Below, one piece after another: positions 1 through 64,000 of a stretch of DNA of 64,000 bases. The translations under genes were made by a program, and so were the position numbers. The stretch spans positions 76 to 64,075 of the forward strand of contig JAWOAU010000059.1 of NCBI GenBank assembly GCA_046498385.1, given 5' to 3'. The notes under the pieces were generated by a model. The model searched no databases and had not been told where the DNA came from. It worked only from the letters and a program-made list of their open reading frames with translations. How positions within the stretch are numbered: position 1 is the stretch's first letter; the number at the start of each line of letters is the position of its first letter. This stretch comes from Thermoplasmata archaeon (lineage in GTDB: Archaea; Thermoplasmatota; Thermoplasmata; Halarchaeoplasmatales; Halarchaeoplasmataceae).

Positions 1-82
1 TGGCCGATTCGCGCCGCAGAAATTCTTGGAGCGCGCGCAGCGGATGGTTCTGCCGGGCTGCTTGGTTGAAAAACTCTCTCAT
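1..82 (-). CDS. 5' end of an unidentified gene running off the left edge (about 27 codons visible: MREFFNQAARQNHPLRALQEFLRRESA...)
   Basis: Minus-strand ATG at 80-82 overlaps the TGA of the upstream Dam fragment (ATGA coupling). A strong GGAGGAGG Shine-Dalgarno sits about 7 nt upstream. The frame stays open to position 1. Too short to assign a family. Confidence 0.35.
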   Translation of the reverse strand, partial: MREFFNQAARQNHPLRALQEFLRRESA

Positions 83-549
83 CGTCTCAGACCTCCTCCG
101 ACACGGTAGCTGATGATCAGGACCTCTCCAGAATCTCGCGCGGTGATGCCCGGCCTGCGCCCAGTACCGCGTGGAATCTTGATGACTTGATTACCTGCAA
201 ACAGCGCGACGATGTCAGGGTGTGCGGAAGTAGTCAGTGCCCATGACACGCCACGCTTCTTCGCATTCTGCAGAGCGGATGCCAGTCGGCGATGGTCTTG
301 AAAGCAGAACCGCCCACCAATGTAGTGTTTGTTGACCAGCTCTCTCTTTCCAGGGCGGTAGGGGGGATCCGCAAAGACAAAATCGCCTGACTCGCACTTC
401 TCTATGACTTCTTCGAAGTCACAGCAACGGAGCCTAGCCCCGCCCAGGACACGTGAAACGGCCATCAGGCTCCCGAGACCTATCACCCACCTTCGATCCT
501 GGCCTCCATAACCAACGTTGAACTTCCCTTCCTGATTGTGACGCCACAT
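79..549 (-). pseudogene. Dam-family (D12 class) N6-adenine DNA methyltransferase, C-terminal half only; the N-terminal roughly 115 aa including SAM-binding motif I are absent
   Basis: FADPPY motif IV. The surrounding sequence aligns to Dam ('RYNxxGEFNVpfG' maps to RHNQEGKFNVGYG; 'SNHDT' maps to TSAHPD; 'RRSISSNGGTRKKV' maps to RGTGRRPGITARDS). An in-frame stop lies immediately upstream of the first Met at 565-567 on the minus strand. No N-terminal half is found in any frame. Confidence 0.6.
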
Positions 550-566
550 CCCCTTGAAGCAGGGTC

Positions 567-3500
567 ATGGACAGCGAACTTCACATTGAGCACGAAATGT
601 TTTATGACCCAAATTACGATGGAATGCCGGATGAGGAGATCGAACCGGCTGATAATCACGAAAAGATACACGCCATGTATGCCCCTAACCGTGGCATGCT
701 TGGCGCGGGTCAATATCACGGTACCCACGTAACCGGTACTGTTCTTGGTAACGCACCTCCCCGCGACGAGTACGTAAAACACGACGGTCATGGAATGGAT
801 GCACGGGTGATATTCCAGGACATCGGTCGTCAACTGGCTTTATCACCACCGGAAAACATGTACGAAGATGGTTGGGGTAGAAGCATGGACGAAGGAAGTT
901 ATATTCACACCAACAGTTGGGGCGGGGCCGGAGGTTATTCAGGACTTGCCATCGAAACAGATGAATTCACCTGGGATCATAGGGATTACACCATATTGTG
1001 GGCCGCAGGTAACGATGGTCCCGATCCCGAAACGATCATGAACCAGCCCCACGCAAAAAATGCTTTATCAATAGGTGCTACTGCCAATCACCCCATCGAA
1101 GATAACGTCGCCGGTTTCAGCAGCAGGGGCTACGCCAACGACGGTCGTATCAAACCCACCATATTGGGTGTAGGAATCTGTACCTCCGCCGATCAAACGG
1201 AAGATGGTTATGCTGGTCTGGGTGGAACTAGTATGGCCACTCCTGGTATAGCCGGACAGGTGTCTCAGGTAAGGCAGTATTACGAAGAAGGCTGGTACCC
1301 TATAGGATATGCTAACCCCAGCGAAGGTTTCAACCCCAGCAGTGCGCTTATCAGGGCCACCCTCATCAACGGAGCTGTAGAGGTATCAGGTAACGATGCT
1401 TACTTACACGGTGAGGAATTCCCCAATAGAGACCAGGGATTCGGTAGGAGCACCATCGACCGTGCACTGTACTTTGAATGGGATGAAAGGCGTTCTGTAA
1501 TATTTGACTCGTGGAACGAAGGTAACGCTCCTCTGGAACTCAGTACCGGAGAGAGCTGGTCTATGGATTTCGATGTGGTTGATGATGCTGAAGAATTAGA
1601 GGTAACTTTGGCATGGTCAGATTATCCCGGCGAAGGTGGTGCCGGAAGTATACACATCGTCAATGATCTTGATTTGGAGTTGGAGACACCGGATGGAACC
1701 CGATATGTGGGCAACGCATACACCGGACACAACCCCGGTTACTCGGAACCCGACCCCACTTCCAACATGTGGAACGGACCCAGGAGCGGCGAATGGGACG
1801 GGTTGAACGTTGAGGAAAATATACTCATGCTCCCGGATCACAATGATCTTCAAACTGGAACTTATACGCTAACGGTAACTGCACACAGCGTACCCAGCGG
1901 TCCTCAGCCCTTTGCGGTAGTTGTAAGCGGAGGTTTACAACCTATAATGGCTGAAGGCACCCCTCCATCTATAGATATCACATCCCCCTCTGCAGGAGAT
2001 GTGTGGGAGCACGGAGATGAGGTTGACATCATATGGACTACCACTGCCGGAGCTGATCCAATAGACTTCGTTGACCTTAGATATAGTTTGGATAACGGAG
2101 AGTCCTGGGAGTTCATCGCTGAAGGATTACCGAACGACGGCTCACTCACATGGACCGTTCCCAACGTCAATAGCGCCGAGAGTTTAATACAGGCACGTGT
2201 CATGGACAATGCAGGCCGTTATGATATAGACACCTCTGATATGTTTGAGATCATGGGTACTCCTCCGGCACCCCCTTCAGGTCTAGGGGTACATAAAGAT
2301 GGTGGACCCACCGTTGTTACCTTCGAAGACTTTGCCGACGGCAATTACGACGGCTGGGAAGTACACAACGGAAGTTGGGATGCATCCGAGGGATATCTAC
2401 AGGGCTATGGAAAGATATCCACTCCCGCCGTGATGGACGGAGAAGACCTGGATGCCTACGGTGTCTGGGAGTTTGATTTCCAGTTTACCGACATGGACGA
2501 TGCCGGACCTACGGATGCACAGATAATGAGGTTCAACTTTATATCCTCTGGAAACCCGGCGTCACCTTCGGGATACGTTATGACTGTTACCGGGCAGACC
2601 GCAGCCGGTCCTCAAGCAAATCTTTGGCCATTGGAAAACGGTGATGCAATCGGTGACGCACCGATACTAGCCGGTACTTGGACTGGCGGCACACAAGTCA
2701 GCACATTGAGGATCGAAAGAGATTTAAGCAATGAATTTACCATATATATCGACGGAGGTCTGGTTGGTACAGTTGTCGATGACACGTATGCAACTACCGA
2801 ATACATAGGTTTCAACCACGATCCGAATCCTTTGGGTGGGGAACCGCACATAGTACATAACGTTGGGGCGTTGACAGAACTCGAAGGCGAGCCCCACAAC
2901 ATACTAACCTGGGACGCTAGCCCCGATGATCCCGGCGAAGTCAGTCATTACAACGTTTATCGTTCGGAGGATCAAACAGGACAATACGAATTAATAGCAG
3001 AGGTAACCGCCGACGGTTCACAGGAGTATACATACGTTGATGAATACAAAGGTGAAGATGACGACATAACCTGGTGGTACTTTGTACGTGCGGTAGGTAT
3101 AAACGGCATGGAAGAGGACAACGAGAACACAGCGCCGGAACCTGCCGACGGTGAGGCACCTTCTATAACACTGACCAGGCCTGAGGGTGGTGAAACATTT
3201 ACAGCCGGAGAACAAGAAAATATCCTTTGGCAAACTGAAATAGGTGACAACCCCGTAGAGACTATAGATTTCAAGTACAGTACTGACGGAGGAGGTTCTT
3301 GGACTACAATAGAGACTGGTTTACCCGATACAGGTAATTACATCTGGACAGTGCCCGACGAAGCTAGTATTGACTCTCTGGTCGGTGCAACCGCTCGGGA
3401 CTCAGCCGGACGCACTGGTTCCGATGTCAGCGGTACGTTCATCATCGAAGGAATCCCCCCTTCACCTCCGGAGAATCTGATGGTTGAACATCATGGTACT

Positions 3501-4856
3501 CCCGAGGCCGTCGTTAACGGTATATTCGAAGGTGATTACGAACCCTGGGAGCTTACCAGAACGGTTGCCGAAGGCGAGGCACGCTGGGACTCGGAGAATT
3601 ATATTGAAGGAGGTTCCATCTATGTGGCGGTCGAGGCTGAAGGAGAAGGTACTATCCGCACAGAAGACTCCTATTGGGAACAGGATATAACTCCCACCTC
3701 TGAGGAGATAACGGTATCCGGTGCATTCAGAAAGAACATATTCTATGATTCCAATTCTGGAATTGGTTGGTCTTGGGAAACACATGTCCATCACGCTATC
3801 GTTGAAATCCTTGTCTACGATACCACGTCCGGATGGCAGACTGTACACATAGACCAAGACACATCCGTCGGAGATTCGGGCTGGGGTGAATTTGCCCCGA
3901 TTACTTATGTGCCTGATGGATATGCGGATTCGGTAAGGTTGCGTATGCATGTAGAGGCTGAAGGAGACACCGGCCCCGCGGGTGGAAACCATACCGCTAT
4001 AGGCGAACTATGGATGGATCATATCAGCGTGACCACAGAAGGGGCCGAGGGTACCGATGACAATCTACTCACATGGGATGCCAGCCCTGACGATCCTGAT
4101 TCGATAAGTCATTACAACATCTACCGTTCCGAAAGTGAGGCCGGTCCCTGGGAAATTCCCATAGGTAGTGTTGATGCCGATGGTTCACTGGATTACGAGT
4201 ACTTAGACGCTGGCGCGGGTACCGGAGACGATACGATATGGTGGTATGTAGTCAGAGCAGTGGGAACCAATGGTATGGAAGAAGATAACAGCAATGTGGT
4301 ACGTGAGCCAACCACGGAATTGGTCACCTACGACATTGAGTTGCATGCCCATATTAATGCGGATGGCTGGAACTTCGTTTCGTTCAATCTGATACCTGTA
4401 GAATCATCCCTGGAAGCCATACTGGAGCACTCTGACTACGGCATAGCTGGTAACTACGACAAAGTGATGTACTATGATGCATCTGCGGATAGTTGGCATG
4501 TTTATGTACCCGGACGACCGGACCATTTTAACAACCTTCAATCTTGGAACCATAGGATGGGTATCTGGATACGATTGACGGAGGATTCTACACTCACCGT
4601 AGAAGGAAGTATCCCGACTCAGACCACCATAACCTTATATCCAGGCTGGAACATGGTCGGTTTACCGAGTGCCCAAGGGGGAATTCATGATATTCCCAGT
4701 GAGGTCAGCAGGGTAGGACGATTCGATGCGGCGGCAGAGAACAATATAGTGTATGTAGACGTGCAAGGATTCCAATTCCAACCCGGACAAGGCTATTGGA
4801 TATACAACGGTGCGGATGTAGCTGTAGATTGGGTTGTGGACTACAATACGGAATAG
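567..4856 (+). CDS. Subtilisin-like (S8) serine peptidase with large C-terminal multidomain extension. Apparently N-terminally truncated (no signal peptide, propeptide or canonical Asp-box), so possibly a pseudogene
   Basis: His box HGTHVTGTV and Ser box GGTSMATPG are present and an oxyanion Asn region follows. The ORF begins 49 aa before the His box with an in-frame stop at 555-557. Downstream are two Kre9/Ig-like modules of about 95 aa, a lectin/jelly-roll-like module, two FN3-like modules (TWDASPDDP...HYNIYRS...WWYVVRAVG) and a C-terminal domain of about 172 aa shared with the M14 protein. Confidence 0.8.
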   Translation: MDSELHIEHEMFYDPNYDGMPDEEIEPADNHEKIHAMYAPNRGMLGAGQYHGTHVTGTVLGNAPPRDEYVKHDGHGMDARVIFQDIGRQLALSPPENMYEDGWGRSMDEGSYIHTNSWGGAGGYSGLAIETDEFTWDHRDYTILWAAGNDGPDPETIMNQPHAKNALSIGATANHPIEDNVAGFSSRGYANDGRIKPTILGVGICTSADQTEDGYAGLGGTSMATPGIAGQVSQVRQYYEEGWYPIGYANPSEGFNPSSALIRATLINGAVEVSGNDAYLHGEEFPNRDQGFGRSTIDRALYFEWDERRSVIFDSWNEGNAPLELSTGESWSMDFDVVDDAEELEVTLAWSDYPGEGGAGSIHIVNDLDLELETPDGTRYVGNAYTGHNPGYSEPDPTSNMWNGPRSGEWDGLNVEENILMLPDHNDLQTGTYTLTVTAHSVPSGPQPFAVVVSGGLQPIMAEGTPPSIDITSPSAGDVWEHGDEVDIIWTTTAGADPIDFVDLRYSLDNGESWEFIAEGLPNDGSLTWTVPNVNSAESLIQARVMDNAGRYDIDTSDMFEIMGTPPAPPSGLGVHKDGGPTVVTFEDFADGNYDGWEVHNGSWDASEGYLQGYGKISTPAVMDGEDLDAYGVWEFDFQFTDMDDAGPTDAQIMRFNFISSGNPASPSGYVMTVTGQTAAGPQANLWPLENGDAIGDAPILAGTWTGGTQVSTLRIERDLSNEFTIYIDGGLVGTVVDDTYATTEYIGFNHDPNPLGGEPHIVHNVGALTELEGEPHNILTWDASPDDPGEVSHYNVYRSEDQTGQYELIAEVTADGSQEYTYVDEYKGEDDDITWWYFVRAVGINGMEEDNENTAPEPADGEAPSITLTRPEGGETFTAGEQENILWQTEIGDNPVETIDFKYSTDGGGSWTTIETGLPDTGNYIWTVPDEASIDSLVGATARDSAGRTGSDVSGTFIIEGIPPSPPENLMVEHHGTPEAVVNGIFEGDYEPWELTRTVAEGEARWDSENYIEGGSIYVAVEAEGEGTIRTEDSYWEQDITPTSEEITVSGAFRKNIFYDSNSGIGWSWETHVHHAIVEILVYDTTSGWQTVHIDQDTSVGDSGWGEFAPITYVPDGYADSVRLRMHVEAEGDTGPAGGNHTAIGELWMDHISVTTEGAEGTDDNLLTWDASPDDPDSISHYNIYRSESEAGPWEIPIGSVDADGSLDYEYLDAGAGTGDDTIWWYVVRAVGTNGMEEDNSNVVREPTTELVTYDIELHAHINADGWNFVSFNLIPVESSLEAILEHSDYGIAGNYDKVMYYDASADSWHVYVPGRPDHFNNLQSWNHRMGIWIRLTEDSTLTVEGSIPTQTTITLYPGWNMVGLPSAQGGIHDIPSEVSRVGRFDAAAENNIVYVDVQGFQFQPGQGYWIYNGADVAVDWVVDYNTE

Positions 4857-5512
4857 CACTATAAGCCGATACTATAGGCACCTGTATGTGTTAAGTTCGC
4901 AATATCCTTTTGCACTTCTTCACCCGGTGCTCTATCCCCATAAGTTTTGCATCGTCTCTAATCTCCATTAGAGACATGAAACCTCTTAGCAGATATCATC
5001 GGGCCTTCTGTTTCGTTAGGGAGAATATATCCTTCAAAATTATTTCTATATCGGCGGTTTGGGTGACCACCTTGTTCGTCCGGCGGTACAGGGATTTCAT
5101 CGATGTACGGTGCCATGGTTTATTTCTCTTGATCGGATGATTTCTCACAGATAGAATAATTTTGGAGCTGTTTCCGAACAAGGTTTTGCTCAAAATCGAT
5201 TGAACGTTCATACGGGTTAAAAATAAAACAAGGACGTCGATATTTTTTTCCTTACACATGTTTTTTATCTCCCGAGATGTGTTCAGTATCTCGAAAATGT
5301 CACCAAGGGGATTTGTCCTTCCTTGTACCCCAAACAGATATGCCTGCCCTTGTATTCACAGGTGGGTTCGACGTGGTAAAAAGACAGGTATGTGACATCA
5401 TGTTCCCCTTTCATGAAAACTTGTTCCCAGTTGCACAGAGTTCCTCTCGGCACCTCCGCCTATTCTCAAACTGGAGATCACTATGAGGATGCTCTTTTTT
5501 CCTTCATGCCTT

Positions 5513-6477
5513 TTACTCCCTCCCCCGGTGCTTCAAAGACCTACGGTAAGTGTCTATGATGGTATCAACTACTTTTTGCTTTGACAGTTCACTTTCGTAA
5601 TATTCGATCATGTTCTTTTTCATGTTCGCCTTTGCTTCATGATCCTCCATGAGATAACCGAGTTTGTCTGCTATGTCTTCCTCATCCGGCTCCACCAGCA
5701 GGCCGTTGTATCCGTTTCGTATCTCCTTGGGACTCCCCCTAACGTTGGTTGCGATAACAGGTGTTCCGGTGTATGTCGCTTCCAGCAGCACACTGGACAG
5801 GGGCTCCGGTCATAGGGAAGGTACCACCACGATATCCGCCTGTTTGTATACTGAGTGTATCAAATCATGGCCTACCTGTCCCAGAAACTCAATGTTTGAA
5901 ATCGCCCTGCTTTCCAGTTGTTCTCTTTCGGGACCTTCTCCCAGCATGATTAATTTTGGAGTCCGTATTCATCCGATCAAAGGCTTTTATCAGCATATCG
6001 ACGCCCTTAATCTTGTATAAACTGCCCATATAAGCCCACCAGCACACCTTCGCGTCGGATATCGATCTTTTTCTTCGATCCCCGGATATCGGGTATGTTG
6101 ACCACATTGGTGATACGGCTTTTATCGATGCCTTCTTGTTCAAGAAGTTTGTTTATGAACCCGCTTAGACTGAAAAAATGTCCAAATGTTTTCAATACCT
6201 TTTTTCTCTTGATAAGATCCAGGTATAAGGCCAGCCAGAATAGCGGATTTACTTAAGATAAGTTCCCTTTGGGGCAGAAACTTACGTAGGAATTGATGGT
6301 GACGAAACTGGGTTTATCAACGTCAACCATGCGGGTCATGTTGAAAAAGTGTATTATATCGTACCTGTCGCTGATCCTCTCAAGCCCTCTTTTAACGCTT
6401 CTGTTGAAATGAAACTTACGTTTTAGATCGTCCGAAAGTGATGTGCACCCTGCATTGAGCTTTCTGAGAATCGTCAA
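5513..6477 (-). pseudogene. Family GT4 (GT1-fold) glycosyltransferase pseudogene split over at least 4 reading frames
   Basis: Four minus-strand fragments: 6253-6477 'DIIHFF' N-terminal motif; 6007-6195 'ITNVVNIPDIRG'; 5889-6143 'YMGSLYKIKGVDMLIKAF'; 5513-5791 'EATYTGTPVIATNVRGSPKEIRNGYNGLLVEPDEED' (classic GT4 C-terminus). They are in different frames, so there are multiple frameshifts. Confidence 0.65.
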
Positions 6478-6882
6478 GCCATGTTTTTTTCAACACGCTG
6501 CAGACCCTGAACCTGAGAAGTCAACACGGTGACCTCCATACCGTTACGTTGTGCAAGGACCGAAGCTAAAGGTGCGCAGGGTGTTTCCCCGCCCCTATAG
6601 CTTACAGGTGGAAAAGACTCGGACACGAACAATATCTTTATTGAGTCATTGACCTTGGGGCTAACTCATTCTTTCATATCAGTACACCTAGATCGGCTTA
6701 ATCATTTTAAACTGCATGCATGCAGGTCTGGGAGGTGCGTATGAATCGTGCATAGATGGTGGTAGAGAAAAAGCACGATGATGGATACCGGTAAAAAGCG
6801 GTTTTTATTTCGGTAAATACCCATCAACTTTATTTGTAGCCTATGACATGAGGTTTTCACTCGGTTATAATGGAGGAAATAT

Positions 6883-9800
6883 ATGTTTAAAAACGCAAAA
6901 AAAAGTAAAGTGGTAGCTATATCTGTTTTATTGATTTTATCCATTTCTGCATATGGTATAACATCCCTTGGATATGTCGAAGATGTTCAAAGCACGAAAT
7001 ACACTGCTAATCGCTCACCGTACCCGTTCCCCGATCATTATCCCAGTGTCGAAGAACTCTACGATTGGTACGACGACCTGGTAGTAGAATTCCCCAATCT
7101 CGTCTCCAAGGTGCACATAGGCACGTCCTATGAAGGACGAGATTTATGGGTGCTGGAAGTCACTTCGGATGAAGATACACAGGTGGATTACAAGCCCGGG
7201 TTTTTCGTTGACGGCAACATGCACGCCAGGGAGTGGTCGGGTAATCAGGTATCGGCGTACTTCATGTGGAGGCTGCTCAATGAATACGATACCAACGAAA
7301 CCATCTACTGGCTGCTCAACAACCGCAGGATATACGTTATGCCCATGCAGAACCCGGATGGGTATACTTATGATGGAGACGGAGGAGTAGGAGGCGGAAA
7401 TAATTGGCGCAAGAACAGGAACGATTCCACTCCTACCGCTGCGATAGGTGTAGACCTGAACCGCAATTGGGATATAATGTGGGAAAGCGGTAATCCTGAT
7501 CCAGGCTTCGATGATTATCGTGGCGAAGCACCCTTTTCCGAGTACGAGAACTGGCACGAGAGAGATTTCATTCTTAACAACAGCATAGATTCATACCAGA
7601 ACATTCACAGCTATGCAGGTACCTTGCTGATACCTTTGTGTTACTCTTCGGACCCCTCACCTCATGATGATTGGTATCGAGGTATGGCATCCCATATGAC
7701 TTCCTTGACGTCCCTGATGGGTGACGAAAACAGCCATTACAGTTTTGGTCAGCCCCATGAAGAGATCGGTTACAGTGCCCCAGGAGGTGCCGGGGACTGG
7801 ACCTATGATGCCCTGGGAATCCAATCAATGGTATTTGAACTTGAAACCGGCGGCGGCGGATTTTATCCTGGCACGGATGACATAATGACCATAAACCAGG
7901 ATGTTGACGACTCCTTGGTCTATCAGTGCCGTGTCGCTGATACGGATTTGGGCGATGGCACAAATCATCTTTACCCACCCATACCGTACATTGTTTACGG
8001 AAGGGTGGAAGATCCCGAAGGCGTACCGGTAGCTGGAATGGAGGTTGTGGTGGAAAACAAAGATACGGGGGAAACCATATCCATAGACACGGATGGTAAT
8101 GGATACTACGAGTTGAACTACGGTAACCTGGTAGAACGCGGATACGCCCTCACCGATACGTTTCATATCTCCGCATGGACCAATTCACAGGAGTTCAACA
8201 TCGGTGATGAATGGGGTAGAAGGATCGACATGGAGGTTGTGGTTGGAGGCGTACCGCCGGAAATAACCCTAACATCACCTAACGGGGGTGAACAATGGCA
8301 TGCATTTGATGAGGAGGATATCACTTGGACGACAAATCAGGGTGACGACCCCATCGATCATGTTGATCTATGGTACAGTGTAGATGCAGGCACGAGCTGG
8401 GACCGCCTTGATACGGAAATAGACGATACGGGTAGTTACACATGGACGGTCTCCAACGAACACAGCCAGGAATGCCACGTACGTGCACGGGTAATAGATA
8501 GTTTGGGTAGATGGGGAGAGGATGTTAGTGATAACGTATTCGAGATCGTAGGCTTGGCACCCGGACCTCCCCGAAATCTTACGGTAGAGCATGACTCCGC
8601 TCCTCACATGGGGATATTCGACGATTTTGCCAATGGAAACTACGACAATTGGACGGTTTACGATGGATCATGGGATGCGACCTCCGGTTACCTACAGGGC
8701 CATGGTAGCATATCCACTCCCGCAGAGATGCACCAGGAAAACATAGGTGCATATGGTCGCTGGGAGATAGATTTCCAACTATCCGAGATCTCCGATGCCT
8801 CAGGATATCAAATCACGAGAAGCCATTTTATTCAGATCGATAACGCGGATCCACGTTATTCCAGCGGTTATTATGTAATAATTACAGGTAATATCGGTGG
8901 TAACGGACAGATCAACCTCTGGAGGTGGGACAACGGAAGCACACCGGGTAGTACGACCGCCGGTGCATCCTGGAACCCGAATACAGACACAAACACATTG
9001 GCAATAGAGAGAGACGAGAGCGGTGTATTCACCCTGTACCTCAACGGTGCCACACTGACCACGGGAACGGATAATACCTACACAACTAACCAATACTTTG
9101 GATTCAGGCACAATGAAAATCCTTCTGGAGGTGATGATCATATCATACATGAGATCAGGATTGAGACCATGGGTGATGGAAAGGAACACAATATTCTTAC
9201 ATGGAATCCAAGCATCGATGACCCCGACGAGGTGAGCCACTACGATATTTATTGCTCGGATTCGCCAGAGGGGCCGTGGGATGAAAGTATGTTACTGCAC
9301 AGTGTCCCAGCGAACGGTTCCGCTGAATACCACCACCTTGATTCCTTTAAAGGCATGGCAGATGAAACCTACTGGTGGTATGTGGTACGTGCGGTTGGAG
9401 AGAACGGGCTTGTAGAGGAGAACGTCAACGCTATACAGGAGCCCGGTGCGGAAATTATTACATTCACTTTGGAGTTGTACTCGGGTGGAGATTCCAACGG
9501 CTGGAACTTTGTTTCATTTAATCTGACATCTCCTGATAGCTCATTGGAAAACATACTTGAAAATCCGGACTACGGTATATCAGGCAACTATGATCGGTTG
9601 ATATACTTCGACGCTTCCGCCGGAACATGGCTTTCATACGTTCCCGGTAGGCTCGAGTGTTTCAACAATCTGCAGTCGTGGGACCATACCATGGGGATCT
9701 GGATAAGGATGACAGCGGATGACGGACTTACCATAGAGGGCACCACGCCAACAAATACTACTCTCACACTGCAGCCCGGCTGGAACATGGTAGGACTGCC

Positions 9801-9990
9801 CAGTTCGGATGTGGGCAATCATAACCTACCGGCGGAGGTGACCACGGTGGGCTACTTCCAAGCAGCGGAGGAGTACAATGTTGCCTATACCACCATTGCT
9901 GATACCTTCATATTCGAACCAGGACAGGGTTACTGGCTGTACAACAGCGGGAACCAAACGGTAGCCTGGACCGTAGATTACAGGTTATAA
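6883..9990 (+). CDS. Secreted M14 zinc carboxypeptidase with carboxypeptidase-regulatory-like domain and C-terminal multidomain extension
   Basis: N-terminal signal peptide (KVVAISVLLILSISAYG). M14 zinc motif 'GNMHAREWSG'. Transthyretin-like CarbopepD_reg domain (GRVEDPEGVPVAGMEVVVENKDTGE...TDGNGYYEL). Then Kre9/Ig-like, lectin-like and FN3-like modules, and a C-terminal domain of about 173 aa paralogous to the S8 protein C-terminus. GGAGG Shine-Dalgarno 8 nt upstream. Confidence 0.85.
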   Translation: MFKNAKKSKVVAISVLLILSISAYGITSLGYVEDVQSTKYTANRSPYPFPDHYPSVEELYDWYDDLVVEFPNLVSKVHIGTSYEGRDLWVLEVTSDEDTQVDYKPGFFVDGNMHAREWSGNQVSAYFMWRLLNEYDTNETIYWLLNNRRIYVMPMQNPDGYTYDGDGGVGGGNNWRKNRNDSTPTAAIGVDLNRNWDIMWESGNPDPGFDDYRGEAPFSEYENWHERDFILNNSIDSYQNIHSYAGTLLIPLCYSSDPSPHDDWYRGMASHMTSLTSLMGDENSHYSFGQPHEEIGYSAPGGAGDWTYDALGIQSMVFELETGGGGFYPGTDDIMTINQDVDDSLVYQCRVADTDLGDGTNHLYPPIPYIVYGRVEDPEGVPVAGMEVVVENKDTGETISIDTDGNGYYELNYGNLVERGYALTDTFHISAWTNSQEFNIGDEWGRRIDMEVVVGGVPPEITLTSPNGGEQWHAFDEEDITWTTNQGDDPIDHVDLWYSVDAGTSWDRLDTEIDDTGSYTWTVSNEHSQECHVRARVIDSLGRWGEDVSDNVFEIVGLAPGPPRNLTVEHDSAPHMGIFDDFANGNYDNWTVYDGSWDATSGYLQGHGSISTPAEMHQENIGAYGRWEIDFQLSEISDASGYQITRSHFIQIDNADPRYSSGYYVIITGNIGGNGQINLWRWDNGSTPGSTTAGASWNPNTDTNTLAIERDESGVFTLYLNGATLTTGTDNTYTTNQYFGFRHNENPSGGDDHIIHEIRIETMGDGKEHNILTWNPSIDDPDEVSHYDIYCSDSPEGPWDESMLLHSVPANGSAEYHHLDSFKGMADETYWWYVVRAVGENGLVEENVNAIQEPGAEIITFTLELYSGGDSNGWNFVSFNLTSPDSSLENILENPDYGISGNYDRLIYFDASAGTWLSYVPGRLECFNNLQSWDHTMGIWIRMTADDGLTIEGTTPTNTTLTLQPGWNMVGLPSSDVGNHNLPAEVTTVGYFQAAEEYNVAYTTIADTFIFEPGQGYWLYNSGNQTVAWTVDYRL

Positions 9991-10046
9991 TCGCGGACCT
10001 TACTAGCATTATAATTAGTCCGAATAACGAAGAGATGATATTCCCT

Positions 10047-11015
10047 CTAGCCAAGGACCTCGGGATTGACTATGTTCTCCGGCATCTTTCCCTCCAACAC
10101 AGCTATAAGATTGTCTGCGGCCATGACCGCCATACCATCCCGGGCCCTCACAGATGCGCTGCCCAGATGGGGTGCCAGTACCACGTTATCCAGGTCGTAG
10201 TAATTTGGATTTGCTCCATAGGGTTCGTCAGCAAAGACATCTACCCCTGCACCTGCTATATTTTCACATCTCAATGCATCGATCACTTCCTCCTCGTTAA
10301 CCACCTCTCCCCGGGCGGTGTTGATAAGGTAGGCCGAGTCCTTCATCATCTCTAGTTCCTCTTTGCCTATCATACCGTGTGTTTCTTCTGTGAGCGGCAC
10401 GTGCAGTGATACAAAATCCGAGCTCTGAAGAAGTTCATTCATCTTCATGAACTCCGCGCCCAATGAATCCTCTATCTCCCGCACCCTGCTTCTGTTGTAA
10501 TATATTATTTCCATATGAAATCCGGCAGCTCTTTTAGCCAGGGCACTGCCTATGTTGCCCATACCTACTACACCCAATGTCTTTCCTTTGAGCTCGCTTC
10601 CTATCATGAGGGTCGGGTCCCAGCCCTGAAATTTATCCTGTCTAACGAATCTGTCACCCTTAACTATGTTCCTAGCAACCGCCAGCATTAAAGCAAAGGC
10701 CAGTTCTGCCGTGGCGTCTGTGAGTACTCCAGGTGTGTTTGTCACCGCGATACCGTTCTCAGTGGCGCACTCTATGTCTATGTTGTCGTATCCCACTGCG
10801 TAATTCGATATCACCTTTAGATCGTCACCGGCCTGGATAATGTCCCGGTCAATAATATCGGTGAGAGTGCAGAGTACGGCCTTCTTGCCAAGGATACCCG
10901 CTATGATCTCGTCCTTGGTCAACCTCCGGCTTTCAGGATTCACCCGGGTTTTGTATCGCTCCGTTATTTTGTTAAGTCCCTTTTCAGGTATTTTTCTGGT
11001 CACGAAAACATCCAT
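10047..11015 (-). CDS. gyaR: Glyoxylate reductase / D-isomer-specific 2-hydroxyacid dehydrogenase
   Basis: Near-collinear similarity to Pyrococcus GyaR (ANYAVGYDNIDIE..TENGIAVTNTPGVLTDATAELAFALMLA..RNIVKGDRFVR). NAD-binding fold GVVGMGNIGSALAKRA. Catalytic R/E/H region (NTARGEVV...LAPHLGSAS). Confidence 0.8.
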   Translation of the reverse strand: MDVFVTRKIPEKGLNKITERYKTRVNPESRRLTKDEIIAGILGKKAVLCTLTDIIDRDIIQAGDDLKVISNYAVGYDNIDIECATENGIAVTNTPGVLTDATAELAFALMLAVARNIVKGDRFVRQDKFQGWDPTLMIGSELKGKTLGVVGMGNIGSALAKRAAGFHMEIIYYNRSRVREIEDSLGAEFMKMNELLQSSDFVSLHVPLTEETHGMIGKEELEMMKDSAYLINTARGEVVNEEEVIDALRCENIAGAGVDVFADEPYGANPNYYDLDNVVLAPHLGSASVRARDGMAVMAADNLIAVLEGKMPENIVNPEVLG

Positions 11016-11112
11016 GGTCTCACGATTGGCATTATGTTTACATCGATTTACTATTTTTCGGTGGAATCTGTAGGAAAAACTTACTAATTACCGCAGCATT
11101 ATCCTATGCACC

Positions 11113-14100
11113 ATGGTTTCGGCAACAGTGAAAGATAGGATAATAATACATTTGTATACTTATCATGCTTCTCTGACTAAGCAAGGGATGCCCTATGAAT
11201 TATCTCAACCAGGTATTGCTGATGCCATAGGCATAAGCAGACCTCATCTGAGCCAGGAAATACGGAAGATGATACAGGATGAACCAACCTTGGTTAAAGA
11301 AGAGGTCATGCGGGTAAAAGGATTAAAGCGAAAAAGAAAGGTGTATTTCCTGACTCCGAAAGGAGTTTTAAAGGCACAATCATCGGTAGAAAAATTCAAT
11401 GAAGAAAGCATAACTGTTCTTACTTCGGATGGTAAAAAAGACGTCAAATTAAAAAACATCGGTACACATATAAAAGGGAACAACCCTCTTGTTACCGCTC
11501 TATCCAGAGTAGATGCAAAGGGTGTGTTGGACCTTACCGAGGCAAGAGAGTTCAAGGAGGATATATTCATAGACCGCAAAGAGGAAATGGCGGTACTTAA
11601 AAGCTCATTGAAAGAGGCAAGTGAAGAAGGCGGGAAAGTTTTTTTCGTCAAAGGAGATCCAGGTATCGGCAAGACCAGACTCCTAGAGGAGTTTGAAAAA
11701 CATGCATCTAGCGAGGATTTTATCTTTCTTTCCGGCAGAGCATATTTTGAGAGTTCGGACCCTTACCTTCCTTTTAAAAAGGCCTTCGAAGGCACAAAAG
11801 ATTTGGATCACTCTATGGATATTATCTATCCCGATGAAAAAAGAACAAAGGCGGAAGATAAGAATATGTTTGATTATCATAGGAGGACAACTTTCTTTGA
11901 GATAACCAAAGACATTAGGCACATGATAGACAAAAAGCCAATGGTCATATTTTTAGATGATATACAATGGGCGGATTCTGCAACACTGCAGTTGATTCAT
12001 TATCTTTCTGAGAATTTAGAAACATCGCCACTGCTGCTGATCGCCGCCTTTAGACCACAGGATGTAAATATGAACACTCTTTTAAAAGAGATCGTTCAAC
12101 GGATGAGGCGGGTAGGAACCTACGAGGAGATAGAATTAAAACCCCTAAAGTGGAAGCATACAAAAGAGATCATATCCAATATGTTGGGCGTATCCAGGAC
12201 ACCACCTGAATTTGTTAGATTACTTTATGAACTATCCCAGGGTAATCCTCTTTTCATTAAAGAGTGTGTAAAGAGTTTGATCGAAGAGGGCAATTTGGAT
12301 CCAAAGAGGAACCGATATCCCAAGGACCCTAGGCACGTCACCATACCCAATATTATTGTCAGCATAATTGAGAGAAGATTCAGCCAGTTATCCGAAGAAA
12401 CGCTTAAGATGCTCCAGATAGGCTGTATTATAGGAGAGGAAATACCCTTCGATCTGCTGTTAAAAGTTTGTGGGATGGACGAACTCGATGCATTCGACCA
12501 CATAGACATACTGTTGGGAACAAGTATATGGAAGGAGTTACCGGATCAGGACAAGTTTGCCTTCAGCCATGCATTGGTGCATCTAGCGGCATACAATCGA
12601 ATAAGTGATATCAAGAAAAGAAAGTTGCACAAGGCGGTGGCCGAGAAACTCGAAGAGCTATACGAAGAAGACATAGAAAAACATCATTCCAAACTAGCGA
12701 AGCATTTTGAAAGGGCGGGCATGATAGATAGGTCGATATCTTATTATTACAAAGCCGGTAAGAGCGCTGAAACAGTATATGCTCAAGAGGACGCTTTGGA
12801 GATGTATCAGAACGCTCTGAGGTTGTGGGATGGAGAGGATAAAGAACCAGGTATGAAACTGATGGAAAGTTTAGGCGACGTAAATTCTCTTTTAGGTGAT
12901 ATATCCTCCTGTAAGAAGTATTATGAACGGATATTAGATGAAACCGATAACGAGGTTACCGAACAAAGGATGTATCGTAAACTAGCCCGGTTGTGCGAGA
13001 CCCAAGGTGATTTTCGGAGGGTGAAAGAACTTGTAGACAAAGGTCTCGATAGCTATAAAAAGGATAACATCGAGGCGTGTAGATTGTATGAGATCCGGGG
13101 CTGGACATTGATGCAGACAGGGGATTTCCAAGGTGCGGAAGAGATGTTCATTACGGAAAGGCGTCTTTCTGAAGATTTAGGAGATCGAAAGGCCCTCAGC
13201 GATTCAAATCATAATCTAGGTACTTTGATGGTGTACAAAGCTAATTATGATGATGCCCGTCGATATTTAAAAGACGCTTTGAGGATACGTGAAAAGATCG
13301 GGGACAAAAAAAGCATAGCCAAGTCTTTGAATAATTTAGGCGTAGTTTACAAATGTACGGGGGACATAGAAGATGCTTTGGAAACCTATCAACGGTGTTT
13401 GGAAATAGAAAAGGAGATAGGTGATAGAGGAGGGATCGCGGCAACATCAGCCAATTTGGGGACTCTTCAGTATATGAACAATAATCCCAAGGAGGCCGGG
13501 GAGAACTTTGATCATGCCTTGGAGATATTTAGAGGTATAGGTGATAAGATGGGCGTTGCCATGGCCTACAATAATCTAGGCATAGTTCAGTTAGCCATGG
13601 GTGATCTAGAGAGTGCCCTCGAGTATCAAAAGAGAGGTCTTGAACTCCGAAAAAATGTGGGTGATAAACCCGGCTTGGGGATGACCCATGGTATCATAAG
13701 CAGCGTTTTTATCTTGAAGGGAGAACTGGATAAGGCTAAAGAACATATCGATGAGGCCTTTACTTTTTTCGAAAAGATCGATGATGTGAAAGGAATGGCT
13801 CTCATGAAGTCTCTTAAAGGAGATATTAAAAATGAGAACGAGCAGTTCGACGATGCAATAAGTTTGTACGAAGAAAGCCACAAAACTCTAAAACAGATCG
13901 GAGAGAAGTTTGAAAACATATCCAACTGCTGTCGACTGGCCGAGGTATATACTCATGTGGGAAAGTTAACCGAAGCCCGTAGGATGATAATCGAAGGCAT
14001 TATGCTTTCGAAGATGGTGGGTACGGATTATGATAAAGAAGTCTTCCTTAGGATATTAGGGATGGTCCTTCGAAAAGAAAAAAACTTCAAAGGCAGTTTT

Positions 14101-14310
14101 AAGGTTTTGAACAAAGCGGCAGGGCTCCTTGAAAAGAATAAAAAGTACATGGAACTTGCTAGGGTCTATTATGAACTAGGTAAAACTTTTTTGGAGGTCC
14201 ATGACGTACCTAATGGCAAAAGAAATCTTGCCAAGGCGAGAAACAAGTTCAACTCCATGGACATGGAACGCTGGAGTGCCCGAGCCCAGGGGATGTTAGA
14301 CGATATCTAA
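11113..14310 (+). CDS. Multidomain regulator: N-terminal winged HTH, STAND/AAA-type NTPase, C-terminal TPR array
   Basis: wHTH-like N-terminus (SQPGIADAIGISRPHLSQEIRKM). Walker A GDPGIGKTRLLEEF and Walker B-like VIFLDDIQWAD. At least 8 TPR repeats (NNLGVVYKCTGDIEDALETYQRCLEIEKEIGD...). Paralogous to the ATPase domain of the protein at 41768-43234. Confidence 0.7.
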   Translation: MVSATVKDRIIIHLYTYHASLTKQGMPYELSQPGIADAIGISRPHLSQEIRKMIQDEPTLVKEEVMRVKGLKRKRKVYFLTPKGVLKAQSSVEKFNEESITVLTSDGKKDVKLKNIGTHIKGNNPLVTALSRVDAKGVLDLTEAREFKEDIFIDRKEEMAVLKSSLKEASEEGGKVFFVKGDPGIGKTRLLEEFEKHASSEDFIFLSGRAYFESSDPYLPFKKAFEGTKDLDHSMDIIYPDEKRTKAEDKNMFDYHRRTTFFEITKDIRHMIDKKPMVIFLDDIQWADSATLQLIHYLSENLETSPLLLIAAFRPQDVNMNTLLKEIVQRMRRVGTYEEIELKPLKWKHTKEIISNMLGVSRTPPEFVRLLYELSQGNPLFIKECVKSLIEEGNLDPKRNRYPKDPRHVTIPNIIVSIIERRFSQLSEETLKMLQIGCIIGEEIPFDLLLKVCGMDELDAFDHIDILLGTSIWKELPDQDKFAFSHALVHLAAYNRISDIKKRKLHKAVAEKLEELYEEDIEKHHSKLAKHFERAGMIDRSISYYYKAGKSAETVYAQEDALEMYQNALRLWDGEDKEPGMKLMESLGDVNSLLGDISSCKKYYERILDETDNEVTEQRMYRKLARLCETQGDFRRVKELVDKGLDSYKKDNIEACRLYEIRGWTLMQTGDFQGAEEMFITERRLSEDLGDRKALSDSNHNLGTLMVYKANYDDARRYLKDALRIREKIGDKKSIAKSLNNLGVVYKCTGDIEDALETYQRCLEIEKEIGDRGGIAATSANLGTLQYMNNNPKEAGENFDHALEIFRGIGDKMGVAMAYNNLGIVQLAMGDLESALEYQKRGLELRKNVGDKPGLGMTHGIISSVFILKGELDKAKEHIDEAFTFFEKIDDVKGMALMKSLKGDIKNENEQFDDAISLYEESHKTLKQIGEKFENISNCCRLAEVYTHVGKLTEARRMIIEGIMLSKMVGTDYDKEVFLRILGMVLRKEKNFKGSFKVLNKAAGLLEKNKKYMELARVYYELGKTFLEVHDVPNGKRNLAKARNKFNSMDMERWSARAQGMLDDI

Positions 14311-14345
14311 ATCTCAGGCACATCTACCATAGATTCAAGGGCGCA

Positions 14346-15530
14346 TCATATATTTTTTTCATGACGATCCATTATATCCTCGGCCAACCTTTCTATGTCC
14401 TCTAGATCCTTGGCCGTGGGGTGACCTTTGACTACCACGGGTTCTATCATCTCGGCCTTCAAGTTCTTGATACTGTCCTTTATCACATCAGGCATCCTAC
14501 CGCCCCACCCGTAGGACCCGATGAGTGATACAAATTTTGTCTTGGGCCGCAGTGCGTTGACCAAATAAGCGGCATAGAGTGCCTTAGGGTGTGGCCCCGT
14601 TAGGACGGTGGGGGTTGCGATCACCACCGTTGCCGCATCTACTAGGGACATGGCGAGATCGCCTAGATCGGTGGTGGTAAGATTATATGGCGTGACTTTT
14701 ATCCCCTTCTCTATAAGAGTATTCACCAGGTGTTGAACCATGTCTTCGGTACTTCCGTGCATGGAAACGTAAGGCACCACCACCTCGTTCCTCACCTCGT
14801 CCGATATCCAATCCCGGTATGCATCCATTATGAAATCCGGTTCATCATATATGGGTCCGTGACTGGGAGCGATAACATCGAAGTCTAGTTTCTCCAGTTT
14901 CTTTATATGTCCTTTGATCAGTCTGCGGAAGGGCATCATTATCTCTGCGTAGTAGCGCTTGGCTGCCGGATATACGATGTTTTTATCCCTGACGAATAGG
15001 TTGCTGGCTGCCATATGTGAACCGAAAAGATCACAGGTAAACAGTATCCCGTCTTCAGGCAGATGCGTCAACATGGTTTCCGGCCAGTGAACCCAAGGGG
15101 CGTATATGAATCGCAGGGTTCTATCTCCCAAGGACAGTTCCTCGCCATCCTTGACCTCTAGGAACCGCTCATTGGGGACATGGAGGTGATCCTTGAGCAT
15201 CTTCATGCACTTTTGGTTCGTAACCACCCTGGCCATAGGGTATCTTTCCAGTACCGCCGGTATGGAACCGGAATGGTCCTGTTCGCAGTGATGTGAGATC
15301 ACGTAATCTATATGGTCTACACCCAATGAATTCAGATTATCCATAAGGACAGATTCCTTCGGCGGGTCAACTGTATCCAGCAGAGCTACCTTTTCACTTC
15401 CACGGATCAGATAAGCGTTGTAACTGGTTCCATCGGGCAAGGGGATAAGTTCATCGAAGAGTTCCCGATCCCAATCCACCGCACCTACCTCGTAAATATC
15501 TTTTTTTAATCTCATAACTGCCATTTTCAT
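14346..15530 (-). CDS. fprA: Flavodiiron protein (metallo-beta-lactamase-like diiron domain plus flavodoxin domain), an O2/NO reductase
   Basis: Diiron motif HHCEQDHSG (HxExDH) and a C-terminal flavodoxin fold. AAGGAG Shine-Dalgarno upstream. The true start may be Met3 (MAVMRL). Confidence 0.8.
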   Translation of the reverse strand: MKMAVMRLKKDIYEVGAVDWDRELFDELIPLPDGTSYNAYLIRGSEKVALLDTVDPPKESVLMDNLNSLGVDHIDYVISHHCEQDHSGSIPAVLERYPMARVVTNQKCMKMLKDHLHVPNERFLEVKDGEELSLGDRTLRFIYAPWVHWPETMLTHLPEDGILFTCDLFGSHMAASNLFVRDKNIVYPAAKRYYAEIMMPFRRLIKGHIKKLEKLDFDVIAPSHGPIYDEPDFIMDAYRDWISDEVRNEVVVPYVSMHGSTEDMVQHLVNTLIEKGIKVTPYNLTTTDLGDLAMSLVDAATVVIATPTVLTGPHPKALYAAYLVNALRPKTKFVSLIGSYGWGGRMPDVIKDSIKNLKAEMIEPVVVKGHPTAKDLEDIERLAEDIMDRHEKNI

Positions 15531-15568
15531 TCACTCCTTTTAACTCATCTTAAGAGCGATAATGTTAA

Positions 15569-16930
15569 ATGCAAAAAAATGTTGTGGTATACATGCATAG
15601 AGAAAAAATTGCACAGGAAGTAATGGTGAGGATCAGAAATGAAAAAATTAAGTTCGTAGAACTGCAGTTCATGGATATACAGGGGATGGTCAAAACCGTT
15701 TCCATCCCCGCATCCCATCTCCCTCATGCCATCGAGGACGGTATCCTCTTCGATGGATCATCCATAATGGGCTATGCGACGGTTGATGAATCCGACTTGA
15801 GGGCGTATCCGGATTTAAATACGTTTTTGATATATCCCTGGAGTAATGAAAAGGTGAAGACCGGGAGCATGATATGTGATATCTACGATTCCAACGGTAA
15901 ACAGTTCGAAGGCGATCCCAGGTATATACTCAAAAAGACAATTGAAAGAGCAAAAAAGATGGGTTATTATTTCAACGTTGGGCCCGAACTTGAGTTTTTC
16001 CTCTTTCGTTTAAATGGGAACGGAGATCCTACCAACATACCCGATGAAAGTGGTGGGTACTTTGATCTTATGCCCCTTGACAGAGCGGAAAAAGTGCGCA
16101 AGGAATGCACTCTTGATTTTGAAGAGATGGGATTCGAAGTGGAGGCGTCCCACCACGAAGTGGCGTCAGGACAGCATGAGATAGATCTTAGATACGACGA
16201 GGCGCTGAAGATCGCGGACCGAATACTCACCCTAAAGCACTGTATAAAGACCATAGCTAAGCAGAATTCATTACATGCAACCTTCATGCCAAAGCCCATC
16301 ACAGGAGTGAACGGGACGGGCATGCATATTCATCAAAGCCTTATGGATAGGAAGGGTAACAATGTATTTTATAACTCCGATGGTGAGGACCAGGTAAGTG
16401 ATATATTCAGATATTACACGGGAGGCGTATTGAAGCATGCAAAGGAAACATGTGGTATACTCGCTTCCTGGGTCAACTCATACAAACGCCTGGTCCCGGG
16501 CTATGAAGCACCGGTTTACGTCTCATGGGCATATCTTAATCGGAGTGCTTTGGCAAGGGTACCCGCAGGTAGAGGAAAGGGTACCAGGCTGGAGATAAGA
16601 AACCCGGATCCCGCAGGTAATCCCTACCTCCAGTTCAGCGTACTGCTGGCATCGGGTTTAAACGGGATCGACAACAAGATCGATCCGGGTCCGGCGGTGG
16701 ACGAAGATGTATTCTCCATGACAGATGATGAAAAAAGTAAAAAGGGAATAGAGGCGTTGCCTTCTAATTTAGGACATGCCCTGTCTTACATTGAACAAAG
16801 CGAGTTCATAAAAGAGACCCTAGGTGAGCATATCCAGAGACACTTTCTTTACGTAAAGAGAAGAGAATGGGATGAATACAGACAGCAGGTCACGGATTGG
16901 GAAATAAAGAAATACCTTTCTTCATTGTAA
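15569..16930 (+). CDS. glnA: Glutamine synthetase type I
   Basis: N-terminal beta-grasp (KFVELQFMDIQGMVKTVSIP), catalytic region (GPELEFFLF, HHEVASGQHEIDLRYD, GMHIHQSL), full GS length. The start may be an internal Met (Met9 or Met19). Confidence 0.9.
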   Translation: MQKNVVVYMHREKIAQEVMVRIRNEKIKFVELQFMDIQGMVKTVSIPASHLPHAIEDGILFDGSSIMGYATVDESDLRAYPDLNTFLIYPWSNEKVKTGSMICDIYDSNGKQFEGDPRYILKKTIERAKKMGYYFNVGPELEFFLFRLNGNGDPTNIPDESGGYFDLMPLDRAEKVRKECTLDFEEMGFEVEASHHEVASGQHEIDLRYDEALKIADRILTLKHCIKTIAKQNSLHATFMPKPITGVNGTGMHIHQSLMDRKGNNVFYNSDGEDQVSDIFRYYTGGVLKHAKETCGILASWVNSYKRLVPGYEAPVYVSWAYLNRSALARVPAGRGKGTRLEIRNPDPAGNPYLQFSVLLASGLNGIDNKIDPGPAVDEDVFSMTDDEKSKKGIEALPSNLGHALSYIEQSEFIKETLGEHIQRHFLYVKRREWDEYRQQVTDWEIKKYLSSL

Positions 16931-16936
16931 TCGAAC

Positions 16937-17662
16937 ATGGTCTTTCCACAACCCCTTTGGAATGAAAGGGCCATGATCAAGGGTTCTACCCTGGTGGCCT
17001 GTGATCTTCATATAGGTTATGAAAGGGAGTTAGAAGAAAAAGGAGTATTTGTATCTTCCAAAACACCTGGTATGGTAAAAGATATACATGATATGTTGGT
17101 TGAACACAATGTAGATTGCTTGATCATCAACGGCGACCTTAAACACAGCATACCCCAGGCATCGTGGCAGGAGTACAATGAAATACCCAATGCCATAGAC
17201 CGATGGCTCAGAGTGGTGAAGGAGGTGCATGTTGTCCGAGGCAACCATGACGGGGGTTTAGAGAATTACTTACCAAGGGACGTAACGATCCACGATTCCC
17301 GGGGATATCGTAGGAACGACATCGGTTATTTTCACGGCCATGCCCGACCGTCGGATGAGGTGTTAGATGCGGATATACTGGTTACCGCTCACTGTCACCC
17401 GTCCATCACTCTGTTTGATAAACTGGGAAAGCGAAACAAGCTTCACTGCTGGTCCCGGATCAAGTTCACATTGAACAAAAGGGAGGGTGATTTGATAGTC
17501 ATGCCGAGTTTCAATCCTCTGCTGGGAGGTGTCAGCGTAAACGAGGATGGATATCTCGGACCGTTTTTTAGAGATATAGATATAATCGAAGAGGATATCT
17601 ATCTCTTAGACGGTACCCATCTAGGTGGTTTTACAGATAAGGGCGATCCTCCTTCAGTATGA
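16937..17662 (+). CDS. Calcineurin-like metallophosphoesterase (small archaeal SbcD/Mre11-related phosphoesterase family)
   Basis: Phosphoesterase motifs: ACDLHIG (DxH), INGDLKH (GDxxD/H), VVRGNHDG (GNHD/E), HGH, CHPS. Confidence 0.6.
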   Translation: MVFPQPLWNERAMIKGSTLVACDLHIGYERELEEKGVFVSSKTPGMVKDIHDMLVEHNVDCLIINGDLKHSIPQASWQEYNEIPNAIDRWLRVVKEVHVVRGNHDGGLENYLPRDVTIHDSRGYRRNDIGYFHGHARPSDEVLDADILVTAHCHPSITLFDKLGKRNKLHCWSRIKFTLNKREGDLIVMPSFNPLLGGVSVNEDGYLGPFFRDIDIIEEDIYLLDGTHLGGFTDKGDPPSV

Positions 17663-18146
17663 CCGGAACGGCAATACAGACATTGGCGGTGGAGAGTCCG
17701 ATGTTCTTGGCTGCGAGACCCGCCTTTATCATCACCGATGCCTTTACCTTATGCACGCTTGCGGTATCCAGGGCACTTCCCAGGGCCATACCCATATCCA
17801 GCAGTCTGTAGATACAGTTCGGTCCGCGGAATATACCTTGGGCCGAGACACTTTTGAATTCATCACAATCGTCGAAGCCGCATGCACGGCAATTCAAACC
17901 CAAGGGGGGGTGTTCTTTTAGACTGATCAATAAGACCGCTTGTGCGTCTTCTTCTAGGATCTTACCGTACTTGGAGTAGTCCTCATCATTTAATTCATCA
18001 GATAACTGATACATTTCTTCGGCCAGTATCTCTCTTTCGGCATCGTCCAACAAAGCTATATCCATGTAGGATTCGCCGCTGGCCTTTGGTACCGTACGGG
18101 CTCTTACTGTCATGAGGTCTGATATTATCTTGATTCCTTTTTCCAT
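17631..18146 (-). CDS. Conserved hypothetical protein, Cys-rich (ferredoxin-like DUF2148-type?)
   Basis: 171-aa ORF with the Cys cluster NCRACGFDDCDEF and a further CIY...C. The assignment to DUF2148 is from memory and uncertain. Convergent 32-nt overlap with the upstream gene. Confidence 0.4.
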   Translation of the reverse strand: MEKGIKIISDLMTVRARTVPKASGESYMDIALLDDAEREILAEEMYQLSDELNDEDYSKYGKILEEDAQAVLLISLKEHPPLGLNCRACGFDDCDEFKSVSAQGIFRGPNCIYRLLDMGMALGSALDTASVHKVKASVMIKAGLAAKNIGLSTANVCIAVPVILKEDRPYL

Positions 18147-18201
18147 TTTCTCACCTGAACGTTATAGGTACATAGGGTACATATTATGTTATCGCTGTCT
18201 T

Positions 18202-18576
18202 TTACTCTAGTCCTAGGAATCCTAGGGCCGCGCCGATGATGGCGATGAGACCCGAGATCGCTCCTACCGCACCGCCTAACACCATCAATATTATTCCAAA
18301 GACACCGGAGAGGATGGTCCACCTACGGGTGTCTCGATGCAAATTCATACAGGATATCAAAAGAGCAAAGCCGAATAAAAGGTTAACCAAGAACTGGAAT
18401 ATGAAAATTATGTCGGCGAGGGAGATGATAGAAACCAGAAAATGAGTAAAACCCAGACCGATGGCTACATAACCCCCTAAGGTTATCAACACAGCAGGTA
18501 AAGACATCTTCTCCAACTCATTTATTGACTTAGGCGAAGATTCGTATACCTTGGCGATGAGATCGTTTTCCATCAC
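18202..18576 (-). CDS. Small integral membrane protein (3-4 TM), function unknown
   Basis: 124 aa with hydrophobic helices and a Gly-rich GxxxG-like C-terminus. Confidence 0.4.
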   Translation of the reverse strand: MMENDLIAKVYESSPKSINELEKMSLPAVLITLGGYVAIGLGFTHFLVSIISLADIIFIFQFLVNLLFGFALLISCMNLHRDTRRWTILSGVFGIILMVLGGAVGAISGLIAIIGAALGFLGLE

Positions 18577-18689
18577 GGGTTTAATGGTATTATGTGTTAT
18601 TTAACTATTTAGGGCGGTATTATCTCTGGTGTTAGGGACAAAAATTAATTATACCATATGCTTTTTAAACGGACCAAAAGAGGTTAAAA

Positions 18690-20012
18690 ATGAGAAAAAA
18701 AAGTAAATTAACCGTAATAGCGGTGGTGACCCTCCTTATCATTTCAATATCTATTGTTGGTACGATCACGGCTCAAGCAGCAGATCATCCCTGGCCTTAT
18801 CACGGGCAAAACACTAGGGGTACCAGGAGGAGTCCTTATGATACGGGTCACGTTGATGGAACTGTAAAATGGAGTCACCAGATCCCCAAAGCACCTTTAC
18901 GGGCCATGCATACTCCGGCGATCGACAAGGAAAATAATATTTACATCACGTATCAACCAAGCATCCGTGCCTTCAATTCAGAGGGTGAATTGATGTGGAA
19001 TTCTACTCTCGATGCCCTCGTGTCCACTTCGCCGGCATTAGGCCCGGACGGGAGTGTGTATGCAGGAGGATATGATGGGATACTTTACGTATTTGACCCT
19101 GATGATGGAAGTATAGATTGGACATTTGACACCGGTTTAAGGGATGTAAAGATACGTTCTGACCCAGTTGTAACTTCAAAGAACGAGATATATTTTGGTA
19201 CCGATGAAGGTGTATTCCTCGCCGTAGACGGTAATACCCGGACCGAGATGTGGCGCCTTTCCGTACCACAACCTACCCCGGAAAACCCCCGAGAGAGGGA
19301 TATTTTTATATCCCCAGCCATAGCCGATGACGGGACGGTTTACTTTGGCTCTCTTAATCATTATTTTTATGCCGTAAAGGACGGAGATCTTTTGTGGGAC
19401 TTAGAGTTGGATGGACAGATATGGTCGTCACCAGCGATAGCTGATGACGGTACAATCTACGTAGGAGATAGAAATTATGGGTTGGTCGCTCTGAGTCCAG
19501 AGGGCGAAGGAGTATGGAATTATCAGATACTTGATGAAGAAGACACAGTCTATGGCGTGATGAGTTCTCCGGCCATCGGAGATGACGGTACGATATATTT
19601 TGGAGCTATGGACAAAGGCATCTATGCACTTTATCCCGACGAAGGGCTATCCAGGGAAGAAAGATTAAGATGGCATATTATGACGGATGCGGAGATAATG
19701 CAATCATCTCCCGCCGTTAGTGCAGATGGAACGGTATATATCGGTTCATTTGACAAGGTGCTGTATGCCGTAGGTGAGAAAGATGGACATGTTTTATTGA
19801 ACTGGTACTACAACACAACCGGTCCAATTGATTCATCACCGGCTATTGGTCCGGACGGTACGGTTTACGTAGGTAATATTCACGGTGAAGTTTTAGCCTT
19901 TACAGGGGAAGAAGGTGTTGCTTTGAACTGGTGGATCATAGGGTCCGTCCTGGGCATAATAGCAGGGGTTGCAGTGGCTTTCTTTTATAAAAAATACAAA
20001 GACATATCGTGA
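18690..20012 (+). CDS. Cell-surface PQQ-like beta-propeller repeat protein with C-terminal TM anchor
   Basis: Signal peptide (LTVIAVVTLLIISISIVGTITAQAA). At least 7 repeats of the PQQ-like pattern (DG[TS][IV]Y[VF]G[ST]...[LF]YA[VL]). C-terminal TM plus basic tail (IIGSVLGIIAGVAVAFFYKKYK). Confidence 0.7.
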   Translation: MRKKSKLTVIAVVTLLIISISIVGTITAQAADHPWPYHGQNTRGTRRSPYDTGHVDGTVKWSHQIPKAPLRAMHTPAIDKENNIYITYQPSIRAFNSEGELMWNSTLDALVSTSPALGPDGSVYAGGYDGILYVFDPDDGSIDWTFDTGLRDVKIRSDPVVTSKNEIYFGTDEGVFLAVDGNTRTEMWRLSVPQPTPENPRERDIFISPAIADDGTVYFGSLNHYFYAVKDGDLLWDLELDGQIWSSPAIADDGTIYVGDRNYGLVALSPEGEGVWNYQILDEEDTVYGVMSSPAIGDDGTIYFGAMDKGIYALYPDEGLSREERLRWHIMTDAEIMQSSPAVSADGTVYIGSFDKVLYAVGEKDGHVLLNWYYNTTGPIDSSPAIGPDGTVYVGNIHGEVLAFTGEEGVALNWWIIGSVLGIIAGVAVAFFYKKYKDIS

Positions 20013-20085
20013 TCCCAGGTAACAAAAAGATCAGAGTTTACCAAAAATCAGTTATCCAACCTATGGTTTAGTGTTTTGAAGAGTC

Positions 20086-21627
20086 ATGAAATCCTTGGAT
20101 TTAAAGGCAATCTTGTACCCACCGGGACCGTCAACGATGCTGCTGTATTTTTTGGGGATGGGTCTAATAGATATATTTCTGCGGGTTTCATTCCTCGGTA
20201 TTGAATATCTTTCACTGCATCAGTTCTATTTAAACACACTATTATTTGCTTTGTTTTTTGGGATACTTTTGATTTTGTTCAGAGCCTCATTTTCCGGTAA
20301 AAACACCTCTGATCCCATGAATATATTAACAGATTATTATTGGATCCTTGCTCTGAACCCTTTTATTTGTTATGCGGTGTACGGCGGGATGGACGAGAAT
20401 CTCATATCCGCCGGATTTATGGGCATCTTTATTCCGGCCCTTATTCTTTCCTTCATAATAGGGTTCAGGATGGTGTTTAAAGAAGGAATACTCAGGTCTT
20501 TAATCTTCTCATCGGCGGCGGTCTTTTTATCCTTGCCCGTTTTTGTGGTTCGCCGGGTATCGTTGGTAGGAGTTCCCTACCGTTTCAAGCTCTACGAAAC
20601 TTTTTCTCTGGATTTATTTTTTCAGTCCGGTTGGACCCAGGGCCTGCTCGTAAATCAAAAATATCACCTGCTGATAGTTCTGTTACTCATGGAAGTTTTC
20701 ATAGTGTATTTCTTATGTGGTTACAAGTTCTTTTACAAAAAGTTCAAAAATATACTGCGGACGATCAAGCCATTCCGAACCCTGCATTTTATCATGATGG
20801 TGCTCTTGGGTGCTATCTTTGTCGGAGAGTTCGCTCCTGAAGAATCTCTTTCCCTGACCTCTATCAACCACTTCCCCTTCGTCTTCACAGCCGCATTTTG
20901 TGGGGTCTTGGCATGGCAGTTTACCACCCTGCTTAACGATATTTATGACATGGACATAGATGTTCATGTTCATCCCACTCGTCCTCTGGTATCGGGTCAT
21001 CTGAGCCGTCGACTATACTTGGATATATCCATATTTACGGCCCTGCTGTCCACCCTGTTTTCCCTACTCCTTGGAATTCCGATAATGCTGTTTAATATTA
21101 CTGCATTATTGTTAGCCGTTTTATATTCTGTCCCTCCGTTCCGGCTGCGAGATAGGTTTTACGGGCATATATGTGTGGGATTAGGCAGCCTAATAGCTTT
21201 TTTGTTCGGTGTTTATTCTCCAACCCGTTGGAGGCACGGCATCTATACATCGTCCGAGATCACGGGTAGAAATATACCTTTTTTCCCGGAAGTGTTTTTC
21301 GTGTCTATTCTTATAGTCACCGTACTTTCCATTTCCCCGCTGATCAACGCCCTTTCGGATTATGAAGGCGATAAAAGTTCCGGTGTGAAGAACGTATACA
21401 CCGTGCTGGGATTTGAGAGAGGAAAAAAAGTGGTTTCGGTTTTGATAATACTGCTATTCATCTCGCCCCTCGTACTGTTTTCTTCATTAATAGATATGGT
21501 GATCTTATTCGCAGCGGGCGTCATCTCTTCCATAATATTTTACAGATTCGAGGATCACCGACCGGTATTCGGGATGTATTTTTTGGTATTGATCTATCTG
21601 TTACTCCGGTTCATTTCCTATCTGTGA
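20086..21627 (+). CDS. UbiA-superfamily prenyltransferase fused to an N-terminal polytopic membrane domain of about 260 aa
   Basis: First Asp-rich motif LNDIYDMDIDVHVHPTRPLVSG (NDxxDxxxD). A second motif region (YEGDKSSGVKNV) lies in the C-terminal half. Hydrophobic throughout. Confidence 0.65.
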   Translation: MKSLDLKAILYPPGPSTMLLYFLGMGLIDIFLRVSFLGIEYLSLHQFYLNTLLFALFFGILLILFRASFSGKNTSDPMNILTDYYWILALNPFICYAVYGGMDENLISAGFMGIFIPALILSFIIGFRMVFKEGILRSLIFSSAAVFLSLPVFVVRRVSLVGVPYRFKLYETFSLDLFFQSGWTQGLLVNQKYHLLIVLLLMEVFIVYFLCGYKFFYKKFKNILRTIKPFRTLHFIMMVLLGAIFVGEFAPEESLSLTSINHFPFVFTAAFCGVLAWQFTTLLNDIYDMDIDVHVHPTRPLVSGHLSRRLYLDISIFTALLSTLFSLLLGIPIMLFNITALLLAVLYSVPPFRLRDRFYGHICVGLGSLIAFLFGVYSPTRWRHGIYTSSEITGRNIPFFPEVFFVSILIVTVLSISPLINALSDYEGDKSSGVKNVYTVLGFERGKKVVSVLIILLFISPLVLFSSLIDMVILFAAGVISSIIFYRFEDHRPVFGMYFLVLIYLLLRFISYL

Positions 21628-21952
21628 AGGTCAAGGAGGTATCTGTCTGTTGAATTTCGTGCTGGCTGTTATTACATCCGAGATAGTTTTTTGAACGCCC
21701 CTTCACAGCCTGATCGTTTTTTCCTCAGGTTCAGGTGCTTTATAGATGTTGTGAACTACACCGCCTCAAGTGACGTTGCTTCCTACGAGTACAATATCTA
21801 TTCTTGTATGGCAATGCCTGTTTGTCGTGGATTATTTACGTTCTGCATCCAGTAGTCATAGCCTCGCTCATTTTCATGATAAGCTGTCACAAGCAGCACT
21901 TTTTTTGTCAACTTCCATCTCAATAAGTATAAGACATATAAGATATAAAAAT

Positions 21953-23629
21953 CTATTTAAATATCTTGTAAAGACTCAACTCAAAAGCCGTCGCAGGGTA
22001 CTCTAATCCGAAGTTGGTGAGTACCTTGGGATGCATCTCCCCGAATACGCCTATTTCTTCTCTTTTGACGTTCACTGAGGCACACCTACCCGGGATGAAG
22101 GACGGGTGCCTTTTTTCTTCTATGCTGAACTCCAGTCCCATGCTCCTGATAATACCGTCGATCATTGACTTCATGGCGGTGAAGCCGGTGTCGGGTCCCA
22201 ATAAAACCGCCGCCGCATGTGTTTTCTGTCTGTATTCCTCAACAACATCACCTATTTCAAACAGCTTTTGAGGGAGGGGATTTTTTCGGTTATCCTTGAG
22301 ATTTTTCATCAACGATGGCAGCAGCCATACTCGTAAACAAGAGCTTTCCTCGCTAACCGGATTCTCAATTTTTACAAATGTGTCCGGTCTGTTTCGCTCC
22401 ATGAGATCGAATTCTCTGTTAGGGCTGCTCAGGGTAAAGTTCATCACTTCGTTGAAACCGTAACCTAACATCAGTTCGGAAAGTGTCTCTTCTCTCCTTT
22501 TAGATGGTAAAGGTTCGCCAAATGTTAGTTCTTGAGGCCTCTCTCCGGAAAAGCGGTGATAGTCGTAGGCCATGGCGATGTCTTCTATAACGTCCCAGGG
22601 GTGGATAATATCGTGTCGATATGCCGGATACAGTACCGTCAGAAAATCTTCGTGTACCTCTCCGGGCTCGTAACGCATCCTAGCAAGTAGCTCTTTTATT
22701 TCTGAGGCCTTTAGTTCGATCCCGAGCAGTTTTTTAACCTCTGGAATTGATATGTCTATCTTTAACGGGGATAGATCGGGGTAAAATATCTCCTTTTTAC
22801 CGTAGAATACTTTTGTACCATGTATTTCCCCCCCTCTTTCTGCGAACATGGTGCAGAGTATGTTTAAACTCTGCTCCAAGGCCTTCAGGTCCGTTCCGGT
22901 CATATCTATGTATAAACTTTTTGAGTCTGTGGTAACCTCGGTCAGTCTGCCGTTTATCACGGGAGGAAAGGAGAGTACCCTTTCTTTGGAATCGACTATA
23001 AGGGGATATCTTTCCGCCCCCTTCAGCAGATGTGCATATTCTTGACCTTTTTCATGCCTTTTCAGTATCTCTTTTAAGGTCATCTCTTTACCGTGGTTCA
23101 AGGGTACGAAGGATGTTGTAGAGGGGTTTACACCCTTGTACACGAACGGAGGCGTCACCTTAGAAAGGTCGTGTACGCCTATAGCCACTTTTTCCCTTCC
23201 CCTGCCCAGTGTAAGGTGGAGTTTTTCCTGGGTGTTCATGAGGGATTTAAGGAATCTTTGGTCTATGTGGGTGTTTTCAATCACCGCAGTGACGATATAG
23301 GGCCTTACATCTTGTACGCTTAGTTCCACCTCGGTCGCTATTCCTGAATCCTTTACCTCGTATGTTGGAATACCTTTATCGATGTGGTTGAAACCCCGGA
23401 GGGCCCTAGCGATTCCTTCTACCGACAACATGTCGCATCTATCCGGGTAGACCTCCAAAGACAAATCGTCTTTTTCGTATTTTTCCACCTCCACCGCCAT
23501 CTTCGGCAGCAGTTTCAGCATCTCTTTTGTCGGCGTCTCGGATAGTTGAGACAGCTCGTCCGCACTGACCGTTATTATGGGCATGCTTTGAAGTATCCAT
23601 AGGATACATATATTTCTTTGGTTTAACAC
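21953..23629 (-). CDS. pheT: Phenylalanine--tRNA ligase beta subunit, archaeal type
   Basis: Archaeal PheT length (558 aa) with B3/4 and B5 domain signatures, and collinear similarity to archaeal PheT throughout. Confidence 0.9.
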   Translation of the reverse strand: MLNQRNICILWILQSMPIITVSADELSQLSETPTKEMLKLLPKMAVEVEKYEKDDLSLEVYPDRCDMLSVEGIARALRGFNHIDKGIPTYEVKDSGIATEVELSVQDVRPYIVTAVIENTHIDQRFLKSLMNTQEKLHLTLGRGREKVAIGVHDLSKVTPPFVYKGVNPSTTSFVPLNHGKEMTLKEILKRHEKGQEYAHLLKGAERYPLIVDSKERVLSFPPVINGRLTEVTTDSKSLYIDMTGTDLKALEQSLNILCTMFAERGGEIHGTKVFYGKKEIFYPDLSPLKIDISIPEVKKLLGIELKASEIKELLARMRYEPGEVHEDFLTVLYPAYRHDIIHPWDVIEDIAMAYDYHRFSGERPQELTFGEPLPSKRREETLSELMLGYGFNEVMNFTLSSPNREFDLMERNRPDTFVKIENPVSEESSCLRVWLLPSLMKNLKDNRKNPLPQKLFEIGDVVEEYRQKTHAAAVLLGPDTGFTAMKSMIDGIIRSMGLEFSIEEKRHPSFIPGRCASVNVKREEIGVFGEMHPKVLTNFGLEYPATAFELSLYKIFK

Positions 23630-23647
23630 CCGGCGTTACATTATTAT

Positions 23648-24202
23648 ATGTTATCTACCCCTTCTTTTTTGATGATGCATAGTTCTGACGAGGATAACGA
23701 GGAAGATGTCGAGTTGATCTTAGAGGCCGTGCTTTTCTCCGCGGGACGTCCACTGTCCGTACCTGAGCTCGAGGGGATGACCGGTATAGACCGCAGGGAA
23801 TTGAGGTCGGCGGTAAATAAATTGACACGTATGTACGGCAGCAGAAAATCGGCAATAGAGATCAAAAAGATAGGTACCAGTTACTCCATGCAGTTGTCAC
23901 CTAGTTACGTTTCCTATGGAGTCCAGGTCCAGGAATCCGAGATGGAAGAGGAGCTGCTCAAAACGGCGGCACTTATAGCTTATTATCAGCCCATACGGCA
24001 GAGCGACCTTAAGAAGAAACAGGGTGAAAAGGTGTACCGACATGTGGACGAACTCAAAAAGAAGGGGCTGATACTAGTGGAGAGAGACGGAAGGACTTAT
24101 TCCCTCCGTACAAGCTCCAAATTCCAGGAGTATTTCGGCCTTGAGGCCGGAGATAGGGAGGAATTGAAAAAGCTCATGGCGGAGAAGGCAGGGATAAAAT
24201 AG
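23648..24202 (+). CDS. scpB: Segregation and condensation protein B (ScpB)
   Basis: Tandem winged-helix ScpB signature (LILEAVLFSAGRPLSVPEL ... ELLKTAALIAYYQPIRQSDL). The start could be the internal Met at about 23672. Confidence 0.8.
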   Translation: MLSTPSFLMMHSSDEDNEEDVELILEAVLFSAGRPLSVPELEGMTGIDRRELRSAVNKLTRMYGSRKSAIEIKKIGTSYSMQLSPSYVSYGVQVQESEMEEELLKTAALIAYYQPIRQSDLKKKQGEKVYRHVDELKKKGLILVERDGRTYSLRTSSKFQEYFGLEAGDREELKKLMAEKAGIK

Positions 24203-24208
24203 TTTAGC

Positions 24209-24934
24209 TTATTCATTGAGCTTTTTGTGGGTACGGGACAAGACTCCCATGATACGATGATAATCCCATGGACTAGTCTTCGCCCTTCCCAGTAATCTTC
24301 TGAGGGTAACGGCGGTTTTTTCTTTTTTGTGATCGGGATACTTTATATCCTGCAGTATGAGTTCGAATAGCTCTATGACCCTCTCCTTTTCGTTTTCTGT
24401 GATTTCATCTTCTATGTCTTCGGTGGCAGCTACTTCCTCTACATATAATGTATATAGTACCACGGCTACGGCATGGGATAGGTTCATGATAGGATATTCC
24501 TCGGAGGTTGGGATGGTGACGAGCCGGTCGCACAGAGCTAGTTCATGGTTGTAAAGACCGGTGTCTTCTCTGCCGAACAATATGGCTATTTTTCCATCGA
24601 ATTGTGACACGTCCTTAGCGAAAGCAAAAGGTTCCTCAGAACGTCTTAAAACTTCTTTTTCTTTTTTTGTATCTATCCCTGTAGTGCCTATCAGCATATT
24701 GAATGTCGGTAAAATCTCTTCTAAGTTGGCATATATTTTCGCGGATTCCAGCACGTCGTAGGCATGTTTTGCCCTGCACAACGCTTCGTCGTCCAGTTTC
24801 GGCGGGTTGATCATTATCAGATCGTGATATCCAAAATTTTTCATCGCCCGGGACACCGCTCCTATGTTGCCGGTGAATTTTGGTTCCATAAGTATTACCG
24901 AAATGTTTACCATATTTTTGTTTAAACCGGTCAA
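24209..24934 (-). CDS. SpoU/TrmH-family (SPOUT) RNA 2'-O-methyltransferase, TrmJ-like
   Basis: N-terminal SPOUT fold (ISVILMEPKFTGNIGAVSRAMKNFGY), motif II (LIGTTG), motif III (IAILFGREDTGL...CDRLVTIP). Confidence 0.75.
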   Translation of the reverse strand: MTGLNKNMVNISVILMEPKFTGNIGAVSRAMKNFGYHDLIMINPPKLDDEALCRAKHAYDVLESAKIYANLEEILPTFNMLIGTTGIDTKKEKEVLRRSEEPFAFAKDVSQFDGKIAILFGREDTGLYNHELALCDRLVTIPTSEEYPIMNLSHAVAVVLYTLYVEEVAATEDIEDEITENEKERVIELFELILQDIKYPDHKKEKTAVTLRRLLGRAKTSPWDYHRIMGVLSRTHKKLNE

Positions 24935-24998
24935 GTTATTAAAAAGTTAGCTGTTTGTAATGCATACCGTTGATACGTTGAAGTATGAAAAGATTAAA

Positions 24999-25646
24999 TT
25001 AAGCTATGTTAGCTATTTTACCGATATCTCCAGGATTTAATGGAAATAAATACGTTTCTTCCCTTTCAACTAGGAAATGCAGTACGGTCTCTCCTTCTGC
25101 GGTTTCGATCTCTTGATAATTGAACCCGAAGGCCCTTACCATTGGAAAAGGGGTGAGGTATGTGTATGTTAATATGATCCGGTAGTCCTTCAGGGTGTAA
25201 ACTGCGATACGTCCTGGTACTGAGGTTAACTCGTCAAGATCCACCCTTTCGCTTATCTCGTTGAATTTCCATCTAGGGTCTTCCTGCATCTGCTGAATTA
25301 CTTCGTCGGTATCATAGGTCGGTCCTAGAGAAGATTGAACGGGGTCTATTATGGTTGGACTAAACAGAGATCCTCCTATCCTCTCTTCCCTGACCCGAGT
25401 TTCCGCTATCCCGGAAGCGCTAAATCCCCATAACGGTAGACAGATCAATATCAATACGGTAAAAAGAACTATACTTTTTTTTGCATCTGTTTCGGCTTTT
25501 TTAATCCCAACCTCTAATCGTTTTTTTTTCCAACCTTCTTTTACCACCTTTACAAACTTTATATCGTTCCAAAGTTTCCAGGACACGACGACGAGAATGA
25601 TCGGGATAGCTATGTAATATAGGGTGACGGATAGGATAATATGCAT
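24999..25646 (-). CDS. Membrane-anchored hypothetical protein (2 N-terminal TM helices)
   Basis: 215-aa ORF with TM helices at residues about 5-25 and 60-80. No recognisable family. Confidence 0.4.
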   Translation of the reverse strand: MHIILSVTLYYIAIPIILVVVSWKLWNDIKFVKVVKEGWKKKRLEVGIKKAETDAKKSIVLFTVLILICLPLWGFSASGIAETRVREERIGGSLFSPTIIDPVQSSLGPTYDTDEVIQQMQEDPRWKFNEISERVDLDELTSVPGRIAVYTLKDYRIILTYTYLTPFPMVRAFGFNYQEIETAEGETVLHFLVEREETYLFPLNPGDIGKIANIA

Positions 25647-25870
25647 ATATACCGTATCAGCGATTACAGATATGGATTAATAATCTTTCCCCGGAAGATT
25701 AAGATAAACTGCAGCGGCGCATGTTATTTCGTCGAGGTAAAGAAGATAGTTAACACATTTTATTTGAAATTAGACAAGAACTCACAACAAACTATCTCAA
25801 GAAAGGGCCGATTTAGCAAAACATTTAAATACAATTCATAATCTTCGTGGTAGTTAGAGGTAGAATAACC

Positions 25871-28800
25871 ATGAAATGGAAAAAGATGATGAGCCTGCTA
25901 TTGGTTGCTGTTTTAATCGGCAGCCTCTTTGCAGCGTTTGGAAGCAGTCTAGCATCGGCAGAAGGTGAGTATGTCGATGAGATACGACTGGAAGTAAGAA
26001 TGGAACAGAGTGTTGGTGTCGGGGATGCGGCCACAGGAGTGATAGACGCATTCCTCCAAGCAGTAGATGGACCGACCTACGATGGAATTGACGACGAATG
26101 GAAAGCTAATTTGATTCCATTGGAAAGCTTCGGTAGCTACACAGAGTTTTCGTACAATACCGCTTGGACCGAAGACTCCGGATTCGAAGTGGATACCACC
26201 GGCGATGGAGATCTACAAGTGAACCCCTTCGCAATGAGGGAGATACGTTTCGCAACTAACTTCATAGTCAGCAGACAGGAGTACGTTGAGGAACTCTACG
26301 ATGGGTTTTCCATACCTATGTATCAGGCCATATCTCCAAGTAACCCATCTTATGATGCGGAACTTAGACAGATAGACGAAAAATATGGCTTGACCTATGC
26401 AGGTGACTTCGAAAGGGGATACAACATGATACAGGATGCAATGACTGATGCCATGAACAATCCAGACATTGCAGGCGAGATACGGACCCCTGAAGACTCT
26501 CCTACTAACTACTGGCAGTACAAAGCACCCGGTGGTGCTTGGGAAGATATCGAGGTACATATGCTGATCCGTGTGGAAGACACCCGTCAAGAAATAGGTC
26601 TAAACCTTGCAGATCTACTCGAAGATTGTCACATAAAGGCAGAACGGGATGTGCAGGATAGAGACGCCATAGATATATGGCTATTCACAGACCCTGCGGA
26701 CATGGAATGGAGCTTGTACACCGGTGGTTGGATTTCATCGGCTACAGTAGCTTACCAGCACGCCACACCTGTTCAGTTCTACACTGATTATTACCCATAT
26801 ATGCCTGGAGGTATCTTTGGAGAAACAAATAGATACTACCACCTGAGAGACGAGCCCTATGCCCAGGAGTTGCTTGAGGATTGGGCAAATCCATTGATGG
26901 CTGGACAGATATCGGATGAGGAAACCTACTGGGAGTATGTAAGGCATATTTCAGATGTCGGCGTATACCAGGGTGCACGGGTATTCCTGGAGAACTCGGC
27001 GGATATAGTCCCGTTGAATGATGAGGCGGTAGTTGAAGTCGCCGCCGATGCGGTAACTGGATGGTCTCAGATATTTTCACCAAGGACTCTCAAGACCCAG
27101 GACGGCACCTTCACTGCAGCTCAATTCTCCGCCGCAGGTGTATTGTACATGGATAACTTCAACAATATTGATGGTTCATCCGATTACTACGGCATCCTGC
27201 AACAGAGAATATGTTTTGACCCCGGCACAACCTTAGATCCTAGCAAAGGCACTTCCATACCTGTTAGGGCGGACTTCGTGGACGATAACGGCGAGTATAT
27301 GCTGGATATGGACTATCATTTCGATAACGACGGAAACTTGGTAAAGGAACTCCCGATACCGGATAACGATAACGTCTGGTTCTACGACGTGCAGGCCGAG
27401 GAATGGATCAACGGCGGTCATGAATATGTACCGATAATGGAAGGTGATCCACCTGTTCAGACCGGTGCTGATCTTACGGAAGTCGATACGGTGGCAACCG
27501 CTGTTACCTACGACTATCACCTTGGTAAGTGGCACTCGGGACACGATTTGACGACCCGGGACATACTAGCTTGGCACGCCTTTTCAATGCAGCTTTCATA
27601 CGGTCCAGAATGGGGTGCCGTAGGAGACCAGTACTACCATGTAGGCTACGGTACTCAAAATAGACCTTATTACCAAAACGTGAAGGCGATCGAGGTCATC
27701 GACGCAGAAGAAGGCATATTGAAATTCTACGGTGATTACACCTTCCCTGCCGAATCAGAGATGGCTGGTTACTATGGTACATTCCCACAACACCCTTGGC
27801 AGATGTACGAGGCGGTCTCTCATCTAAGAGGTCAAACGGAGCTTGCATCTACCGATACGGTCTACGAATGGAGTAATATACCTGGTGCAGAATACGTTCA
27901 CTGGATCAGCTCATCCCAGACCGTTGACTACAGCGATACCCTTGCCAACATAGCCGATGATGGATGGATACCACCTTATCTACAGAGTGGTCCGACGCCG
28001 ATCACGGTTGGTGAGCTTGAGAACGAGATCGATGCGATACGTGGTTTCCAAGATCAATATGAACTATCGTTCATTTCTCAGGGACCTTTCATCTTTGTAC
28101 GGTACGATACAGCTAACTTAGTTGTTGAAATGGAGAGACACCCGTACCCCGATTACCCGTTACCCGACGATTACTGGAGAGACAAGTTGTACGTAGCTGG
28201 AATGCGGCATGGAACCATGACTGCACCAACCGAGGTCGTAGCCGGTGAAGCACTCGAAGCAGATGTGCGAGTCAGGGTATTCGAACAATATCCTCTCAGG
28301 AGAACACGAAACCTGGATCCCGCAGTGGATGACTATGAGGCTGAAGTCACCATATACGACGAATTCGACACAGTAGTAGACACTTTCGAGCCGGATTATG
28401 TGAATACAGATGGATCTTATCTTGCGGTTACCTTGCCCGGCAGCTTCACGACTGATCTTGAGGAGGGGTTCTATACCATAGAATTCCAGTCCAAGTTAGT
28501 TGACGAGGTAGCTACATCGGTTTCCAGTGCATCTTTCTGGCTTGCTGAGGAGAGTGCAGGTGGCCTCATCAACCATGAACTAGAGATCGAACCTACCAGC
28601 GGATATGCACCGCTAGAAGTTGACATCACGGTAAGTGCCGAAAACACCGGTGGTGAAGAACTGAGTGAGACGATAACTCTTGACGGTGCCGATACGGGAT
28701 ACACACTTAACGTCTCGGCCGGTGAAACCGCAGAGGAAACCTTCACACATACATTGGATGAGGTAGGCGAGTATACCTTTGAATTTGGTCCTGTATCTAG

Positions 28801-29443
28801 GGAAGTATCTGTAGTGGAAAAACCACCAGTCCCGGCAGAGCTGGAGGATTTCGAACTGTCGATCACCCCGACGACCGGAGATGCACCATTGGATGTAGAG
28901 ATATCCTTAAGTGTAACAAACACCGGTGAAGAGGATACGGAAGCTGTTCTGTACAGAGGTACTGAAGCCTATGAGACCTTTGATGTCTCACCTGGTGACT
29001 TCGAAACTACAATAAACAAAACCTTGGACGCAGGCGTTCACGTGTTCTACTGGGGCGAAGAATCTGTTCTCGTCAATGCAAGAGAAGATGTCGTTCCCGG
29101 TGAGCCTGAACTGGTGAACTTGGACTTAGGTGTGGAGCCGACCTCCGGAGAGGAACCGTTGGAAGTCACGATCTCCGTAAGTGCGGAGAACACAGGCGAC
29201 GCCGATGGCGAAGTAGATGTCATCATCGACGGTTCTATCGAGTACACGTTAACGGTACCTGCCGGTGAAACCGCAGACCACGAGTTCACTTACGAGTTCG
29301 AGAACCACGGAAACTACGACGTAGAGTTCGGTGATCTAACCGAGACTGTAGAAGTTGAGGAAGAAACCCCTGGATTTATGTTCCTCTTGCTGGCAGTGAG
29401 CGCCGTATTCGCGGTAGTGATCTACCACGTCAAGAAGCGGTAA
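25871..29443 (+). CDS. Extracellular solute-binding protein (family 5, Opp/Dpp-type) with three C-terminal CARDB-like repeats and a PGF-CTERM archaeosortase signal
   Basis: Sec signal (MKWKKMMSLLLVAVLIGSLFAAFGSSLASA|EG). SBP_bac_5-like body (the ORF track starts at 25847; the start here is chosen at MKWKK, which has a GAGGT Shine-Dalgarno). Three repeats of about 85 aa (PLEVDITVSAENTGGEE...TLDGADTGYTLNVSAGETAEETFTHTLDEVGEYTFEFG). C-terminal ...EETPGFMFLLLAVSAVFAVVIYHVKKR, which is PGF, then TM, then basic residues. TATA-like TTTAAATA at about 25823-25830. Confidence 0.7.
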   Translation: MKWKKMMSLLLVAVLIGSLFAAFGSSLASAEGEYVDEIRLEVRMEQSVGVGDAATGVIDAFLQAVDGPTYDGIDDEWKANLIPLESFGSYTEFSYNTAWTEDSGFEVDTTGDGDLQVNPFAMREIRFATNFIVSRQEYVEELYDGFSIPMYQAISPSNPSYDAELRQIDEKYGLTYAGDFERGYNMIQDAMTDAMNNPDIAGEIRTPEDSPTNYWQYKAPGGAWEDIEVHMLIRVEDTRQEIGLNLADLLEDCHIKAERDVQDRDAIDIWLFTDPADMEWSLYTGGWISSATVAYQHATPVQFYTDYYPYMPGGIFGETNRYYHLRDEPYAQELLEDWANPLMAGQISDEETYWEYVRHISDVGVYQGARVFLENSADIVPLNDEAVVEVAADAVTGWSQIFSPRTLKTQDGTFTAAQFSAAGVLYMDNFNNIDGSSDYYGILQQRICFDPGTTLDPSKGTSIPVRADFVDDNGEYMLDMDYHFDNDGNLVKELPIPDNDNVWFYDVQAEEWINGGHEYVPIMEGDPPVQTGADLTEVDTVATAVTYDYHLGKWHSGHDLTTRDILAWHAFSMQLSYGPEWGAVGDQYYHVGYGTQNRPYYQNVKAIEVIDAEEGILKFYGDYTFPAESEMAGYYGTFPQHPWQMYEAVSHLRGQTELASTDTVYEWSNIPGAEYVHWISSSQTVDYSDTLANIADDGWIPPYLQSGPTPITVGELENEIDAIRGFQDQYELSFISQGPFIFVRYDTANLVVEMERHPYPDYPLPDDYWRDKLYVAGMRHGTMTAPTEVVAGEALEADVRVRVFEQYPLRRTRNLDPAVDDYEAEVTIYDEFDTVVDTFEPDYVNTDGSYLAVTLPGSFTTDLEEGFYTIEFQSKLVDEVATSVSSASFWLAEESAGGLINHELEIEPTSGYAPLEVDITVSAENTGGEELSETITLDGADTGYTLNVSAGETAEETFTHTLDEVGEYTFEFGPVSREVSVVEKPPVPAELEDFELSITPTTGDAPLDVEISLSVTNTGEEDTEAVLYRGTEAYETFDVSPGDFETTINKTLDAGVHVFYWGEESVLVNAREDVVPGEPELVNLDLGVEPTSGEEPLEVTISVSAENTGDADGEVDVIIDGSIEYTLTVPAGETADHEFTYEFENHGNYDVEFGDLTETVEVEEETPGFMFLLLAVSAVFAVVIYHVKKR

Positions 29444-29628
29444 ACCTAGGAGGGTCTCTCAAAAGCAAAAACCCCTTCCCTTACTTTTTTATATCATATA
29501 TACACCTTAGTGGACAGTGGAAACTGTCAAAAGTTTAGTGATTTCACAAATTTTTACAATTCATGAAAATTCATCTAGTATATTATACACTATTACTGAT
29601 TATTAGGAGGCAATCAAATATCACTAAG

Positions 29629-29645
29629 AGCCTGACAGGCTCTCC
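29629..29645 (+). terminator. Perfect hairpin AGAGCC-TGACA-GGCTCT in the 250-nt spacer between the binding-protein gene and oppB. A T-rich run follows the binding-protein stop at about 29478-29488
   Basis: Inverted repeat read directly. The position suggests an intra-operon attenuator or terminator. Confidence 0.3.
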
Positions 29646-29692
29646 TGACCACAAATTTTATATTATAACTCACCTTTCCTGAGATAGATAAC

Positions 29693-30751
29693 ATGCCAGC
29701 CACATTCAAATATTTCTTATTAAGATCTGCAAACGCCTTAATCGTGTTGATTGTAGTGGTGTTCATAATCTCTTTGCTTTTTAATGCCCTTTCGTCGGAG
29801 ATGGTAGAACAATTGATAGCTGAACGGATGCAGGCATATTCGATGCGGCTCTCTGACGAGCTCACAGAAGAGCAAAGAAGACAGGCAATGGATAATCACG
29901 AAGAATATCTAAGAGATTTTTACGGCACCGAGGACCCGTTTTATGTTAGGGTGACTAGAACTACTAAAGATACTTTAAGTTTTAATTTAGGTACAAGCCA
30001 CACAGATTATTATTACGGGGCGGAAGATGGCCGAGTGACCACTATAATCATGCATTATCTGCCAAGGACTATCTTATTGTTTTCCTCCGCGGCGATAACT
30101 TATATTATTCTCGGGATTGCGATCGGACTCAAAACCGCACAAGTTGCGGGATCTAAAATAGATAAGTTTGTATCTATATTTGGTATAGTCACCAGCAGTA
30201 TGCCTATGTGGTGGGTAGGTATGTTAGTAATATTGATATTCGCCTATGAGCTTGGCTGGTTCCCTGCCTCTTCTTTACCCTTCCCGGACAGTACCGGTTT
30301 GGCGTACTATAAAGGTGTGATGCATAGGATGGCCATGCCTTTAGGCACGATCGTCTTCGTTGCATTCGGTGCACGTGCATGGACTACTAGAAACATGGTA
30401 ACCTCTGTTTTACAGGATGATTATATCATGGCTGCTAGAGCAAAAGGGGTTCCGGAAAATCGTGTCATCTACGGTCACACATTGAAGACCGCGTCCCCTC
30501 CGATCATAACCAGTGCCATTCTGGCTTTCTTATTATCTATCGGTGGAGCAATGATCACTGAAGTAATTTTTAACTGGCCTGGTATGGGATTCCTTTTGAG
30601 AGCGGCCATATTCCAGAATTCGGACTTGCCGGTTATTATGGGTATTGTCTTTATAACAACTGTGCTGTGGGTAGTTGGATATTTAATTGCGGACTTACTG
30701 TATGGATATCTGGATCCCAGAGTTGAAGTTGGAGCTGAGAAAAGAGTGTAA
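29693..30751 (+). CDS. oppB: Oligopeptide/dipeptide ABC transporter permease (OppB/DppB type)
   Basis: BPD_transp_1 signature (EAA-like loop: MAARAKGVPENRVIYGHTLKTA). 6 TM. Long periplasmic loop after TM1, typical of OppB. Confidence 0.85.
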   Translation: MPATFKYFLLRSANALIVLIVVVFIISLLFNALSSEMVEQLIAERMQAYSMRLSDELTEEQRRQAMDNHEEYLRDFYGTEDPFYVRVTRTTKDTLSFNLGTSHTDYYYGAEDGRVTTIIMHYLPRTILLFSSAAITYIILGIAIGLKTAQVAGSKIDKFVSIFGIVTSSMPMWWVGMLVILIFAYELGWFPASSLPFPDSTGLAYYKGVMHRMAMPLGTIVFVAFGARAWTTRNMVTSVLQDDYIMAARAKGVPENRVIYGHTLKTASPPIITSAILAFLLSIGGAMITEVIFNWPGMGFLLRAAIFQNSDLPVIMGIVFITTVLWVVGYLIADLLYGYLDPRVEVGAEKRV

Positions 30752-30762
30752 GGTGATTTCAA

Positions 30763-33700
30763 ATGAGACTTGAGGATATCAAGGAAAGAACATTTAGCAT
30801 CGCAAAAGAATTTAGAGGACAAAAGATGGGGGTGCTGGGAGTTAGCATAATCCTGTTCATGTTGATCCTTGCAATATTTGCTCCTATTTTAGCCCCGGGT
30901 GTTGGTGGGGAATGGAATAGTATAACTCGCTGGGAAGACAATCCGAGAGCCGCTCAGCCGGCCTGGGTTGATTATATACTTCCCGGTTCAAGAGCATCTC
31001 ACGAGATAATGGAGGACCCGGATGAATTCGATGAAGACCGGATGGAGTTGACGTATAATTACCAAAATGATTATGACTACCCTCCATCTGATGTAAGTGT
31101 TAGTGTGGCAGGGCAAAGCAACCGCCCGACAGTATATGTTTGGTTGACATTTGCTCGCCCTGACGGTAGGGAAATAGCTTTTGCTAGCGGGGAACGTGTA
31201 TCTGTTTTTCAGGAGTTACAATTTGTAGAACGCGGTGATGAAGTATTTGATTTCGGACTTGACGAGTTTGCCGTGGAGAGTTATATGAGGGTTGGTACCG
31301 TTTCAGACTCTCTAAGAGAGGCATTTTTGAGGTATGGGATAGAGTTGGATCAAGATGCCGTTGTGGAAAAAACTGATAACGGCTGGGAGGTCAAAAACGG
31401 CATATATTCTTATACTGTTTTAGATACTGGAGAAGAAGGCCTGTATCTCGATGTGTCTCCCGAGATGGCAGATACTTTTCAGCTAGATCCTGAGCTAGAA
31501 CAAGATTTGAACCCCGATTATATACATGATAATATCAGTGCTGCCTTTGAGGAAGTAAATTCAGATTTATCAGATTATGCGACCATCAGTTCTACTGCTG
31601 ATGGTTGGTTGATAGAAGATGGTATATTTTCCTTTAATATCGACGATAATCTGGTAGTTAGTATTGGAGTGAGTATCGGTGAACTCTTTGAGTTCGATAT
31701 GGCTGATGTTTTGTATCGGTTGTATTTCGACGAAGTAGGTGATGACCTTAGAGTAGCCTTCTCACACAACGACTTTTCCCTTTCCACTCATGCGACTATA
31801 TCTGATTTAGATACGGGGTGGTTTGTTGAAGATGGTATATACGAATTTACTATAACCGAGGATGACGAAATAGAGTATGGTATGAAGGTGGATGTGGAAT
31901 TAAAAGAAGGAGAATTATTCACATTAGATCCAGACATTGAAGAGTACCTTGAAGAAGGTCCAGTTGATAACAATGTAATTCAAGCTTTTGATGATAATGG
32001 GATCATTCTAGGTCGGAATGCTATAGTTAATGAAACCACCGGCGGCTGGGTGATCCAGGACGGCACGTATTTATTTGAGATAGATGGTGATCTAACGGTT
32101 CAAGCAAGAATGCATTCCTTTGAATTGGATGTTGAGTTAACTGAGATGGTGGAGTCTGTCGACACTACACTGCACGACAACGTGACAGAAGCCTTTGATG
32201 ATAATGGGATCTCGCTATCTAGTGACGCTAAAGATAAAGGACTAACAGAACTTGATGAGGGTTGGGAATTACAGGATGGAAAATATACCTTCACCATAGA
32301 TACTGATTTGAATGTTGAAATCGATATAAAGGACTCCTTTGTATTTATATTAGATGAAGAAAAGGGCCTTGAGGCGGCCTTTTCTGAAAATCAATATACT
32401 CTGTCTCGGCGGGCGGCGATAACCGAATCGGACGATGCAGCATGGATGATCGAAGACAGGGTATTCAATTATACAGTAGCTCATTTAGAGAACGATTTAT
32501 ACTCCGTTCAATTGAGTATGAGAGACATGTTCCAGTTTGATTTAGACTACAAAATTTTCCTTGAGGAAGGTACCGTTAGACCTTCTTTGATCGATTTGTT
32601 TGATGAGAACGGGATCACTCTTTCAGATACCGCGGAGATAGTAGGTCAAGATGAAGATGGGTTGATTTGGCATATCAAGGAAGGTGAAGAGAGGTACTAT
32701 GTCGAGGACCTCGGGAACCTGGTTGCTCAGGTGTATTATCTTAACCCCGAAGAGTATGTTTTTATAGGTGACATAGGTGATAGAAGTACGGCCACCGATG
32801 GCCTGATAGATATCTTTACAGAACAGGGATTGGTTATCGATAGCGATACAATGCTTCGACAGTGGGATACTCATGCTACAGAATGGTGGATAGAACATCC
32901 TACCGGATTCATGGCAAAGATAGAAAACGATGGTATGAATATATATGCACTAACCGAATTCGTATATTCTTTTACTATACGTTCTAAGGCGGGAAGAGAA
33001 TCCGTTTATAACTTTGGTTTGGACTATCATGATGAAAACGAAGACATACCTATGCAGGGACAGATTAACTCTCAGGATATCCCCTTCGCTAACGCTGAAG
33101 ATGGCAATATTTTGTTGAACCCCCAGTCTCTGAAAGGCGAATATACCCTAACGGTTAGAACCGCTTATGCATCATCTTTTGACGATGAAACAACCAGAGT
33201 GATATTTAGAGGTCGGAAGTATGGTTTAATGGGCACGGACACGTCTAGACGTGACATTGCTTTAGGTTGGGTGTGGGGTGCCAGGTGGGCTTTAATGATC
33301 GGGGCCATCATCTCCATAACCACGGTCACCCTTGGTCTATTATATGGTATGACCAGTGCATATTATGGTGGATGGGTGGATGAGTTCATGCAAAGGCTAA
33401 ACGAGGTTTTGATAGGTATTCCTATGTTCCCTATCCTCATAATCACCATGTTCATCATGGGTAGATCCATATGGATATTCGTTGGCCTTTACACTCTATT
33501 AGGTTGGCGTGGATTAGCGAAAATTATTCGGTCGCGAGGTATTCAAATACGTCAGGATACATACATAGAAGCGGCACAATCATTAGGCTCCAGCGGTGGT
33601 CGTATTATCACCAAACACATGATACCCCAGCTGTTACCATACGGCATCGCGGAAGGGGCGTTGTTGATTCCCCTGGTCATCATCGCTGAGGCGGGCCTTA

Positions 33701-33900
33701 GTGTTCTGGGCTTAGGTGATCCAAACGTGGTCACATGGGGCCGTATGCTTTCACAGGCCCATAGTGGAGCGGCAACCACTCAGGGACTGTGGTGGTGGGT
33801 ACTCTTACCAGGACTGGGCATAACTCTTGTGGGTTTCGGATTTATAGCTACGGGGATGGCTTTAGAACGTGTTATTAATCCTAAGATGAGACAGAGGTAA
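30763..33900 (+). CDS. oppC: Oligopeptide ABC transporter permease (OppC/DppC type) with an acidic repeat-containing extracytoplasmic insert of about 780 aa after TM1
   Basis: N-terminal OppC signature (LGVSIILFMLILAIFAPILAPG). Conserved C-terminal permease core (residues about 835-1045, EAA region IRSRGIQIRQDTYIEAAQSLGSSGGRIITKHMIP). The insert holds at least 8 repeats of about 45 aa (F.[DE]NGI.LS.....[VI]......GW.[IV]EDG.Y.F.ID.DL.V). Confidence 0.8.
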   Translation: MRLEDIKERTFSIAKEFRGQKMGVLGVSIILFMLILAIFAPILAPGVGGEWNSITRWEDNPRAAQPAWVDYILPGSRASHEIMEDPDEFDEDRMELTYNYQNDYDYPPSDVSVSVAGQSNRPTVYVWLTFARPDGREIAFASGERVSVFQELQFVERGDEVFDFGLDEFAVESYMRVGTVSDSLREAFLRYGIELDQDAVVEKTDNGWEVKNGIYSYTVLDTGEEGLYLDVSPEMADTFQLDPELEQDLNPDYIHDNISAAFEEVNSDLSDYATISSTADGWLIEDGIFSFNIDDNLVVSIGVSIGELFEFDMADVLYRLYFDEVGDDLRVAFSHNDFSLSTHATISDLDTGWFVEDGIYEFTITEDDEIEYGMKVDVELKEGELFTLDPDIEEYLEEGPVDNNVIQAFDDNGIILGRNAIVNETTGGWVIQDGTYLFEIDGDLTVQARMHSFELDVELTEMVESVDTTLHDNVTEAFDDNGISLSSDAKDKGLTELDEGWELQDGKYTFTIDTDLNVEIDIKDSFVFILDEEKGLEAAFSENQYTLSRRAAITESDDAAWMIEDRVFNYTVAHLENDLYSVQLSMRDMFQFDLDYKIFLEEGTVRPSLIDLFDENGITLSDTAEIVGQDEDGLIWHIKEGEERYYVEDLGNLVAQVYYLNPEEYVFIGDIGDRSTATDGLIDIFTEQGLVIDSDTMLRQWDTHATEWWIEHPTGFMAKIENDGMNIYALTEFVYSFTIRSKAGRESVYNFGLDYHDENEDIPMQGQINSQDIPFANAEDGNILLNPQSLKGEYTLTVRTAYASSFDDETTRVIFRGRKYGLMGTDTSRRDIALGWVWGARWALMIGAIISITTVTLGLLYGMTSAYYGGWVDEFMQRLNEVLIGIPMFPILIITMFIMGRSIWIFVGLYTLLGWRGLAKIIRSRGIQIRQDTYIEAAQSLGSSGGRIITKHMIPQLLPYGIAEGALLIPLVIIAEAGLSVLGLGDPNVVTWGRMLSQAHSGAATTQGLWWWVLLPGLGITLVGFGFIATGMALERVINPKMRQR

Positions 33901-33904
33901 TCTG

Positions 33905-34876
33905 ATGACAGAAAAAACGATACTCAATGTAAAAGACCTGAGCACACATTACTTTACCAGTAAAGGTGTTGTAAAGGCCCTTGATGACGCTAGTTTTAAG
34001 CTTAAAGGCGGCCAATCTATAGGTATAGCCGGCGAAAGTGGGTGCGGTAAAAGTACAATGGCCTACTCTCTTTTGAAAATGGTTCAGCCCCCTGGAAGAA
34101 TAGTTAAAGGCAGTATAGACTTAAAGGGACTTGAGATAACAAATCTCTCTGAAAGGGATGCACGGAGAAAATTACGGTGGCAGAAGATATCAATGGTTTT
34201 CCAGGGTGCCATGGATATAATGACCCCTGTTTACAGTGTTGGATATCAGATGAAGGAACCTTTAAGATACCACAAAGATATCAGTGGCACTGCCGCCGAT
34301 GAGATATGTATGAGGTATCTTGACATGGTCGATCTAGATACTGAACTGTTCTATCGTTATCCTCATGAGTTAAGCGGTGGTCAAAAGCAAAGAATAATCA
34401 TCGCTACCGCTCTTTTACTGGAACCCGATGTGGTGATATTGGATGAACCCACTACCGCTTTAGACGTGGTGGTAGAAGCAAGGATAATGAACGACCTTAA
34501 ACGTCTGAAAAAGGAATTAAATAACGGGATGATCTTCATAACTCACGATTTGAGTATATTGGCTGAGATATCGGATAATTTAGCCATAATGTATGCAGGA
34601 TGGATAGTTGAACTAGGGAAAGCTACCCAGATATATAAGAATCCAAAACACCCATACACACAGAAGCTAATAGCTGCAATTCCCAGGTTACATAAAGATA
34701 TTGATAGGTTAGAATACATACCTGGAGCTCCACCGGAATTGACCAATCCACCCAAGGGTTGTCGATTCCACCCCCGCTGTGAGCAAGCCTTTGAAAAATG
34801 TACTAGGGTTGAACCCAAAGCATACGATGTGGATGGTGTAAGAGTTAAATGTCACCTGTACGAGGAGGGTCAATAA
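33905..34876 (+). CDS. oppD: Oligopeptide ABC transporter ATP-binding protein (OppD type)
   Basis: Walker A GESGCGKST, signature LSGGQKQR, Walker B ILDEPTTALD, C-terminal oligopeptide-ABC Cys cluster (CRFHPRCEQAFEKC). Confidence 0.9.
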   Translation: MTEKTILNVKDLSTHYFTSKGVVKALDDASFKLKGGQSIGIAGESGCGKSTMAYSLLKMVQPPGRIVKGSIDLKGLEITNLSERDARRKLRWQKISMVFQGAMDIMTPVYSVGYQMKEPLRYHKDISGTAADEICMRYLDMVDLDTELFYRYPHELSGGQKQRIIIATALLLEPDVVILDEPTTALDVVVEARIMNDLKRLKKELNNGMIFITHDLSILAEISDNLAIMYAGWIVELGKATQIYKNPKHPYTQKLIAAIPRLHKDIDRLEYIPGAPPELTNPPKGCRFHPRCEQAFEKCTRVEPKAYDVDGVRVKCHLYEEGQ

Positions 34877-35973
34877 TGCCTAAGACTATAGTAAAAGCTA
34901 GGAATCTTCGGAAGGAATTCGAGATAGGTCAAACTTTCATGCAGAAGGTGCGCAAAAAGCCGAAACTAAAGGTTAAAGCTGTGGATGGAATCGATTTTGA
35001 GATATATGATAAAAAGGCCATGGCATTTGTCGGTGAATCAGGGTGTGGAAAAACCACCGTAGGCAAGCTTGTGATGAAGCTATTAGATGCTACGTCTGGA
35101 AATCTTTACGTAAAGGGACAGGATATCACTAAAATCGATGACGCTCGTAAACTCAAGGCCTACAGACGCATGGCACAAATGATATATCAAGATCCCTTTT
35201 CATCCCTTGATCCTCGATACAAGGTATTCGATATACTTGAAGAACCGCTTTTGATACATGATATCGGTTCCAGCATAGCTGAAAGGAGAGCTATGATAGA
35301 GAAGGTTCTTGAGGACGTACGATTGACCCCTCCAGAAGAGTTCTTAGACCGTTATCCCCATATGTTGTCCGGAGGTCAAAGGCAGAGAATCGCTATTGCG
35401 AGATGTTTGATACTTAATCCGGACTTTATTGTTGCGGATGAACCGGTATCCATGCTTGACGTTTCGGTACGGGCTGAGCTGTTGAACTTAATGAAGGACC
35501 TTATCGAGGTACAGGATTTAACATATTTGTATATAACACACGATATCTCTACCACTCGATTCTTCACGGACTACATCGGTGTGATGTATCTTGGAGATTT
35601 GGTGGAGCAGGGCCCGGTAGGAGAGGTTTTGGATAAACCCATGCATCCTTATACTCAGGCATTGTTAGCAGCTGTGCCGGAACCGGAACCAGATCGGTTG
35701 GATAGGATCAAGGAGATCCCGATTAAAGGTGAAATCCCCTCAGGTACTAACGTACCTAGCGGATGCAGATTCCACCCCAGGTGTCCTCACTGTAAGGACA
35801 TTTGTAAAGAACAGACTCCACCATCGAAGGAGCCCGATAAGAAGGGGCACATAGTCAAATGTCACTTTGCAGGTGAAATTGAATTCAAGCTGAAGGTAGC
35901 AAAACTCAGTAAAGACGGCAAGGTCGAAAAGGTAGAGGAGATCACGAGGGACATCGTTGTAGATTCATCGTAA
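34876..35973 (+). CDS. oppF: Oligopeptide ABC transporter ATP-binding protein (OppF type)
   Basis: Walker A GESGCGKTT, LSGGQRQR, IVADEPVSMLD, C-terminal CRFHPRCPHC. Start chosen at MPKTIV (GGAGGG Shine-Dalgarno; ATG overlaps the oppD stop). The ORF track begins 27 nt earlier. Confidence 0.85.
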   Translation: MPKTIVKARNLRKEFEIGQTFMQKVRKKPKLKVKAVDGIDFEIYDKKAMAFVGESGCGKTTVGKLVMKLLDATSGNLYVKGQDITKIDDARKLKAYRRMAQMIYQDPFSSLDPRYKVFDILEEPLLIHDIGSSIAERRAMIEKVLEDVRLTPPEEFLDRYPHMLSGGQRQRIAIARCLILNPDFIVADEPVSMLDVSVRAELLNLMKDLIEVQDLTYLYITHDISTTRFFTDYIGVMYLGDLVEQGPVGEVLDKPMHPYTQALLAAVPEPEPDRLDRIKEIPIKGEIPSGTNVPSGCRFHPRCPHCKDICKEQTPPSKEPDKKGHIVKCHFAGEIEFKLKVAKLSKDGKVEKVEEITRDIVVDSS

Positions 35974-36021
35974 GACCTCCTCATCCAAAGGTCTTTTATA
36001 GGTTGTAATACACCTGTATTA

Positions 36022-36621
36022 TTGATTAGATTCATGAACGACGATAAGAAAGCAAAGCCCAACACGTGGAAATATCTTATACATACTCCCAAGTTTTGGT
36101 ATGGTTTTTTAGCGATGTTACTTGCGGTTTTACTTTCTTTTGCATCTATTTATCCTACCATTGAAACCCGGACGGTAGCTCAAGAATGGGAAAGGACCGA
36201 CGGTGATGATATGGCCGATAACTCCTTCAAGCTTTTTAGACCTTCTGAAATCGTAGGAAATAATTTATATCTATTTTATGAGGGCGATGACTCTATCAAT
36301 ATTACGATATACGATAGTAATTGGGAACATTTGGATGATGAAGAGCTAACTTCTACGAACAACGAATACGAGGAAGAAATAGGCCGTGATGCCAGTTGGC
36401 TGATATTCGAAAATTTTGATCAAGGAAAACTCCAGATGGAGCATATGGTTGAATATCGGGCCCAGAAATATTCCTTTTTAGCCGTCATTGCATTGTTAAT
36501 GACTTTAGTTGGGATGTATTTAATTTCCAAAGGGTATCAGACCGCATTAGATCGGATGGTGGAGGATTTACGGTATACAGATGTCGATGATGGATACACG
36601 CCTCCACATGGAGATAAGTGA
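36022..36621 (+). CDS. Hypothetical membrane protein (2 TM) with acidic extracytoplasmic domain
   Basis: TM at residues about 25-45 and 150-170. No family recognised. Confidence 0.4.
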   Translation: MIRFMNDDKKAKPNTWKYLIHTPKFWYGFLAMLLAVLLSFASIYPTIETRTVAQEWERTDGDDMADNSFKLFRPSEIVGNNLYLFYEGDDSINITIYDSNWEHLDDEELTSTNNEYEEEIGRDASWLIFENFDQGKLQMEHMVEYRAQKYSFLAVIALLMTLVGMYLISKGYQTALDRMVEDLRYTDVDDGYTPPHGDK

Positions 36622-36628
36622 TTAGAAT

Positions 36629-37072
36629 ATGAAAGCAAAAGATAGATTGGATGGAATGACTGTATTCTTTAGTCACCCTCCATTCACCTTTCGTACGTCT
36701 ACTGAACGCTACTGTATATCTATCCTTGATAAGCTCAATGTAAAGAAAGTAATAAACCCGATAGATTACGGCCTTAAGGACGATATGAGGGCGTTGGTCA
36801 GGAAATCGGATGCGGTCATAGGGATGAGTGTTAATAGTAAACTAACCTTCTTGGTATGGAATGAGATGAAGTATGCGGAGAAGCATGGGAAAGAGATATT
36901 CACTATGATGGTAGAAAGCAAGGATGATATAGGACCTTTAATTGAAGGTATACCTGATAATGTCAAAAAACTATCCCTAGACGAATCCAAGATATTTACG
37001 TCCGAGATCCTTTCAGAACACCGAGAAACATTTTTCAGTTTAATCATAGGTAACTGGGGTAGAAGATTTTAG
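36629..37072 (+). CDS. Hypothetical protein, possibly TIR-like/flavodoxin-fold (DUF1863-like)
   Basis: The pattern VFFSHP...E...I...L, then D...LVRKSDAVIGMSVNSKLTFLVWNEMKYAEKHGKEIF, resembles MTH538-type TIR-like domains. This is weak pattern-level evidence only. Confidence 0.35.
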   Translation: MKAKDRLDGMTVFFSHPPFTFRTSTERYCISILDKLNVKKVINPIDYGLKDDMRALVRKSDAVIGMSVNSKLTFLVWNEMKYAEKHGKEIFTMMVESKDDIGPLIEGIPDNVKKLSLDESKIFTSEILSEHRETFFSLIIGNWGRRF

Positions 37073-37278
37073 GTAGGGACACAGAATGGCTTCAAAAAAA
37101 ATCACCTTTGGAGGCTGTCCGAGAAATACAAAAATAGGAGAAAAGACTCTATCGATTGATTGATATCTCTCAATACCCCTGTCTAAGGAATATAAAAACC
37201 TATCTATAGGGTGGAAAAATAATACTCGGACAGGCCCTTTGCTAAAAAATAATCTAGTCAAGGTGTAATTGTAGTTAT

Positions 37279-37305
37279 GAAAAATAAAAAAAGAAAGGGG
37301 GTTTT
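37279..37305 (-). terminator. T-rich tract (minus strand CCCCCTTTCTTTTTTTATTTTTC) immediately 3' of the surface-protein gene
   Basis: Oligo-T archaeal-type terminator sequence read directly. Confidence 0.4.
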
Positions 37306-37313
37306 AGAGAGGT

Positions 37314-40300
37314 TTAAAATTCCTCTTCTTCCTCGAAGAGTTCTTCCTCTTCTTCCTCGAAGAGTTCTTCTTCCTCTTCTTCTTCGAACAGGTCCTCCTC
37401 TTCTTCCTCGAAGAGTTCTTCTTCCTTTTCTTCCTCGAAGAGTTCTTCTTCCTCTTCTTCTTCGAACAGGTCCTCTTCTTCCTCGAAGAGTTCTTCTTCC
37501 TCTGGACCGGCTGCCGGTTTCTTCTTCATCATCACAACTACAATTATGATGATTATGATGATGATCAGCACCACAGCTCCGATACCGCCGAACGGTAGGA
37601 CACCGCCTTCTTCTTCACCAATATCTTCGTATTGTAATGCACCTGACAGTGTTCCTGTGAATGTACCTGTCTCGTCTCCGTCCAAGTCGTCGTGGGATAC
37701 TGCGTACGTGAATGTCATCTCGTCAGGGTTTCCTTCAAGTTCTACCGTGAAGGTTGCTTTACCGCTTGAATCGGTTGTACTCGTCTCCTCTTCGCCATTC
37801 CAGGAAAGGGTCACCGTTGCGTCGTTTACCGCTTCACGGTTTACATCTCTGATGGGGCCGACAGTTATGGTATATTCCTTAACAGGTGGTTCCGGTTCTT
37901 CTCCGATATCCAATTGGAAGGCATCCGATCGGGATCCTGTGAATTGTCCCTCGTAGTCTTCTTCAAGGTCTTGGTGCGATACAGTGAAGGTGAAGCTCGC
38001 TTCTGCAGGATCGAACTCTACTTCGAAGTCTGCTATACCGTCTGAATCAGTATAGCTTGTACCTATCTCATCTCCATCAAGAGATAAACTTACCATAGCA
38101 CCTTCTACCGGATCGTAGCTGATATCAACGGCTGGTCCTACCTGGACAGTCTGTGGTTCGCCGACAAGTAATTTTATTGCCCCGCTTTCAGGTCCCTCGA
38201 AGAATACCTCCTGCGGTTCCACAAGCTCGTCGTGATCAATGGTTAGTCCAAACTGGGTATCTCCCTGAACCTGGAAATTAGCATAGAAACTAGCCATGCC
38301 GTTCGTGTCCGTAGTGAGGGTCGCTATGTTTGCACCAGTTGATATTCGTTCAACCTGTATTGGAACTCCTTCGAGAGGTCTCTCTCCGATATCGTGTACC
38401 GGACCTATAGTTATCTCTGGCTTTTCCAGTAGCGTTAGTGATATATCGTCTTCACCATCTGTACTGATCGCCCTACCGATATAGTCTTGGTGACTGATCG
38501 TCACGGCGACTTGGCTATATGGGAAAGCAATCTTAGGCACGTTGACTGTACCCATGCTGTCTGTGTAATAAATCCATGTCCTGACATCTGGGTCTCCAAT
38601 CTGTATCTTGACACCTTCGATAGGATTCTGCCCTTCATCAACGGTTTCTATATTGTATGAGGAATACACATAGATATCCCGATTCATCGTTAGGCGTATC
38701 GCATCACTAGTCCAATCATCTTCATCGGTGATACTAATACTGAACTCTACACCTGTGGGTTGGAAGCTGATCACACTGAATTCCGCAAGACCATCTTCGT
38801 CGGTCATAGCAACACCTGTGAAGTTCATGTCCTCATATTCGGCTCTAACACGGTAGTTTTCCAGTGGATTTCCCTGTGTATCTAAAACCGGGCCTATCGT
38901 GAAGACAATATCCTCGTAGTATATCGCTTCAGAAATTATACCCGTGAATTCCGCAGTCTTTGTATAGAAATCCTCATGGGTTATTGTAACACTGAAATCA
39001 GTCTCATAGGGGCTAAAGTCAACGTTGAAGTGGAAATATCCATCGTCGTCCGTAGTACCTACTGTTGAGTCTGTTTCTCCGCCGTATTTCCAGGAGATTT
39101 CTAAATCCGCTCCTTCGATCGGTATCTCCGTATCGGCATCGGCCATGTAGAGAACCGGGCCGACTTCAACGGTCCATTCCGTACGATGTTCCATATATAT
39201 CGTGTACTCCTCACCGACAAATTCACCAGTTTGCAGGTAGTAGTCTCGATGAGTTGCGGAGTAAGTAAATTCTGCTTCAGGCAGGTTTATGGGTGCCGTA
39301 TGTATGTAATATATCTCACCGTCTTCTCCGGTTTCATTGCTATAACTCCATGGTATATCGAGTGTATTCAGTGTTATCTCGGCCCCCTCTATCGGGCTAT
39401 CATCTGCTTGGTCGAGCACCGTTACGGTGAGTGGTGAAAGGGTAAACGGTACAGGGTCACCATAGAATGTATCCTCTGTACCTTCAAATTCGAAGTCGAG
39501 GACTGCTCGGTATTCGTAAATTTGATAGTAATCTAGACCGGTCAGCGTGTAGTTTGCTTCACCAGAGTCGTAATACGTTTCTTGACCTACTGGCCCATCC
39601 CATACTCCTGCGCCCAATTCTCGGTATTCAAAGGATACCTCGACTTCGTCCATTATACTTATTTTGTGTTCGGCGTTCAACTGTACGGAGTCTGGAGTGG
39701 GGTCAGATACGGTTGTTGTGGTGATCGATGGGACATACTGGAGTATGCATGCCTCCATCATAAAGGTGAAGTCAAAACCAAAGTCTTGAAGAGTACTCCA
39801 ATTTTTATCGTCGAAACTGAGGTAACCACCATGTTCTACATAACCATTAACCATGGGTGCGCAATACTGTGATGGCTCTTGTTGTTCAATTTCAACTACC
39901 ATCGCATATACTGTATTTTCATCTATCTCGATAGCTTCTTCGAATTCTAACTCAACCCATCCTTGGGCTTCCTCGGCGGGTTCAAAGGATATATTGCCTA
40001 TCTCCGTGCCGCTAACACCGCCTTCTCGGATGCGTGCAGTCATGGGAACCGCAACACGATCATAAACAGCGACCTTCTGTATCTGTCCAGGGAAATCGAA
40101 GGGATCAAGAGTCATTGCAAACCACCAAATTGCAGGTTCCTCTAGTCCTAAAGCGTCGTCATCATCGGGTCGATGGGGTGCATCGTATCGGTAGTACCAA
40201 TCTCCCGGAGGTAATTCATCTTCTAAGAGATCCAACTCCGCACTCTCGCTCGTTGAGACAGTCTGACTTATTGTTTCAATATCTGAACCCTGTGCTGAGG

Positions 40301-40397
40301 TAGGTCCAGGTATCGTCATTAGGGCCGCAAAACCTGCGAATACCAGGATAAATGCCACCACTAATGCCTTCAATCTTGCACTTTTCTTTTCGTTCAT
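37314..40397 (-). CDS. Large acidic cell-surface protein: signal peptide, about 9 carboxypeptidase-regulatory-like (transthyretin-fold) repeats, C-terminal TM and (E)n-LF repeat cytoplasmic tail
   Basis: Signal peptide (LKALVVAFILVFAGFAALMTIPGPTSAQG). Repeats of the type IGPV.D..G.P[IL]EG..[IV].......TTD.DG...F. TM GIGAVVLIIIIIIIIVVVMM followed by KKKPAAGPEEEELFEEEEDLFEEEEEEELF... (7 LF units). GGAGG Shine-Dalgarno 8 nt upstream. Confidence 0.75.
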   Translation of the reverse strand: MNEKKSARLKALVVAFILVFAGFAALMTIPGPTSAQGSDIETISQTVSTSESAELDLLEDELPPGDWYYRYDAPHRPDDDDALGLEEPAIWWFAMTLDPFDFPGQIQKVAVYDRVAVPMTARIREGGVSGTEIGNISFEPAEEAQGWVELEFEEAIEIDENTVYAMVVEIEQQEPSQYCAPMVNGYVEHGGYLSFDDKNWSTLQDFGFDFTFMMEACILQYVPSITTTTVSDPTPDSVQLNAEHKISIMDEVEVSFEYRELGAGVWDGPVGQETYYDSGEANYTLTGLDYYQIYEYRAVLDFEFEGTEDTFYGDPVPFTLSPLTVTVLDQADDSPIEGAEITLNTLDIPWSYSNETGEDGEIYYIHTAPINLPEAEFTYSATHRDYYLQTGEFVGEEYTIYMEHRTEWTVEVGPVLYMADADTEIPIEGADLEISWKYGGETDSTVGTTDDDGYFHFNVDFSPYETDFSVTITHEDFYTKTAEFTGIISEAIYYEDIVFTIGPVLDTQGNPLENYRVRAEYEDMNFTGVAMTDEDGLAEFSVISFQPTGVEFSISITDEDDWTSDAIRLTMNRDIYVYSSYNIETVDEGQNPIEGVKIQIGDPDVRTWIYYTDSMGTVNVPKIAFPYSQVAVTISHQDYIGRAISTDGEDDISLTLLEKPEITIGPVHDIGERPLEGVPIQVERISTGANIATLTTDTNGMASFYANFQVQGDTQFGLTIDHDELVEPQEVFFEGPESGAIKLLVGEPQTVQVGPAVDISYDPVEGAMVSLSLDGDEIGTSYTDSDGIADFEVEFDPAEASFTFTVSHQDLEEDYEGQFTGSRSDAFQLDIGEEPEPPVKEYTITVGPIRDVNREAVNDATVTLSWNGEEETSTTDSSGKATFTVELEGNPDEMTFTYAVSHDDLDGDETGTFTGTLSGALQYEDIGEEEGGVLPFGGIGAVVLIIIIIIIIVVVMMKKKPAAGPEEEELFEEEEDLFEEEEEEELFEEEKEEELFEEEEEDLFEEEEEEELFEEEEEELFEEEEEF
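37320..37500. repeat. Tandem, hierarchically organised DNA repeat (units of about 21-24 bp, CTTCTTCCTCGAAGAGTTCTTC-like, within a duplication of about 72 bp) encoding the (E)n-LF tail
   Basis: Direct repeats visible in the nucleotide sequence. ctcttcttcttcgaacaggtcctc occurs twice, about 72 bp apart. Confidence 0.8.
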
Positions 40398-40721
40398 ATA
40401 TATCTAAGCCTCCTAATTTGTCTACCTATGAGAAAACTTCTGTGTATTTATATTTTTTGCTATTTTGGCTGATATTTTTGGTGTCAAATCAAATATAGGA
40501 GGTATATCTGGGAAAAAAGCCGGCGGCTTATAGGATACCTCCACCTGAGCAATTCACATCGATAATCATCTGTGGATTGGGCGTAGAAAGACACATGCTG
40601 TTCCTTGCAGTTAATCTACCACTGGCTTGATTAGATAAGACTGGATCGGCAGGCCCGTTTGGATTCAAGGGATAAATTTATTCACTCCGTAGCTCTAAAG
40701 GTTTTCCTCGGAGATATAAAC

Positions 40722-41114
40722 ATGGATGAAAAGGTGAAGATCAGCAAAGAGGATTTCGACCTCGAAGACATAAAGAAACGCGCCGTCACACCGTCGGACG
40801 GCGTGATAGTGTCCTTCGTTGGAGTAGTCCGCGATCATAACAAAGGTCTTCGGGTGATTAAGTTAGAGATACAGAGATACGAAGGGATGACTCTTCAGCA
40901 GATGCAGCGAGTCCGTGATGAAGCTGTAAACAACTTCCAGGTGACCGATATTATCATACATCACCGGGTCGGTGAATTCGATGTAGGTGATAATATACTT
41001 GGAATCGCCGTGAGTGCGGCCGACTATCAGGATGCCTTCGATGCGTGTAGGTACTGCGTAGACCGTATAAAAGAGATAGTACCTTTATGGCGAAAAGAAG
41101 CCACTGAATTATGA
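40722..41114 (+). CDS. moaE: Molybdopterin synthase catalytic subunit MoaE-like
   Basis: MoaE pattern (GVIVSFVGVVRDHNKG...HHRVGEFDVGDNILGIAVSAADYQDAFDACRYCVDRIKEIVPLWRKE). Start chosen at MDEKVK (GGAGA Shine-Dalgarno); the ORF track begins at 40659. Confidence 0.65.
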   Translation: MDEKVKISKEDFDLEDIKKRAVTPSDGVIVSFVGVVRDHNKGLRVIKLEIQRYEGMTLQQMQRVRDEAVNNFQVTDIIIHHRVGEFDVGDNILGIAVSAADYQDAFDACRYCVDRIKEIVPLWRKEATEL

Positions 41115-41285
41115 TAGTTCGACCGATATAGACACTCCTTCATGGCCAAAATCGTCAGACAGACATCTGACAATCCACCCCGAAAAAGGTCTAATTTTAC
41201 TGGGATTTAGCGAAAGGTATATATATTAATAGGTTACTATACCCCCTGGGTTTGGTGATATCCAACCCGATACCTCAAAGGAGGA

Positions 41286-41510
41286 ATGTGTATGACCATG
41301 AAAAAAATAAGCGTGGATAAAGCGCAAACGATTGCAGAAGAAAAGGGACTGAAACCCGGATTGGTGAAAGGAACTGACGGTATACAGTTCACCAAAGGTG
41401 GAAACGACAGACTGGATACCATAGGTTGGGATGAGTTTAAGAACAAACTTAAGGAGAGAAATCTAGCGGTATACGAATCCAGCGGCTGGATGAAGATAAT
41501 GAAGGAGTGA
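41286..41510 (+). CDS. Small hypothetical protein (about 72 aa)
   Basis: AAAGGAGGA Shine-Dalgarno at 41276-41284, a TATA-like GGTATATATATTAATA at about 41217-41232, and a stem-loop in the leader. No family recognised. The start may be the Met at 41292. Confidence 0.45.
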   Translation: MCMTMKKISVDKAQTIAEEKGLKPGLVKGTDGIQFTKGGNDRLDTIGWDEFKNKLKERNLAVYESSGWMKIMKE

Positions 41511-41606
41511 TCTATCTTTATCCACTCAACCCTAAATAAAACCCCTTTCCTCTTTTTTCTATATTGATATTTGTAAATAAGTCATGCCCCAGTTATTATA
41601 GTAAGA

Positions 41607-41679
41607 TGCGGGTGCCGGGATTTGAACCCGAGTTTCAAGCTTGGCAAGCTTAAGTGATACCAGGCTACACCACACCCGC
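41607..41679 (-). tRNA. tRNA-Gly (anticodon GCC), 73 nt, CCA not encoded
   Basis: Minus-strand sequence GCGGGTG-TG-GTGT-AGCCTGGTA-TCAC-T-TAAGC-TTGCCAA-GCTTG-AAAC-TCGGG-TTCAAAT-CCCGG-CACCCGC-A. It has a 7-bp acceptor stem, D arm, anticodon stem with loop UU-GCC-AA, T arm with TTCAAAT loop, and discriminator A. Confidence 0.85.
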
Positions 41680-41767
41680 ATGTATGAGAAAGGTTATGAT
41701 CACCTGGACCATCATCGCTGGATGTATTTTGGAGAAGTAGAAGATGATATCATTTATAAATATTGTC

Positions 41768-43234
41768 CTATCGCCGGTCGAGGAGTTTGCGGCATCGTTC
41801 GAGTAACTTTTCTTCGTTTATATCCTGAAAAATCTTTTTTGCTTCCTCAAGACTAGCAGTTCCCAAACTGTCATCATGTTTAGAGCCGTATTTCATAAGT
41901 TGTATCCCTAAAAGCTTTCTTATACTCTTAATTTCAACAGGTACAGATGTTTTCGTCGAGAGTTCCAAGGCCGAGCGGTAGTACTTGATTTTTTCCAGCT
42001 CCCCTTCAGCCGATTCGCTAGCTTTGATATAGTTCTCAAAAGCACGGTCATACAACCTCGCCCTCTCGTAATGCACCGCCAGCTGTGGACGGTAAGACTC
42101 TAAAGAATCAGCGTATAAACGTTCAATAGCTTCGGCGGCCTTTTTGTGATATGATACTTTATTATATTTAAATTGAGAGCGGTAGAGTATGTCTCGGAAG
42201 ACCGAGTGTTTAAAGGAGTACCCCTCACCACCCTTTTCTTCTACCAAGATACCTCTGTCCAAAGCGATATCGAGCATATCAAGTATTTTCATATTGTCCA
42301 TCTCTGTAACTTCAGACAATAAGGTATAATCAAAAACGTCTCCCAGTACACTTGCCCGCTGGAGCAGGTCCTTTGTGTTTTTATCTAACTTCACCATTTT
42401 CCTTTCCACCACGTATCTGACCGTGGACGGCCATTCCAGTGTATCGTCTGATACAGGGTAAAAGTCGTTCTCCGGGTTGATGGAGTTCTTGGATAACATC
42501 GATTTAACGGTTTCCGTAATAAATAACGGGTTACCTTCGGTTTTAGAATGGATGAACTCACAAAAATTGGAAGTGGGCTTCCTGCCTAATATGTTTTTGA
42601 GTATCTCTCTAGTTTCGTCGATCTCAAGGGGTCCGAGTCTCATATGATCGCACAGATCTTTTTGCCGCAGATGATAAAGAGTTTCTTTCAGTGAATGGTA
42701 ATCAGCGGTTTTTTCCGGCAAGCAAGTGGCGACCAGCATTATGGGCTGCTCTTCGATATTCTCGGCGATGTATCTGAAAGCTAAAACGGAGGATTTGTCC
42801 GCCAAATGCAGTTCCTCGATGATCATAAGCATTGGCTTTTTCGAAGCCATTTTGCAAAGTTCTTCCAGGGCCTGTCTCAGTGCATTGGGATCCTTTTCAT
42901 GAAAATGGATGATATCGTTTTGCTCAAATTTTTTGGATAATATAGATATCCCCAGCGGTAGGGAATAATTTTTGTTTAGAGATGGTCTTAGATCTTTAAA
43001 AGCATCATTTAACGGATGATAGGGCTCACCGTCCCGGGATACCCCGGAACCTTTGATACAGGTAATCTCTCTATCGCTCGCCACCTTGCAAAGCCATTCT
43101 ATCAACGCGCTTTTTCCTACCCCCCTCTCGCCAGATATTATTACCGTTCTTCCTCTGCCTTTTTTAACTTCATCAACAACTGTTTTTAATTTATCTCGTT
43201 CTCGCTCCCGGCCCACCAATATATCCTCTTTCAT
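41768..43234 (-). CDS. STAND/AAA-type NTPase regulator (paralog of the ATPase module of the protein at 11113-14310) with helical/TPR-like C-terminus
   Basis: Walker A ISGERGVGKSALIEWL, Walker B-like MLMIIEELHLADK. Collinear similarity to the other STAND protein (..FKHSVFRDILYRS... aligns to ..FSHALVHLAAYNR...). Lies 6 bp downstream of the response-regulator gene on the same strand. Confidence 0.7.
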   Translation of the reverse strand: MKEDILVGRERERDKLKTVVDEVKKGRGRTVIISGERGVGKSALIEWLCKVASDREITCIKGSGVSRDGEPYHPLNDAFKDLRPSLNKNYSLPLGISILSKKFEQNDIIHFHEKDPNALRQALEELCKMASKKPMLMIIEELHLADKSSVLAFRYIAENIEEQPIMLVATCLPEKTADYHSLKETLYHLRQKDLCDHMRLGPLEIDETREILKNILGRKPTSNFCEFIHSKTEGNPLFITETVKSMLSKNSINPENDFYPVSDDTLEWPSTVRYVVERKMVKLDKNTKDLLQRASVLGDVFDYTLLSEVTEMDNMKILDMLDIALDRGILVEEKGGEGYSFKHSVFRDILYRSQFKYNKVSYHKKAAEAIERLYADSLESYRPQLAVHYERARLYDRAFENYIKASESAEGELEKIKYYRSALELSTKTSVPVEIKSIRKLLGIQLMKYGSKHDDSLGTASLEEAKKIFQDINEEKLLERCRKLLDRR

Positions 43235-43240
43235 TTTGAT

Positions 43241-45199
43241 TCAAACCTCTCCATTCCCAAAGTATACTATTATGCTGTTCAACTCCCCCCCGTCTTTTTT
43301 CACCTCTATGGTCTTTATTCCGCATTCCGCTAGAGATCCATCTTTTTTTTCCAAGGAAACGTCTGTGGAAAACTGCTCTACCTCTCCCTTTATTATACGT
43401 TCTAACCCTTGGGACAGGGGTTCTTCCTCATCAACCAGATCTATCAATTTCATGGATAACAATTCGTTTTCCGAATAACCGGTGATTTCCAAAGCCATTT
43501 GATTTCCTTCTATTATTTGTCCCTCTGCGTTCAAAAGCAGCATCCCTAAGGGCACCCCTTCGAAGGCTACCAGAAACATCTCCTGTATCTCTTCCAAGGT
43601 GACTAGATTTCTTTTCTGTTGAGTTATATCTATCATGGATACCAATACTAGATTGGAATCGGTCATCGGTGAGGCAGTTAGAAACACCTCTCTAACATCG
43701 TGATATCTGTTCTGCAGTTTAAGAAAAATGTCGGTACGTTCTTCCTCCTCGTCAAAAAGTTGAAGAAGTGAGTTCTTTACCTTTTTTAACTCCTCTTCTA
43801 ACACGAATTCCGTAAAATTATTTCCGTTTAATTCTTTAGACGAGTAGCCTAATAGTTTTTCTCCTTCATTATTTATCATAGATATCCCCATATTGCGGTC
43901 CAGGATCACCATGGCGGTTCCGGTGCTCTCGAATATGTTTCTGTACCTTTTTTCACTCTCGATAATCTTTTTTTCGTACCGAATCCTTTTCAATGTACCG
44001 GAGGTATGGGATATGAGGATCTCGGCCATCTTGAGGTCGTTTTCATCGAACTTATCTTTTTCAAAGGATATTGCCTGGAATACACCTATATCGCCGATGG
44101 GTATACTCATGGCGGAATTATATGTGGTTTTATAGGGTTCAGCGCATTCCGAACTTTTTATATCCGAGGTGATAAAGGATTTTTTTTCTGCATATGTTTT
44201 ACCCAGAATACCTGTATCTTTAGGGATATCCGAGGACTTATATACCTCTCCGCTCGCCGCTTTTATGGAAAAACTATCTCCTTCTACCAGGGTTATAGTA
44301 CACACGTTCAAATCCAATATGTCTGAAGCCGAGTCGATTGTCAACTGATAAACCTCGTCTTCACTCCCGCATTTTATCATCTTCGAGGCCACGTCATGAA
44401 GCTTTTCTATCTTTTCTTTTTGAGTTTCTAGGTCTCTGCGGGCATTCTTTATAGCGGTTATATCTTCTATACTACCTTCTATATACCGCACCTCTCCGTT
44501 TTCGTCCAGTGTAACGTAGGCGTTTTCCTTGACCCATATATGCTCACCATCCTTTCTTTCCAACTCTACTTCATGTCCTTTGATAACATCTTTATCCTTG
44601 AGCTTGGATATAAAATCCCGTCTTAACTTTTCATCAGGGTGGAAATCCGTTGCACGGTATGAATGTATTTCGTCTTTTGATTGAAATCCCAGCAGTTCTA
44701 TCAATGCACTGTTCGCAGCAAATATCCTACCTTCCGCGTCCACGGAGTACAGTCCAACGGGTACTCTCTCGAATAATCGGTTATACAGTTCTTCCAGTTT
44801 TCTCTTTTCCCTGCGGATTTTTGCATTTTCAAGGACGGACTGAACACATGCAGATAGTCTGATGAAGTGTTTTGGTGACTTGACCACGTAATCATCAAGC
44901 CCGGATTTCATGGCCCGAACGGCCACCTCTTCGTTTCCTGTTCCCGTGAACATGATCACAGGACAATCCGGTCTGTGCTTTTTTACTTCTTTTAAAACCT
45001 TGATACCGTTGGTCCATCGTATTCGATAATCTGTTATCACGAGATCAAAATCATCTTGATCCAGCGCAGTCTTCAGTTCCTTTGAATCCACTACCTCTAT
45101 TACTTCTATCTCCTTAAAACTTTTCTTTAATTCTCGGATAGCTAGGGACCTATCATCGGGATTATCGTCCACTATCATTATATTGATAGTTTCGTTCAT
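43241..45199 (-). CDS. Response regulator with receiver (REC), PAS/PAC, GAF, PAS, PAS domains and no kinase or recognisable output domain
   Basis: REC (IMIVDDNPDDRSL...DLVITDYRIRWTNGIKVLKEVKK...PVIMFTGTGNEEVAVRAMKSGLDDYVVK). PAS (LFERVPVGLYSVDAEGRIFAANSALIELLGF). GAF-like middle. Two C-terminal PAS (IFESTGTAMVILD...; AFEGVPLGMLLLNAEGQIIEGNQMALEITGY). Confidence 0.8.
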   Translation of the reverse strand: MNETINIMIVDDNPDDRSLAIRELKKSFKEIEVIEVVDSKELKTALDQDDFDLVITDYRIRWTNGIKVLKEVKKHRPDCPVIMFTGTGNEEVAVRAMKSGLDDYVVKSPKHFIRLSACVQSVLENAKIRREKRKLEELYNRLFERVPVGLYSVDAEGRIFAANSALIELLGFQSKDEIHSYRATDFHPDEKLRRDFISKLKDKDVIKGHEVELERKDGEHIWVKENAYVTLDENGEVRYIEGSIEDITAIKNARRDLETQKEKIEKLHDVASKMIKCGSEDEVYQLTIDSASDILDLNVCTITLVEGDSFSIKAASGEVYKSSDIPKDTGILGKTYAEKKSFITSDIKSSECAEPYKTTYNSAMSIPIGDIGVFQAISFEKDKFDENDLKMAEILISHTSGTLKRIRYEKKIIESEKRYRNIFESTGTAMVILDRNMGISMINNEGEKLLGYSSKELNGNNFTEFVLEEELKKVKNSLLQLFDEEEERTDIFLKLQNRYHDVREVFLTASPMTDSNLVLVSMIDITQQKRNLVTLEEIQEMFLVAFEGVPLGMLLLNAEGQIIEGNQMALEITGYSENELLSMKLIDLVDEEEPLSQGLERIIKGEVEQFSTDVSLEKKDGSLAECGIKTIEVKKDGGELNSIIVYFGNGEV

Positions 45200-45484
45200 A
45201 GATAATACCTTCCATCGATTTTTACCGACGTGTAAGTTATCGTATCTCTTGAAGTAAAATGCTTACATTCCCCTACCGACTGTTTTACCTTGTTCCCTTC
45301 ATTTTTTTTGCCTATGTCCATGTGAACACCTAACCTCTCTGCTTTTTGAATCTTTGTGGGATGGGGGTCTTATGGTGGTAAATTACCCTTGTCCTCAAGC
45401 ATATTATGTTTGATGTACTATTTGAACATTTTGCAGTGTAAATATGGAAAATGTTCATTTATTATAACTCTATATCGCTATAGA

Positions 45485-46360
45485 ATGTCTGGTGCAGAAT
45501 CATTTGTGGAAACAACATCTAAGGCGGCTATACCGGTAGCTATGATTGCGGTATCCTTCGCGGCGGTGCTCATACGACTATCGCATTCTCATCCCTTTAC
45601 CATAGCTTTTTATCGCATGTTCTTCGCCACCCTTATATTACTACCGCCGCTCTACTTCAGAAGAGAAGAGATCAAGAGGATAACTAGATCGGAATGGAAT
45701 ATCCTCGTATTAACAGGGATATTCTTAGCCATCCATTTCGCCGCCTGGATATCCTCTCTTCGATACACCTCGGTTGTTTCTTCCGTGGTTTTGGTCACCT
45801 CTCATCCTTTGGTTGTAACGTGGGTCTCAGGGTGGTATCTAGGTGAAAAATCCGGCAGGACGGCTTACATGGCCATCCTTCTATCATTAGGGGGGATAAC
45901 CATAATGGCGGTATCCAACTACCAGGCGGAGGGTTGGTCCTTGTTCGGGGACATTCTCGCCATCGTGGGCATGCTGGCATTTGCGGGGTACATAATCCGG
46001 GGCAGACAGATGCGCCGGACCATGTCTACAGTTACTTATTCTTTCGTTGTATATGGTGTTTCATCTCTAGTTCTCGGGGCGATGGCATTTTTCTTTGTGG
46101 GCGGTGTTACTTCACAACCTCCTAGAGAGTACTTGCTGTTCTTGTCCCTGGCGGTGATACCAACAATATTCGGTCACACACTTTACAACTGGGCCCTTAG
46201 GTTTGTCCGCGCCCGATTGGTCTCAGTGAGTCTTCTGGCGGAACCCCTCGGGGCCTCCCTACTTGCTTTTATTATCTTGAACGAGGTTCCTCCGTATCTA
46301 ACCGCCCTAGGAGGGGCCATAACTCTCATAGGTGTGTTTATCTGCTCTAGAAGTGAGTGA
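45485..46360 (+). CDS. EamA/DMT-superfamily transporter (10 TM)
   Basis: Two EamA repeats (FYRMFFATLILLP... and the second half). The start is chosen at the MSGAESF Met; the first 43 codons of the track ORF (45356) look non-coding. Confidence 0.7.
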   Translation: MSGAESFVETTSKAAIPVAMIAVSFAAVLIRLSHSHPFTIAFYRMFFATLILLPPLYFRREEIKRITRSEWNILVLTGIFLAIHFAAWISSLRYTSVVSSVVLVTSHPLVVTWVSGWYLGEKSGRTAYMAILLSLGGITIMAVSNYQAEGWSLFGDILAIVGMLAFAGYIIRGRQMRRTMSTVTYSFVVYGVSSLVLGAMAFFFVGGVTSQPPREYLLFLSLAVIPTIFGHTLYNWALRFVRARLVSVSLLAEPLGASLLAFIILNEVPPYLTALGGAITLIGVFICSRSE

Positions 46361-46361
46361 A

Positions 46362-46678
46362 AAACCGGGTCACCGAGGTTGGCGCTCATCACGCTCGTGA
46401 GGACTCCAAGATCCTTCTCGACCCCGCTACCCATCGAGCATCGGTAGTCCACGGTAGGACTGCTCCCTTCCGGACCTGGCCCGTTCTCCGCGGCAAAGTT
46501 AAAGGGGAACGACCCTCCGGTTGTCCCCAATAACACCTCCGATCCCGAAGGACGAGATCTCACAGTTGGACCTTGGCTCATGAACGGGATGATTACGCCG
46601 CCCCCGGCGGTCACCCCCGCGTATCGACGTTTTCGGTGTATAAGGGCACGCCGAACGCCCCGGTTAGACCCGGTGACT
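46362..46678 (-). ncRNA. ffs: Signal recognition particle RNA (7S/SRP RNA), about 315 nt
   Basis: GC-rich structured segment. The minus strand contains the universally conserved helix-8 motif GGGCCAGGUCCGGAAGGGAGCAGUCCUACCGUGG (cf. bacterial/archaeal GGUCAGGUCCGGAAGGAAGCAGC). The 5' CCGGGUC pairs with the 3' GACCCGG and is followed by UUUU. A TATA box lies about 24 nt upstream. The two track ORFs over this region are spurious. Confidence 0.75.
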
Positions 46679-47323
46679 GTCACTATCACCCACGGTATAT
46701 AAGGTTTTATCCTCTTTCACCGCTATTACGTAGTTGTTTTCTCCCGACAGGAAGGATTCTTCCACCTGGAGACCGGACTTTATAACATCTTCCTCTAATT
46801 CATCTAAAGTATAGAGGTGGTAGTACCTCTCAAAGACAACGCCGTCATCCCTTGTCCAGGGAACGATCACCTCTCTTTTTTTGTCGGGTATGTCCCACCT
46901 ATCCGACTCTCTGGACCACGAAGAAACCAATAGCTTACCATCGGTCCTTAGGATTCTTTTACACTCTTTCAAACTTCTTACTTTTCCTTCTCTTAGGTGA
47001 TGTATGGCCGCTATGTACAGCACGCCGTCGAATGATTCGTCTTTGAAAGGTAGTAGTCTGGTATCTCCCTTTATATAATCCCCCTTTTTGCATCTTTGTT
47101 TGGCAATTTTCAACAACTCGACGGAAGCATCTAATCCCACAGTTCGTAAATCCTTCTCGACCGCGGCTGAACAATGCCTTCCGTTTCCACAGCCCAAATC
47201 AAGTATGTCCCCTTCGATGGCTCCTATAAACTCCTCCACATCTTTCCAAGGACGGTTCCTGGTCTTGTCAAAATGATCTGCTATGGAATCGAAGAGCTCT
47301 CCCATGTTGTTTTTTTTGTTCAT
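46664..47323 (-). CDS. Class I SAM-dependent methyltransferase (Methyltransf_11 type)
   Basis: Motif I ILDLGCGNGRH, motif post-I VGLDAS, motif II/III region (FDGVLYIAAIHHL, LRTDGKLLVSSW). Start chosen at MNKKNN; the track ORF starts 51 nt upstream at 47374. Confidence 0.7.
   Translation of the reverse strand: MNKKNNMGELFDSIADHFDKTRNRPWKDVEEFIGAIEGDILDLGCGNGRHCSAAVEKDLRTVGLDASVELLKIAKQRCKKGDYIKGDTRLLPFKDESFDGVLYIAAIHHLREGKVRSLKECKRILRTDGKLLVSSWSRESDRWDIPDKKREVIVPWTRDDGVVFERYYHLYTLDELEEDVIKSGLQVEESFLSGENNYVIAVKEDKTLYTVGDSDSHRV
46697..46703 (-). promoter_or_regulatory. Archaeal TATA box (TTATATA) with A-rich BRE-like sequence upstream, for the SRP RNA. It lies inside the last 15 codons of the methyltransferase gene
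   Basis: Minus strand TAAAACC-TTATATA-CC, about 24 nt upstream of the inferred SRP RNA 5' end. Confidence 0.45.
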
Positions 47324-47378
47324 GTTTGTGGTTACATCGGGACAAAATTTATATTCTTTGTGATAGCTCCTCACTCAA

Positions 47379-48143
47379 ATGTATCTTATCGACTCAATTT
47401 TGATAATAGTAATTTCAATTGTACTGTCCTATTTGGTTTACAGACGGGGACTCCTAAATTTCTGGGGTTCCGTCACCGCATTGGTCATCAGTTTGATACT
47501 CGGATTCCAGGGTGGTCTCATATGGATATTCCTTCTTTTACTTTTCTTAGCAAGCGCCTTTTTGGCTACAAAGTACAAGTTCAGATACAAACGAAAAAAA
47601 GGCCTTCAGGAAGGAAGAAAGGGCGAACGAGGTGTGATCAACGTACTAGCGAACGGTTCCATACCTACCGCCATCGCACTTTTGCATGGTGCTGAAAACT
47701 CATTTGGGATCTTAGGCATAGGATTTCTGAGCAGGAGCATAGCTGTTTTTTTATTCGTGACCGCCGTGGCCAGCGCCGCTTCAGATACCCTAGCTTCCGA
47801 GATGGGCGTTCTCTCTAAGAACGCATATCTGATAACGAATCTAAAGAGGGTAGAACCAGGTACTAACGGAGGAGTATCCTATTATGGACAAATGTGGGCC
47901 TTTATCGGGTCGTTCTACACGTTCATAATCGCCTTTGCGGTATTCTCTATTTTCGAGGGCCGTATCTTTCCGGTCTCATGGGTCCTTATGGGAGGGGCCT
48001 TTGGCTTTATTAGTTGTCAGATAGACAGCGTTCTAGGTGCCACGTTAGAAAGGAAAAAGATATTAGGCAAGTCCGCCGTTAACATCTCATCGGTCGCTAT
48101 CACAGTACTGATAAGCGGGGTATTCATATGGTTAGTAGGATAG
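47379..48143 (+). CDS. DUF92/TMEM19-family integral membrane protein
   Basis: Characteristic motifs (NVLANGSIPTAIALL, AVASAASDTLASEMGVLSK, GGVSYYGQMWAF, ISCQIDSVLGATLE). 6-7 TM. Confidence 0.7.
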   Translation: MYLIDSILIIVISIVLSYLVYRRGLLNFWGSVTALVISLILGFQGGLIWIFLLLLFLASAFLATKYKFRYKRKKGLQEGRKGERGVINVLANGSIPTAIALLHGAENSFGILGIGFLSRSIAVFLFVTAVASAASDTLASEMGVLSKNAYLITNLKRVEPGTNGGVSYYGQMWAFIGSFYTFIIAFAVFSIFEGRIFPVSWVLMGGAFGFISCQIDSVLGATLERKKILGKSAVNISSVAITVLISGVFIWLVG

Positions 48144-49348
48144 TCATGATGATTTTGGACGGTATAGGCGACAGGCCTGTTAAAGAACTAGGAGGGAAGA
48201 CCCCACTTGAGAAAGCTAACACACCTAATCTAGATAGGTATGCCAAGGAAGGCGTAAACGGCATAATGGATACGATAGCCCCCGGTATAGTACCCGGCAG
48301 CGACACAGGTCACCTCGCTTTATTGGGTTATGATCCTTATGAAGTGTACACTGGAAGAGGCCCCTTCGAGGCCTCCGGTTTGGGGATGGAACTACGAAAG
48401 GGCCAGGTTGTTTTTCGATGTAACTTCGGGACCCTTGAGGACGGCATGGTAGTCGACCGCAGGGCGGGCAGGATTAAAAGGGGCACGGATTCCCTGGCTG
48501 AAGCTGTGAACGATATGGATTTTGATGTGGATTTCATATTCAAAGAGAGTGTGGAACACAGGGCGGTACTCATATTCAACGACCGCTCCTTGGGATCCTC
48601 GGTGTCCGACGTAGATCCCCACGAAGAGGATATTCCTTTAAAGAGCTCCGAGGCATTGGATGGAAGCAATTCCAGTAAACGTACGGCTGAGTTGATAAAC
48701 AAATTCACCGAGAAGACCATTGATGTATTGTCGGAACATCCCGTAAACCTGAAAAGAAAGGAAAAGGGATCACCTCCAGCCAATGTGATACTTTCCAGAG
48801 GTGCGGGTTCCGTCCCGGATATGAAACCTCTACGGGATATCAAGGGTATAAAGAGCGCCGCCATAGCCGGCATACCTCTTGTGCGGGGTGTGTGTGAGCT
48901 TGCAGGCATGGATATCATACAGGTCGGGGGGGCCACGGGCGGACTGGATACGGACATCGGATCCATCATCAGCGCGGTGGTGGAAAACATAGATGACTAT
49001 GATTTTATATTGGTGAACGTAAAGGGTCCCGACATATCCGGACATGATGGTGACTATGAAGCAAAGGTGGATTTCATAGAACGCATCGATTCCGCCCTTC
49101 CTGTACTTGACTCTATCGAGAACACCTACTTCGCCTTTACCGGAGATCATTCTACCCCGATAACCGTTAAGAACCACAGTGGCGACCCGCTGCCCTTAGT
49201 GATCTACGGGGACGAGGTACGTATCGATAATGTGGTGAGCTACGGCGAAAGAACATGCGCCGCCGGAGGACTAGGACGGTTAAAAGGTTCGGATCTTCTG
49301 AACGTACTCATGGACTTGGCCAATAGGGCCGAAAAGTTCGGTGCCTAG
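48128..49348 (+). CDS. apgM: 2,3-bisphosphoglycerate-independent phosphoglycerate mutase, archaeal type
   Basis: Archaeal iPGM signature (ILDGIGDRP...KTPLEKANTPNLD...GIVPGSDTGHLALLGYDPY ... FTGDHSTP). Full-length 406 aa. Confidence 0.85.
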   Translation: MVSRIVMMILDGIGDRPVKELGGKTPLEKANTPNLDRYAKEGVNGIMDTIAPGIVPGSDTGHLALLGYDPYEVYTGRGPFEASGLGMELRKGQVVFRCNFGTLEDGMVVDRRAGRIKRGTDSLAEAVNDMDFDVDFIFKESVEHRAVLIFNDRSLGSSVSDVDPHEEDIPLKSSEALDGSNSSKRTAELINKFTEKTIDVLSEHPVNLKRKEKGSPPANVILSRGAGSVPDMKPLRDIKGIKSAAIAGIPLVRGVCELAGMDIIQVGGATGGLDTDIGSIISAVVENIDDYDFILVNVKGPDISGHDGDYEAKVDFIERIDSALPVLDSIENTYFAFTGDHSTPITVKNHSGDPLPLVIYGDEVRIDNVVSYGERTCAAGGLGRLKGSDLLNVLMDLANRAEKFGA

Positions 49349-49911
49349 CATTTATATCCTATATCTATGAGGAATTTGTTTCTCCATTCCTTGTCCTTTT
49401 CTTTTTCAACACCTACGGTAGGGCTGCCGTCTATAACGCCGAGTATACCTCTTCCGGATTCATTTTTTGCCACTATTACCTCCAATGGATTTGCGGTAGC
49501 ACAATATATCCGGCATACCTCCTGCACCTGCTTTAATCGTGGAAGTACGTTTATGGGGTACGTACCGTCAAGTACGATGATAAAAAAGTGTCCTGCGTTG
49601 ATACTATTGGCGTTCTCAATTACCAGCTCTTTACATCTCTCGTCGGTACCGTCGTACCTCACCAGTCTTTCCCCGGAGGCCTCGCAGAAGGCCACTCCGA
49701 ATTTGATCCCCGGCACCGAAGACACCAGAGTTTCATAGATATCCTCCACGGTCTTTATAAAGTGGCTTTGACCCAGTATAACGTTCATGCCCTCATCCGT
49801 ATTTACTTTGACACATTCCAGCTCCATGCAATGGGATACCGTACAGATGTTAAAAACTTTTACGTGCGATTCGAAAGACTTTAAATAATCAACTATATTT
49901 CGATTGAACAT
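49345..49911 (-). CDS. Conserved hypothetical protein (188 aa), possibly of the archaeal adenosine-specific-kinase-like family
   Basis: No motif could be assigned firmly. The ends overlap apgM and leuS by a few nt, which suggests a real, tightly packed gene. Confidence 0.45.
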   Translation of the reverse strand: MFNRNIVDYLKSFESHVKVFNICTVSHCMELECVKVNTDEGMNVILGQSHFIKTVEDIYETLVSSVPGIKFGVAFCEASGERLVRYDGTDERCKELVIENANSINAGHFFIIVLDGTYPINVLPRLKQVQEVCRIYCATANPLEVIVAKNESGRGILGVIDGSPTVGVEKEKDKEWRNKFLIDIGYKC

Positions 49912-52756
49912 GAAAGATTACGGCCCTGTGGAGATCGAAGAAAAGTGGCAGAATAGGTGGGAGACCGAAGGTGTCGATAAAGCGGAAGTGGACTATTCTA
50001 GAGAGCCTTTCTACCTTATATTCGCTTATCCTGGAGTATCGGGTTTTCTACATTTAGGTCATATGAGATGTTACAGTTACACAGATATGATCGCACGATA
50101 CAAGCGTATGGAGGGATACAACGTTCTATTTCCAACCGGTACTCATCCAACGGGGAATCAAGCCTACAGTTTATCGAAACACCTGCAGGAAGGGGTTCAG
50201 GAAAAAATAGACTACATGAAAAGGAACGGTGCTACAGTGGAGGATATAGAAAGGATGAAGGACCCCTTGGAGCTTGTAACTTACTTCAACGAGGTTTACA
50301 TAGAAAAATACTGGAAAAAGTTCGCCATAAGCATCGATTTCGACTACTTTACATATTCAATACGAGAGGATTACAAACAGTTCATCAGATGGCAGTTCAA
50401 GAAGTTGAAAGAGCAGGGCCTGCTCGCCCAGAAGGACTATTTTGGTACGGAGTGTATTGAATGCGGCCCTGTAGCTGTGGATCCTTCGGAAACCGATCTT
50501 TCTAAAGGAGGAACGGCTGAGAAGCAGGAGTACACTCTGTTAAAGTTCGAGCATCAGGGTAAGTACATCACCGCAGCCACACTGAGACCTGAAACCGTAT
50601 TCGGCCAGACCAACTTGTGGGTTGATCCCCAGGAAGAATATTTAATCGCTGTAGTTGATGGCGAAGAGTGGATACTCAGTAAGGAGGCGGTGGAGAAATT
50701 GAAGTATCAGAAGGACCACGTTACTATTGTTGATACAATAAAAGGCGAGGATATGATAGGTGACTACGCCGCAGCCCCCGTGATCCACAGGGAAATAATC
50801 ATACTGCCTGCGTCATTCACCGATCCCAACGTGGGAACCGGTATCGTAACCAGCGTTCCAAGCGATGCGCCCTACGATTGGATAGCACTCAGAGATTTGA
50901 AAGAGGATGAAGAACTGCTTGAAAAGTATGGTTTAAAGGAAAAAATCAAAGAAGTTGAGCCCATCCCGATAATCGAATCAAAGGATTGGGGGATAAATTC
51001 TGCTGAGAAGATAATAGATGAGATGGGCATAGAGAGTCAAGAGGAGCAGGATAAACTTGAAGTGGCCACACAGAAGATATACAAATCCGGATTCCACACA
51101 GGTAATATGTTGGACAGCTGTCAGGACTACTCCGGCCTGAGGGTACAGCAGGCAAAAGAAAGTGTGAAGCAGGATATGGTCGAGAAGGGTGAAGCAGATA
51201 TAATGTACGACCTTTCCCAGGAAGTTATCTGCAGATGTGGAGCTAAAGTAGTCGTGGGTAAGATACCCGATCAATGGTTCATCCGCTACTCCGACGAGGA
51301 GCTCACTGAGAAGAGTAAAAAGCATGCTGAAAAAATGGAGATCAAACCTCAAAACTACGCCGACAATATTCCGGAAACCCTGGCATGGTTCCAGGACCGT
51401 TCCTGTGCAAGAAAGGGCAACTGGCTGGGTACGGAGTTTCCCTTCGACGAGGAATGGGTTATCGAGGCTATAGCAGATTCTACACTTTATCCGGCTTACT
51501 ACGTATTGGCCAAGCACTATAACGAAGGAAATATCGAAGCCGACCAGATGACCGAGGAGTTTTTCGATTATGTATATCTGAACAGGGGAGATCCAGGAGT
51601 TCTCTCTGAGACTACCGGGCTAGATAAGAAAACCATAGAAAAAGTTCGCTCGGATTTCCAGTACTGGTACCCCCTCGACCTGAACCTGGGCGGAAAAGAG
51701 CACATGACAGTACACTTCCCGCCTTTCCTGATGAACCACGTTGGTATAATGAACGAAGGAGACTGGCCCAGAGGTATATTTGTCAATTGGTGGCTGGTGG
51801 GTAAAGGGGGCAAGATATCGAAATCAAAAGGTGGGGCCGAACCCATACCCGACGCCGCCGAAAAATACGGCGTGGATACCTTGAGGTTATTCTACGCTCA
51901 TTCCGCTAGTCCGTTCGTTGACAAAGAATGGGACGAGGATGAGGTCTTCAACTATCGTAGAAAGCTCAACTCGATATGGAGCAAAGTTCACAGGATGAAA
52001 GAAACCGATGGAGATAAGAAACCGGTAGATGATTACCTCCGTTCTAGGTTCTATACCCTTGTAAATACGGTGAAGGAGCACATGCAGGACTACGAACTTC
52101 GTAAGGCCGTCAGCGTTGTGTATTACGACATACCGTCGGAGATAGACTGGTATTTCAAAAGGGACGGGGAAAATAGAGAGCTCATGAAGGAGGTCGCCGT
52201 CGGTCTGCTGAAATTGATGGTGTCCTTTACCCCCCATATAGCAGAGGAGCTGTCCGAATTTTGGGGTGTGGAATACATAGTGAACAGCACTCTGCCTGAG
52301 GTCCCGGAAGACGCCATCTCCAAGGAAGCGGAGTCAAGAGAAGAATATATCAAGGACGTTCTGGCGGATATCAAGCAGATACTGGATATTGCAGATGTAC
52401 CTGGAGATCGTATACATCTTTACGTTGCGCCAGAATGGAAGGAAAGGGCAATGAATAGGATATTAGAATCTCCGGATATGAGTATCATGAAAGAGCTCAC
52501 CAGTGAACTCGATACTCCGCCAAAACAGATCTCCGGTTTTGTTCGACAGGTACTCAAGATCCTCAGAGAGAAGGGTGCGAAGGATTCCTGGCACATCCCC
52601 ATGGACGAGTACGAGGTTTTAAAGAATTCCAGTGATTTCCTGGAGAAAGAATTTCAAGCTGAAATCAAAGTCTATCCATCCGGCGACACTTCCTACGACC
52701 CGGCAGGTAAAGCATCCTATGCGATGCCTAGAAAACCTGCGATATATGTGGAGTAA
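49904..52756 (+). CDS. leuS: Leucine--tRNA ligase, archaeal type
   Basis: HIGH-type motif (LHLGHMRCY), KMSKS variant (GKISKSKG), CP1 editing domain, about 950 aa. Confidence 0.9.
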   Translation: MNMKDYGPVEIEEKWQNRWETEGVDKAEVDYSREPFYLIFAYPGVSGFLHLGHMRCYSYTDMIARYKRMEGYNVLFPTGTHPTGNQAYSLSKHLQEGVQEKIDYMKRNGATVEDIERMKDPLELVTYFNEVYIEKYWKKFAISIDFDYFTYSIREDYKQFIRWQFKKLKEQGLLAQKDYFGTECIECGPVAVDPSETDLSKGGTAEKQEYTLLKFEHQGKYITAATLRPETVFGQTNLWVDPQEEYLIAVVDGEEWILSKEAVEKLKYQKDHVTIVDTIKGEDMIGDYAAAPVIHREIIILPASFTDPNVGTGIVTSVPSDAPYDWIALRDLKEDEELLEKYGLKEKIKEVEPIPIIESKDWGINSAEKIIDEMGIESQEEQDKLEVATQKIYKSGFHTGNMLDSCQDYSGLRVQQAKESVKQDMVEKGEADIMYDLSQEVICRCGAKVVVGKIPDQWFIRYSDEELTEKSKKHAEKMEIKPQNYADNIPETLAWFQDRSCARKGNWLGTEFPFDEEWVIEAIADSTLYPAYYVLAKHYNEGNIEADQMTEEFFDYVYLNRGDPGVLSETTGLDKKTIEKVRSDFQYWYPLDLNLGGKEHMTVHFPPFLMNHVGIMNEGDWPRGIFVNWWLVGKGGKISKSKGGAEPIPDAAEKYGVDTLRLFYAHSASPFVDKEWDEDEVFNYRRKLNSIWSKVHRMKETDGDKKPVDDYLRSRFYTLVNTVKEHMQDYELRKAVSVVYYDIPSEIDWYFKRDGENRELMKEVAVGLLKLMVSFTPHIAEELSEFWGVEYIVNSTLPEVPEDAISKEAESREEYIKDVLADIKQILDIADVPGDRIHLYVAPEWKERAMNRILESPDMSIMKELTSELDTPPKQISGFVRQVLKILREKGAKDSWHIPMDEYEVLKNSSDFLEKEFQAEIKVYPSGDTSYDPAGKASYAMPRKPAIYVE

Positions 52757-52794
52757 ACAAAACCCTTATATCCTGTGTATTGAATTGAAGTTCC

Positions 52795-53985
52795 ATGAAA
52801 GCAGTTATCCTTGCTGCAGGAGAGGGAACAAGGCTCAGACCCTTTACCTCTTCTGAGCCAAAGGTGATGATACCCGTAGCCAACAAACCGATTTTACAGT
52901 ATGTTGTGGAAGCTTTGGTGAATTGCAACATCAGAGATATCGTCATGGTGGTGGGATACCATAAACAGCGTATAATGTCTTACTTTGGTAATGGAGATGA
53001 GTTTGGTGCGGATATAGAGTATATCGAACAGCCCAAACAGCTGGGTACCGCACATGCACTTTACCAAGTACGTCATGTGATAGATGATGATTTCATTTTA
53101 CTCCCCGGGGATAACCTGGTCTCCGAAGCTACCGTTAAGGACCTTATCAGAGACAAAAAAGTTCCTTCTGTCTTGATAACAAGTAGTGATCATCCTTCTA
53201 AGTACGGAGTGGTATCCATGGAAAACGGAGTGGTGAATAATATAGTTGAAAAACCCGGGAAAAGTAAAAGTCACTTGATATCTACAGGCATTTATTACCT
53301 CTCGCCGGACGTTTTCCCCAGGATAAGAAAATTCATGTTGAACAACATATACGATCTGACATCGGTGCTGAATTCGTTGAAGATCGATAGATCACTCTAC
53401 GGCATAAATACCGAATCAATGTGGATGGATGCGGTGTATCCATGGGATTTGATCTCCCTCAACTCCGCCGCACTCGACGATGTCGCCGCCAGATGTAACG
53501 GCAAAGTAGAAGAAGACGTTACCATCAAAGGTCCGGTGGTCATCGGCGAGGGAACGTTGATCAAAGGGGGCACCTACATAGAGGGTCCGGTGGTCATCGG
53601 CGAAGGTTGTGAAATAGGTCCCCAGGCATGTATACTCTCTTCCTCTAGCATAGATGACGATTGTTTGATCGGACCTCAATCCGTCGTACACAATTCCATG
53701 ATCATGGGAGGTGTAAAAATAGGTCCGAAATCTATACTGGATTCGTCGGTATTGGGTGAAGGAGTGATATCCGGAGCGGGACTCGTTTCACATGTTGATA
53801 CCGTGAAGATGGTTATCGAGGATCATCTGGAGATGGTCAGGAGTATAGGGTGCATGATTGCCGAGGATACGGTTATAGGCGGCGGTGTTACATGTTATCC
53901 CGGTGTGATCGTAGGCAACGAATGCGATATACGGACTGGCGTTGTACTGAGAGAAAAAGTACCCCCCGGGAGTACGGTGTTGTGA
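52795..53985 (+). CDS. glmU: Bifunctional sugar-1-phosphate nucleotidyltransferase / left-handed beta-helix acetyltransferase (archaeal GlmU-like)
   Basis: N-terminal NTP-transferase motif (MKAVILAAGEGTRLRPFTSSEPKVMIPVANKPIL). C-terminal hexapeptide repeats ([LIV]GxxxxIGxx...). Immediately upstream of glmS. Confidence 0.75.
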   Translation: MKAVILAAGEGTRLRPFTSSEPKVMIPVANKPILQYVVEALVNCNIRDIVMVVGYHKQRIMSYFGNGDEFGADIEYIEQPKQLGTAHALYQVRHVIDDDFILLPGDNLVSEATVKDLIRDKKVPSVLITSSDHPSKYGVVSMENGVVNNIVEKPGKSKSHLISTGIYYLSPDVFPRIRKFMLNNIYDLTSVLNSLKIDRSLYGINTESMWMDAVYPWDLISLNSAALDDVAARCNGKVEEDVTIKGPVVIGEGTLIKGGTYIEGPVVIGEGCEIGPQACILSSSSIDDDCLIGPQSVVHNSMIMGGVKIGPKSILDSSVLGEGVISGAGLVSHVDTVKMVIEDHLEMVRSIGCMIAEDTVIGGGVTCYPGVIVGNECDIRTGVVLREKVPPGSTVL

Positions 53986-53996
53986 GGTGACATTGC

Positions 53997-55781
53997 TTGT
54001 GTGGAATTGTCGGATATACTGGAAAAAACAACGTCGACGAGATACTGTTAAAAGGTTTGAAAAGGTTGGAATACAGGGGTTATGACTCCGCCGGAATTGC
54101 AATATTGGATGGTAATGATATTTACATGCAGAAAAGCAAAGGCCGGATCAAGGAACTTGATATAACGTCCTTTCCCAAAGGCCGGGTAGGTATAGGCCAT
54201 ACCCGCTGGGCTACCCACGGAAAACCATCCGATGAAAACTCACATCCTTTTTTGGATTGCAGCAGTGAGTTTGTAATAGTACACAATGGTATAATAGATA
54301 ATTTCATCCCTCTGAAAGAAGAGATGCAGTCCAAGGGACACGCTTTCTCCTCTGAAACCGACAGTGAGGTCATAGTGCATATGATAGAGGAATACTATGA
54401 TGGTGACCTTGTGGAAACCCTCAAAAAGGTGGTCAAAAAACTCAAGGGCTCTTTTGCCGTATGTGCCTTACAAAAGGGTTCCAACAGCATAGCTATTGCA
54501 AGAAACCAGAGCCCCTTGGTTATCGGCATCGGTGCGGGCGAAAATATGGTGGCTTCCGACGTACCGGCCATATTGGACTATACCAACGAGGTGAAGTATC
54601 TGCTGGATGGGGATGTTGCTGAATTGACCCCTTCCAATGTGCGCATATGGAATTCTCAGGGTGAATTGGTCCATAGAGATATTGTTGAGATAGAATGGGC
54701 GGTCGAGGACGCTGAAAAAGGAGGATACGAGCACTACATGCTGAAGGAGATCTACGAGCAACCGAAGGCGATACATGAATCTCTGCTGGGCCGGCTGGTG
54801 GATTTCAACGATGTGGACTTCAATAATTACAACACTGATTTTATAAGAATAATATCCTGCGGTACGTCCTATCATGCGGCTCTAGTCGGTAAATACATTA
54901 TTGAAGATATGGCCAGAATACCTTGTACTACCGAGCTTGCATCGGAATACAGGTACTCTTCACCGTCTGAGCTTTTACCCTTTACCATTCTAATAACCCA
55001 GAGCGGCGAAACCGCGGATACCGTCGCCGCGGCAAAGGAGGCAAGGCAGCGGGGATGTAAAACTCTAGCTCTCACCAACGTTATGAACAGCAGTATAACC
55101 AGAGAGGTTGATGAAGTAGTGTTCACCCATGCCGGCCCGGAGATAGGCGTTGCCGCAACTAAGACGTTCACCACTCAGTTGATAGTACTGTACCTCATCG
55201 CCATGGAATTGGGATTAAAACACAAGAAGTTGTTAAGAGAAAACGTTCATGAGTACAGGGATGAACTAAGAAGACTTCCAAGATACGTTAAGGTCCTCCT
55301 GGATCAATCAAATAAGATAAAAAAAGTAAGCGAAAAATTGGTTGATGCCGATGATATATTTTTCGTAGGCCGACATCTGAATTACCCTGTAGCGTTAGAA
55401 GGGGCTTTGAAGCTCAAAGAGATAGCTTACATACATTCTGCCGGGTATCCCGCAGGGGAGCTGAAACACGGCCCCTTTGCCCTACTTACCGAAAGAACAC
55501 CTGTGGTTGCGATACTGATAAAGGACCACACATTCGAGAAAATGCTGGGTAACATCGGGGAAATAGCCTCCCGGGGCAGCCCTATAATCGCAGTTGGTGA
55601 TCATGATGATGAGTTAAAAAAGCTGTCCGATGAACTTATCACCATACCTTCGGTGCCGCCCATGTTTTCACCCATACTAGTTAACGTAGTATTGCAATTA
55701 CTAGCGTATTACACCGCTTATAATTTGGGGTGTGCTATCGACAAGCCGAGAAATCTTGCCAAGAGCGTGACGGTTGAATGA
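53997..55781 (+). CDS. glmS: Glutamine--fructose-6-phosphate aminotransferase (isomerising)
   Basis: N-terminal Cys nucleophile MCGIVGY. Glutaminase domain plus two SIS domains. C-terminal ...AKSVTVE. Confidence 0.9.
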   Translation: MCGIVGYTGKNNVDEILLKGLKRLEYRGYDSAGIAILDGNDIYMQKSKGRIKELDITSFPKGRVGIGHTRWATHGKPSDENSHPFLDCSSEFVIVHNGIIDNFIPLKEEMQSKGHAFSSETDSEVIVHMIEEYYDGDLVETLKKVVKKLKGSFAVCALQKGSNSIAIARNQSPLVIGIGAGENMVASDVPAILDYTNEVKYLLDGDVAELTPSNVRIWNSQGELVHRDIVEIEWAVEDAEKGGYEHYMLKEIYEQPKAIHESLLGRLVDFNDVDFNNYNTDFIRIISCGTSYHAALVGKYIIEDMARIPCTTELASEYRYSSPSELLPFTILITQSGETADTVAAAKEARQRGCKTLALTNVMNSSITREVDEVVFTHAGPEIGVAATKTFTTQLIVLYLIAMELGLKHKKLLRENVHEYRDELRRLPRYVKVLLDQSNKIKKVSEKLVDADDIFFVGRHLNYPVALEGALKLKEIAYIHSAGYPAGELKHGPFALLTERTPVVAILIKDHTFEKMLGNIGEIASRGSPIIAVGDHDDELKKLSDELITIPSVPPMFSPILVNVVLQLLAYYTAYNLGCAIDKPRNLAKSVTVE

Positions 55782-56911
55782 AGGATTTTTCGGAATTGTA
55801 CGACGATCATAAAATTATCTTTTGGTTGTTCGTACTCCTGGGCATTCCTTTGATACTCGTGGCAGGTAGTTTACTGTTAAGGAGTATATTCTGGGATGGC
55901 TTCCTTTGGAGATACATATGGGGGCCGGTAGTGGCCGATACTAGAGGTGAACCGATCAATGGAATATCCTCGGGTTACAACGTGGTCAACACAACGGTAT
56001 ACGCCGTATCTCTGCTTCTGGCGGTTTTGGGCATACTGGAGATATTCAAACGATATCGAATACGTATGGACCGCGGATTGATTCTTTCCCTTTTGCCGTG
56101 GATACTATTGGGGGGCACTTTTAGAAGTCTGGAGGATGCCGGATTCTTTTCGCCCTCTCTAAGCCCATTTTTCATATCACCTGTGATCTACTTCGTTCTA
56201 GGTATCGGTGCCATACTTACATTGATCCTTGATGTAAAATTTTCTACCGTTGAAAATAACAAGGGAGTACTTAGGGCCCTTTTCCTCACGCCTCCTTTGA
56301 TCGTTTCCATACTCCTTAACCCTCCTTATCTTGCCTATGTGATAATCCTTTTATTAGCCGTACTGGTTTTTTTTTACTTATATGGTTATTTCAAAGAAGA
56401 GCCCCACCTATTGTTCTGCTACGGAACGTCAATGTTGTCATTTACTTTATTTTACATTTCTTACTACCTTCTGACTTTAGAGGGAGCGCGGCCGTTTGAA
56501 ATATTTTTCATCCTCTTTTTGTCCGCCACTAGTTCTGGTCTGGTCTTCTTCGTCGGTTGGCTGTTGTCCTCAAGGTTCACAGCTCTTAAAACACTCCTGA
56601 TCTCATTGAATCCTCAGATAATATTCGCTCACATGCTGGATGCGTCCGCAACATATAGAGGGATAAGTGCGTATGGATATGTTGAGAAACACGTATTACC
56701 ATCCATCGCTATTGATTTATTCGGCACATCATTTGTTATGTATCCCATGAAGATGATCCTCGTTCTTTTTGTTATCTATACTTTGGATATTTGGTTTGAT
56801 GAGGAGTTGAAAGAGGTACCTAGTGTTAAAAATTTGATCATTCTGGTAATAATCATACTCGGTCTCGCCCCTGGTATACGCAACATGCTGCGTCTTGCCA
56901 TGGGCGTGTGA
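55778..56911 (+). CDS. Polytopic integral membrane protein (about 9 TM), function unknown
   Basis: Hydrophobic throughout. Start overlaps the glmS stop (ATGA). Confidence 0.45.
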   Translation: MKDFSELYDDHKIIFWLFVLLGIPLILVAGSLLLRSIFWDGFLWRYIWGPVVADTRGEPINGISSGYNVVNTTVYAVSLLLAVLGILEIFKRYRIRMDRGLILSLLPWILLGGTFRSLEDAGFFSPSLSPFFISPVIYFVLGIGAILTLILDVKFSTVENNKGVLRALFLTPPLIVSILLNPPYLAYVIILLLAVLVFFYLYGYFKEEPHLLFCYGTSMLSFTLFYISYYLLTLEGARPFEIFFILFLSATSSGLVFFVGWLLSSRFTALKTLLISLNPQIIFAHMLDASATYRGISAYGYVEKHVLPSIAIDLFGTSFVMYPMKMILVLFVIYTLDIWFDEELKEVPSVKNLIILVIIILGLAPGIRNMLRLAMGV

Positions 56912-56979
56912 AAAAAAGAGGGGAGATTTTTTATCGTTAAAGGCCCGAGGAAGACTCGGGCCGGTTAGGGTGCATCCTT

Positions 56980-57213
56980 TTACCTCTTTAGGTATTCTTC
57001 CTTTATTGCCTTAGCATGGGCCATCTTCCGTTCTTGTTCTACTATCTTTTCCACTTTATCCGCCACCAGTTCGATCCTATAATACAACATATCTCTAACG
57101 GCGGCCCTAATAGCTTCCGAACGGCTTGGGAAATCGTCCATTTCAACGAGAAAATCTATGCTCTCAAGATGACTCTTGGGCAGCCTTATCGTGATTTTCT
57201 CGCTATCGGACAT
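56980..57213 (-). CDS. Ribbon-helix-helix (CopG/Arc/MetJ-type) DNA-binding protein
   Basis: RHH signature (ITIRLPKSHLESIDFLVE...SRSEAIRAAVRDML). Confidence 0.6.
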   Translation of the reverse strand: MSDSEKITIRLPKSHLESIDFLVEMDDFPSRSEAIRAAVRDMLYYRIELVADKVEKIVEQERKMAHAKAIKEEYLKR

Positions 57214-57664
57214 CTTTATTCCTCTTATATACCTTTAACGTACCTCTTTTGTACGTCGTATGTCCTACAATAGGAGAGCAGTATTTAAAAATTTCCATCA
57301 AATCTTGAAATTGTTGCTGTGCAAACTAGGAATAGAACGACAGAAATAAAAACCTCTCTATTCACTTCAAACAAATCAGTCGGACGATCCCATCGGCGGC
57401 GGCAAGTTGAGTTTTATTGACACTCTAGAAAGCTTGGTAGAAAGAACAATTCTCCAGAGAGGTCATTGGTCGAAAGATGATTTGCAAACCTTAACCCTAT
57501 CTTATCACCGTTATAGGATCAGTAGTGGGATAGGAAACGCCCACATCGGTGGGCGACAAACTCCCTACTTTTTCACTACTTTCCATTTCTTATGTTTTTT
57601 CCAATATTTCAACAATTCAATCACCTCGTCTGCGCCCTATCCGATTCCCATATATAAACCTTTT

Positions 57665-57672
57665 GTCTACCT
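57665..57672. repeat. Target-site duplication GTCTACCT (left copy) of the IS66-family insertion
   Basis: Identical 8-mer at 59289-59296, immediately outside the terminal inverted repeats. Confidence 0.8.
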
Positions 57673-57680
57673 GTAAGAGT

Positions 57681-59057
57681 TCAGCCGTGTGAAGTTTGGA
57701 TGATATATTTTCCATGTTCGATCAGATTTTGATTTTTCATGTTCATTGTGTGATACACACTTGTCAATTTTTCATAGATCCTAGCGCCTTTTTCAGTTCT
57801 GTTTCCACCGCTGATTTTTCTTGCTATGACACTGTGACGTAGTGCACGTTCACATCTATTGTTTGTACCTTCGACGTATGGATTTTTAACAAATTGGAAC
57901 AGGCTATCCTTTCGTTTCAGTAAATTTTTGACAAACTTACTGCATCGATGAGATTTATACCTACGTTTTAGTTCGTTTGACAATTCCATGTACAGCTGTT
58001 TGATATTTTCATCAGAACCTTGATGATCGAAACTCTTAGCTTTTGCATATATCTTCTTAAGCACCCTATGTATGTGTTCACCTTCTTCACCGTAGTATTT
58101 TGCCAGTTCTTTTGAATCAACGAGTAGATGCGACCAACATATTTGCTGTGGCCTTTTTCCGGTCTTTTTGGCTAATGTATCGTAGGCTGAAAACCTATCG
58201 TGCACATCCACTCCGTTGGGTTTACTACCCAACACTTTGAGTGGTACTTTATGGCATCGTGAATTTGCAATTTTATACAATGCCAGACCATCTGTTACAA
58301 AAGCCCACAACCAAACATTTTCTCCGTCTATCCTCCATGATGTTTCGTCCATGTACCGGACAGGAGCCTCTCGGAGTTTTCCTACGAGTTGGTCGTAATA
58401 TTGTCCGAACTCGTCAGCGATCCGTTCAAGGATATTACAGACCTCTCCTTCGCTTATTTTCAGGTTATATATATCCTTCAACAGTTTTACGATCGATCCA
58501 ACAGGTAACCGGAGTCCGACCTTCAAATATACCACTGTAAGCATGGTCCTCAGGCCCAGTCGTGCATTTGGTAAAGCATCTGTTACAACCGTCTCAACTA
58601 ACTTCTCACAGTCTCTGCAGTAACGGCGTTCTATAACATATTTGGTAACAACTGGATAGACTGGTGGGATGTCTTCGACAGTTCTTGTCCGTTGCTCTTG
58701 TACATTTTCGCTAAGATGATCGCCTCCGCAATCGGGACAGATATTGACAGGGACATCAATTGTCTTATCCACAAGTTTAGGCAATTTGCGATAGCGCGGT
58801 TTATGGCCTTTCTTTGCTCCCTTTTTCCTAGGAGTGGCCGTTCGTACTTTTTCTTTGATGGCATACGGTTTACCGCCTTTAACACCCACAATTTCCGGGT
58901 GTCGCATGCGATATTCTTTGTATTCTTTCTCAACTTTCTTTTTTTCTTCTGCTAGCTTTGTGATCCTCTCTTTTAATTCCTCAATTTCCTTCTTGAGCTG
59001 CTCGTTCTCTTTCTTTAGCTTCTTGTTTTCTTTGATTTTTACCACCGTCCTTTTCAT
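57681..59057 (-). CDS. IS66-family transposase (TnpC-like): coiled-coil/leucine zipper, Cys4 zinc finger, DDE domain
   Basis: N-terminal coiled coil (KENEQLKKEIEELKERITKL). Zn finger CPDCGG...CRDCEK. DDE region (RYMDETSWRIDGENVWLWAFV ... VDVHDRFSAYD ... QICWSHLLVD), matching the IS66 signature. Confidence 0.85.
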   Translation of the reverse strand: MKRTVVKIKENKKLKKENEQLKKEIEELKERITKLAEEKKKVEKEYKEYRMRHPEIVGVKGGKPYAIKEKVRTATPRKKGAKKGHKPRYRKLPKLVDKTIDVPVNICPDCGGDHLSENVQEQRTRTVEDIPPVYPVVTKYVIERRYCRDCEKLVETVVTDALPNARLGLRTMLTVVYLKVGLRLPVGSIVKLLKDIYNLKISEGEVCNILERIADEFGQYYDQLVGKLREAPVRYMDETSWRIDGENVWLWAFVTDGLALYKIANSRCHKVPLKVLGSKPNGVDVHDRFSAYDTLAKKTGKRPQQICWSHLLVDSKELAKYYGEEGEHIHRVLKKIYAKAKSFDHQGSDENIKQLYMELSNELKRRYKSHRCSKFVKNLLKRKDSLFQFVKNPYVEGTNNRCERALRHSVIARKISGGNRTEKGARIYEKLTSVYHTMNMKNQNLIEHGKYIIQTSHG

Positions 59058-59211
59058 TTTTCAACACCACTAAAATGACACGTTTCCCAAGATGTTCTTT
59101 TGGGCAATCTACCTTTGCACCAGTACCAAAAGGTGTCACTTTTCGTTCGATGAAGCCAGCTATTCCTTCAATCGTCAACTTTGTTGTCGGGTTCATCTTT
59201 ACCTTCTTCAT
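58981..59211 (-). CDS. Small IS-internal ORF with AbrB/SpoVT-like swapped-hairpin motif
   Basis: RKVTPFGTGAKVDCPKEHLGKRVILVV resembles the AbrB/MazE looped-hinge-helix. 77-nt overlap with the transposase ORF, typical of IS gene organisation. Confidence 0.45.
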   Translation of the reverse strand: MKKVKMNPTTKLTIEGIAGFIERKVTPFGTGAKVDCPKEHLGKRVILVVLKNEKDGGKNQRKQEAKERERAAQEGN

Positions 59212-59288
59212 GATATATATGATATATATATGAAGTATTTAAACCTATCGGCCACACATTGTAGACTTGTATCAAACTTCAGAAAACT

Positions 59289-59296
59289 GAACTCTT
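59289..59296. repeat. Target-site duplication GTCTACCT (right copy)
   Basis: Same as the left copy. Lies 25 bp downstream of the gyrA stop. Confidence 0.8.
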
Positions 59297-59320
59297 ACGT
59301 CTACCTCGCTGCGAGCCGGA

Positions 59321-61816
59321 TTATACTTCTGCCGTCTTTTCCTCGGCCTCTTCCACGATCTCTTCTTCCTCTTCTTCGCTGATGACCTTGGACATGGCTA
59401 TAAGCTCATCACCGGTCTTCAACTTCATCACCCTGACACCCATTGTATTTCTGCTCTGAAGGCTTATCTCCCCTGCTCGGGTGCGTATGACCATGCCGTG
59501 CTTGCTCATGAGCATTATCTCTTCATCCTCTTCCACAACTCGGGCACATACCACGTTCCCGTTTCTTTTGTTAGTCTTTATGGTGATAACACCCTTGGCA
59601 CCTCGGTGTGTTTTTCTATACCTGCTCACCTCCGTTCTCTTGCCGTAACCATTCTCAGTTAGGTTCAAAAGCACGTCGTCATCATTAACCAGCGTCATGC
59701 TCACTACCTTGTTATCTCCTTCTACATCGGCACCTTTCACGCCCATGGTGTATCGGCCAGTAGCCCTTACTTCACCCTCGTCGAACCGAACAGCTTTACC
59801 GTTTTTGGTGGCCAATAACACTTCTCTACTGCCGTCAGACATCTTAGTGTCAACCAGTTCATCGTCATCCTGCAGTCGTATAGCCCATATCCCTGTTACA
59901 CGGGGTCTACTGTATGCGGAAAGCACGGTCTTCTTGATCTTTCCCTTCTTTGTGGCGAACAGCAAATAATTGTCCTCTGTGAACTCGCTAACCGGTATCA
60001 GGTCCTCTATCTTTTCGTCGGGTTCCAGCCTGGGAAGCATGTTTACTATGGGCCGACCTCTGGACCTGCGCCCGCCCTTGGGTAGTTTATATGCCTTCAA
60101 CCAGTACACTTTGCCCTTGTTAGAGAAGAACAGCAGATAATTATGTGAGTTGGTTACGAACAGGTCGACCACATGGTCCTCATCCTTGGTATCCATACCG
60201 ATAAGTCCTACCCCTCCGCGGCGCTGCTGTCTATAGGTATCAAGCGTTAGCCTCTTTATGTATCCTTTCTGAGTCAGGGTCACCACATAGTCCTCAATCG
60301 GTATCAAGTCCTCGTTTTCCATCTCCACTGCGTCCTTATCTATCTCCGTTCGCCTTTCGTCTCCGTATTTGTCAGCCAACTCTCTAAGTTCGTCTTTGAT
60401 TATCCCTAAAACTCGTTCCTCGCTGCGCAGAATATCCCTGTAATCCTTTATCTTCTCCTGCAGCTCTTCGTACTCGTCCTGCAGTTTTTCCCTTTCTAAA
60501 CCGGTCAATCTGCGCAACCGCATATCAAGTATGGATTGGGCCTGTTTATCGCTTAGTAAGAACCGGGTCGTCAGTCGTTCTTTAGCTTCGTTCTGATCCT
60601 GGGAACTTCGTATTATACGGATCACTTCATCGAGGTTGTCCAAAGCGGTGAGAAGCCCTTCTACGACATGGGCCCTTTCTTCCGCCTTTTTTAGATCGTA
60701 TTTAGTCCTTCTCTCCACCACGTCGACCCGGTGGTCGATATAATACTGCAGTGTATCCTTCAGGGACAGTATCTCCGGTTCGTTGTTTACCAGGGACAGG
60801 TTGAGTACACCGAAGGTAACTTCCATCTGGGAGTGTTTGTATAACTTGTTCAAAACCACCTCGGGGATAGAATCTCTCTTTAGCTCCAGTACCACTCTTA
60901 TCCCTTCTCTGTCTGATTCGTCTCTCAGGTCCGATATTTCTGGTATAACTTCGTTCTTAACCAGTCTGGCAAAGCTCTCTATAAGGTTGGATTTGTTGAC
61001 CTGATATGGTATTTCATCGATGATTATTCGTGCCTTCTGGCCCTTCTTTGCTTCTTCGATCCTGGCTTTGGCCCGTAACTTGATCTTCCCCCGGCCGGTT
61101 TTATAGGCCTGATATACTCCTTCGTAACCATATATGATGCCACCTGTAGGAAAATCAGGTGCGGGAAGGTATTCCATAAGATCTAAAAGTTCTATCCCAG
61201 GTTCATCTATTATCTCGATTATAGCGTTAACCAGCTCGTTTAAGTTGTGGGGTGGTATGTTTGTAGACATCCCAACCGCTATACCTGAAGAACCGTTGAG
61301 AAGCAAGTTGGGCAGTTTGGCCGGTAGAACCTTTGGTTCCACCAAAGAACCGTCGTAGTTATCTCTGAACTCAACCGTTTCCTTTTCCAGATCCTGGAGC
61401 ATCTCTTCTGCGATTTTCTCCAGCTTTGTCTCCGTGTAACGCATGGCCGCTGCGGAATCTCCGTCGATGGAACCGAAGTTACCTTGTCCGTCGATAAGCG
61501 GATATCTTAAAGAGAACTCCTGTGCCATACGTACTAATGCGTCGTAGACCGCTTGGTCGCCGTGGGGATGATACTTACCCAGTACGTCACCCACCACCCT
61601 AGCGGACTTCTTATGTGGTTTTTTGGATGATAACCCCTCCTGATACATGGAATAAAGTATGCGGCGGTGCACGGGCTTTAACCCGTCTCTAACGTCCGGT
61701 AGTGCCCTACCTACGATAACGCTCATTGCATAATTTATGTAGGAATCCTTCATCTCTTCCTCAATATTCTTTTCTAGTACTTTTTCTGCAAAATCAACTT
61801 CTTTAACTTCAGACAT
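59321..61816 (-). CDS. gyrA: DNA gyrase subunit A
   Basis: Active-site Tyr region (AAMRYTE), the GyrA-box-like motif QGNFGS context and C-terminal beta-pinwheel repeats, 831 aa. Acidic C-terminal tail. Confidence 0.9.
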
Positions 61817-61825
61817 TTCATGACC

Positions 61826-63751
<1,926 letters not shown>

Positions 63752-64000
63752 TTAACCACCGTAATTTGATAAGTCGGTTCATAGCATCCAATGGTGCATC
63801 CCGACGGCGGTATTTAACCACGTCTTACACATGAAGCCACAAGGGTGAAGGGTATATTAATCTTTCCTAAGTGTACTGGGTATAAAAAGAAAAAAGTATT
63901 AGCTCATTTATTATCCGACCACTTTAGCAGCACACTTTTTGCCCTCCGGTCTAGCTTTTCTTGAAATATATGGTCGAGTATCAAACCAACGGCGATCAGG

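Follow-up and report, generated by a model that had tools for sequence, protein, structure and literature searches.

Two unrelated genes meet head to head at positions 562–563 of the window (the whole 64-kb stretch of DNA analyzed here), and each of them lacks its front part from this one two-base breakpoint onward. The two bases themselves (GG, with no strand) are assignable to neither gene. To the left, on the minus strand, lies a remnant of a Dam-family (D12 class) N6-adenine DNA methyltransferase (79–561), and to the right, on the plus strand, lies a remnant of a very large secreted subtilase, i.e., a peptidase of family S8 (564–4856). We infer, with a probability of roughly 0.55, that the breakpoint genuinely exists in the chromosome of a Thermoplasmata-like archaeon and is recent in evolutionary terms, an interpretation that extends to the existence of the join in the organism, the type of event and its recency. 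Rather than a new biological system, the junction represents either the scar of an ordinary rearrangement or a join made in assembly.

The junction and the two gene remnants

The minus-strand Dam ORF spans 79–549 and the plus-strand S8 ORF spans 567–4856 (1429 codons), with in-frame TGA stops 15 nt upstream of the minus-strand ATG (565–567) and 9 nt upstream of the plus-strand ATG (555–557), all as described in the first-pass annotation. That annotation had also placed a 17-bp gap between the two 5′ ends. However, alignments and tblastn showed that homology to the Dam family continues up to base 561 and that homology to the S8 family begins at base 564 (with V-M-D-S-E-L), so that the breakpoint is 562–563 rather than a 17-bp gap. 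Both apparent start ATGs are Met codons conserved internally in the full-length relatives, at most three bases at the junction are common to both homologies, and no promoter region survives between the two remnants. Profiles and alignments bore out the earlier view that both genes are 5′-truncated at one point with loss of their shared promoter region, as well as the estimate that at least 1 kb is missing: the total exceeds 1 kb, being made up of ~345 nt of Dam, ~900–990 nt of S8 and any spacer. Each truncation is defined against many homologues and, judged from these comparisons of sequence, the double truncation is not a chance pattern.

Repeats, inverted repeats and target-site duplications were looked for at the junction and not found, and microhomology or another recombination signature is not identifiable from the joined sequence without the parental ones. 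A 28-mer spanning the junction had no match in the metagenome collection, and searches for exact copies of four proteins of the window gave no hit. A search elsewhere for the missing Dam N-terminus (FxGxG) and the S8 Asp box had been suggested earlier, but tblastn with the N-terminal 120–340 residues of relatives gave no trace of either N-terminal part anywhere in the 64-kb window. An inversion within the 64 kb would leave the missing halves in the window, and none was found there.

The Dam remnant keeps the C-terminal ~160 codons of its gene (by profiles, alignment and tblastn), which are undamaged apart from the cut and retain every invariant residue. It matches Pfam PF02086 partially, at profile positions 122–241 of 253 (39.9 bits vs. 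a gathering score of 22), and TIGR00571 at positions 116–241 of 267 with 77.1 bits, under the NCBIfam cut-off of 114.85; a full-length Dam relative scores 179 bits against the latter model. In an alignment with nine relatives of 260–275 aa, the relatives possess ~115 more N-terminal residues than the remnant, with identities of 62–76% (up to 81% by BLASTP). The catalytic motif IV, DPPY, is present at ORF residues 61–64 (358–369, minus strand) and invariant in the alignment, and the stretch CFKGMWRHN, invariant in the relatives, lies within the Dam homology reaching base 561. Motif I (FxGxG) of D12-class methylases binds AdoMet. This motif, EPFVGGGAVFF in the relatives, is absent from the remnant, the alignment of which starts at the relatives' residue ~116, and from the rest of the window by tblastn. 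An origin of the Dam piece from a phage or plasmid was considered and rejected: phage and plasmid collections yielded only distant matches to it (<40% identity), and 2.9 million viral contigs yielded one relative at 59%. The database proteins P0147 and P0216 were considered as natural short Dam forms and rejected, since they represent a truncated copy in one case (L018) and, in the other, a gene interrupted by the end of its contig (L019).

The S8 remnant comprises 1430 uninterrupted codons and was recognized by PF00082 and by alignment. The profile match covers positions 49–288 of 288 (96.9 bits vs. 21.8), leaving positions 1–48 uncovered, i.e., the catalytic domain is incomplete. The triad codons D2 (570–572), H51 (717–719) and S222 (1230–1232) are kept and, together with the oxyanion Asn N149, occupy invariant alignment columns with the triad in family order; all family-invariant residues are intact over the 1430 codons. 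It had been proposed that the signal peptide, the propeptide and the Asp box were all lost. The first two are indeed gone. However, the Asp box is not wholly lost, because the catalytic Asp D2 is retained and aligns with VMDSELY of the relatives, while the strand leading into it is missing, with only V-M ahead of the Asp where the relatives have GQxITVMDSEL. In subtilases, the strand ending in the catalytic Asp belongs to the central sheet. The loss of signal peptide, N-terminal (pro)domain and pre-Asp strand amounts to ~300 residues. Where an aligned relative extends to its own N-terminal Met, ~300–330 residues with a hydrophobic N-terminus precede the Asp box, and in two full-length paralogues from L004 (1781 and 1463 aa) residues 299 and 306, respectively, align at window base 564. 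The nearest relative has two S8 paralogues in tandem, and when species-representative genomes were scanned with a protein pattern, none of the relatives recovered exceeded 55% identity. The 60 nt upstream of the S8 ATG have a GC content of 52% and contain neither an AT-rich patch nor a TATA-like box.

Both ORFs are best read as inactive pseudogene remnants, whether the join is real or artificial, since parts present in all full-length relatives are missing; this agrees with the earlier proposal that both pieces are inactive relics. For annotation, labels such as gene remnant or pseudogene are appropriate for the two ORFs, rather than those of a methylase and a 1429-aa protease.

The Dam–HerA cassette and the surrounding DNA

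The Dam remnant is followed on the minus strand by the first 27 codons of a HerA-like DUF87 ATPase gene (MREFFNQAARQNHPLRALQEFLRRESA; 1–82), which continues past the left window edge. Its ATG (80–82) overlaps the Dam stop codon, giving ATGA at 79–82, and a Shine–Dalgarno-like sequence, GGAGGAGGT (91–99, minus strand), lies upstream of this start, still within the 3′ end of the Dam remnant. DNA alignment showed that its counterpart, AGAGGAGGA, is kept in the cassette relatives L003, L015 and L016. The ATGA coupling with a strong Shine–Dalgarno sequence (GGAGG-type) pointed out by the first-pass annotation is thus real and kept in relatives, but the gene to the left of position 1, suspected to encode a restriction endonuclease, encodes a HerA-like DUF87 ATPase instead. 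The 670-aa DUF87 proteins encoded directly downstream of Dam relatives have the N-termini MKEFFDQAARQNHPLRALKEFL and MKQFFDQAAQQNHPLRILKDFL. The best match to the 27 N-terminal ATPase residues was 23/27, in a protein from a Chloroflexi MAG; no protein with the exact 27-residue N-terminus was found using as query the window N-terminus grafted onto a relative's HerA protein. The window carries both elements of the cassette signature, i.e., the ATGA overlap and the DUF87 N-terminus M-[KR]-x-FF-x-QAA-x-QNHPLR.

The gene order Dam, DUF87 ATPase (664–670 aa) and a protein of 441–445 aa recurs in four unrelated contexts (L001/L002, L003, L015 and L016), and these three genes form a conserved, mobile cassette of many bacterial phyla and some archaea. 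This three-gene cassette is defined from the relatives in this analysis rather than being a curated family, and the window holds only 27 codons of its ATPase. The cassette ATPase is 64–85% identical across its range, which includes archaeal MAGs as well as bacterial phyla, and the closest cassette relatives carrying an organism name are mostly bacterial. In the relatives, the cassette often stands beside other defence genes (a type IIG-like methylase/nuclease, PycTM and PIN), and for their third protein (~441 aa) Pfam gave no match above threshold, while PADLOC, NCBIfam and PDB gave none. The Dam gene is also found 5′-truncated ahead of the ATPase gene in L018, an unrelated metagenome contig, in which 390 nt of unrelated DNA precede the Dam homology and this homology starts at residue ~100.

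Composition changes sharply at the junction, from 57.4% GC on the left to 45.3%, and the GC content of the left 563 nt is above that of every other 563-nt sub-window of the 64 kb. Codon usage of the left piece is atypical as well (z about −2.9), with the synonymous usage shifting exactly at the junction. However, a difference in composition between the cassette and its flanks is also seen in every other context (GC of 0.49 vs. 0.43, 0.44 vs. 0.51 and 0.40 vs. 0.49), so that the GC step and codon usage are as expected for a real insertion, and composition cannot decide between a real and an artificial join. The other 63.4 kb form a well-packed and coherent stretch of a Thermoplasmata-like archaeal chromosome (archaeal SRP RNA, gyrA/B, LeuRS) with no further blunt junction. 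A neighboring secreted M14 peptidase has a signal peptide. A family-4 glycosyltransferase gene at 5513–6632 is broken into pieces in different frames.

Origin of the junction

A real breakpoint would be explained by a horizontally acquired Dam/HerA-like ATPase/~441-aa cassette that adjoined, or landed within, the gene for a giant secreted subtilase, the join being made in a single event of illegitimate recombination. This event may have deleted at least ~1.3 kb across both 5′ ends, or it may have inserted into the protease gene a piece of foreign DNA that was truncated beforehand. It would have taken the AdoMet-binding N-terminus of the methylase and the cassette promoter, along with the signal peptide, N-terminal domain and promoter of the protease. 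The methylase remnant would then no longer be able to bind its cofactor, and the protease remnant, having no promoter of its own, would be neither exported nor properly folded. Of the two explanations offered earlier, a deletion and an assembly chimera, both remain live. A simple deletion had been called the simplest route, but a truncated foreign insertion into the S8 gene, or an inversion, fits equally well as a deletion between divergent neighbors. The real-breakpoint reading is favored by the recurrence of the cassette as a mobile unit in four unrelated contexts, by the independent precedent of a truncated Dam with its ATPase gene in L018, and by other decayed genes nearby, such as the glycosyltransferase. 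The absence of the junction 28-mer from the metagenome collection counts against it. So does the potential cost of losing the methylase from a cassette linked to modification: should the genes downstream of it act to restrict DNA that lacks methylation, its loss could be harmful, although loss of the promoter in the same event would mitigate this harm.

The main competing explanation, which we regard as somewhat doubtful, is that two unrelated sequences were put end to end artificially, by assembly, spacer-less scaffolding, contig concatenation, or a chimeric read or clone. One end would then lie inside the Dam gene of a cassette, maybe from another organism, and the other inside the S8 gene of the archaeon, with both genes intact in their organisms. 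The blunt, base-precise junction, which cuts arbitrary codons in both genes and has no spacer, is what such a join would look like, and the change of GC and codon usage exactly at this point agrees with it; however, a real copy of the mobile cassette would be expected to show the same step just as much. A chimera arising in an assembly graph normally requires a shared k-mer, and the ≤3 bases shareable here leave no room for the k-mer needed by a typical de Bruijn-graph chimera. Neither fragment bears other damage, a point in favor of an artificial join, but such otherwise pristine remnants (1430 S8 and 160 Dam codons) fit a very recent event equally well. Defence islands that vary between strains, and paralogous families such as the tandem S8 paralogues of the nearest relative, are places where contigs tend to break. 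The mostly bacterial names of the closest cassette relatives point the same way, while the cassette family does occur in archaea. Also against an artificial join are the comparable truncated Dam inside the independent contig L018 and the coherence of the remaining 63.4 kb.

Two further explanations were considered. Natural functional short forms, i.e., a C-terminal Dam domain that stands alone and an S8 protease that remains inside the cell and starts with Met-Asp, would be in line with the ATG at the start of both ORFs, the retention of D2, H51 and S222 in an S8 ORF open for 1429 codons, and the two database proteins (P0147 and P0216) that likewise begin with MWRHN. However, the missing N-terminal parts are present in every full-length relative, and, counter to a possibility raised earlier, no full-length homologue among those aligned begins naturally at these positions. 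Motif I and the pre-Asp strand are absent, the S8 ORF has no signal peptide although the neighboring M14 peptidase has one, and no AT-rich promoter-like region lies upstream of the S8 ATG, making short forms very improbable. A local sequencing error, either an indel or a base error at ~550–567 that hides an in-frame extension of one gene, is suggested only by the closeness of the in-frame stops and has a negligible likelihood. In every frame, what lies upstream of either ORF is coding sequence belonging to the other gene, so the upstream extension once considered fails, and tblastn with the N-terminal residues of the relatives was blank in 1–563, in 564–900 and in the rest of the window, refuting this explanation.

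Returning to the real breakpoint, a more specific version of it holds that a bacterial-type Dam–HerA fragment was end-joined into an archaeal protease gene, and that 5′ decapitation of the methylase is a recurrent off-switch of the cassette, as in L018. We consider this version unlikely; if recurrent decapitation were true, it would be a hint that the cassette represents an undescribed, restriction-like type of defence system that comes at a cost. If the join is real, the recent loss of a defence-type cassette and of a large secreted protease would represent routine genome flux. For quality control, 562–563 should be treated as a possible misjoin, which matters before the left 563 bases are assigned to the archaeon. 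The wider interest lies in the highly conserved Dam–HerA–(~441 aa) cassette, which is almost entirely outside the window and whose third gene has no recognizable family.

Comparison with known systems

The closest counterparts of the S8 remnant are giant secreted S8 proteins with many domains from soda-lake Thermoplasmata and Natronoplasma MAGs. It shares with them 55–57% identity over the protease domain, the D/H/S triad and oxyanion Asn, and a long C-terminal array of Ig-like and repeated domains; in contrast to the full-length proteins, it is without the signal peptide, the N-terminal region of ~300 residues, the pre-Asp strand and the promoter region. Similarly, the Dam remnant shares the catalytic DPPY and its surroundings with the Dam family (D12 class, alpha-group; PF02086, TIGR00571) at 62–81% identity, but without the ~115 N-terminal residues including FxGxG it is a fragment of the family rather than a working member.

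The cassette has likenesses to two kinds of defence system. Its 664–670-aa DUF87 protein weakly matches the models of HerA/DUF87 anti-phage modules (the PADLOC HerA models and the NCBIfam "anti-phage-associated helicase HerA"), with scores far under the curated cut-offs (52 vs. 800 bits). The SIR2–HerA and DUF4297–HerA systems as described are not known to involve pairing with a Dam methylase, and a shallow literature search found no description of a Dam–HerA system. The window had earlier been suggested to hold the remnant of a restriction–modification operon, but the relatives show a Dam–HerA–(~441 aa) cassette that is not a classical type II system. Both have a methylase gene whose translation is coupled to that of the genes downstream, and both are mobile units of foreign composition. 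However, sequence, profile and PDB searches recognized no restriction endonuclease in the cassette, in which the partners of the methylase are instead the HerA-like ATPase and the ~441-aa protein.

A common breakpoint in the Dam methylase and the S8 peptidase

The minus-strand Dam remnant (549 to 79, with an in-frame TGA 15 nt upstream of its ATG) and the plus-strand S8 remnant (567 to 4856, 1429 codons, with an in-frame TGA 9 nt upstream) proved on re-reading of the window to have the coordinates given in the first-pass annotation. In profile searches, the minus-strand product covers only positions 122–241 of the 253 in the D12/Dam methyltransferase profile, and the plus-strand product only positions 49–288 of the 288 in the subtilase profile. 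The Dam remnant is 72–81% identical to many proteins of 260–275 aa, which by alignment carry about 115 extra N-terminal residues, including the AdoMet-binding motif EPFVGGGAVFF (FxGxG). A D12-class methylase that has lost motif I can no longer bind its cofactor. Against the NCBIfam Dam model, the fragment scores 77.1 bits, below the cut-off of 114.85, and a full-length relative scores 179 bits.

The best relatives of the S8 remnant come from Thermoplasmata and Natronoplasma MAGs (55–57% identity). In every aligned relative that reaches its own N-terminal Met, about 300–330 residues precede the Asp box, and the alignment shows this part to be a hydrophobic, signal-like N-terminus followed by an N-terminal domain. 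The Asp box reads ITVMDSELY in the relatives vs. V-MDSELH in the window; the catalytic Asp codon thus survives as D2, together with H51 and S222, so that the box is partly kept, contrary to the earlier claim of its complete loss. The central sheet of subtilases includes a strand that ends in the catalytic Asp, and the strand leading into the Asp is gone here. The 60 nt 5′ of the S8 ATG (52% GC) form the least AT-rich profile among the 36 genes examined and contain no TATA-like box, whereas AT-rich DNA precedes the first genes of transcription units in the window, several of which have a TATA-like box 23–38 nt before the ATG. The S8 remnant therefore lacks its own promoter.

Using the N-terminal segments of relatives in tblastn, S8 homology was found to begin at 564 and Dam homology, whose last block is the invariant CFKGMWRHN, to end at 561; the breakpoint therefore lies at 562–563, and DNA alignment gives matching limits. 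The same searches did not find the missing Dam and S8 N-terminal halves anywhere in the 64 kb. Both apparent start codons correspond to a Met conserved inside full-length relatives and are therefore not real starts. The earlier view that both genes are truncated is thus confirmed by profiles and alignments and narrowed to two bases. Whatever the origin of the junction, neither ORF should be counted as a working gene; a secreted multi-domain S8 protease with neither signal peptide nor promoter will not get to where it acts.

The cassette left of the breakpoint

The gene running off the window (1–82, minus strand, ATPase start only) starts MREFFNQAARQNHPLRALQEFLRRESA, its start codon sharing bases with the Dam stop codon (ATGA). 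In relatives, the same slot holds a DUF87 (HerA-like) ATPase of 664–670 aa with an equal N-terminus, rather than the restriction endonuclease suggested at first pass. A third gene follows the ATPase there and encodes a 441–445-aa protein, which has no Pfam match above threshold and none in PADLOC, NCBIfam or solved structures; a weak zinc-ribbon-like match was its only one. Four unrelated neighbourhoods show this order (L001/L002, at 6001–10185 of L001; L003, 167–4344; L015, 1180–5354; L016, 7001–11178), and other defence genes often adjoin it. Databases contain more than 2300 members of the ATPase family; the best 120 (64–85% identity to the query) are spread over several bacterial phyla and also include proteins of some methanogen-related archaeal MAGs. 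The three-gene unit looks like a mobile, defence-type cassette and is possibly a modification-linked defence module that is new to the literature, in which a shallow search turned up no description of it.

The chromosome right of the breakpoint

The remaining 63.4 kb are ordinary archaeal chromosome, with an archaeal SRP RNA, a tRNA-Gly, gyrA/gyrB, leucyl-tRNA synthetase, an oligopeptide transporter and several large secreted peptidases. Elsewhere in the window, only the SRP RNA gene (46363–46675, minus strand) comes near the GC of the first 563 bases. Two mechanical ORFs (46183–46689 and 46664–47374) overlap it, and the former is probably spurious because of this overlap.

The S8 gene contains a 73-nt direct repeat (2896–2968 and 4060–4132, 73% identity) representing a duplicated domain, one copy of which also occurs in the neighbouring M14 peptidase. 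Modules are shared between the S8 remnant (about 4350–4856) and the adjoining M14 carboxypeptidase (6883–9990; region 9480–9990), among them a domain of about 170 residues at the C-terminus (...GWNFVSFNL...GIWIR...GWNMVGLPS...GQGYW.YN) and repeated internal domains, both NILTW.ASPDDP..VSHYN.YRS and the Kre9/KNH-like Ig domain. This sharing of sequence suggests that the secreted peptidases of this archaeon have a surface-anchoring or sorting domain in common. Between the peptidase genes and a metallo-beta-lactamase/flavodoxin gene, 11113–14310 encodes a protein of 1065 aa in which long TPR arrays follow an AAA_16 ATPase domain, a STAND/MalT-like architecture.

A family-4 glycosyltransferase (5513–6632, minus strand, possibly also 4996–5259) lies in several pieces in different frames, with Glycos_transf_1 profile positions 54–100 and 109–169 in separate ORFs; on each side of it is an intact ORF longer than 1000 codons. 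Either the gene has decayed into a pseudogene, or the sequence is poor at this place.

Origin and meaning of the junction

The two candidate causes named at first pass, deletion and assembly chimera, were right in substance. We favour, at a probability of roughly 0.55, a genuine and recent illegitimate-recombination event at 562–563, which may have been a deletion of at least about 1.3 kb, the insertion of a truncated piece into the S8 gene, or an inversion whose second end lies beyond the window. That the junction is instead an artificial join is a serious possibility short of even odds: it is blunt and cuts arbitrary codons in both genes, both pieces are otherwise undamaged, and composition and synonymous codon usage switch there. 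The left-hand piece has 57.4% GC, more than any other sub-window of 563 nt, against 45.3% elsewhere, and the codon-usage log-likelihood of the left piece is 2.9 SD below equal-size host segments. However, this step is not diagnostic, since wherever the cassette was found, its GC is unlike that of the DNA on either side. At most 3 bases can be common to the Dam and S8 homologies, which makes an assembly chimera of the usual shared-k-mer type less likely. The independent contig L018 also fits a real event, having a Dam truncated at a different codon (about 100), with unrelated DNA before it and the ATPase gene after it, as does the glycosyltransferase just downstream of the S8 remnant, whose breakage across frames indicates ongoing local gene decay.

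The L018 truncation (1–452 of ENA contig k141_5925547) is a second, independent 5′-truncated Dam of the same cassette type; its upstream DNA holds a 56-aa ORF (MMTKPKRKTTVKKEEPPDVLFGRVVSILEQARSNVVRAVNSNMVLAYWLIG...) resembling the N-terminal piece of a different gene. L004, a contig of a soda-lake Thermoplasmata MAG and the nearest relative available, has two tandem full-length S8 paralogues (1781 and 1463 aa), whose residues 299 and 306 align to window base 564; the tandem giant genes span 3582–13474 (PUNG01000115.1). Such paralogy could favour recombination and assembly breaks alike in this gene family. Two further explanations are effectively excluded: functional short forms, because full-length relatives carry the missing parts and the two short database Dam forms proved to be a truncated copy and a gene cut by a contig end, and a sequencing error hiding an upstream extension, since the DNA before each ORF codes for the other gene and tblastn located the missing N-termini nowhere in the window.

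If the join is real, the same event would have taken the cassette promoter and thereby silenced the translationally coupled ATPase gene as well, so that the cell would be able to tolerate losing the methylase. The junction would then be an ordinary rearrangement scar and otherwise an assembly join, in either case of a well-known kind. The cassette, whose lack of a recognisable endonuclease sets it apart from a classical restriction-modification pair with its endonuclease partner, is therefore not such a pair and has instead a DUF87 (HerA-like) ATPase beside its methylase.

Follow-up and report, generated by a model that had tools for sequence, protein, structure and literature searches.

We found that two peptidase genes of a Thermoplasmata archaeon, encoding an S8 subtilase and an M14 carboxypeptidase, end in copies of one domain of about 170 aa. 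We propose, with a probability of about 0.45, that this domain is a non-covalent cell-surface retention or targeting module acting on the envelope of the producer itself, a reading drawn from its architecture and distribution. Both genes lie in a 64,000-nucleotide stretch of DNA, referred to here as the window, and have the following features.

567..4856, + strand: S8 subtilase gene, 5'-truncated (residue 1 corresponds to residue ~300 of full-length homologues)
1983..3146, + strand: first S8 cassette, shared with M14
1983-2252, + strand: first S8 cassette, Kre9_KNH-like Ig domain
about 2289-2876, + strand: first S8 cassette, unassigned module of ~200 aa
about 2889-3146, + strand: first S8 cassette, FN3-like module
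3150..4316, + strand: second S8 cassette, aligning with M14
about 3150-3446, + strand: second S8 cassette, second Kre9-like module, followed by a different beta-rich module
about 4044-4316, + strand: second S8 cassette, FN3-like module preceding the C-terminal domain
4338..4844, + strand: C-terminal domain copy 1 (S8 protein residues 1258-1426)
4338..4610, + strand: repeat unit 1 of copy 1 (hhalign, profile re-alignment)
4611..4844, + strand: repeat unit 2 of copy 1 (hhalign, profile re-alignment)
6883..9990, + strand: M14 carboxypeptidase gene, intact (Pfam, hydrophobicity)
8275..9456, + strand: M14 shared cassette (alignment with S8, Pfam)
about 8275-8550, + strand: M14 cassette, Kre9-like module
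about 8605-9177, + strand: M14 cassette, 200-aa module
about 9184-9456, + strand: M14 cassette, FN3-like module
9472..9981, + strand: C-terminal domain copy 2 (M14 protein residues 864-1033)

BLASTP aligned the translation of window positions 4338-4853 with that of 9469-9987 at 101 identities over 170 positions (59%), with one gap and an E value of 2e-70. The initial annotation had judged the two C-termini to be homologous at ~55% identity by eye and had made that claim depend on a significant alignment, which was obtained. The motif blocks it quoted were all present in the alignment, but 'QPGQGYW' reads 'EPGQGYW' in the M14 copy. The S8 protein ends ...DWVVDY-NTE-stop (stop codon 4854-4856) and the M14 protein ...AWTVDY-RL-stop (stop codon 9988-9990). 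Codon comparison of the two copies gave a nucleotide identity of 0.63, a third-position identity of 0.42, a dN of 0.31 and a dN/dS of about 0.14, with dS saturated (2.3 by LWL85, undefined by NG86). The two copies go back to an old duplication kept under purifying selection rather than to recent copying or gene conversion. No further copy was detected in the window by tblastn. Both copies belong to the family alignments A1 and A3, and copy 1 is the first sequence in each.

The two carriers differ in completeness. The first residue of the S8 ORF aligned to residue ~300 of the closest full-length homologues, P0089, P0025 and P0019 (59-61% identity), and the ORF lacks the ~300 N-terminal aa, including the signal peptide and the catalytic Asp region. 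Pfam matches S8 at residues 44-293 (nt 696-1445), corresponding only to profile positions 49-288. The protein is identical to library protein P0018. Within window positions 500-620 the S8 fragment adjoins a methylase fragment, an arrangement that may be a genuine deletion or an assembly chimera. Because the signal peptide and the catalytic Asp are missing, the window S8 gene is truncated as it stands and does not encode an intact secreted hydrolase. The M14 protein carries a signal peptide within residues ~1-28 (hydrophobic window 10-28, KD19 2.11), a Peptidase_M14 domain at residues 60-339 (nt 7060-7899) and a CarboxypepD_reg domain at residues 371-412. The earlier description of the domain as ending two secreted hydrolases thus holds for the intact M14 but not for the S8 copy in the window.

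The homology extends upstream of the domain. S8 residues 424-877 aligned with M14 residues 412-871 at 44% identity, and S8 residues 1137-1426 with M14 residues 747-1033 at 54%; S8 residues 862-1027 form the second Kre9-like copy (43% identity to M14 residues 456-619). These alignments confirmed that the upstream modules are common to both genes in the same order and, with the homologue comparison, supported the view that one cassette was joined to different catalytic heads. Among the module labels, 'Kre9-like' was borne out in the S8 protein by Pfam (Kre9_KNH, E 1.3e-8), but 'lectin-like' (the 200-aa module) and 'FN3-like' had no Pfam support in either protein, and neither module had sequence relatives in the PDB.

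The C-terminal domain consists of two similar halves. When the halves of alignment A3 were compared with hhalign, they matched over 67 columns with 25% identity (E 4.6e-4, probability 33%). The second half of distant members re-aligned to profile positions 25-88 with E values down to 2.4e-9, and P0196 (Methanosarcinaceae) has two units of almost the same pattern. These alignments indicate that the domain is an internal duplication of a unit of ~80 aa, two in tandem (GWN ... N-x-L ... GYW). Every unit starts with G-W-N and ends with G-Y-W, and unit 1 has the conserved N-x-L loop; both window copies show the double G-W-N/G-Y-W and this loop, that is, all motifs of the family. Unit 1 of copy 1 runs from GWNFVSFNL through a long conserved loop (VPGR..HFNNL..W) to GIWIRLT..TLTVEG, and unit 2 from TLYPGWNMVGLPS through PGQGYWIYN to VDWVVDY. 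The end of the domain follows the pattern W-x-V-x-[Y/L/W], with W-T-V-[DE]-Y in halophiles and W-x-V-P-L in others.

The AlphaFold model of copy 1 (pLDDT 91.2, pTM 0.84) is all-beta with a single helix of five residues. A profile search of the PDB with the domain sequence gave no match at E<=10. W, Y, N and R are prominent among the conserved residues, and the long loop of unit 1 contains R60, N65-x-L and W70; in the model, R60, N65 and W70 lie outside the strands in a loop of lower pLDDT. We infer that this loop is a putative binding site. A beta-sandwich with many conserved aromatic and Asn/Arg residues would also suit a possible but doubtful alternative, a lectin- or CBM-like module that sticks enzymes and adhesins not to the cell's own envelope but to a polymer outside it or to a different cell (detritus, cell walls, exopolysaccharide or consortium partners); no CBM or lectin family was matched by sequence.

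Neither Pfam-A 2025 nor NCBIfam r20 contained a family for the window domains, the two full proteins or 20 distant members, in agreement with the initial statement that the segment belongs to no named family. An exhaustive HMM search nevertheless recovered 199 cluster representatives at E<=1e-30, with thousands more at weaker scores. MAGs of halophilic Thermoplasmata contain the closest relatives, and distant members occur in other Thermoplasmata, in Methanosarcinales/ANME-2 and in one ANME-1 (Methanophagales) MAG. The complete genome CP070672.1 carries the domain as well, and the family is encoded by isolates of Methanosarcinales or Methanomassiliicoccales. Each of five MAGs holds at least 8-12 complete copies, counted among the best 80 of 277 matches. 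Paralogues share a median identity of 55-58% both within and between genomes, and their genes often stand in tandem, as in the window. We detected no match to the domain in PLSDB plasmids by tblastn, and the window shared no DNA with 80 homologous loci at >=85% identity. A contig labelled 'Sumerlaeota' raised a bacterial origin, which was rejected; the contig is probably mis-binned, because its protein matches one from Thermoplasmata at 67% identity over 719 aa. A halophile-specific solubility tag was rejected as well, the superfamily being abundant in non-halophiles. The literature yielded no paper containing the motif strings in its full text or describing the domain under the lineage or under archaeal C-terminal sorting.

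The domain is a C-terminal module in nearly all carriers. It lies within 12 aa of the C-terminus in 154 of 162 proteins (about 95%) and within 6 aa in 117 of 118 members of the distant subfamily; of 88 complete copies located in genomic loci, 71 run right up to the stop codon and another 15 stop within 5 aa of it. In about 5% of members it is internal and followed by more domains, so the C-terminal placement stood but not as a strict terminal signal. These internal copies, which count against retention, imply that a free C-terminus is not essential. No protein of the close set of 162 has two complete copies; in the five with two matches, an insertion interrupts a single copy. Of 133 full-length members, 122 (92%) have a hydrophobic signal segment at the N-terminus, and none of the 133 has a TM-like segment in its last 200 aa. 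The window proteins agree (maximum KD19 in the C-terminal 200 aa, 0.91 for S8 and 0.54 for M14), upholding the earlier observation that the domain has neither a TM segment nor a PGF-CTERM signal. With an uncleaved signal peptide as the anchor, the domain would come to lie at the distal end of the protein, as a lectin- or CBM-like module might; but CBMs usually vary in position and copy number, and this domain is nearly always terminal and was not found in two complete copies in any protein of the close set.

The proteins that carry the domain are diverse, and it ends many signal-peptide proteins with unrelated N-termini in relatives, as had been suggested for checking. Pfam analysis of 55 members identified NosD/beta-helix (7), Peptidase_C25 (6), GLUG (5), fn3 (4), PQQ propellers (3), S8 (3), M14 (2), M28 (2) and C1 (2), with one case each of PAD_porph, Amidase_3, GH18 and a PETase-like fold. 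PKD, cohesin, sialidase and alginate lyase appear in addition among distant members. Many of these are polymer hydrolases or adhesin-like proteins, as expected of a lectin- or CBM-like module, but a list that runs from peptidases and PAD to a phosphatase, propellers and beta-helices is too varied for a single substrate. One substrate for all cargo is unlikely, and one common location is plausible, which is what a surface-retention module would provide.

S8 is the commonest cargo among close relatives, with an S8 head in about 30 of the proteins listed. The halolysins of halophilic archaea are S8 proteases with a beta-rich C-terminal extension (PPC, PF04151), and such extensions are beta-jelly-roll domains needed for folding and stability. 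This likeness would favour a folding, stability or oligomerization domain for large exported proteins with no address function. We consider that the least probable of the readings, given that the domain occurs on many non-proteases and in non-halophiles and has no sequence match to PF04151. PPC lies upstream of the domain in P0324, P0328 and P0343, and the two are distinct modules because they co-occur in one protein. In addition, uniform conservation across unrelated cargo suggests an external rather than an intramolecular partner. That conservation among paralogues (median 55-58%), together with the low dN/dS (~0.14), fits a common partner such as the surface-retention reading would call for.

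The domain resembles the C-terminal domain (CTD) of the type IX secretion system (T9SS) of Bacteroidota (Por_Secre_tail PF18962, TIGR04183) in several ways. Both are beta-sandwiches at the extreme C-terminus of signal-peptide proteins, and both serve dozens of cargo proteins per genome. The cargo overlaps strikingly (C25 gingipain-like, PAD_porph, M14, S8, beta-helix and adhesin-like proteins); T9SS cargo of Porphyromonas includes the C25 gingipains, PPAD and the M14 enzyme CPG70. These parallels, with the conserved end (W-T-V-[DE]-Y; W-x-V-P-L), raise the idea that the domain serves sorting or processing in archaea as the T9SS CTD with its PorU sortase does in Bacteroidota, and that a dedicated machine would remove it or exchange it for a covalent anchor after Sec export. 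We regard this as improbable. The T9SS CTD is a seven-stranded Ig-like sandwich of ~70-100 aa, a description that the domain does not fit at roughly twice the size (~170 aa), and neither PF18962 nor TIGR04183 matched the window domains, the full proteins or distant members at E<=1. T9SS hosts have an outer membrane and PorK/L/M/N, Sov and PorU/V; all close homologues of the domain are in Thermoplasmata archaea. Archaea have a single membrane, so a second translocation step is unneeded. The flanks of the 80 loci held no conserved candidate processing enzyme, the N-terminal boundary has no evident conserved cleavage motif, and the internal copies, which have further domains after them, speak against a machine that must recognise a free end.

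The proposed retention has a parallel in the non-covalent wall-binding repeats of Gram-positive bacteria (Listeria GW modules PF13457, SLH PF00395 and CWB2). Their tandem units of ~55-80 aa are mostly placed at one end of many unrelated secreted enzymes and adhesins, which they keep at the surface with no covalent bond. In its unit size and its conserved Gly-Trp, the domain recalls GW modules. However, PF13457 and PF00395 gave no match at E<=1, no SH3-like or SLH structure appeared among the fold matches to the model, and the domain is a single compact body made of exactly two fused units; teichoic acid and secondary cell-wall polymer are absent from these uncultured archaea. Type I dockerin (PF00404) also occurs as one C-terminal copy on many enzymes and has an internal duplication, and a likeness to dockerin-cohesin would imply a scaffold or receptor protein. 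Cohesin is combined with the domain in distant members (P0185, P0307, P0329). Dockerin, though, consists of Ca-binding loop-helix repeats of ~70 aa, helical and EF-hand-like, whereas the domain is all-beta, ~170 aa long and without a Pfam match.

An archaeal C-terminal signal for surface proteins, PGF-CTERM/archaeosortase A, leads to lipid anchoring, and the same genome uses it: the sequence ...TPGFMFLLLAVSAVFAVVIYHVKKR at the end of the neighbouring solute-binding protein (25847-29443) is a PGF-CTERM signal, and other surface proteins carry PGF-CTERM or TM anchors. The domain is therefore a second kind of C-terminal module and not a replacement for a missing one, and anchoring as such does not require it. 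Having no PGF motif, TM helix or basic tail, the domain appears from its sequence to be a folded, soluble module and for this reason to act by a mechanism separate from PGF-CTERM/archaeosortase A. An Opp/Dpp-type peptide ABC transporter is encoded in the same window, and extracellular C25, M14, M28 and S8 peptidases are known in related sediment Thermoplasmata (PMC6461988); the context of the window fits surface proteolysis. As for conserved partner genes, the flanks of the 80 loci contained only more cargo genes and a MalT-like regulator. The absence of a receptor gene there counts against retention, and so does the presence of those other anchors in the genome.

In the retention mechanism that we favour, an N-terminal Sec-type signal peptide would export the cargo protein, and the C-terminal domain would then serve as a common 'address' module that binds non-covalently to one conserved component of the producer's envelope. 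The domain presumably binds something, and its ligand would be on the cell's own surface; candidate partners are a glycan, a surface glycoprotein such as that of an S-layer, and a receptor or scaffold protein dedicated to this role. Such binding would keep adhesin-like proteins, peptidases and other hydrolases at the cell surface near the peptide uptake system. A further-reaching and rather unlikely idea is that Thermoplasmata and Methanosarcinales/ANME possess a protein-display system marked by the domain, which a dedicated receptor, scaffold or processing machine would read. We found no description of such an archaeal system in the literature. If it exists, dozens of exported enzymes and adhesins per cell would bear a double-GWN address tag, and the system would be an archaeal functional counterpart of T9SS-CTD or dockerin-cohesin built on a fold without a solved relative.

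What is known of the surface retention of secreted enzymes in archaea comes mostly from lipid-anchored (PGF-CTERM, lipobox) and TM-anchored proteins. The domain would add a third, very common C-terminal module, found on hundreds to thousands of archaeal surface proteins and without a model in the Pfam and NCBIfam releases searched. Its carriers include extracellular peptidases believed to be behind the breakdown of protein in sediments and soda lakes, as well as proteins on the surface of methane-cycling ANME/Methanosarcinales. With the family defined, annotation and secretome prediction would improve and there would be a starting point for finding the receptor or ligand, and the domain may be of use as a display tag in archaeal biotechnology.

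The S8 and M14 peptidases encoded in the window share a C-terminal domain. Protein alignment of their last ~170 residues gave 59% identity with one gap (E 2e-70), which bears out the homology proposed in the initial annotation; the motif blocks quoted there were present in the alignment, with EPGQGYW in place of QPGQGYW in the M14 copy. The features of this region are as follows.

79-549, minus strand: fragment of a D12 N6-adenine DNA methyltransferase, N-terminal part missing (Pfam profile positions 122-241 of 253)
567-4856, plus strand: S8 ORF, 1429 aa (Pfam Peptidase_S8)
5513-5791, minus strand: C-terminal part of a group-1 glycosyltransferase (PF00534 positions 109-169 only)
6883-9990, plus strand: M14 ORF, 1035 aa (Pfam Peptidase_M14)
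11113-14310, plus strand: HTH-AAA_16-TPR (MalT-like STAND) regulator, downstream of the M14 gene

At the DNA level the two domain copies were 63% identical, with 42% identity at third codon positions; dN was 0.31, dS was saturated and dN/dS was about 0.14. They are old paralogues maintained by selection, and tblastn found no third copy in the window. Upstream, both proteins carry a Kre9_KNH-like Ig domain, a ~200-aa module without assignment and an FN3-like module in identical order; these are 43-54% identical between the proteins, and the cassette is present twice in S8. The catalytic heads are unrelated, and the nearest relatives of each head elsewhere bear the same kind of tail. Therefore, the common C-terminal cassette is real and not recent.

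The M14 gene is intact, with a signal peptide (KD19 2.11, residues 10-28), and the D+E content of the window proteins is 16-17%. The S8 protein had been described as a secreted hydrolase, but its ORF is not intact: it is 5'-truncated. The Peptidase_S8 match is limited to profile positions 49-288, stop codons close the frame upstream of 567, and its first residue falls at position ~300 in the nearest full-length homologues (P0089, P0025 and P0019; 59-61% identity), all of which begin with a signal peptide. The D12 fragment lies directly upstream, head to head with the S8 gene (79-566 versus 567-700). Both lack their N-termini and any promoters, so either both 5' ends were deleted or a chimeric contig join lies at about 550-566. 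Short minus-strand ORFs occupy 4996-6143 between the peptidase genes; the glycosyltransferase segment among them looks like a decayed or frame-shifted gene.

Searches with the window copies and 20 distant members of the family gave no match in Pfam-A (2025) or NCBIfam r20 at E<=1, nor did a 43-member profile match any sequence in the PDB at E<=10. When 1.84 billion cluster representatives were searched exhaustively by HMM, 199 proteins passed E<=1e-30, 3179 passed E<=1e-10 and 7212 passed E<=1e-3; because ~50 profile positions belonged to the FN3-like module ahead of the domain, the counts at weaker E are upper bounds. With one genome per GTDB species and the single pattern LxPGWNMVG, 277 loci were confirmed. 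The best 80 of these all came from Thermoplasmata MAGs of soda and salt lakes (Ca. Halarchaeoplasma, Haladaptatiplasma, Saliniplasma, Kulunda B1/T1/CS sediments, Great Salt Lake), the sole other label being one Sumerlaeota contig; among them, five MAGs each held at least 8-12 complete copies. A bacterial origin of that contig (L012; PWGE01000106.1, 6.5 kb, Candidatus Sumerlaeota bacterium MAG) was rejected: it encodes a protein sharing 67% identity over 719 aa with a domain-bearing Thermoplasmata protein, so the contig is probably archaeal DNA of that soda-lake sample, binned wrongly.

The host lineage, known from MAGs only, is considered a likely 'salt-in' halophile (PMC11332174). The domain has a mean net charge of -19 in close homologues. 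More distant members (25-40% identity) are abundant outside halophilic Thermoplasmata: in non-halophilic Thermoplasmata (among them Methanomassiliicoccales and a complete 4.2-Mb genome), and in Methanosarcinales, ANME-2, an ANME-1 (Methanophagales) MAG and one 'Ranarchaeia' MAG. This distant subfamily (e.g. P0176-P0209; L081 10001-11644) has conserved N-x-[ST] sequons within the domain, such as Y-N-R-T-x-G-L-N-N-L-T-F and N-Q-[ST]-I, which suggest N-glycosylation of the domain itself.

The domain is an internal duplication of a ~80-aa unit, L-x-x-G-W-N-[LF]-[IV]-S ... Y-D ... W-x-x-Y-x-P ... N-[DN]-L ... G-[YI]-W-I. The halves of the family alignment aligned with each other over 67 columns (hhalign E 4.6e-4, probability 33%), the second half of distant members re-matched profile positions 25-88 (E down to 2.4e-9), and P0196, encoded in a Methanosarcinaceae MAG, has two visibly alike units. 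The second unit has lost the W-x-x-Y-x-P/N-x-L loop in the halophile subfamily. C-terminal surface-targeting domains are already known as a kind; this family, its two-repeat architecture and its fold are absent from the curated libraries searched.

In the close set, the domain lies within 12 aa of the protein end in 154 of 162 proteins, most commonly ending W-T-V-[EDN]-Y before the stop. At DNA loci, the stop codon directly follows 71 of 88 complete copies and lies within 5 aa of another 15; for the distant subfamily, the domain stops no more than 6 aa short of the C-terminus in 117 of 118 cases, mostly with W-x-V-P-L. An N-terminal hydrophobic signal segment was present in 122 of 133 full-length proteins, and the last 200 aa were free of TM-like segments in all 133. 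The same domain ends many other signal-peptide proteins with diverse cargo. The cargo includes NosD/beta-helix, C25 with propeptide, GLUG, fn3, PQQ propellers, S8, M14, M28, C1, PAD_porph, Amidase_3, GH18, metallophosphatase, PETase-like fold and ice-binding-like domains; PKD, cohesin, PPC, sialidase, alginate lyase and FG-GAP occur in addition among distant members. Paralogue identity is uniform, about 55-58%, within and between MAGs, and the genes are often in tandem, as in the window. The main rival explanation, a real though lesser possibility, is a lectin/CBM-like module that binds external polymers or partner cells; it is compatible with the fold class but agrees less readily with the strict rule of position and with such mixed cargo. 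A folding or stability role, as for the halolysin C-terminal extension, would leave the non-protease cargo unexplained and is the least probable reading.

The exceptions to the terminal position are real. Eight proteins carry the domain internally, with further domains after it. In P0104, P0128, P0132, P0147 and P0156, a ~200-aa insertion after profile position ~48 separates the first strands from the remainder. In P0060, P0046, P0087 and P0077, a conserved module that starts ...STWNTE..GVSNDDQIQLPLE..G.YDF.V.WGDG comes after the internal domain; this module may resemble the N-terminal part of surface repeat proteins of the BspA-like type. Internal copies weaken the idea of a cleaved sorting domain resembling the T9SS CTD; despite the parallel in cargo (gingipain/PPAD/M14), this is unlikely, having no rationale in a single-membrane cell and no partner gene found nearby.

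C-terminal membrane anchors and transport genes also occur in the window.

25847-29443, plus strand: SBP_bac_5 solute-binding protein with CARDB domain, 1198 aa, PGF-CTERM-like end
29693-33900, after the solute-binding protein gene: Opp/Dpp-type peptide transporter permease genes
37314-40397, minus strand: surface protein, 1027 aa, CarboxypepD_reg/MG4/Big_1-like repeats, C-terminal TM helix

The C-terminal tail of the solute-binding protein, ...TPGFMFLLLAVSAVFAVVIYHVKKR, is PGF-CTERM-like, with TPGF followed by a TM helix and HVKKR. Proteins that must be kept on the membrane can thus be given a lipid anchor of the archaeosortase type in this organism. The surface protein has an unusual, extremely acidic repetitive tail after its TM helix (EEEELFEEEE... 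repeated). In the complete Thermoplasmata genome, TM-anchored surface proteins adjoin proteins with the C-terminal domain. Since PGF-CTERM-like and TM anchors are present alongside it, the domain, which is distinct from PGF-CTERM, is an additional kind of C-terminal module. Homologues of the MalT-like regulator (25-33% identity over 660-1030 aa) are encoded no more than 3 kb from domain-bearing genes in 9-10 of the 80 related loci (L027, L032, L044, L057, L059, L060, L071, L073 and L079); the regulator may control the domain-bearing genes, or it may just be one of many paralogues in a large family.

We consider non-covalent surface retention by a folded 'address' module the most economical reading (probability roughly 0.45), because of the one-copy, terminal, many-cargo pattern without a membrane anchor, the strong uniform purifying selection and the conserved aromatic/Asn/Arg loop. 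The cargo protein would be exported by Sec, and the domain would then bind non-covalently either to a receptor protein or to a single conserved constituent of the cell's own envelope; hydrolases and adhesin-like proteins would thus be held at the surface near uptake systems. The closest systems in this proposed mode of working may be the GW, SLH and dockerin non-covalent surface-retention modules and the T9SS CTD, but the domain is a member of none: their sequence models gave no match, they differ from it in size and secondary structure, and no link came from the fold matches. The C-terminal domain thus defines a large, well-defined, unannotated archaeal family, with a putative function in surface retention, tied to extracellular proteolysis and to the surfaces of ANME and Methanosarcinales.

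Follow-up and report, generated by a model that had tools for sequence, protein, structure and literature searches.

Disordered tails that dock through a phenylalanine within or after an acidic run, where the acidic tract makes the first electrostatic contact, are known from the eukaryotic FFAT motif (core EFFDAxE), which binds the MSP domains of VAP proteins and tethers at membranes, and from the tip (DDDIPF) of bacterial SSB, a DNA-binding protein with one such motif, at its C-terminus. The Leu-Phe (LF) tail of the ribosomal P-stalk operates in the archaeal cytoplasm, and is expected in halophiles too. In this stalk, the acidic C-terminal tail carries a strictly conserved LF that inserts into hydrophobic grooves on aEF1alpha and aEF2 (PMC4267659); the hydrophobic residues of the P. 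horikoshii aP1 tail are Leu100, Leu103, Leu106 and Phe107. Several copies of such tails are present per assembly and form a local ligand pool (PMC7768734, PMC5887453). Here we describe an archaeal surface protein whose cytoplasmic tail has its closest analogue in this acidic LF tail (aP1, P0, P1/P2), with no claim of homology.

The gene lies in a 64-kb stretch of DNA, termed here the window, and is complete (37314..40397, (-), from the ORF list and translation). It encodes a 1027-aa type I membrane surface protein, 100% identical to the NCBI entry [quoted passage not shown]. A signal peptide can be read from the sequence at residues 1-35 (MNEKKSARLKALVVAFILVFAGFAALMTIPGPTSA; 40293..40397, (-)), with predicted cleavage after TSA, and is followed by the ectodomain (residues 36-937; 37587..40292, (-)), which was outlined with Pfam matches, AlphaFold2 and Foldseek. 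By Pfam, the N-terminal part is DUF4082-like and precedes about nine beta-sandwich domains (CarboxypepD_reg / MG / Big_1-like); the AlphaFold2 model is all-beta with a domain pLDDT of 65-87. The ectodomain has a pI of about 4 and five N-x-S/T sequons (0-30 per orthologue). Structural matches in Foldseek are limited to generic macroglobulin/Ig-domain arrays with TM-scores of about 0.1 and are silent on the tail; the single marginal match in the PDB sequence search (8qox_B, E=0.0027) likewise has no bearing on it. That the protein is exported, adhesin- or S-layer-like and built of beta-sandwich domains is thus supported by sequence, Pfam and AlphaFold2 together; the sequence-only reading had proposed an exported, adhesin-like protein. 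The same reading had called this large surface protein giant, too strong a word for 1027 aa. A secretory signal peptide, a beta-sandwich array and a membrane anchor, as expected of an S-layer protein, are all present, and the likeness to archaeal S-layer and major surface glycoproteins extends to the chain of Ig-like domains, the acidic ectodomain, the C-terminal position of the anchor, the fast-evolving exposed part and the conserved syntenic position. Yet we know of no described S-layer protein with a long repeated cytoplasmic tail.

The residues GGVLPFGGIG lead into a single poly-Ile TM helix (residues 938-957, GIGAVVLIIIIIIIIVVVMM; 37527..37586, (-)), modeled as helix by AlphaFold2 at 941-956. 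A KKK stop-transfer or positive-inside cluster (residues 958-960; 37518..37526, (-)) and a short linker PAAGP (residues 961-965; 37503..37517, (-)) are read from the sequence. Then come seven units of the form E(3-7)[D]LF (residues 966-1021; 37335..37502, (-); EEEEDLFEEEEEEELFEEEE is a multi-unit stretch) and a terminal EEEEEF carrying the C-terminal carboxyl group (residues 1022-1027; 37317..37334, (-)). The C-terminus after GIGAVVLIIIIIIIIVVVMM, translated from 37314-40397 (-), therefore reads KKK-PAAGP-EEEELF-EEEEDLF-EEEEEEELF-EEEKEEELF-EEEEEDLF-EEEEEEELF-EEEEEELF-EEEEEF, with 67 residues past KKK; nucleotides 37317-37530 correspond to residues 957-1027. The alternation of poly-Glu with Leu-Phe had been described as strict, and the quoted string is exact, but two units have D before LF and one E-run holds a K. 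A cytoplasmic position of the tail, as first suggested, agrees with the predicted topology given by the signal peptide, the single TM and the positive-inside KKK. The ORF closes with TAA (37314-37316, (-)), and an oligo-T tract (CTTTCTTTTTTTATTTTT; 37280..37297, (-)) lies 17-34 nt past this stop, read from the sequence as the likely end of the transcript; we take such a tract 3′ of a stop to be a typical archaeal terminator.

At the DNA level, Glu is encoded by a mixture of GAA and GAG, Leu by CTC or CTG and Phe by TTC, and Tandem Repeats Finder reports repeat periods of 27, 51 and 75 nt across 37320-37503. A pattern of three successive F-EEEE units matches nowhere else in the 64-kb window (0.00 matches expected from shuffles), and the six-frame scan of the window gave no second acidic tail or E-run/LF repeat. 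An antisense ORF of 90 aa (37277-37549) is a shadow of the tail repeat.

All sequences compared with this protein come from MAGs or metagenomes. In Ca. Halarchaeoplasmatales, 15 homologue clusters, each less than 50% identical, carry a TM-KKKP-(E-run, P/D, hydrophobic residue, Phe) tail, which bears out the expectation that the pattern would be conserved in homologues. Genome matches to TM-KKKP-(E-run, x, hydrophobic residue, F)n were found in Ca. Halarchaeoplasma, Ca. Haladaptatiplasma, Ca. Saliniplasma and unnamed soda-lake Thermoplasmata. The family tails extend 55-92 aa past the TM, have a net charge of -28 to -61 with 56-69% acidic residues, and mostly terminate in E4-5F or E4L; the last residue is Phe in seven clusters, Leu in four and acidic in four. 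Pooled, they contain 672 E, 140 F, 90 L, 58 P, 51 D and 45 G, and Y, W, S, H, N and C are absent. Successive Phe residues are 5-9 residues apart (mean 7.1), and the residue preceding F is L in 81 instances and E in 47, with a hydrophobic residue there in about two-thirds of cases across genera. MMKKKP is invariant in our alignment A2 and nearly so across the family, and the orthologue linkers read P-A-x-G-P or similar.

This conservation rules out the tail as an artefact of read-through or annotation, with the true stop lying earlier and the repeat being intergenic, a case that has practically no probability left and to which nothing but the low complexity of the region would point. There is no earlier in-frame stop, every orthologue shares both frame and tail, their stops mostly come directly after E4-5F or E4L, and the oligo-T tract lies past the stop of the window gene. 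The tail is genuine coding sequence.

Sequence constraint is uneven along the protein. Among eight orthologues, mean pairwise identity is 70% in the signal peptide vs 37% in the ectodomain, and ectodomains of tail-carrying proteins from different genera are 27-48% identical. Compared with the closest orthologue L001, the TM is identical, with 12 synonymous and no non-synonymous codon changes in 24 codons, and the signal peptide shows seven synonymous changes and one non-synonymous change; both segments are under purifying selection. Repeat number varies between strains, units being rapidly gained and lost, a point raised for checking by the sequence-only reading: P0009 and L033 are identical over 192 aa save for one additional EEEEELF, and similar unit differences separate the strains represented by P0015/P0152 and P0012/P0159.

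Such unit indels, together with the 27, 51 and 75 nt DNA repeats and the near-identical units inside the tails of L002 and of L008, would be expected if the tail were a neutral (GAR)n expansion by replication slippage, tolerated rather than used, whose Leu/Phe codons derive from Glu codons by short inverted copying (CTCTTC, read on the opposite strand, is GAAGAG), or if it mattered only as 3′ mRNA structure. CTCTTC...GAAGAG pairs can form hairpins, and the tail mRNA folds somewhat more stably than codon-shuffled controls (z -0.6 to -3.7). Against this, the pattern is kept across genera while Leu and Phe codons turn over synonymously (CTC, CTG, CTA, CTT and TTG for Leu, TTC and TTT for Phe, across orthologues), which argues for selection on amino acids and not on repeat identity; tail length stays bounded; and Ser codons (TCY), equally pyrimidine-only, never occur in the tails. 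The palindromic codon pair is lost in orthologues using CCT-CTA-TTC or CCC-TTG-TTC, and the RNA z-scores are weak and do not agree between orthologues. We consider neutral expansion quite improbable. RNA structure as the main explanation was rejected, the excess over codon-shuffled controls being modest and differing from orthologue to orthologue.

The reading that we tentatively prefer, at somewhat less than even confidence, is twofold: that the family is a major surface protein specific to the Ca. Halarchaeoplasmatales lineage, with a disordered, selectively maintained tail, and that this tail docks one or more cytoplasmic partners through a multivalent series of “Phe in an acidic tract” linear motifs. 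The sequence-only reading had offered partner docking, binding of divalent cations, and sorting or retention as possible roles. Among these we favour docking by inference, since the pattern is conserved and multivalent, the tail is predicted to be disordered and similar tails are reused on other proteins. Each tail would present 6-13 short linear motifs, a single motif being a Phe in a Glu tract, usually after Leu, Ile, Val, Met or Ala and often after Pro or Asp. The Phe-containing dipeptides are most likely the contact points, or “stickers”, and might insert into hydrophobic pockets of cytoplasmic partners or of adjacent tails. The Glu runs would act as spacers, hydrated and compatible with K+, by which the chain stays extended and dissolved in molar KCl; they would also supply the first electrostatic steer, so that the tail could couple the protein outside to something beneath the membrane.

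Several observations speak for such docking. TM-KKKP-(E-run, x, hydrophobic, F)n outlasts the divergence of the ectodomain, with a restricted alphabet, regular F spacing and Leu/Phe retained through differing codons, and tail length is held within its range despite gain and loss of units between near-identical strains. Residues 961-1027 are predicted by AlphaFold2 as coil with a pLDDT of about 30, at an alignment depth of three sequences only, and a continuous helix is made less likely by the Pro that most orthologues have ahead of Leu-Phe. The P-stalk LF provides a precedent (PMC4267659, PMC7768734). On the other side, slippage alone can keep and homogenise low-complexity repeats, and as GAA/GAG are the reverse complements of TTC/CTC, the choice of Leu and Phe could be partly mutational.

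The sequence-only reading had proposed to look for E(n)-LF tails in other proteins of the genome and of relatives. Similar acidic-Phe tails occur behind the TM of a 3109-aa S8 subtilase (P0019), behind the TM and Zn-ribbons of L010 and P0141, and behind a different TM in L037. The tail also appears specific, being absent from the other membrane proteins of the window and of 11 lineage loci. A profile of three tails alone gave zero matches at E<=1e-3 in a 5.8-billion-protein database, owing to low complexity and database size, and a word-based search with the whole protein returned only four proteins because poly-E words swamped the candidates, so that recovery of the family required an exhaustive HMMER search. 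The DNA pattern scan of viral contigs gave no matches, and a scan of JGI metagenomes gave only six loci, mainly the same soda-lake proteins. Bacterial F-EEEE matches (Lachnospiraceae, Thalassomonas, Streptomyces, Spirochaetia) were set aside as unrelated, being internal DDF/EEF low-complexity regions without a TM. The conserved neighbours of the gene (an Opp-type ABC operon, two small ORFs, RtcB and a PQQ beta-propeller membrane protein) give no functional hint of a partner of the tail.

Members of Ca. Halarchaeoplasmatales are haloalkaliphiles, extremely halophilic Thermoplasmatota. The order follows a salt-in strategy and has acidic proteomes (PMC11332174), a setting in which the tail might work by charge and hydration without any defined partner. 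As a polyanionic brush or spacer it would form a K+- or cation-binding hydrated bristle under the membrane that sets how far apart the surface proteins stand laterally or excludes nucleoid and ribosomes, and the occasional Leu-Phe would merely adjust how compact the tail is or how it touches the membrane interface. The high negative charge and acidic content of the tails and their predicted disorder are consistent with this, as are the more distant relatives, from Ca. Natronoplasma (P0045, P0066 and P0136), whose acidic tails lack strict LF periodicity, suggesting that acidic character may be the ancestral and sufficient feature. That said, a pure charge role would tolerate the mixtures of D, E, S, G and T that these relatives show, whereas here Phe is regularly spaced, Tyr and Trp are absent and the hydrophobic residue ahead of Phe recurs across genera. 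Molar KCl screens electrostatics, so hydrophobic contacts should matter most, which counts against a brush. We regard this explanation as rather unlikely, though one to be taken seriously.

A sorting or processing signal is a further alternative, in which the GG/AGIG small-residue motif, the poly-Ile helix and KKK resemble the tripartite signals of sortases, archaeosortases and rhombosortases, and the tail serves as a recognition handle or is discarded or released after intramembrane cleavage. With PGF-CTERM and GG_III-CTERM anchors the protein shares an exported beta-sandwich-rich chain, a small-residue motif, a hydrophobic helix and a Lys cluster. Against the NCBIfam model NF041738 (GG_III-CTERM; curated cut-off 22 bits) it scores 17.2 bits, below that cut-off, over residues 937-960, and its orthologues score 15.5, 22.8, 24.7, 26.4, 16.7 and 18.2 bits, so that three of the six exceed the cut-off in the TM region; the unusually strong purifying selection on the TM would also fit. 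But GG_III-CTERM is itself only a candidate sorting signal, and sorting signals of this tripartite type are not known to run more than a few residues past the basic cluster, whereas here the match stops at residue 960 of 1027, the KKK is far from the extreme C-terminus required of PGF-CTERM, and the acidic tail conserved in the family has no counterpart in either model. The window protein has no PGF/PEF motif, no Pro-Gly-Phe directly ahead of the TM and no NCBIfam match to PGF-CTERM, and the window holds no archaeosortase or rhomboid gene. The Opp binding protein of the window, by contrast, ends in TPGFMFLLLAVSAVFAVVIYHVKKR, a PGF-type TM with KKR. We judge a sorting role improbable.

Returning to docking, the comparison with known motifs shows both likeness and difference. 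With the P-stalk the tail shares an acidic, flexible character and Leu-Phe, present in seven copies in the window protein; the stalk, however, has a single motif in each chain, placed at the very end of a ribosomal protein, instead of 6-13 behind the TM of an exported protein, and it terminates in LxxLxxLF-G, not EEEEEF. With FFAT and the SSB tip it shares a short linear motif with Phe within or after an acidic run in a disordered tail, but neither consensus occurs in the window tail and neither is repeated 7-13 times in its own system. FF and F-F-D-A are absent from the window tail, and EEEEEFFEEED is found in one orthologue only. By analogy, the tail could be imagined as a membrane-anchored mimic of the P-stalk C-terminal domain, its 7-13 LF motifs pooling translational GTPases (aEF1alpha, aEF2, aIF5B, ABCE1) or other stalk-binding factors on the cytoplasmic side of the membrane, below the main surface protein; we rate this as very improbable. 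Homology to aP1/P0 would entail an N-terminal dimerisation domain. The Pfam scan gave no stalk domain, and the lineage's own ribosomal stalk gene was absent from the DNA retrieved for comparison. The first reading knew of no described motif of this kind, and our literature search, on the motif strings and on acidic cytoplasmic tails of archaeal S-layer proteins, likewise found no description.

To our knowledge, archaeal surface and S-layer proteins have been treated as purely external, anchored by a lipid or by a TM helix alone. The present family has a conserved, repeated, motif-bearing cytoplasmic tail, which recurs on a protease as well as on Zn-ribbon proteins. This implies that in these extreme halophiles, an order without cultured members, the envelope is physically linked to some machinery of the cytoplasm. 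The tail would be a simple natural sticker-and-spacer disordered polymer adapted to molar KCl, and its signature is short and usable for finding such proteins. Were the mimicry of the P-stalk true, the biogenesis or state of the envelope would be linked to translation in a wall-less halophilic archaeon, and if the partner were the translation machinery or the division apparatus, the tail would couple outside to inside in a way new for Archaea.

The surface-protein gene lies on the minus strand at 37314-40397 and encodes 1027 residues, as seen in the ORF list and its translation. A signal peptide (40293-40397; MNEKKSARLKALVVAFILVFAGFAALMTIPGPTSA, followed by QG) leads into a very acidic ectodomain of about 900 residues and a hydrophobic TM helix at residues 938-957 (GIGAVVLIIIIIIIIVVVMM; 37518-37586 together with KKK). 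Directly behind the helix stand KKK and then PAAGP, after which seven units follow (EEEELF, EEEEDLF, EEEEEEELF, EEEKEEELF, EEEEEDLF, EEEEEEELF and EEEEEELF) before the C-terminal EEEEEF and the stop codon, so that translation of this ORF recovered the tail string quoted in the sequence-only reading, at the position given there (37317-37530). The tail DNA (37320-37503) shows periods of 27, 51 and 75 nt in Tandem Repeats Finder and is the sole match in the window to a pattern of three successive F-EEEE units, for which shuffles predict zero; no second acidic tail or E-run/LF repeat occurs among the other ORFs of the window. An oligo-T tract (37280-37297) lies 3' of the stop codon in the coding-strand sequence. 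Because the Glu codons GAA/GAG are the reverse complements of the Phe/Leu codons TTC/CTC, short inverted repeats (CTCTTC...GAAGAG) abound in this DNA, and an EE-LF stretch can form a 12-nt palindrome. These inverted repeats explain the plus-strand "terminators" that a terminator scan falsely flagged within 37320-37503, as well as a 90-aa plus-strand ORF (37277-37549), an antisense shadow reading FFL/EE repeats.

Pfam assigned CarboxypepD_reg, MG4, Big_1, bMG3 and SpaA-type beta-sandwich domains to the protein, with a weakly DUF4082-like N-terminal region and no catalytic domain. An AlphaFold2 model built from an alignment of just three sequences (mean pLDDT 57) gave an all-beta ectodomain with domains up to pLDDT 65-87, a single helix at 941-956 and coil over 961-1027 (pLDDT about 30), and Foldseek searches of the PDB with this model returned only macroglobulin/Ig-domain arrays. 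Prediction places the tail in the cytoplasm, as first proposed, on the basis of the signal peptide, the single TM helix and KKK under the positive-inside rule, and treats it as disordered. That it acts in, or is removed by, a C-terminal sorting system seems improbable to us; this reading is suggested by the match of the TM region to NCBIfam GG_III-CTERM, which is above the cut-off in three of six orthologues and below it in the window protein, and that family models the TM part only, with the tail outside the model. The window protein does not fit the PGF-CTERM definition.

A matching tail ending was already present in two homologues (37-39% identical) that the first search returned. A scan by pattern, with each GTDB species represented by one genome, yielded 30 loci, nine of which belong to haloalkaliphilic Thermoplasmata, one of the nine sitting in a Halanaerobiaceae bin; each of the nine encodes an 860-1140-aa protein with a signal peptide as in the window protein, a poly-Ile TM, MMKKKP and an E-run/x/hydrophobic/Phe tail. 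Locus L018 (PWDW01000108.1, Halanaerobiaceae bacterium T1Sed10_99 bin), a 2.8-kb contig with signal peptide, poly-Ile TM and E/LF tail, is a clear family member and was probably mis-binned into a bacterial MAG. When 1.84 billion representatives were searched exhaustively with HMMER, 15 clusters (<50% identity) proved to keep the tail pattern. Their tails span 55-92 aa with a net charge of -28 to -61, and a polyanionic brush or cation binder working without a partner is a possible but rather unlikely reading of them. Phe recurs 6-13 times per tail at intervals of 5-9 residues (7.1 on average), directly after Leu in 81 instances and after Glu in 47. The composition is restricted nearly entirely to E, F, L, P, D, G, K and A, with no Tyr, Trp or Ser, and the last residue is Phe in seven clusters, Leu in four and acidic in four. 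The tail is real and conserved, with Phe as its invariant feature, and the annotation artefact that the sequence-only reading had named as its refutation is itself refuted.

Mean pairwise identity is 70% in the signal peptide, 64% in the TM plus KKKP and 37% in the ectodomain. Compared with L001, the closest orthologue, the TM shows 12 synonymous and no non-synonymous differences over its 24 codons and the signal peptide seven and one over 33; purifying selection, and not recent recombination, therefore holds the protein ends. Conservation of both ends far above the ectodomain hints, on sequence comparison, that they may interact with each other, the translocon or an intramembrane enzyme. Across orthologues the tail uses five codons for Leu and two for Phe, so the amino acids themselves are conserved, and the tail is selectively maintained; that it is a neutral repeat has only a slim chance. 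Slippage is active in the tails as well. Units are near-identical in DNA at two loci (L002 and L008), cluster P0009 and metagenome contig L033 share 192 identical residues and differ by one EEEEELF unit, and two further cluster pairs at ≥90% have tail indels between members. Unit number varies between strains; assembly collapse may contribute to these differences. The GAA/GAG-TTC/CTC complementarity offers a mutational route to Leu/Phe and mRNA hairpin potential; palindromic codon choice is not conserved among orthologues, and predicted tail-RNA stability above codon-shuffled controls is weak and uneven (z -0.6 to -3.7).

NCBI lists an identical hypothetical protein from a "Thermoplasmata archaeon" MAG, and relatives of the window protein occur in Ca. 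Halarchaeoplasma halalkaliphilum, Ca. Haladaptatiplasma halalkaliphilum, Ca. Saliniplasma and further soda-lake Thermoplasmata. The lineage is the order Ca. Halarchaeoplasmatales/Haloplasmatales, which is represented by MAGs only and for which a salt-in strategy is presumed (PMC11332174). The gene neighbourhood is conserved, with an Opp-type ABC operon and two small ORFs on one side and, in most genomes, RtcB and a PQQ beta-propeller membrane protein on the other; family members are therefore orthologues, apparently one per genome. The Opp-type transporter of the window is unusual: its solute-binding protein (25847-29443, plus strand; 1198 aa) has CARDB/PKD-like domains and a PGF-type anchor at the end (TPGFMFLLLAVSAVFAVVIYHVKKR), and in its OppC-like permease (30763-33900, plus strand; 1045 aa) a very large insertion separates the N-terminal TM from the permease core. 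The remaining window is ordinary archaeal chromosome (GlnA, PheT, LeuRS, GyrA/B, ScpB, GlmS, the Opp-type ABC transporter, IS66 transposase). The IS66-family transposase and a pair of STAND/AAA_16 NTPases, one of which has a long TPR array, showed no connection to the tail; these three genes lie at 57681-59057 (minus), 11113-14310 (plus) and 41768-43234 (minus). An S8 subtilase (567-4856) and an M14 carboxypeptidase (6883-9990) share a C-terminal domain (4497-4853 and 9631-9987, plus strand) of about 115 aa, 60% identical (...TLxPGWNMVGLPS...GQGYW...), without TM or Pfam model, which may serve surface attachment or sorting specifically in this lineage; cluster P0017 has this type of ending too.

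Tails comparable to the E(n)-LF tail, which the sequence-only reading had proposed to seek elsewhere, occur on other proteins from the same environments, behind other TM helices, and the tail is modular. Cluster P0019 is a 3109-aa S8 subtilase with a coiled-coil stalk, ending ...TKKGSEPSEEEPMFEEEEFEEESFDEEPFDEEEAEEELFEEESFDEEFEEDF; locus L037 has another TM followed by the same repeats; L010 (7213-7998, minus strand) and cluster P0141 combine an Ig-domain ectodomain and TM with RKK, two or three CPxCG zinc ribbons, predicted to be cytoplasmic, and EEEELF/EEEEPF or EEEEL repeats, which suggests that the tail can be combined with a metal-binding cytoplasmic module. Neither the 64-kb window nor 11 lineage loci contained another membrane protein with such a tail. 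The more distant Ca. Natronoplasma have a TM, a Lys cluster and an acidic tail without regular LF, so the strict periodic tail is a derived, clade-specific form of a broader habit. Sulfolobales MAGs (L006 4909-5064 and L012 2584-2676, both minus) and Nitrososphaeria (L013, L021) hold 30-60-aa ORFs of nearly all Glu runs and Phe/Trp (MKRFEEEEEEFEEEEEEF...EW), candidate micro-proteins or GAA-repeat artefacts, those of L006 and L012 lying in equivalent position downstream of a common conserved 427-aa gene.

Motif-string searches across 8 million papers found no description of the tail motif, in line with the sequence-only reading, and a type I archaeal surface protein with a repeated cytoplasmic tail appears undescribed so far. 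Phe combined with an acidic tract also mediates docking in FFAT motifs and at the bacterial SSB tip; neither is homologous to the window tail, which does not match the FFAT definition. Within archaea the nearest functional analogue, also not homologous, is found in the ribosomal P-stalk, whose acidic C-terminal tail acts in several copies per ribosome and binds aEF1alpha and aEF2 through a strictly conserved LF motif (PMC4267659, PMC5887453, PMC7768734). We tentatively favor, at somewhat under even confidence, a multivalent linear-motif array, in which the dipeptides with Phe would contact hydrophobic pockets, either on a cytoplasmic partner or on neighbouring tails, and the Glu runs would serve as soluble spacers compatible with K+. 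Charge-charge attraction would be screened in molar KCl and hydrophobic contacts strengthened, which would fit Phe as the conserved element.

Follow-up and report, generated by a model that had tools for sequence, protein, structure and literature searches.

An intact tnpA/tnpB-less IS66-family insertion sequence with a DUF2080 gene downstream of gyrA in a Thermoplasmata archaeon, and a possible promoter-related insertion rule among its relatives

The 64-kb stretch of Thermoplasmata DNA analyzed here (the window) carries one intact archaeal IS66-family insertion sequence (IS) that lacks tnpA and tnpB, resembles the ISBst12 group, and bears a DUF2080 gene upstream of its transposase gene. That this description, together with insertion of the lineage at a fixed distance upstream of promoters, best accounts for the observations as a whole carries high confidence. 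A further reading of the comparative sequence data, that the tnpA/tnpB-less IS66 lineage may pick its targets relative to the host core promoter under a "safe-haven" rule spanning two domains of life, is advanced tentatively, at somewhat below even confidence. The original prediction of a "minimal" two-ORF IS66 element was right about the absence of tnpA and tnpB; the arrangement is nevertheless not unusual, as the ISBst12 group is recognised (PMC12898284). The element is a further member, already annotated, of a known IS group and not a new kind, since ISBst12 is known, many archaea carry the DUF2080 pair, and both proteins have NCBI names.

The boundaries of the element (Table 1) are defined by 26-nt terminal inverted repeats, matching at 22/26 positions, and by a perfect 8-bp target-site duplication. 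The repeats agree in all 12 terminal bases (GTAAGAGTTCAG), which are followed by a 5-nt gap and a 9-nt block, TGAAGTTTG; the predicted GTAAG ends, 12/12 terminal match, and 9-bp block are thus all present, and GTAAG-starting repeats with an 8-bp duplication are as found in the IS66 family. Across the whole window the 12-mer GTAAGAGTTCAG has just two occurrences, 57673-57684 (+) and 59287-59298 (-), and the chance probability of 22/26 complementarity is ~1e-9 for one fixed pair of positions. An 8/8 match between two octamers abutting the IS would arise by chance with a probability of ~1.5e-5; GTCTACCT itself is not rare (3 occurrences in the window vs 1.8 expected), so the weight of the duplication comes from its position adjoining both inverted repeats. 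Its left copy lies exactly where it had been predicted, and its right copy is equally real but had been placed at 59289-59296, with the right boundary shifted by 10 nt and the element length accordingly given as 1616 bp.

Relatives corroborate these ends. The terminal 21-26 nt of the transposase-stop end (T-end) recur unchanged in L079, L081-L083, and 19 metagenome contigs, and contigs of relatives end exactly at the same IS termini. Perfect 8-bp duplications are found in relatives with both flanks present (L006, CTATTTCC; L007, ACACCTCT; L014, GTCCCTCG; likewise L018 and L105), as well as in 22/38 bacterial relatives.

Table 1. Coordinates of the insertion sequence, its parts, and its immediate surroundings (positions within the window)
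Feature	Position	Strand	Basis or remark
Insertion sequence	57673..59298	- (genes on minus strand)	1626 bp; bounded by inverted repeats and duplication
Left 8-bp target-site duplication, GTCTACCT	57665..57672	.	Read directly
Right 8-bp target-site duplication, GTCTACCT	59299..59306	.	Read directly
T-end inverted repeat (transposase-stop end), GTAAGAGTTCAGCCGTGTGAAGTTTG	57673..57698	.	Overlaps last transposase codons (…TSHG*)
O-end inverted repeat (DUF2080 end)	59273..59298	.	Reverse complement is GTAAGAGTTCAGTTTTCTGAAGTTTG
IS66-family DDE transposase, 458 aa	57681..59057	-	Pfam, NCBIfam, homologue alignment, NCBI name
DUF2080 transposase-associated protein, 76 aa	58981..59211	-	Pfam PF09853, NCBIfam NF033496, alignment, junctions
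TATA box of the element, TTTAAATA	59236..59243	-	24 nt upstream of DUF2080 ATG; read directly
Host BRE/TATA-like sequence	57651..57664	-	AAAAGG (57664->57659), then TTTATATA (57658->57651); faces away from IS
gyrA (context)	59321..61816	-	Pfam DNA_topoisoIV 3.4e-174, DNA_gyraseA_C

Two ORFs fit into the 1626 bp, and their sole matches are DUF2080 and the transposase, leaving none of the accessory genes of canonical IS66 elements. The transposase matches the Pfam family DDE_Tnp_IS66 (PF03050; 7.8e-38, 130.9 bits, cutoff 23.1) and the NCBIfam model transpos_IS66 (NF033517; 245.5 bits, cutoff 180), and NCBI lists a protein of 100% identity as "IS66 family transposase". Its N-terminus is a coiled coil, and a zf-IS66 domain (PF13005; 2.4e-10, 41.1 bits, cutoff 27.3) lies N-terminal to the catalytic domain, with a CxxC…CxxC zinc finger whose cysteines (C107, C110, C147, and C150) are invariant across 23 homologues. 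An acidic triad and a CwAH-type motif are likewise present: D237, D287, E403, and C307-W308-x-H310 occupy invariant or near-invariant columns in the alignment of 23 homologues, and the three acidic residues, assigned from the family pattern, are the candidate catalytic residues. The ORFs, the profile matches, and the conserved residues together support the earlier view of a TnpC-type DDE transposase in an intact IS66-family element without tnpA and tnpB.

The earlier claim that the insertion is recent is plausible in light of the perfect duplication, the intact ORFs, and the intact catalytic residues; its age and activity nevertheless stay unproven, because no second copy, identical copy, or empty site was found. 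The 64-kb window holds no second IS copy, and exact look-up returned no record of the transposase or gyrA in the contig index and no identical copy in the indexed collections. The uninterrupted junction without the IS would read …CCTTTTGTCTACCTCGCTGCG…, and an exact 25-nt junction-free pattern had no match in metagenome contigs. Four gyrA relatives (L138-L141, ~90% identical) have no IS after gyrA; they were rejected as empty sites because their downstream DNA, which includes a tRNA gene, is not homologous to the window. An old relic that has lost its mobility and is intact in looks only is an unlikely reading. In its favor, the element is the sole copy in the window, the transposase of the nearest relative is just 86% identical, and the DUF2080 ORF lacks the usual stop codon and runs 23 codons further; yet extended DUF2080 ORFs are also seen in the closest relatives, the two 8-bp copies match perfectly, neither ORF is interrupted, every invariant family residue is present, and the terminal 12 nt are the same at both ends and in distant relatives.

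On one side, the element lies in the intergenic region after gyrA, whose product is 100% identical to the NCBI protein "MAG: DNA gyrase subunit A [Thermoplasmata archaeon]"; the host is known solely from a metagenome-assembled genome. The gyrA stop codon (59321-59323) lies 22 nt from the IS end and 14 nt from the duplication, a correction to the 25 bp first reported for this correctly located insertion. On the other side, the transposase end is exactly 14 bp from the BRE/TATA-like sequence AAAAGG-TTTATATA, the AAAAGG immediately adjoining the insertion. The window has 3 exact matches to AAANNTTTAWATA (vs 0.15 expected), of which this is one, and it could be a host core promoter; that it works as one is uncertain, because no ORF of >=40 aa follows it within the window and the gene beyond it (RHH, 56980-57213) apparently has a separate TATA at 57282-57294. 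Scanning of the 56-60 kb region with Rfam and for tRNAs gave no match to a non-coding RNA.

The spacing recurs among relatives. In a comparison covering ~80 archaeal and 38 bacterial relatives, strict TATA matches at offset 14 were found in 18/51 independent archaeal T-end flanks (mean at other offsets, 0.28) and in 5/31 archaeal O-end flanks (mean at other offsets, 0.23), for which the Poisson tails are ~1e-26 and 4e-6, respectively; across offsets 0-59 of the T-end profile, every position other than 14 had between 0 and 2 matches. The pattern is seen in four different elements, one of them in a GC-rich host, and long co-directional ORFs, including ribosomal protein genes, begin 24-50 nt past many of the offset-14 TATA boxes. 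Among the bacterial single-ORF elements, TTGACA stands at offset 15-16 as a single spike in 11/38 T-end flanks, and a -10-like box often follows ~17 nt further on. The fixed-offset spike suggests that the elements target sites a short way upstream of core promoters. The 8-bp staggered cut would directly precede the BRE in archaea, with the TATA box 14 bp away, and in bacteria would fall 15-16 bp before the -35 hexamer; insertion at such a point would spare the promoter and break no gene.

Promoter proximity might instead reflect selection after random insertion, with survivors accumulating in harmless, TATA-rich archaeal intergenic DNA. Intergenic survivors are indeed expected in compact archaeal genomes, ~40-45% of insertions lack a TATA at that offset (some bacterial lineages have none at all), and the transposase end, although usually directed toward the promoter, shows a weak orientation bias in archaea alone (Fisher p = 0.078). 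Under selection, however, any distance upstream of the BRE would be acceptable and a broad spread should result, whereas a single spike is observed at offset 14, and the bacterial relatives too have a single spike; this explanation is accordingly considered improbable. The spacing probably reflects target choice by the transposition machinery, through recognition of promoter DNA or of a factor bound to it, and a rule shared by archaea and bacteria would imply that the element reads promoter-bound initiation factors or DNA structure rather than one sequence. As the bacterial relatives lack DUF2080, this protein is not needed for promoter-proximal insertion in general. No description of promoter or TATA targeting by IS66 or ISBst12 elements was found in the searchable literature, a body of work that excludes key IS reviews.

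The 76-aa ORF is assigned to the DUF2080 group by profile matches above threshold (PF09853, 5.6e-17, 61.7 bits, cutoff 21.5; NF033496, 44.8 bits, cutoff 22) and by its position directly upstream of an IS66 transposase gene, and the small protein of this contig bears the NCBI name "DUF2080 family transposase-associated protein". The conserved domain spans residues 6-53 in an alignment with 38 homologues, most of which are 52-54 aa long; residues ~54-76 are an out-of-frame reading of the transposase N-terminal coding region. The predicted 77-nt overlap between the 76-aa and 458-aa ORFs was confirmed from the ORFs and is peculiar to this copy and its closest relatives, where it measures 50-56 nt (the extended ORF is 67 aa in L081); in most relatives the DUF2080 ORF has 52-59 aa and the overlap between its stop and the transposase ATG amounts to 4 or 8 nt. 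The pair, flanked by GTAAG-type ends, occurs in metagenome-assembled genomes of Woesearchaeota, Thermoplasmata, Methanomicrobiales, and Methanocorpusculaceae and on many short metagenome contigs that end at the IS ends. In tblastn searches against plasmids, the best named relatives were ~30% identical and belonged to the ISH10B and ISNpe25 families. The DUF2080 gene of Ferroplasma acidarmanus is a solo remnant without a transposase, uninformative on insertion site.

A BRE/TATA promoter within the right end, with TTTAAATA as its TATA box, probably drives both IS genes. The distance of this box from the DUF2080 ATG predicts a leaderless or short-leader bicistronic mRNA, and the same BRE/TATA-24 nt-ATG geometry is repeated in the P0069 element. 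Translation of the transposase would start at its own ATG, with GGTG 9-12 nt upstream, within the DUF2080 ORF; in most relatives it would instead be coupled through ATGA-type overlaps. The transposase is then expected to bind the conserved terminal 12-26 nt and to insert the element through an 8-bp staggered cut.

The "AbrB-like" label originally attached to the small ORF could not be upheld, and a role as an AbrB/MazE-like DNA-binding regulator of the transposase is doubtful. By eye, the DUF2080 core VTPFGTGAKVDCPKEYLGKRVYLV looks like an AbrB/SpoVT motif, the predicted model is all-beta with two long strands, and a DUF2080-labelled domain is listed among the validated antitoxins of the NetFlax study (PMC10440598); five independent tests were nevertheless negative, revealing neither sequence nor fold similarity to AbrB, MazE, or SpoVT, the models compared being monomers of a very small domain and AbrB folds being obligate dimers. 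A DUF2080-transposase fusion made by programmed ribosomal frameshifting, as in IS1 and IS3, is highly improbable, as both the reading frame and the gene junctions seen in relatives speak against it: the two ORFs do overlap, in an A-rich stretch, but the transposase frame is +1 relative to the first ORF, not the -1 of IS1/IS3-type fusions, which combine a slippery site with no separate start; the frame is shut by a TGA two codons before the transposase's own ATG, preceded by GGTG; and among relatives the two frames stand at either +1 or +2, and the mostly 4-8 nt, ATGA-type overlaps point to coupling rather than fusion.

The element sits harmlessly after gyrA, and the possible insertion rule may matter more than the element itself. 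If true, fixed-distance insertion would represent a rare prokaryotic case of promoter-guided integration, with a logic like that of Ty3 or Tf1 in yeasts. Flanks of such elements would then flag promoters in uncultured archaea, an entry point would be gained to whether the transposase reads TBP/TFB- or sigma-bound DNA, and a testable question would be framed for the uncharacterised DUF2080 protein.

The yeast elements offer a functional analogy only. Ty3 integrates at Pol III start sites via TFIIIB and Tf1 upstream of Pol II promoters; they too insert at a fixed short distance from the core promoter and leave genes intact, but their enzymes are unrelated, they belong to another domain of life, and the case made here rests on comparative sequence evidence. 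Canonical IS66 and IS679 elements have a tnpA-tnpB-tnpC organization and measure ~2.5-2.7 kb; the window element shares their transposase family, GTAAG termini, and 8-bp duplication but lacks tnpA and tnpB and is ~1 kb shorter. The archaeal DUF2080+IS66 elements recognised by NF033496 share the window element's two-gene layout and end sequences and likewise carry a putative promoter within the DUF2080 end, although they usually have a shorter DUF2080 ORF (52-54 aa) and a 4-8 nt overlap, as opposed to 50-77 nt in this copy and its closest kin. The nearest described counterpart is the ISBst12 group, which comprises single-transposase (single-ORF) IS66 elements, 1.4-1.7 kb long, that have 8-bp repeats and a 449-aa transposase, for which transposition has been observed (PMC12898284). 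One member, ISDge4 of Deinococcus geothermalis, encodes a 449-aa transposase and has repeats that begin GTGACTACTCAGCA and a duplication of CCTCGATG (PMC12898284). ISBst12 (Geobacillus stearothermophilus) and ISDge4 are likened to the window element, by group description, in their tnpA/tnpB-less IS66 DDE transposase, and the group likewise measures ~1.4-1.7 kb and has an 8-bp duplication and imperfect GTAA/GTGA-type terminal repeats. Under a definition of no tnpA/tnpB, ~1.35-1.9 kb, and 8-bp repeats, which combines PMC12898284 with ISfinder background, the window element falls within this group; it departs from the single-ORF description, as a conserved DUF2080 gene precedes the transposase in this element and in 10 or more archaeal relatives. 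The bacterial relatives retrieved are ~26-33% identical to the window transposase, and bacterial single-ORF relatives share with the window element the identical terminal 12 nt, GTAAGAGTTCAG.

The IS66-family insertion sequence (IS) between gyrA and a ribbon-helix-helix (RHH) gene is, on its own, an ordinary element; the part worth following up is a promoter-proximal insertion rule across its relatives. The 12-mer GTAAGAGTTCAG occurs at two places in the window only, the IS ends, in inverted orientation, and the inverted repeats span 26 nt with 22 of 26 positions matching (chance ~1e-9), while an exact 8/8 match between the abutting octamers has a chance of ~1.5e-5. Given the IS66 domains, the GTAAG-type inverted repeats and the 8-bp duplication, the family assignment in the original prediction is essentially correct; the perfect duplication that it described also stands, but its right copy lies 10 nt from the proposed 59289-59296, the proposed length of 1616 bp is 10 nt off, and the IS, indeed downstream of gyrA, ends 22 nt rather than 25 bp from the stop codon (59321-59323).

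Features of the insertion and its surroundings (window coordinates)
Feature	Coordinates	Strand	Size	Remarks
Left target duplication GTCTACCT	57665-57672		8 bp	directly abuts GTAAGAGTTCAGCCGTGTGAAGTTTG of the IS
IS	57673-59298		1626 bp	
Right target duplication GTCTACCT	59299-59306		8 bp	directly abuts IS end CAAACTTCAGAAAACTGAACTCTTAC
Transposase ORF	57681-59057	minus	458 aa	
DUF2080 ORF	58981-59211	minus	76 aa	
TATA-like TTTAAATA of the element	59243->59236	minus		within the DUF2080 end; GATAGG before, DUF2080 ATG 24 nt after
Second consensus BRE/TATA AAATTTTTAAATA	57282-57294	minus		~70 nt upstream of the RHH (CopG-family) gene, 56980-57213

The transposase matches Pfam DDE_Tnp_IS66 (7.8e-38) and zf-IS66 (2.4e-10) and NCBIfam transpos_IS66 (245.5 bits; cutoff 180), and alignment to 22 homologues shows little or no variation at the four zinc-finger cysteines, D237, D287, E403 and C307-W308-x-H310. 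Only 8 nt separate the transposase stop codon from the IS end, and the inverted repeat therefore supplies the final codons (…TSHG*). At this transposase-stop end (T-end), the final 21-26 nt are identical among 57673-57698 and the related loci L079 and L081-L102, though the adjoining DNA is only ~70% identical; because the stretch doubles as inverted repeat and code for the conserved …TSHG*, the protein conservation may reflect constraint on the DNA. Proteins 100% identical to those of the transposase, the DUF2080 ORF and gyrA exist at NCBI under these same names (Thermoplasmata archaeon MAG), and the element is already annotated there at the protein level.

Read outward from the T-end, the IS is followed by AGGTAGAC (the duplication), AAAAGG and TTTATATA, a TATA-like box that starts 14 nt from the IS and points away from it; AAAAGG and TTTATATA together resemble a BRE/TATA archaeal core promoter. 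Exact AAANNTTTAWATA sites number three in the window against 0.15 expected, and the IS abuts one of them. No ORF of at least 40 aa follows this box in the window, and the AAATTTTTAAATA site is probably the promoter of RHH, the next gene; the box adjoining the IS may drive a small unannotated transcript or may be promoter-like only. The downstream segment 57470-57650 (minus strand) holds no annotated gene, but contains GAGGTGAT with a lysine-rich ORF of 15 codons after it, a 29-aa ORF (57586->57497) and hairpins such as GCCCACcgatGTGGGC; its RNA folds slightly better than shuffles (z = -2.5), and an Rfam scan of the region returned nothing.

The same spacing recurs among relatives. Every unique flank of the archaeal loci was pooled, including those of 19 contigs from metagenomes, identified by the conserved 21-nt end, and of multicopy elements retrieved through the relatives P0036, P0069 and P0130, and matches to TTTAWAWA with at most one mismatch were counted at offsets 0-59 from the IS end. 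At exactly offset 14, a TATA match was found in 18 of 51 T-end flanks, as compared with 0-2 (average 0.28) at each other offset (Poisson tail ~1e-26), and in 5 of 31 flanks of the opposite, DUF2080 end (average elsewhere 0.23); with two mismatches allowed, these counts rise to 22/51 and 8/31, respectively. The duplication is separated from the TATA box by 6 nt rich in purines (e.g., AAAAGG, GAAAGG, CGAAGG and AAAATG), as would be expected of a BRE. The pattern is present separately in four different elements, one of which has GATAG termini (5/8 sites) and another of which resides in a GC-rich host where the TATA octamer is otherwise rare, and long co-directional ORFs begin 24-50 nt after many of the boxes (e.g., at loci L004, L005, L108, L110 [ribosomal protein S8e], L104 [ribosomal protein L16] and L117). 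The bacterial set comprised 38 single-ORF elements whose two ends could be paired; 11 of them have TTGACA (one mismatch allowed) at T-end offset 15 or 16, any other offset has it at most once, and a TATAAT-like box often comes ~17 nt after it. MAG CAVZJH01 has this spacing in each of its four copies (L037, L038, L039 and L075), and some other bacterial lineages (OY969415, CAWHAE01) lack it. Across both domains, a promoter element adjoins the T-end in 29/89 cases versus 7/69 for the other end (Fisher p = 0.001). Separately, in archaeal flanks the duplication mostly begins and ends with G or C (position 8 in 33/38 T-end flanks), which suggests an S-N6-S preference at the cut sites on top of the promoter spacing.

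Selection after insertion could enrich for elements lying between genes; nevertheless, insertions further upstream of a promoter should be equally harmless, and a spike at a single offset is therefore not expected under selection. Target choice by the transposition machinery is thus the favoured reading. The spacing is similar in the two domains although TATA/BRE and the -35 box are unrelated in sequence: in archaea and bacteria alike, transcription would be expected to start some 37-51 bp downstream of the cut site. Such target choice might depend on a factor bound at the promoter or on distortion of the promoter DNA, or else on lineage-specific sequence recognition by the transposase. As the bacterial elements lack DUF2080, this protein is not generally required for the spacing. 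No publication on promoter-spaced insertion of such elements was found in a search that did not take in ISfinder/TnPedia and the main IS66 review.

The small ORF, originally described as AbrB-like, belongs to Pfam DUF2080 ("putative transposon-encoded protein"; 5.6e-17) and NCBIfam NF033496 ("DUF2080 family transposase-associated protein"), and none of five tests favoured AbrB. Scanning 39 members of the family against Pfam with E values up to 10 returned DUF2080 as sole match, a profile search against all PDB sequences gave chance matches only, hhalign against an AbrB/SpoVT/Abh/MazE alignment (four sequences) gave 0.3% probability, and Foldseek with a first model (pLDDT 75), a monomer and hence a weak probe of a small, possibly dimeric domain, found nothing at E <= 0.001. 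The domain is small and beta-rich, with a very conserved core, VTPFGTGAKVDCPKEYLGKRVYLV; speculatively, its role might be to fit the system to promoters of archaea or to control the transposase. A solo 62-aa DUF2080 gene in Ferroplasma acidarmanus (CP004145.1, 1286892-1287080; L137), flanked by a hypothetical gene and an FBPase gene with no adjacent transposase, is probably the remnant of a lost element.

The transposase is read in frame +1 relative to DUF2080, and a TGA two codons ahead of its own ATG, which GGTG precedes by 9-12 nt, closes the frame. In ten archaeal relatives the DUF2080 ORF has 52-59 aa and the usual overlap between its stop and the transposase ATG is 4 or 8 nt (ATGA, ATGAnTGA), a pattern of translational coupling judging by the junctions; these overlaps, and a frame relation that varies among the ten, speak against a DUF2080-transposase frameshift fusion. 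The window copy lacks the usual stop, and 23 further codons run out of frame through the region encoding the transposase coiled coil; given that the closest relatives (transposases 86% and 74% identical) also have overlaps of 50-56 nt, the long overlap is a trait of a small clade. With a spacing that is usual among archaeal promoters, TTTAAATA would give rise to a leaderless mRNA, and the P0069 relative has the same layout.

The perfect duplication, two open ORFs, full set of conserved residues and identical terminal 12 nt at both ends fit a functional, fairly young insertion. The proposed checks for additional copies and empty target sites yielded neither: there is no second copy in the 64-kb window and no identical copy in the indexed collections, the empty-junction sequence is absent from metagenome contigs (exact search), and the nearest gyrA relatives (L138-L141, ~90% identical, same study as Ca. 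Haladaptatiplasma) carry unrelated DNA downstream of gyrA. There, a tRNA-like sequence lies ~100-200 nt after gyrA, versus the promoter-like site and RHH gene in the window, and the region downstream of gyrBA is thus variable in this group.

Scanning one genome per species with a profile-guided search gave 80 loci, the best transposase matches (44-58% identity) coming from Woesearchaeota, Thermoplasmata, Methanomicrobiales, Methanocorpusculaceae and other archaeal MAGs, and a DUF2080 ORF lies directly upstream of the transposase in 10 of the first 20 loci (the best matches, nearly all archaeal). Archaeal relatives with both ends present span 1.6-1.7 kb, with GTAAG(A/T)… repeats and perfect 8-bp duplications (e.g., L006, L007 and L014), and contigs of the 86% and 74% relatives start or stop exactly at the same termini with different flanks, as expected for multicopy repeats. 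One contig (L084; SDBU01017843.1, 7417 bp) carries the T-end of the same IS at both ends, facing inward, and the 7.2-kb segment thus bracketed by inverted copies could represent a composite transposon; in its assembly, at least 14 other contigs end in the same IS with differing flanks. The P0130 element (L124-L132) repeatedly sits beside or inside other transposase genes (DDE_Tnp_1, DDE_Tnp_1_5, rve_3), as part of nested clusters of ISs, and matching duplications are often missing from its flanks. The more distant relatives from bacteria (26-33% identity) carry a single ORF and measure 1.42-1.56 kb; many of them (L021-L078, e.g., L037, L038, L039, L075, L053, L061, L068 and L073) end in exactly the same GTAAGAGTTCAG and are flanked by perfect 8-bp duplications.

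The minimal organization is less unusual than was supposed, as IS66 elements with only a transposase are recognised as the ISBst12 group, whose member ISDge4 has a 449-aa transposase, GTGACT… repeats, an 8-bp duplication and observed transposition (PMC12898284), and the association of DUF2080 with an IS66 transposase is already known and named. The window element resembles this group in its IS66 transposase, its lack of tnpA/tnpB and its 8-bp duplication, and departs from the strict, single-ORF definition only by its DUF2080 gene.
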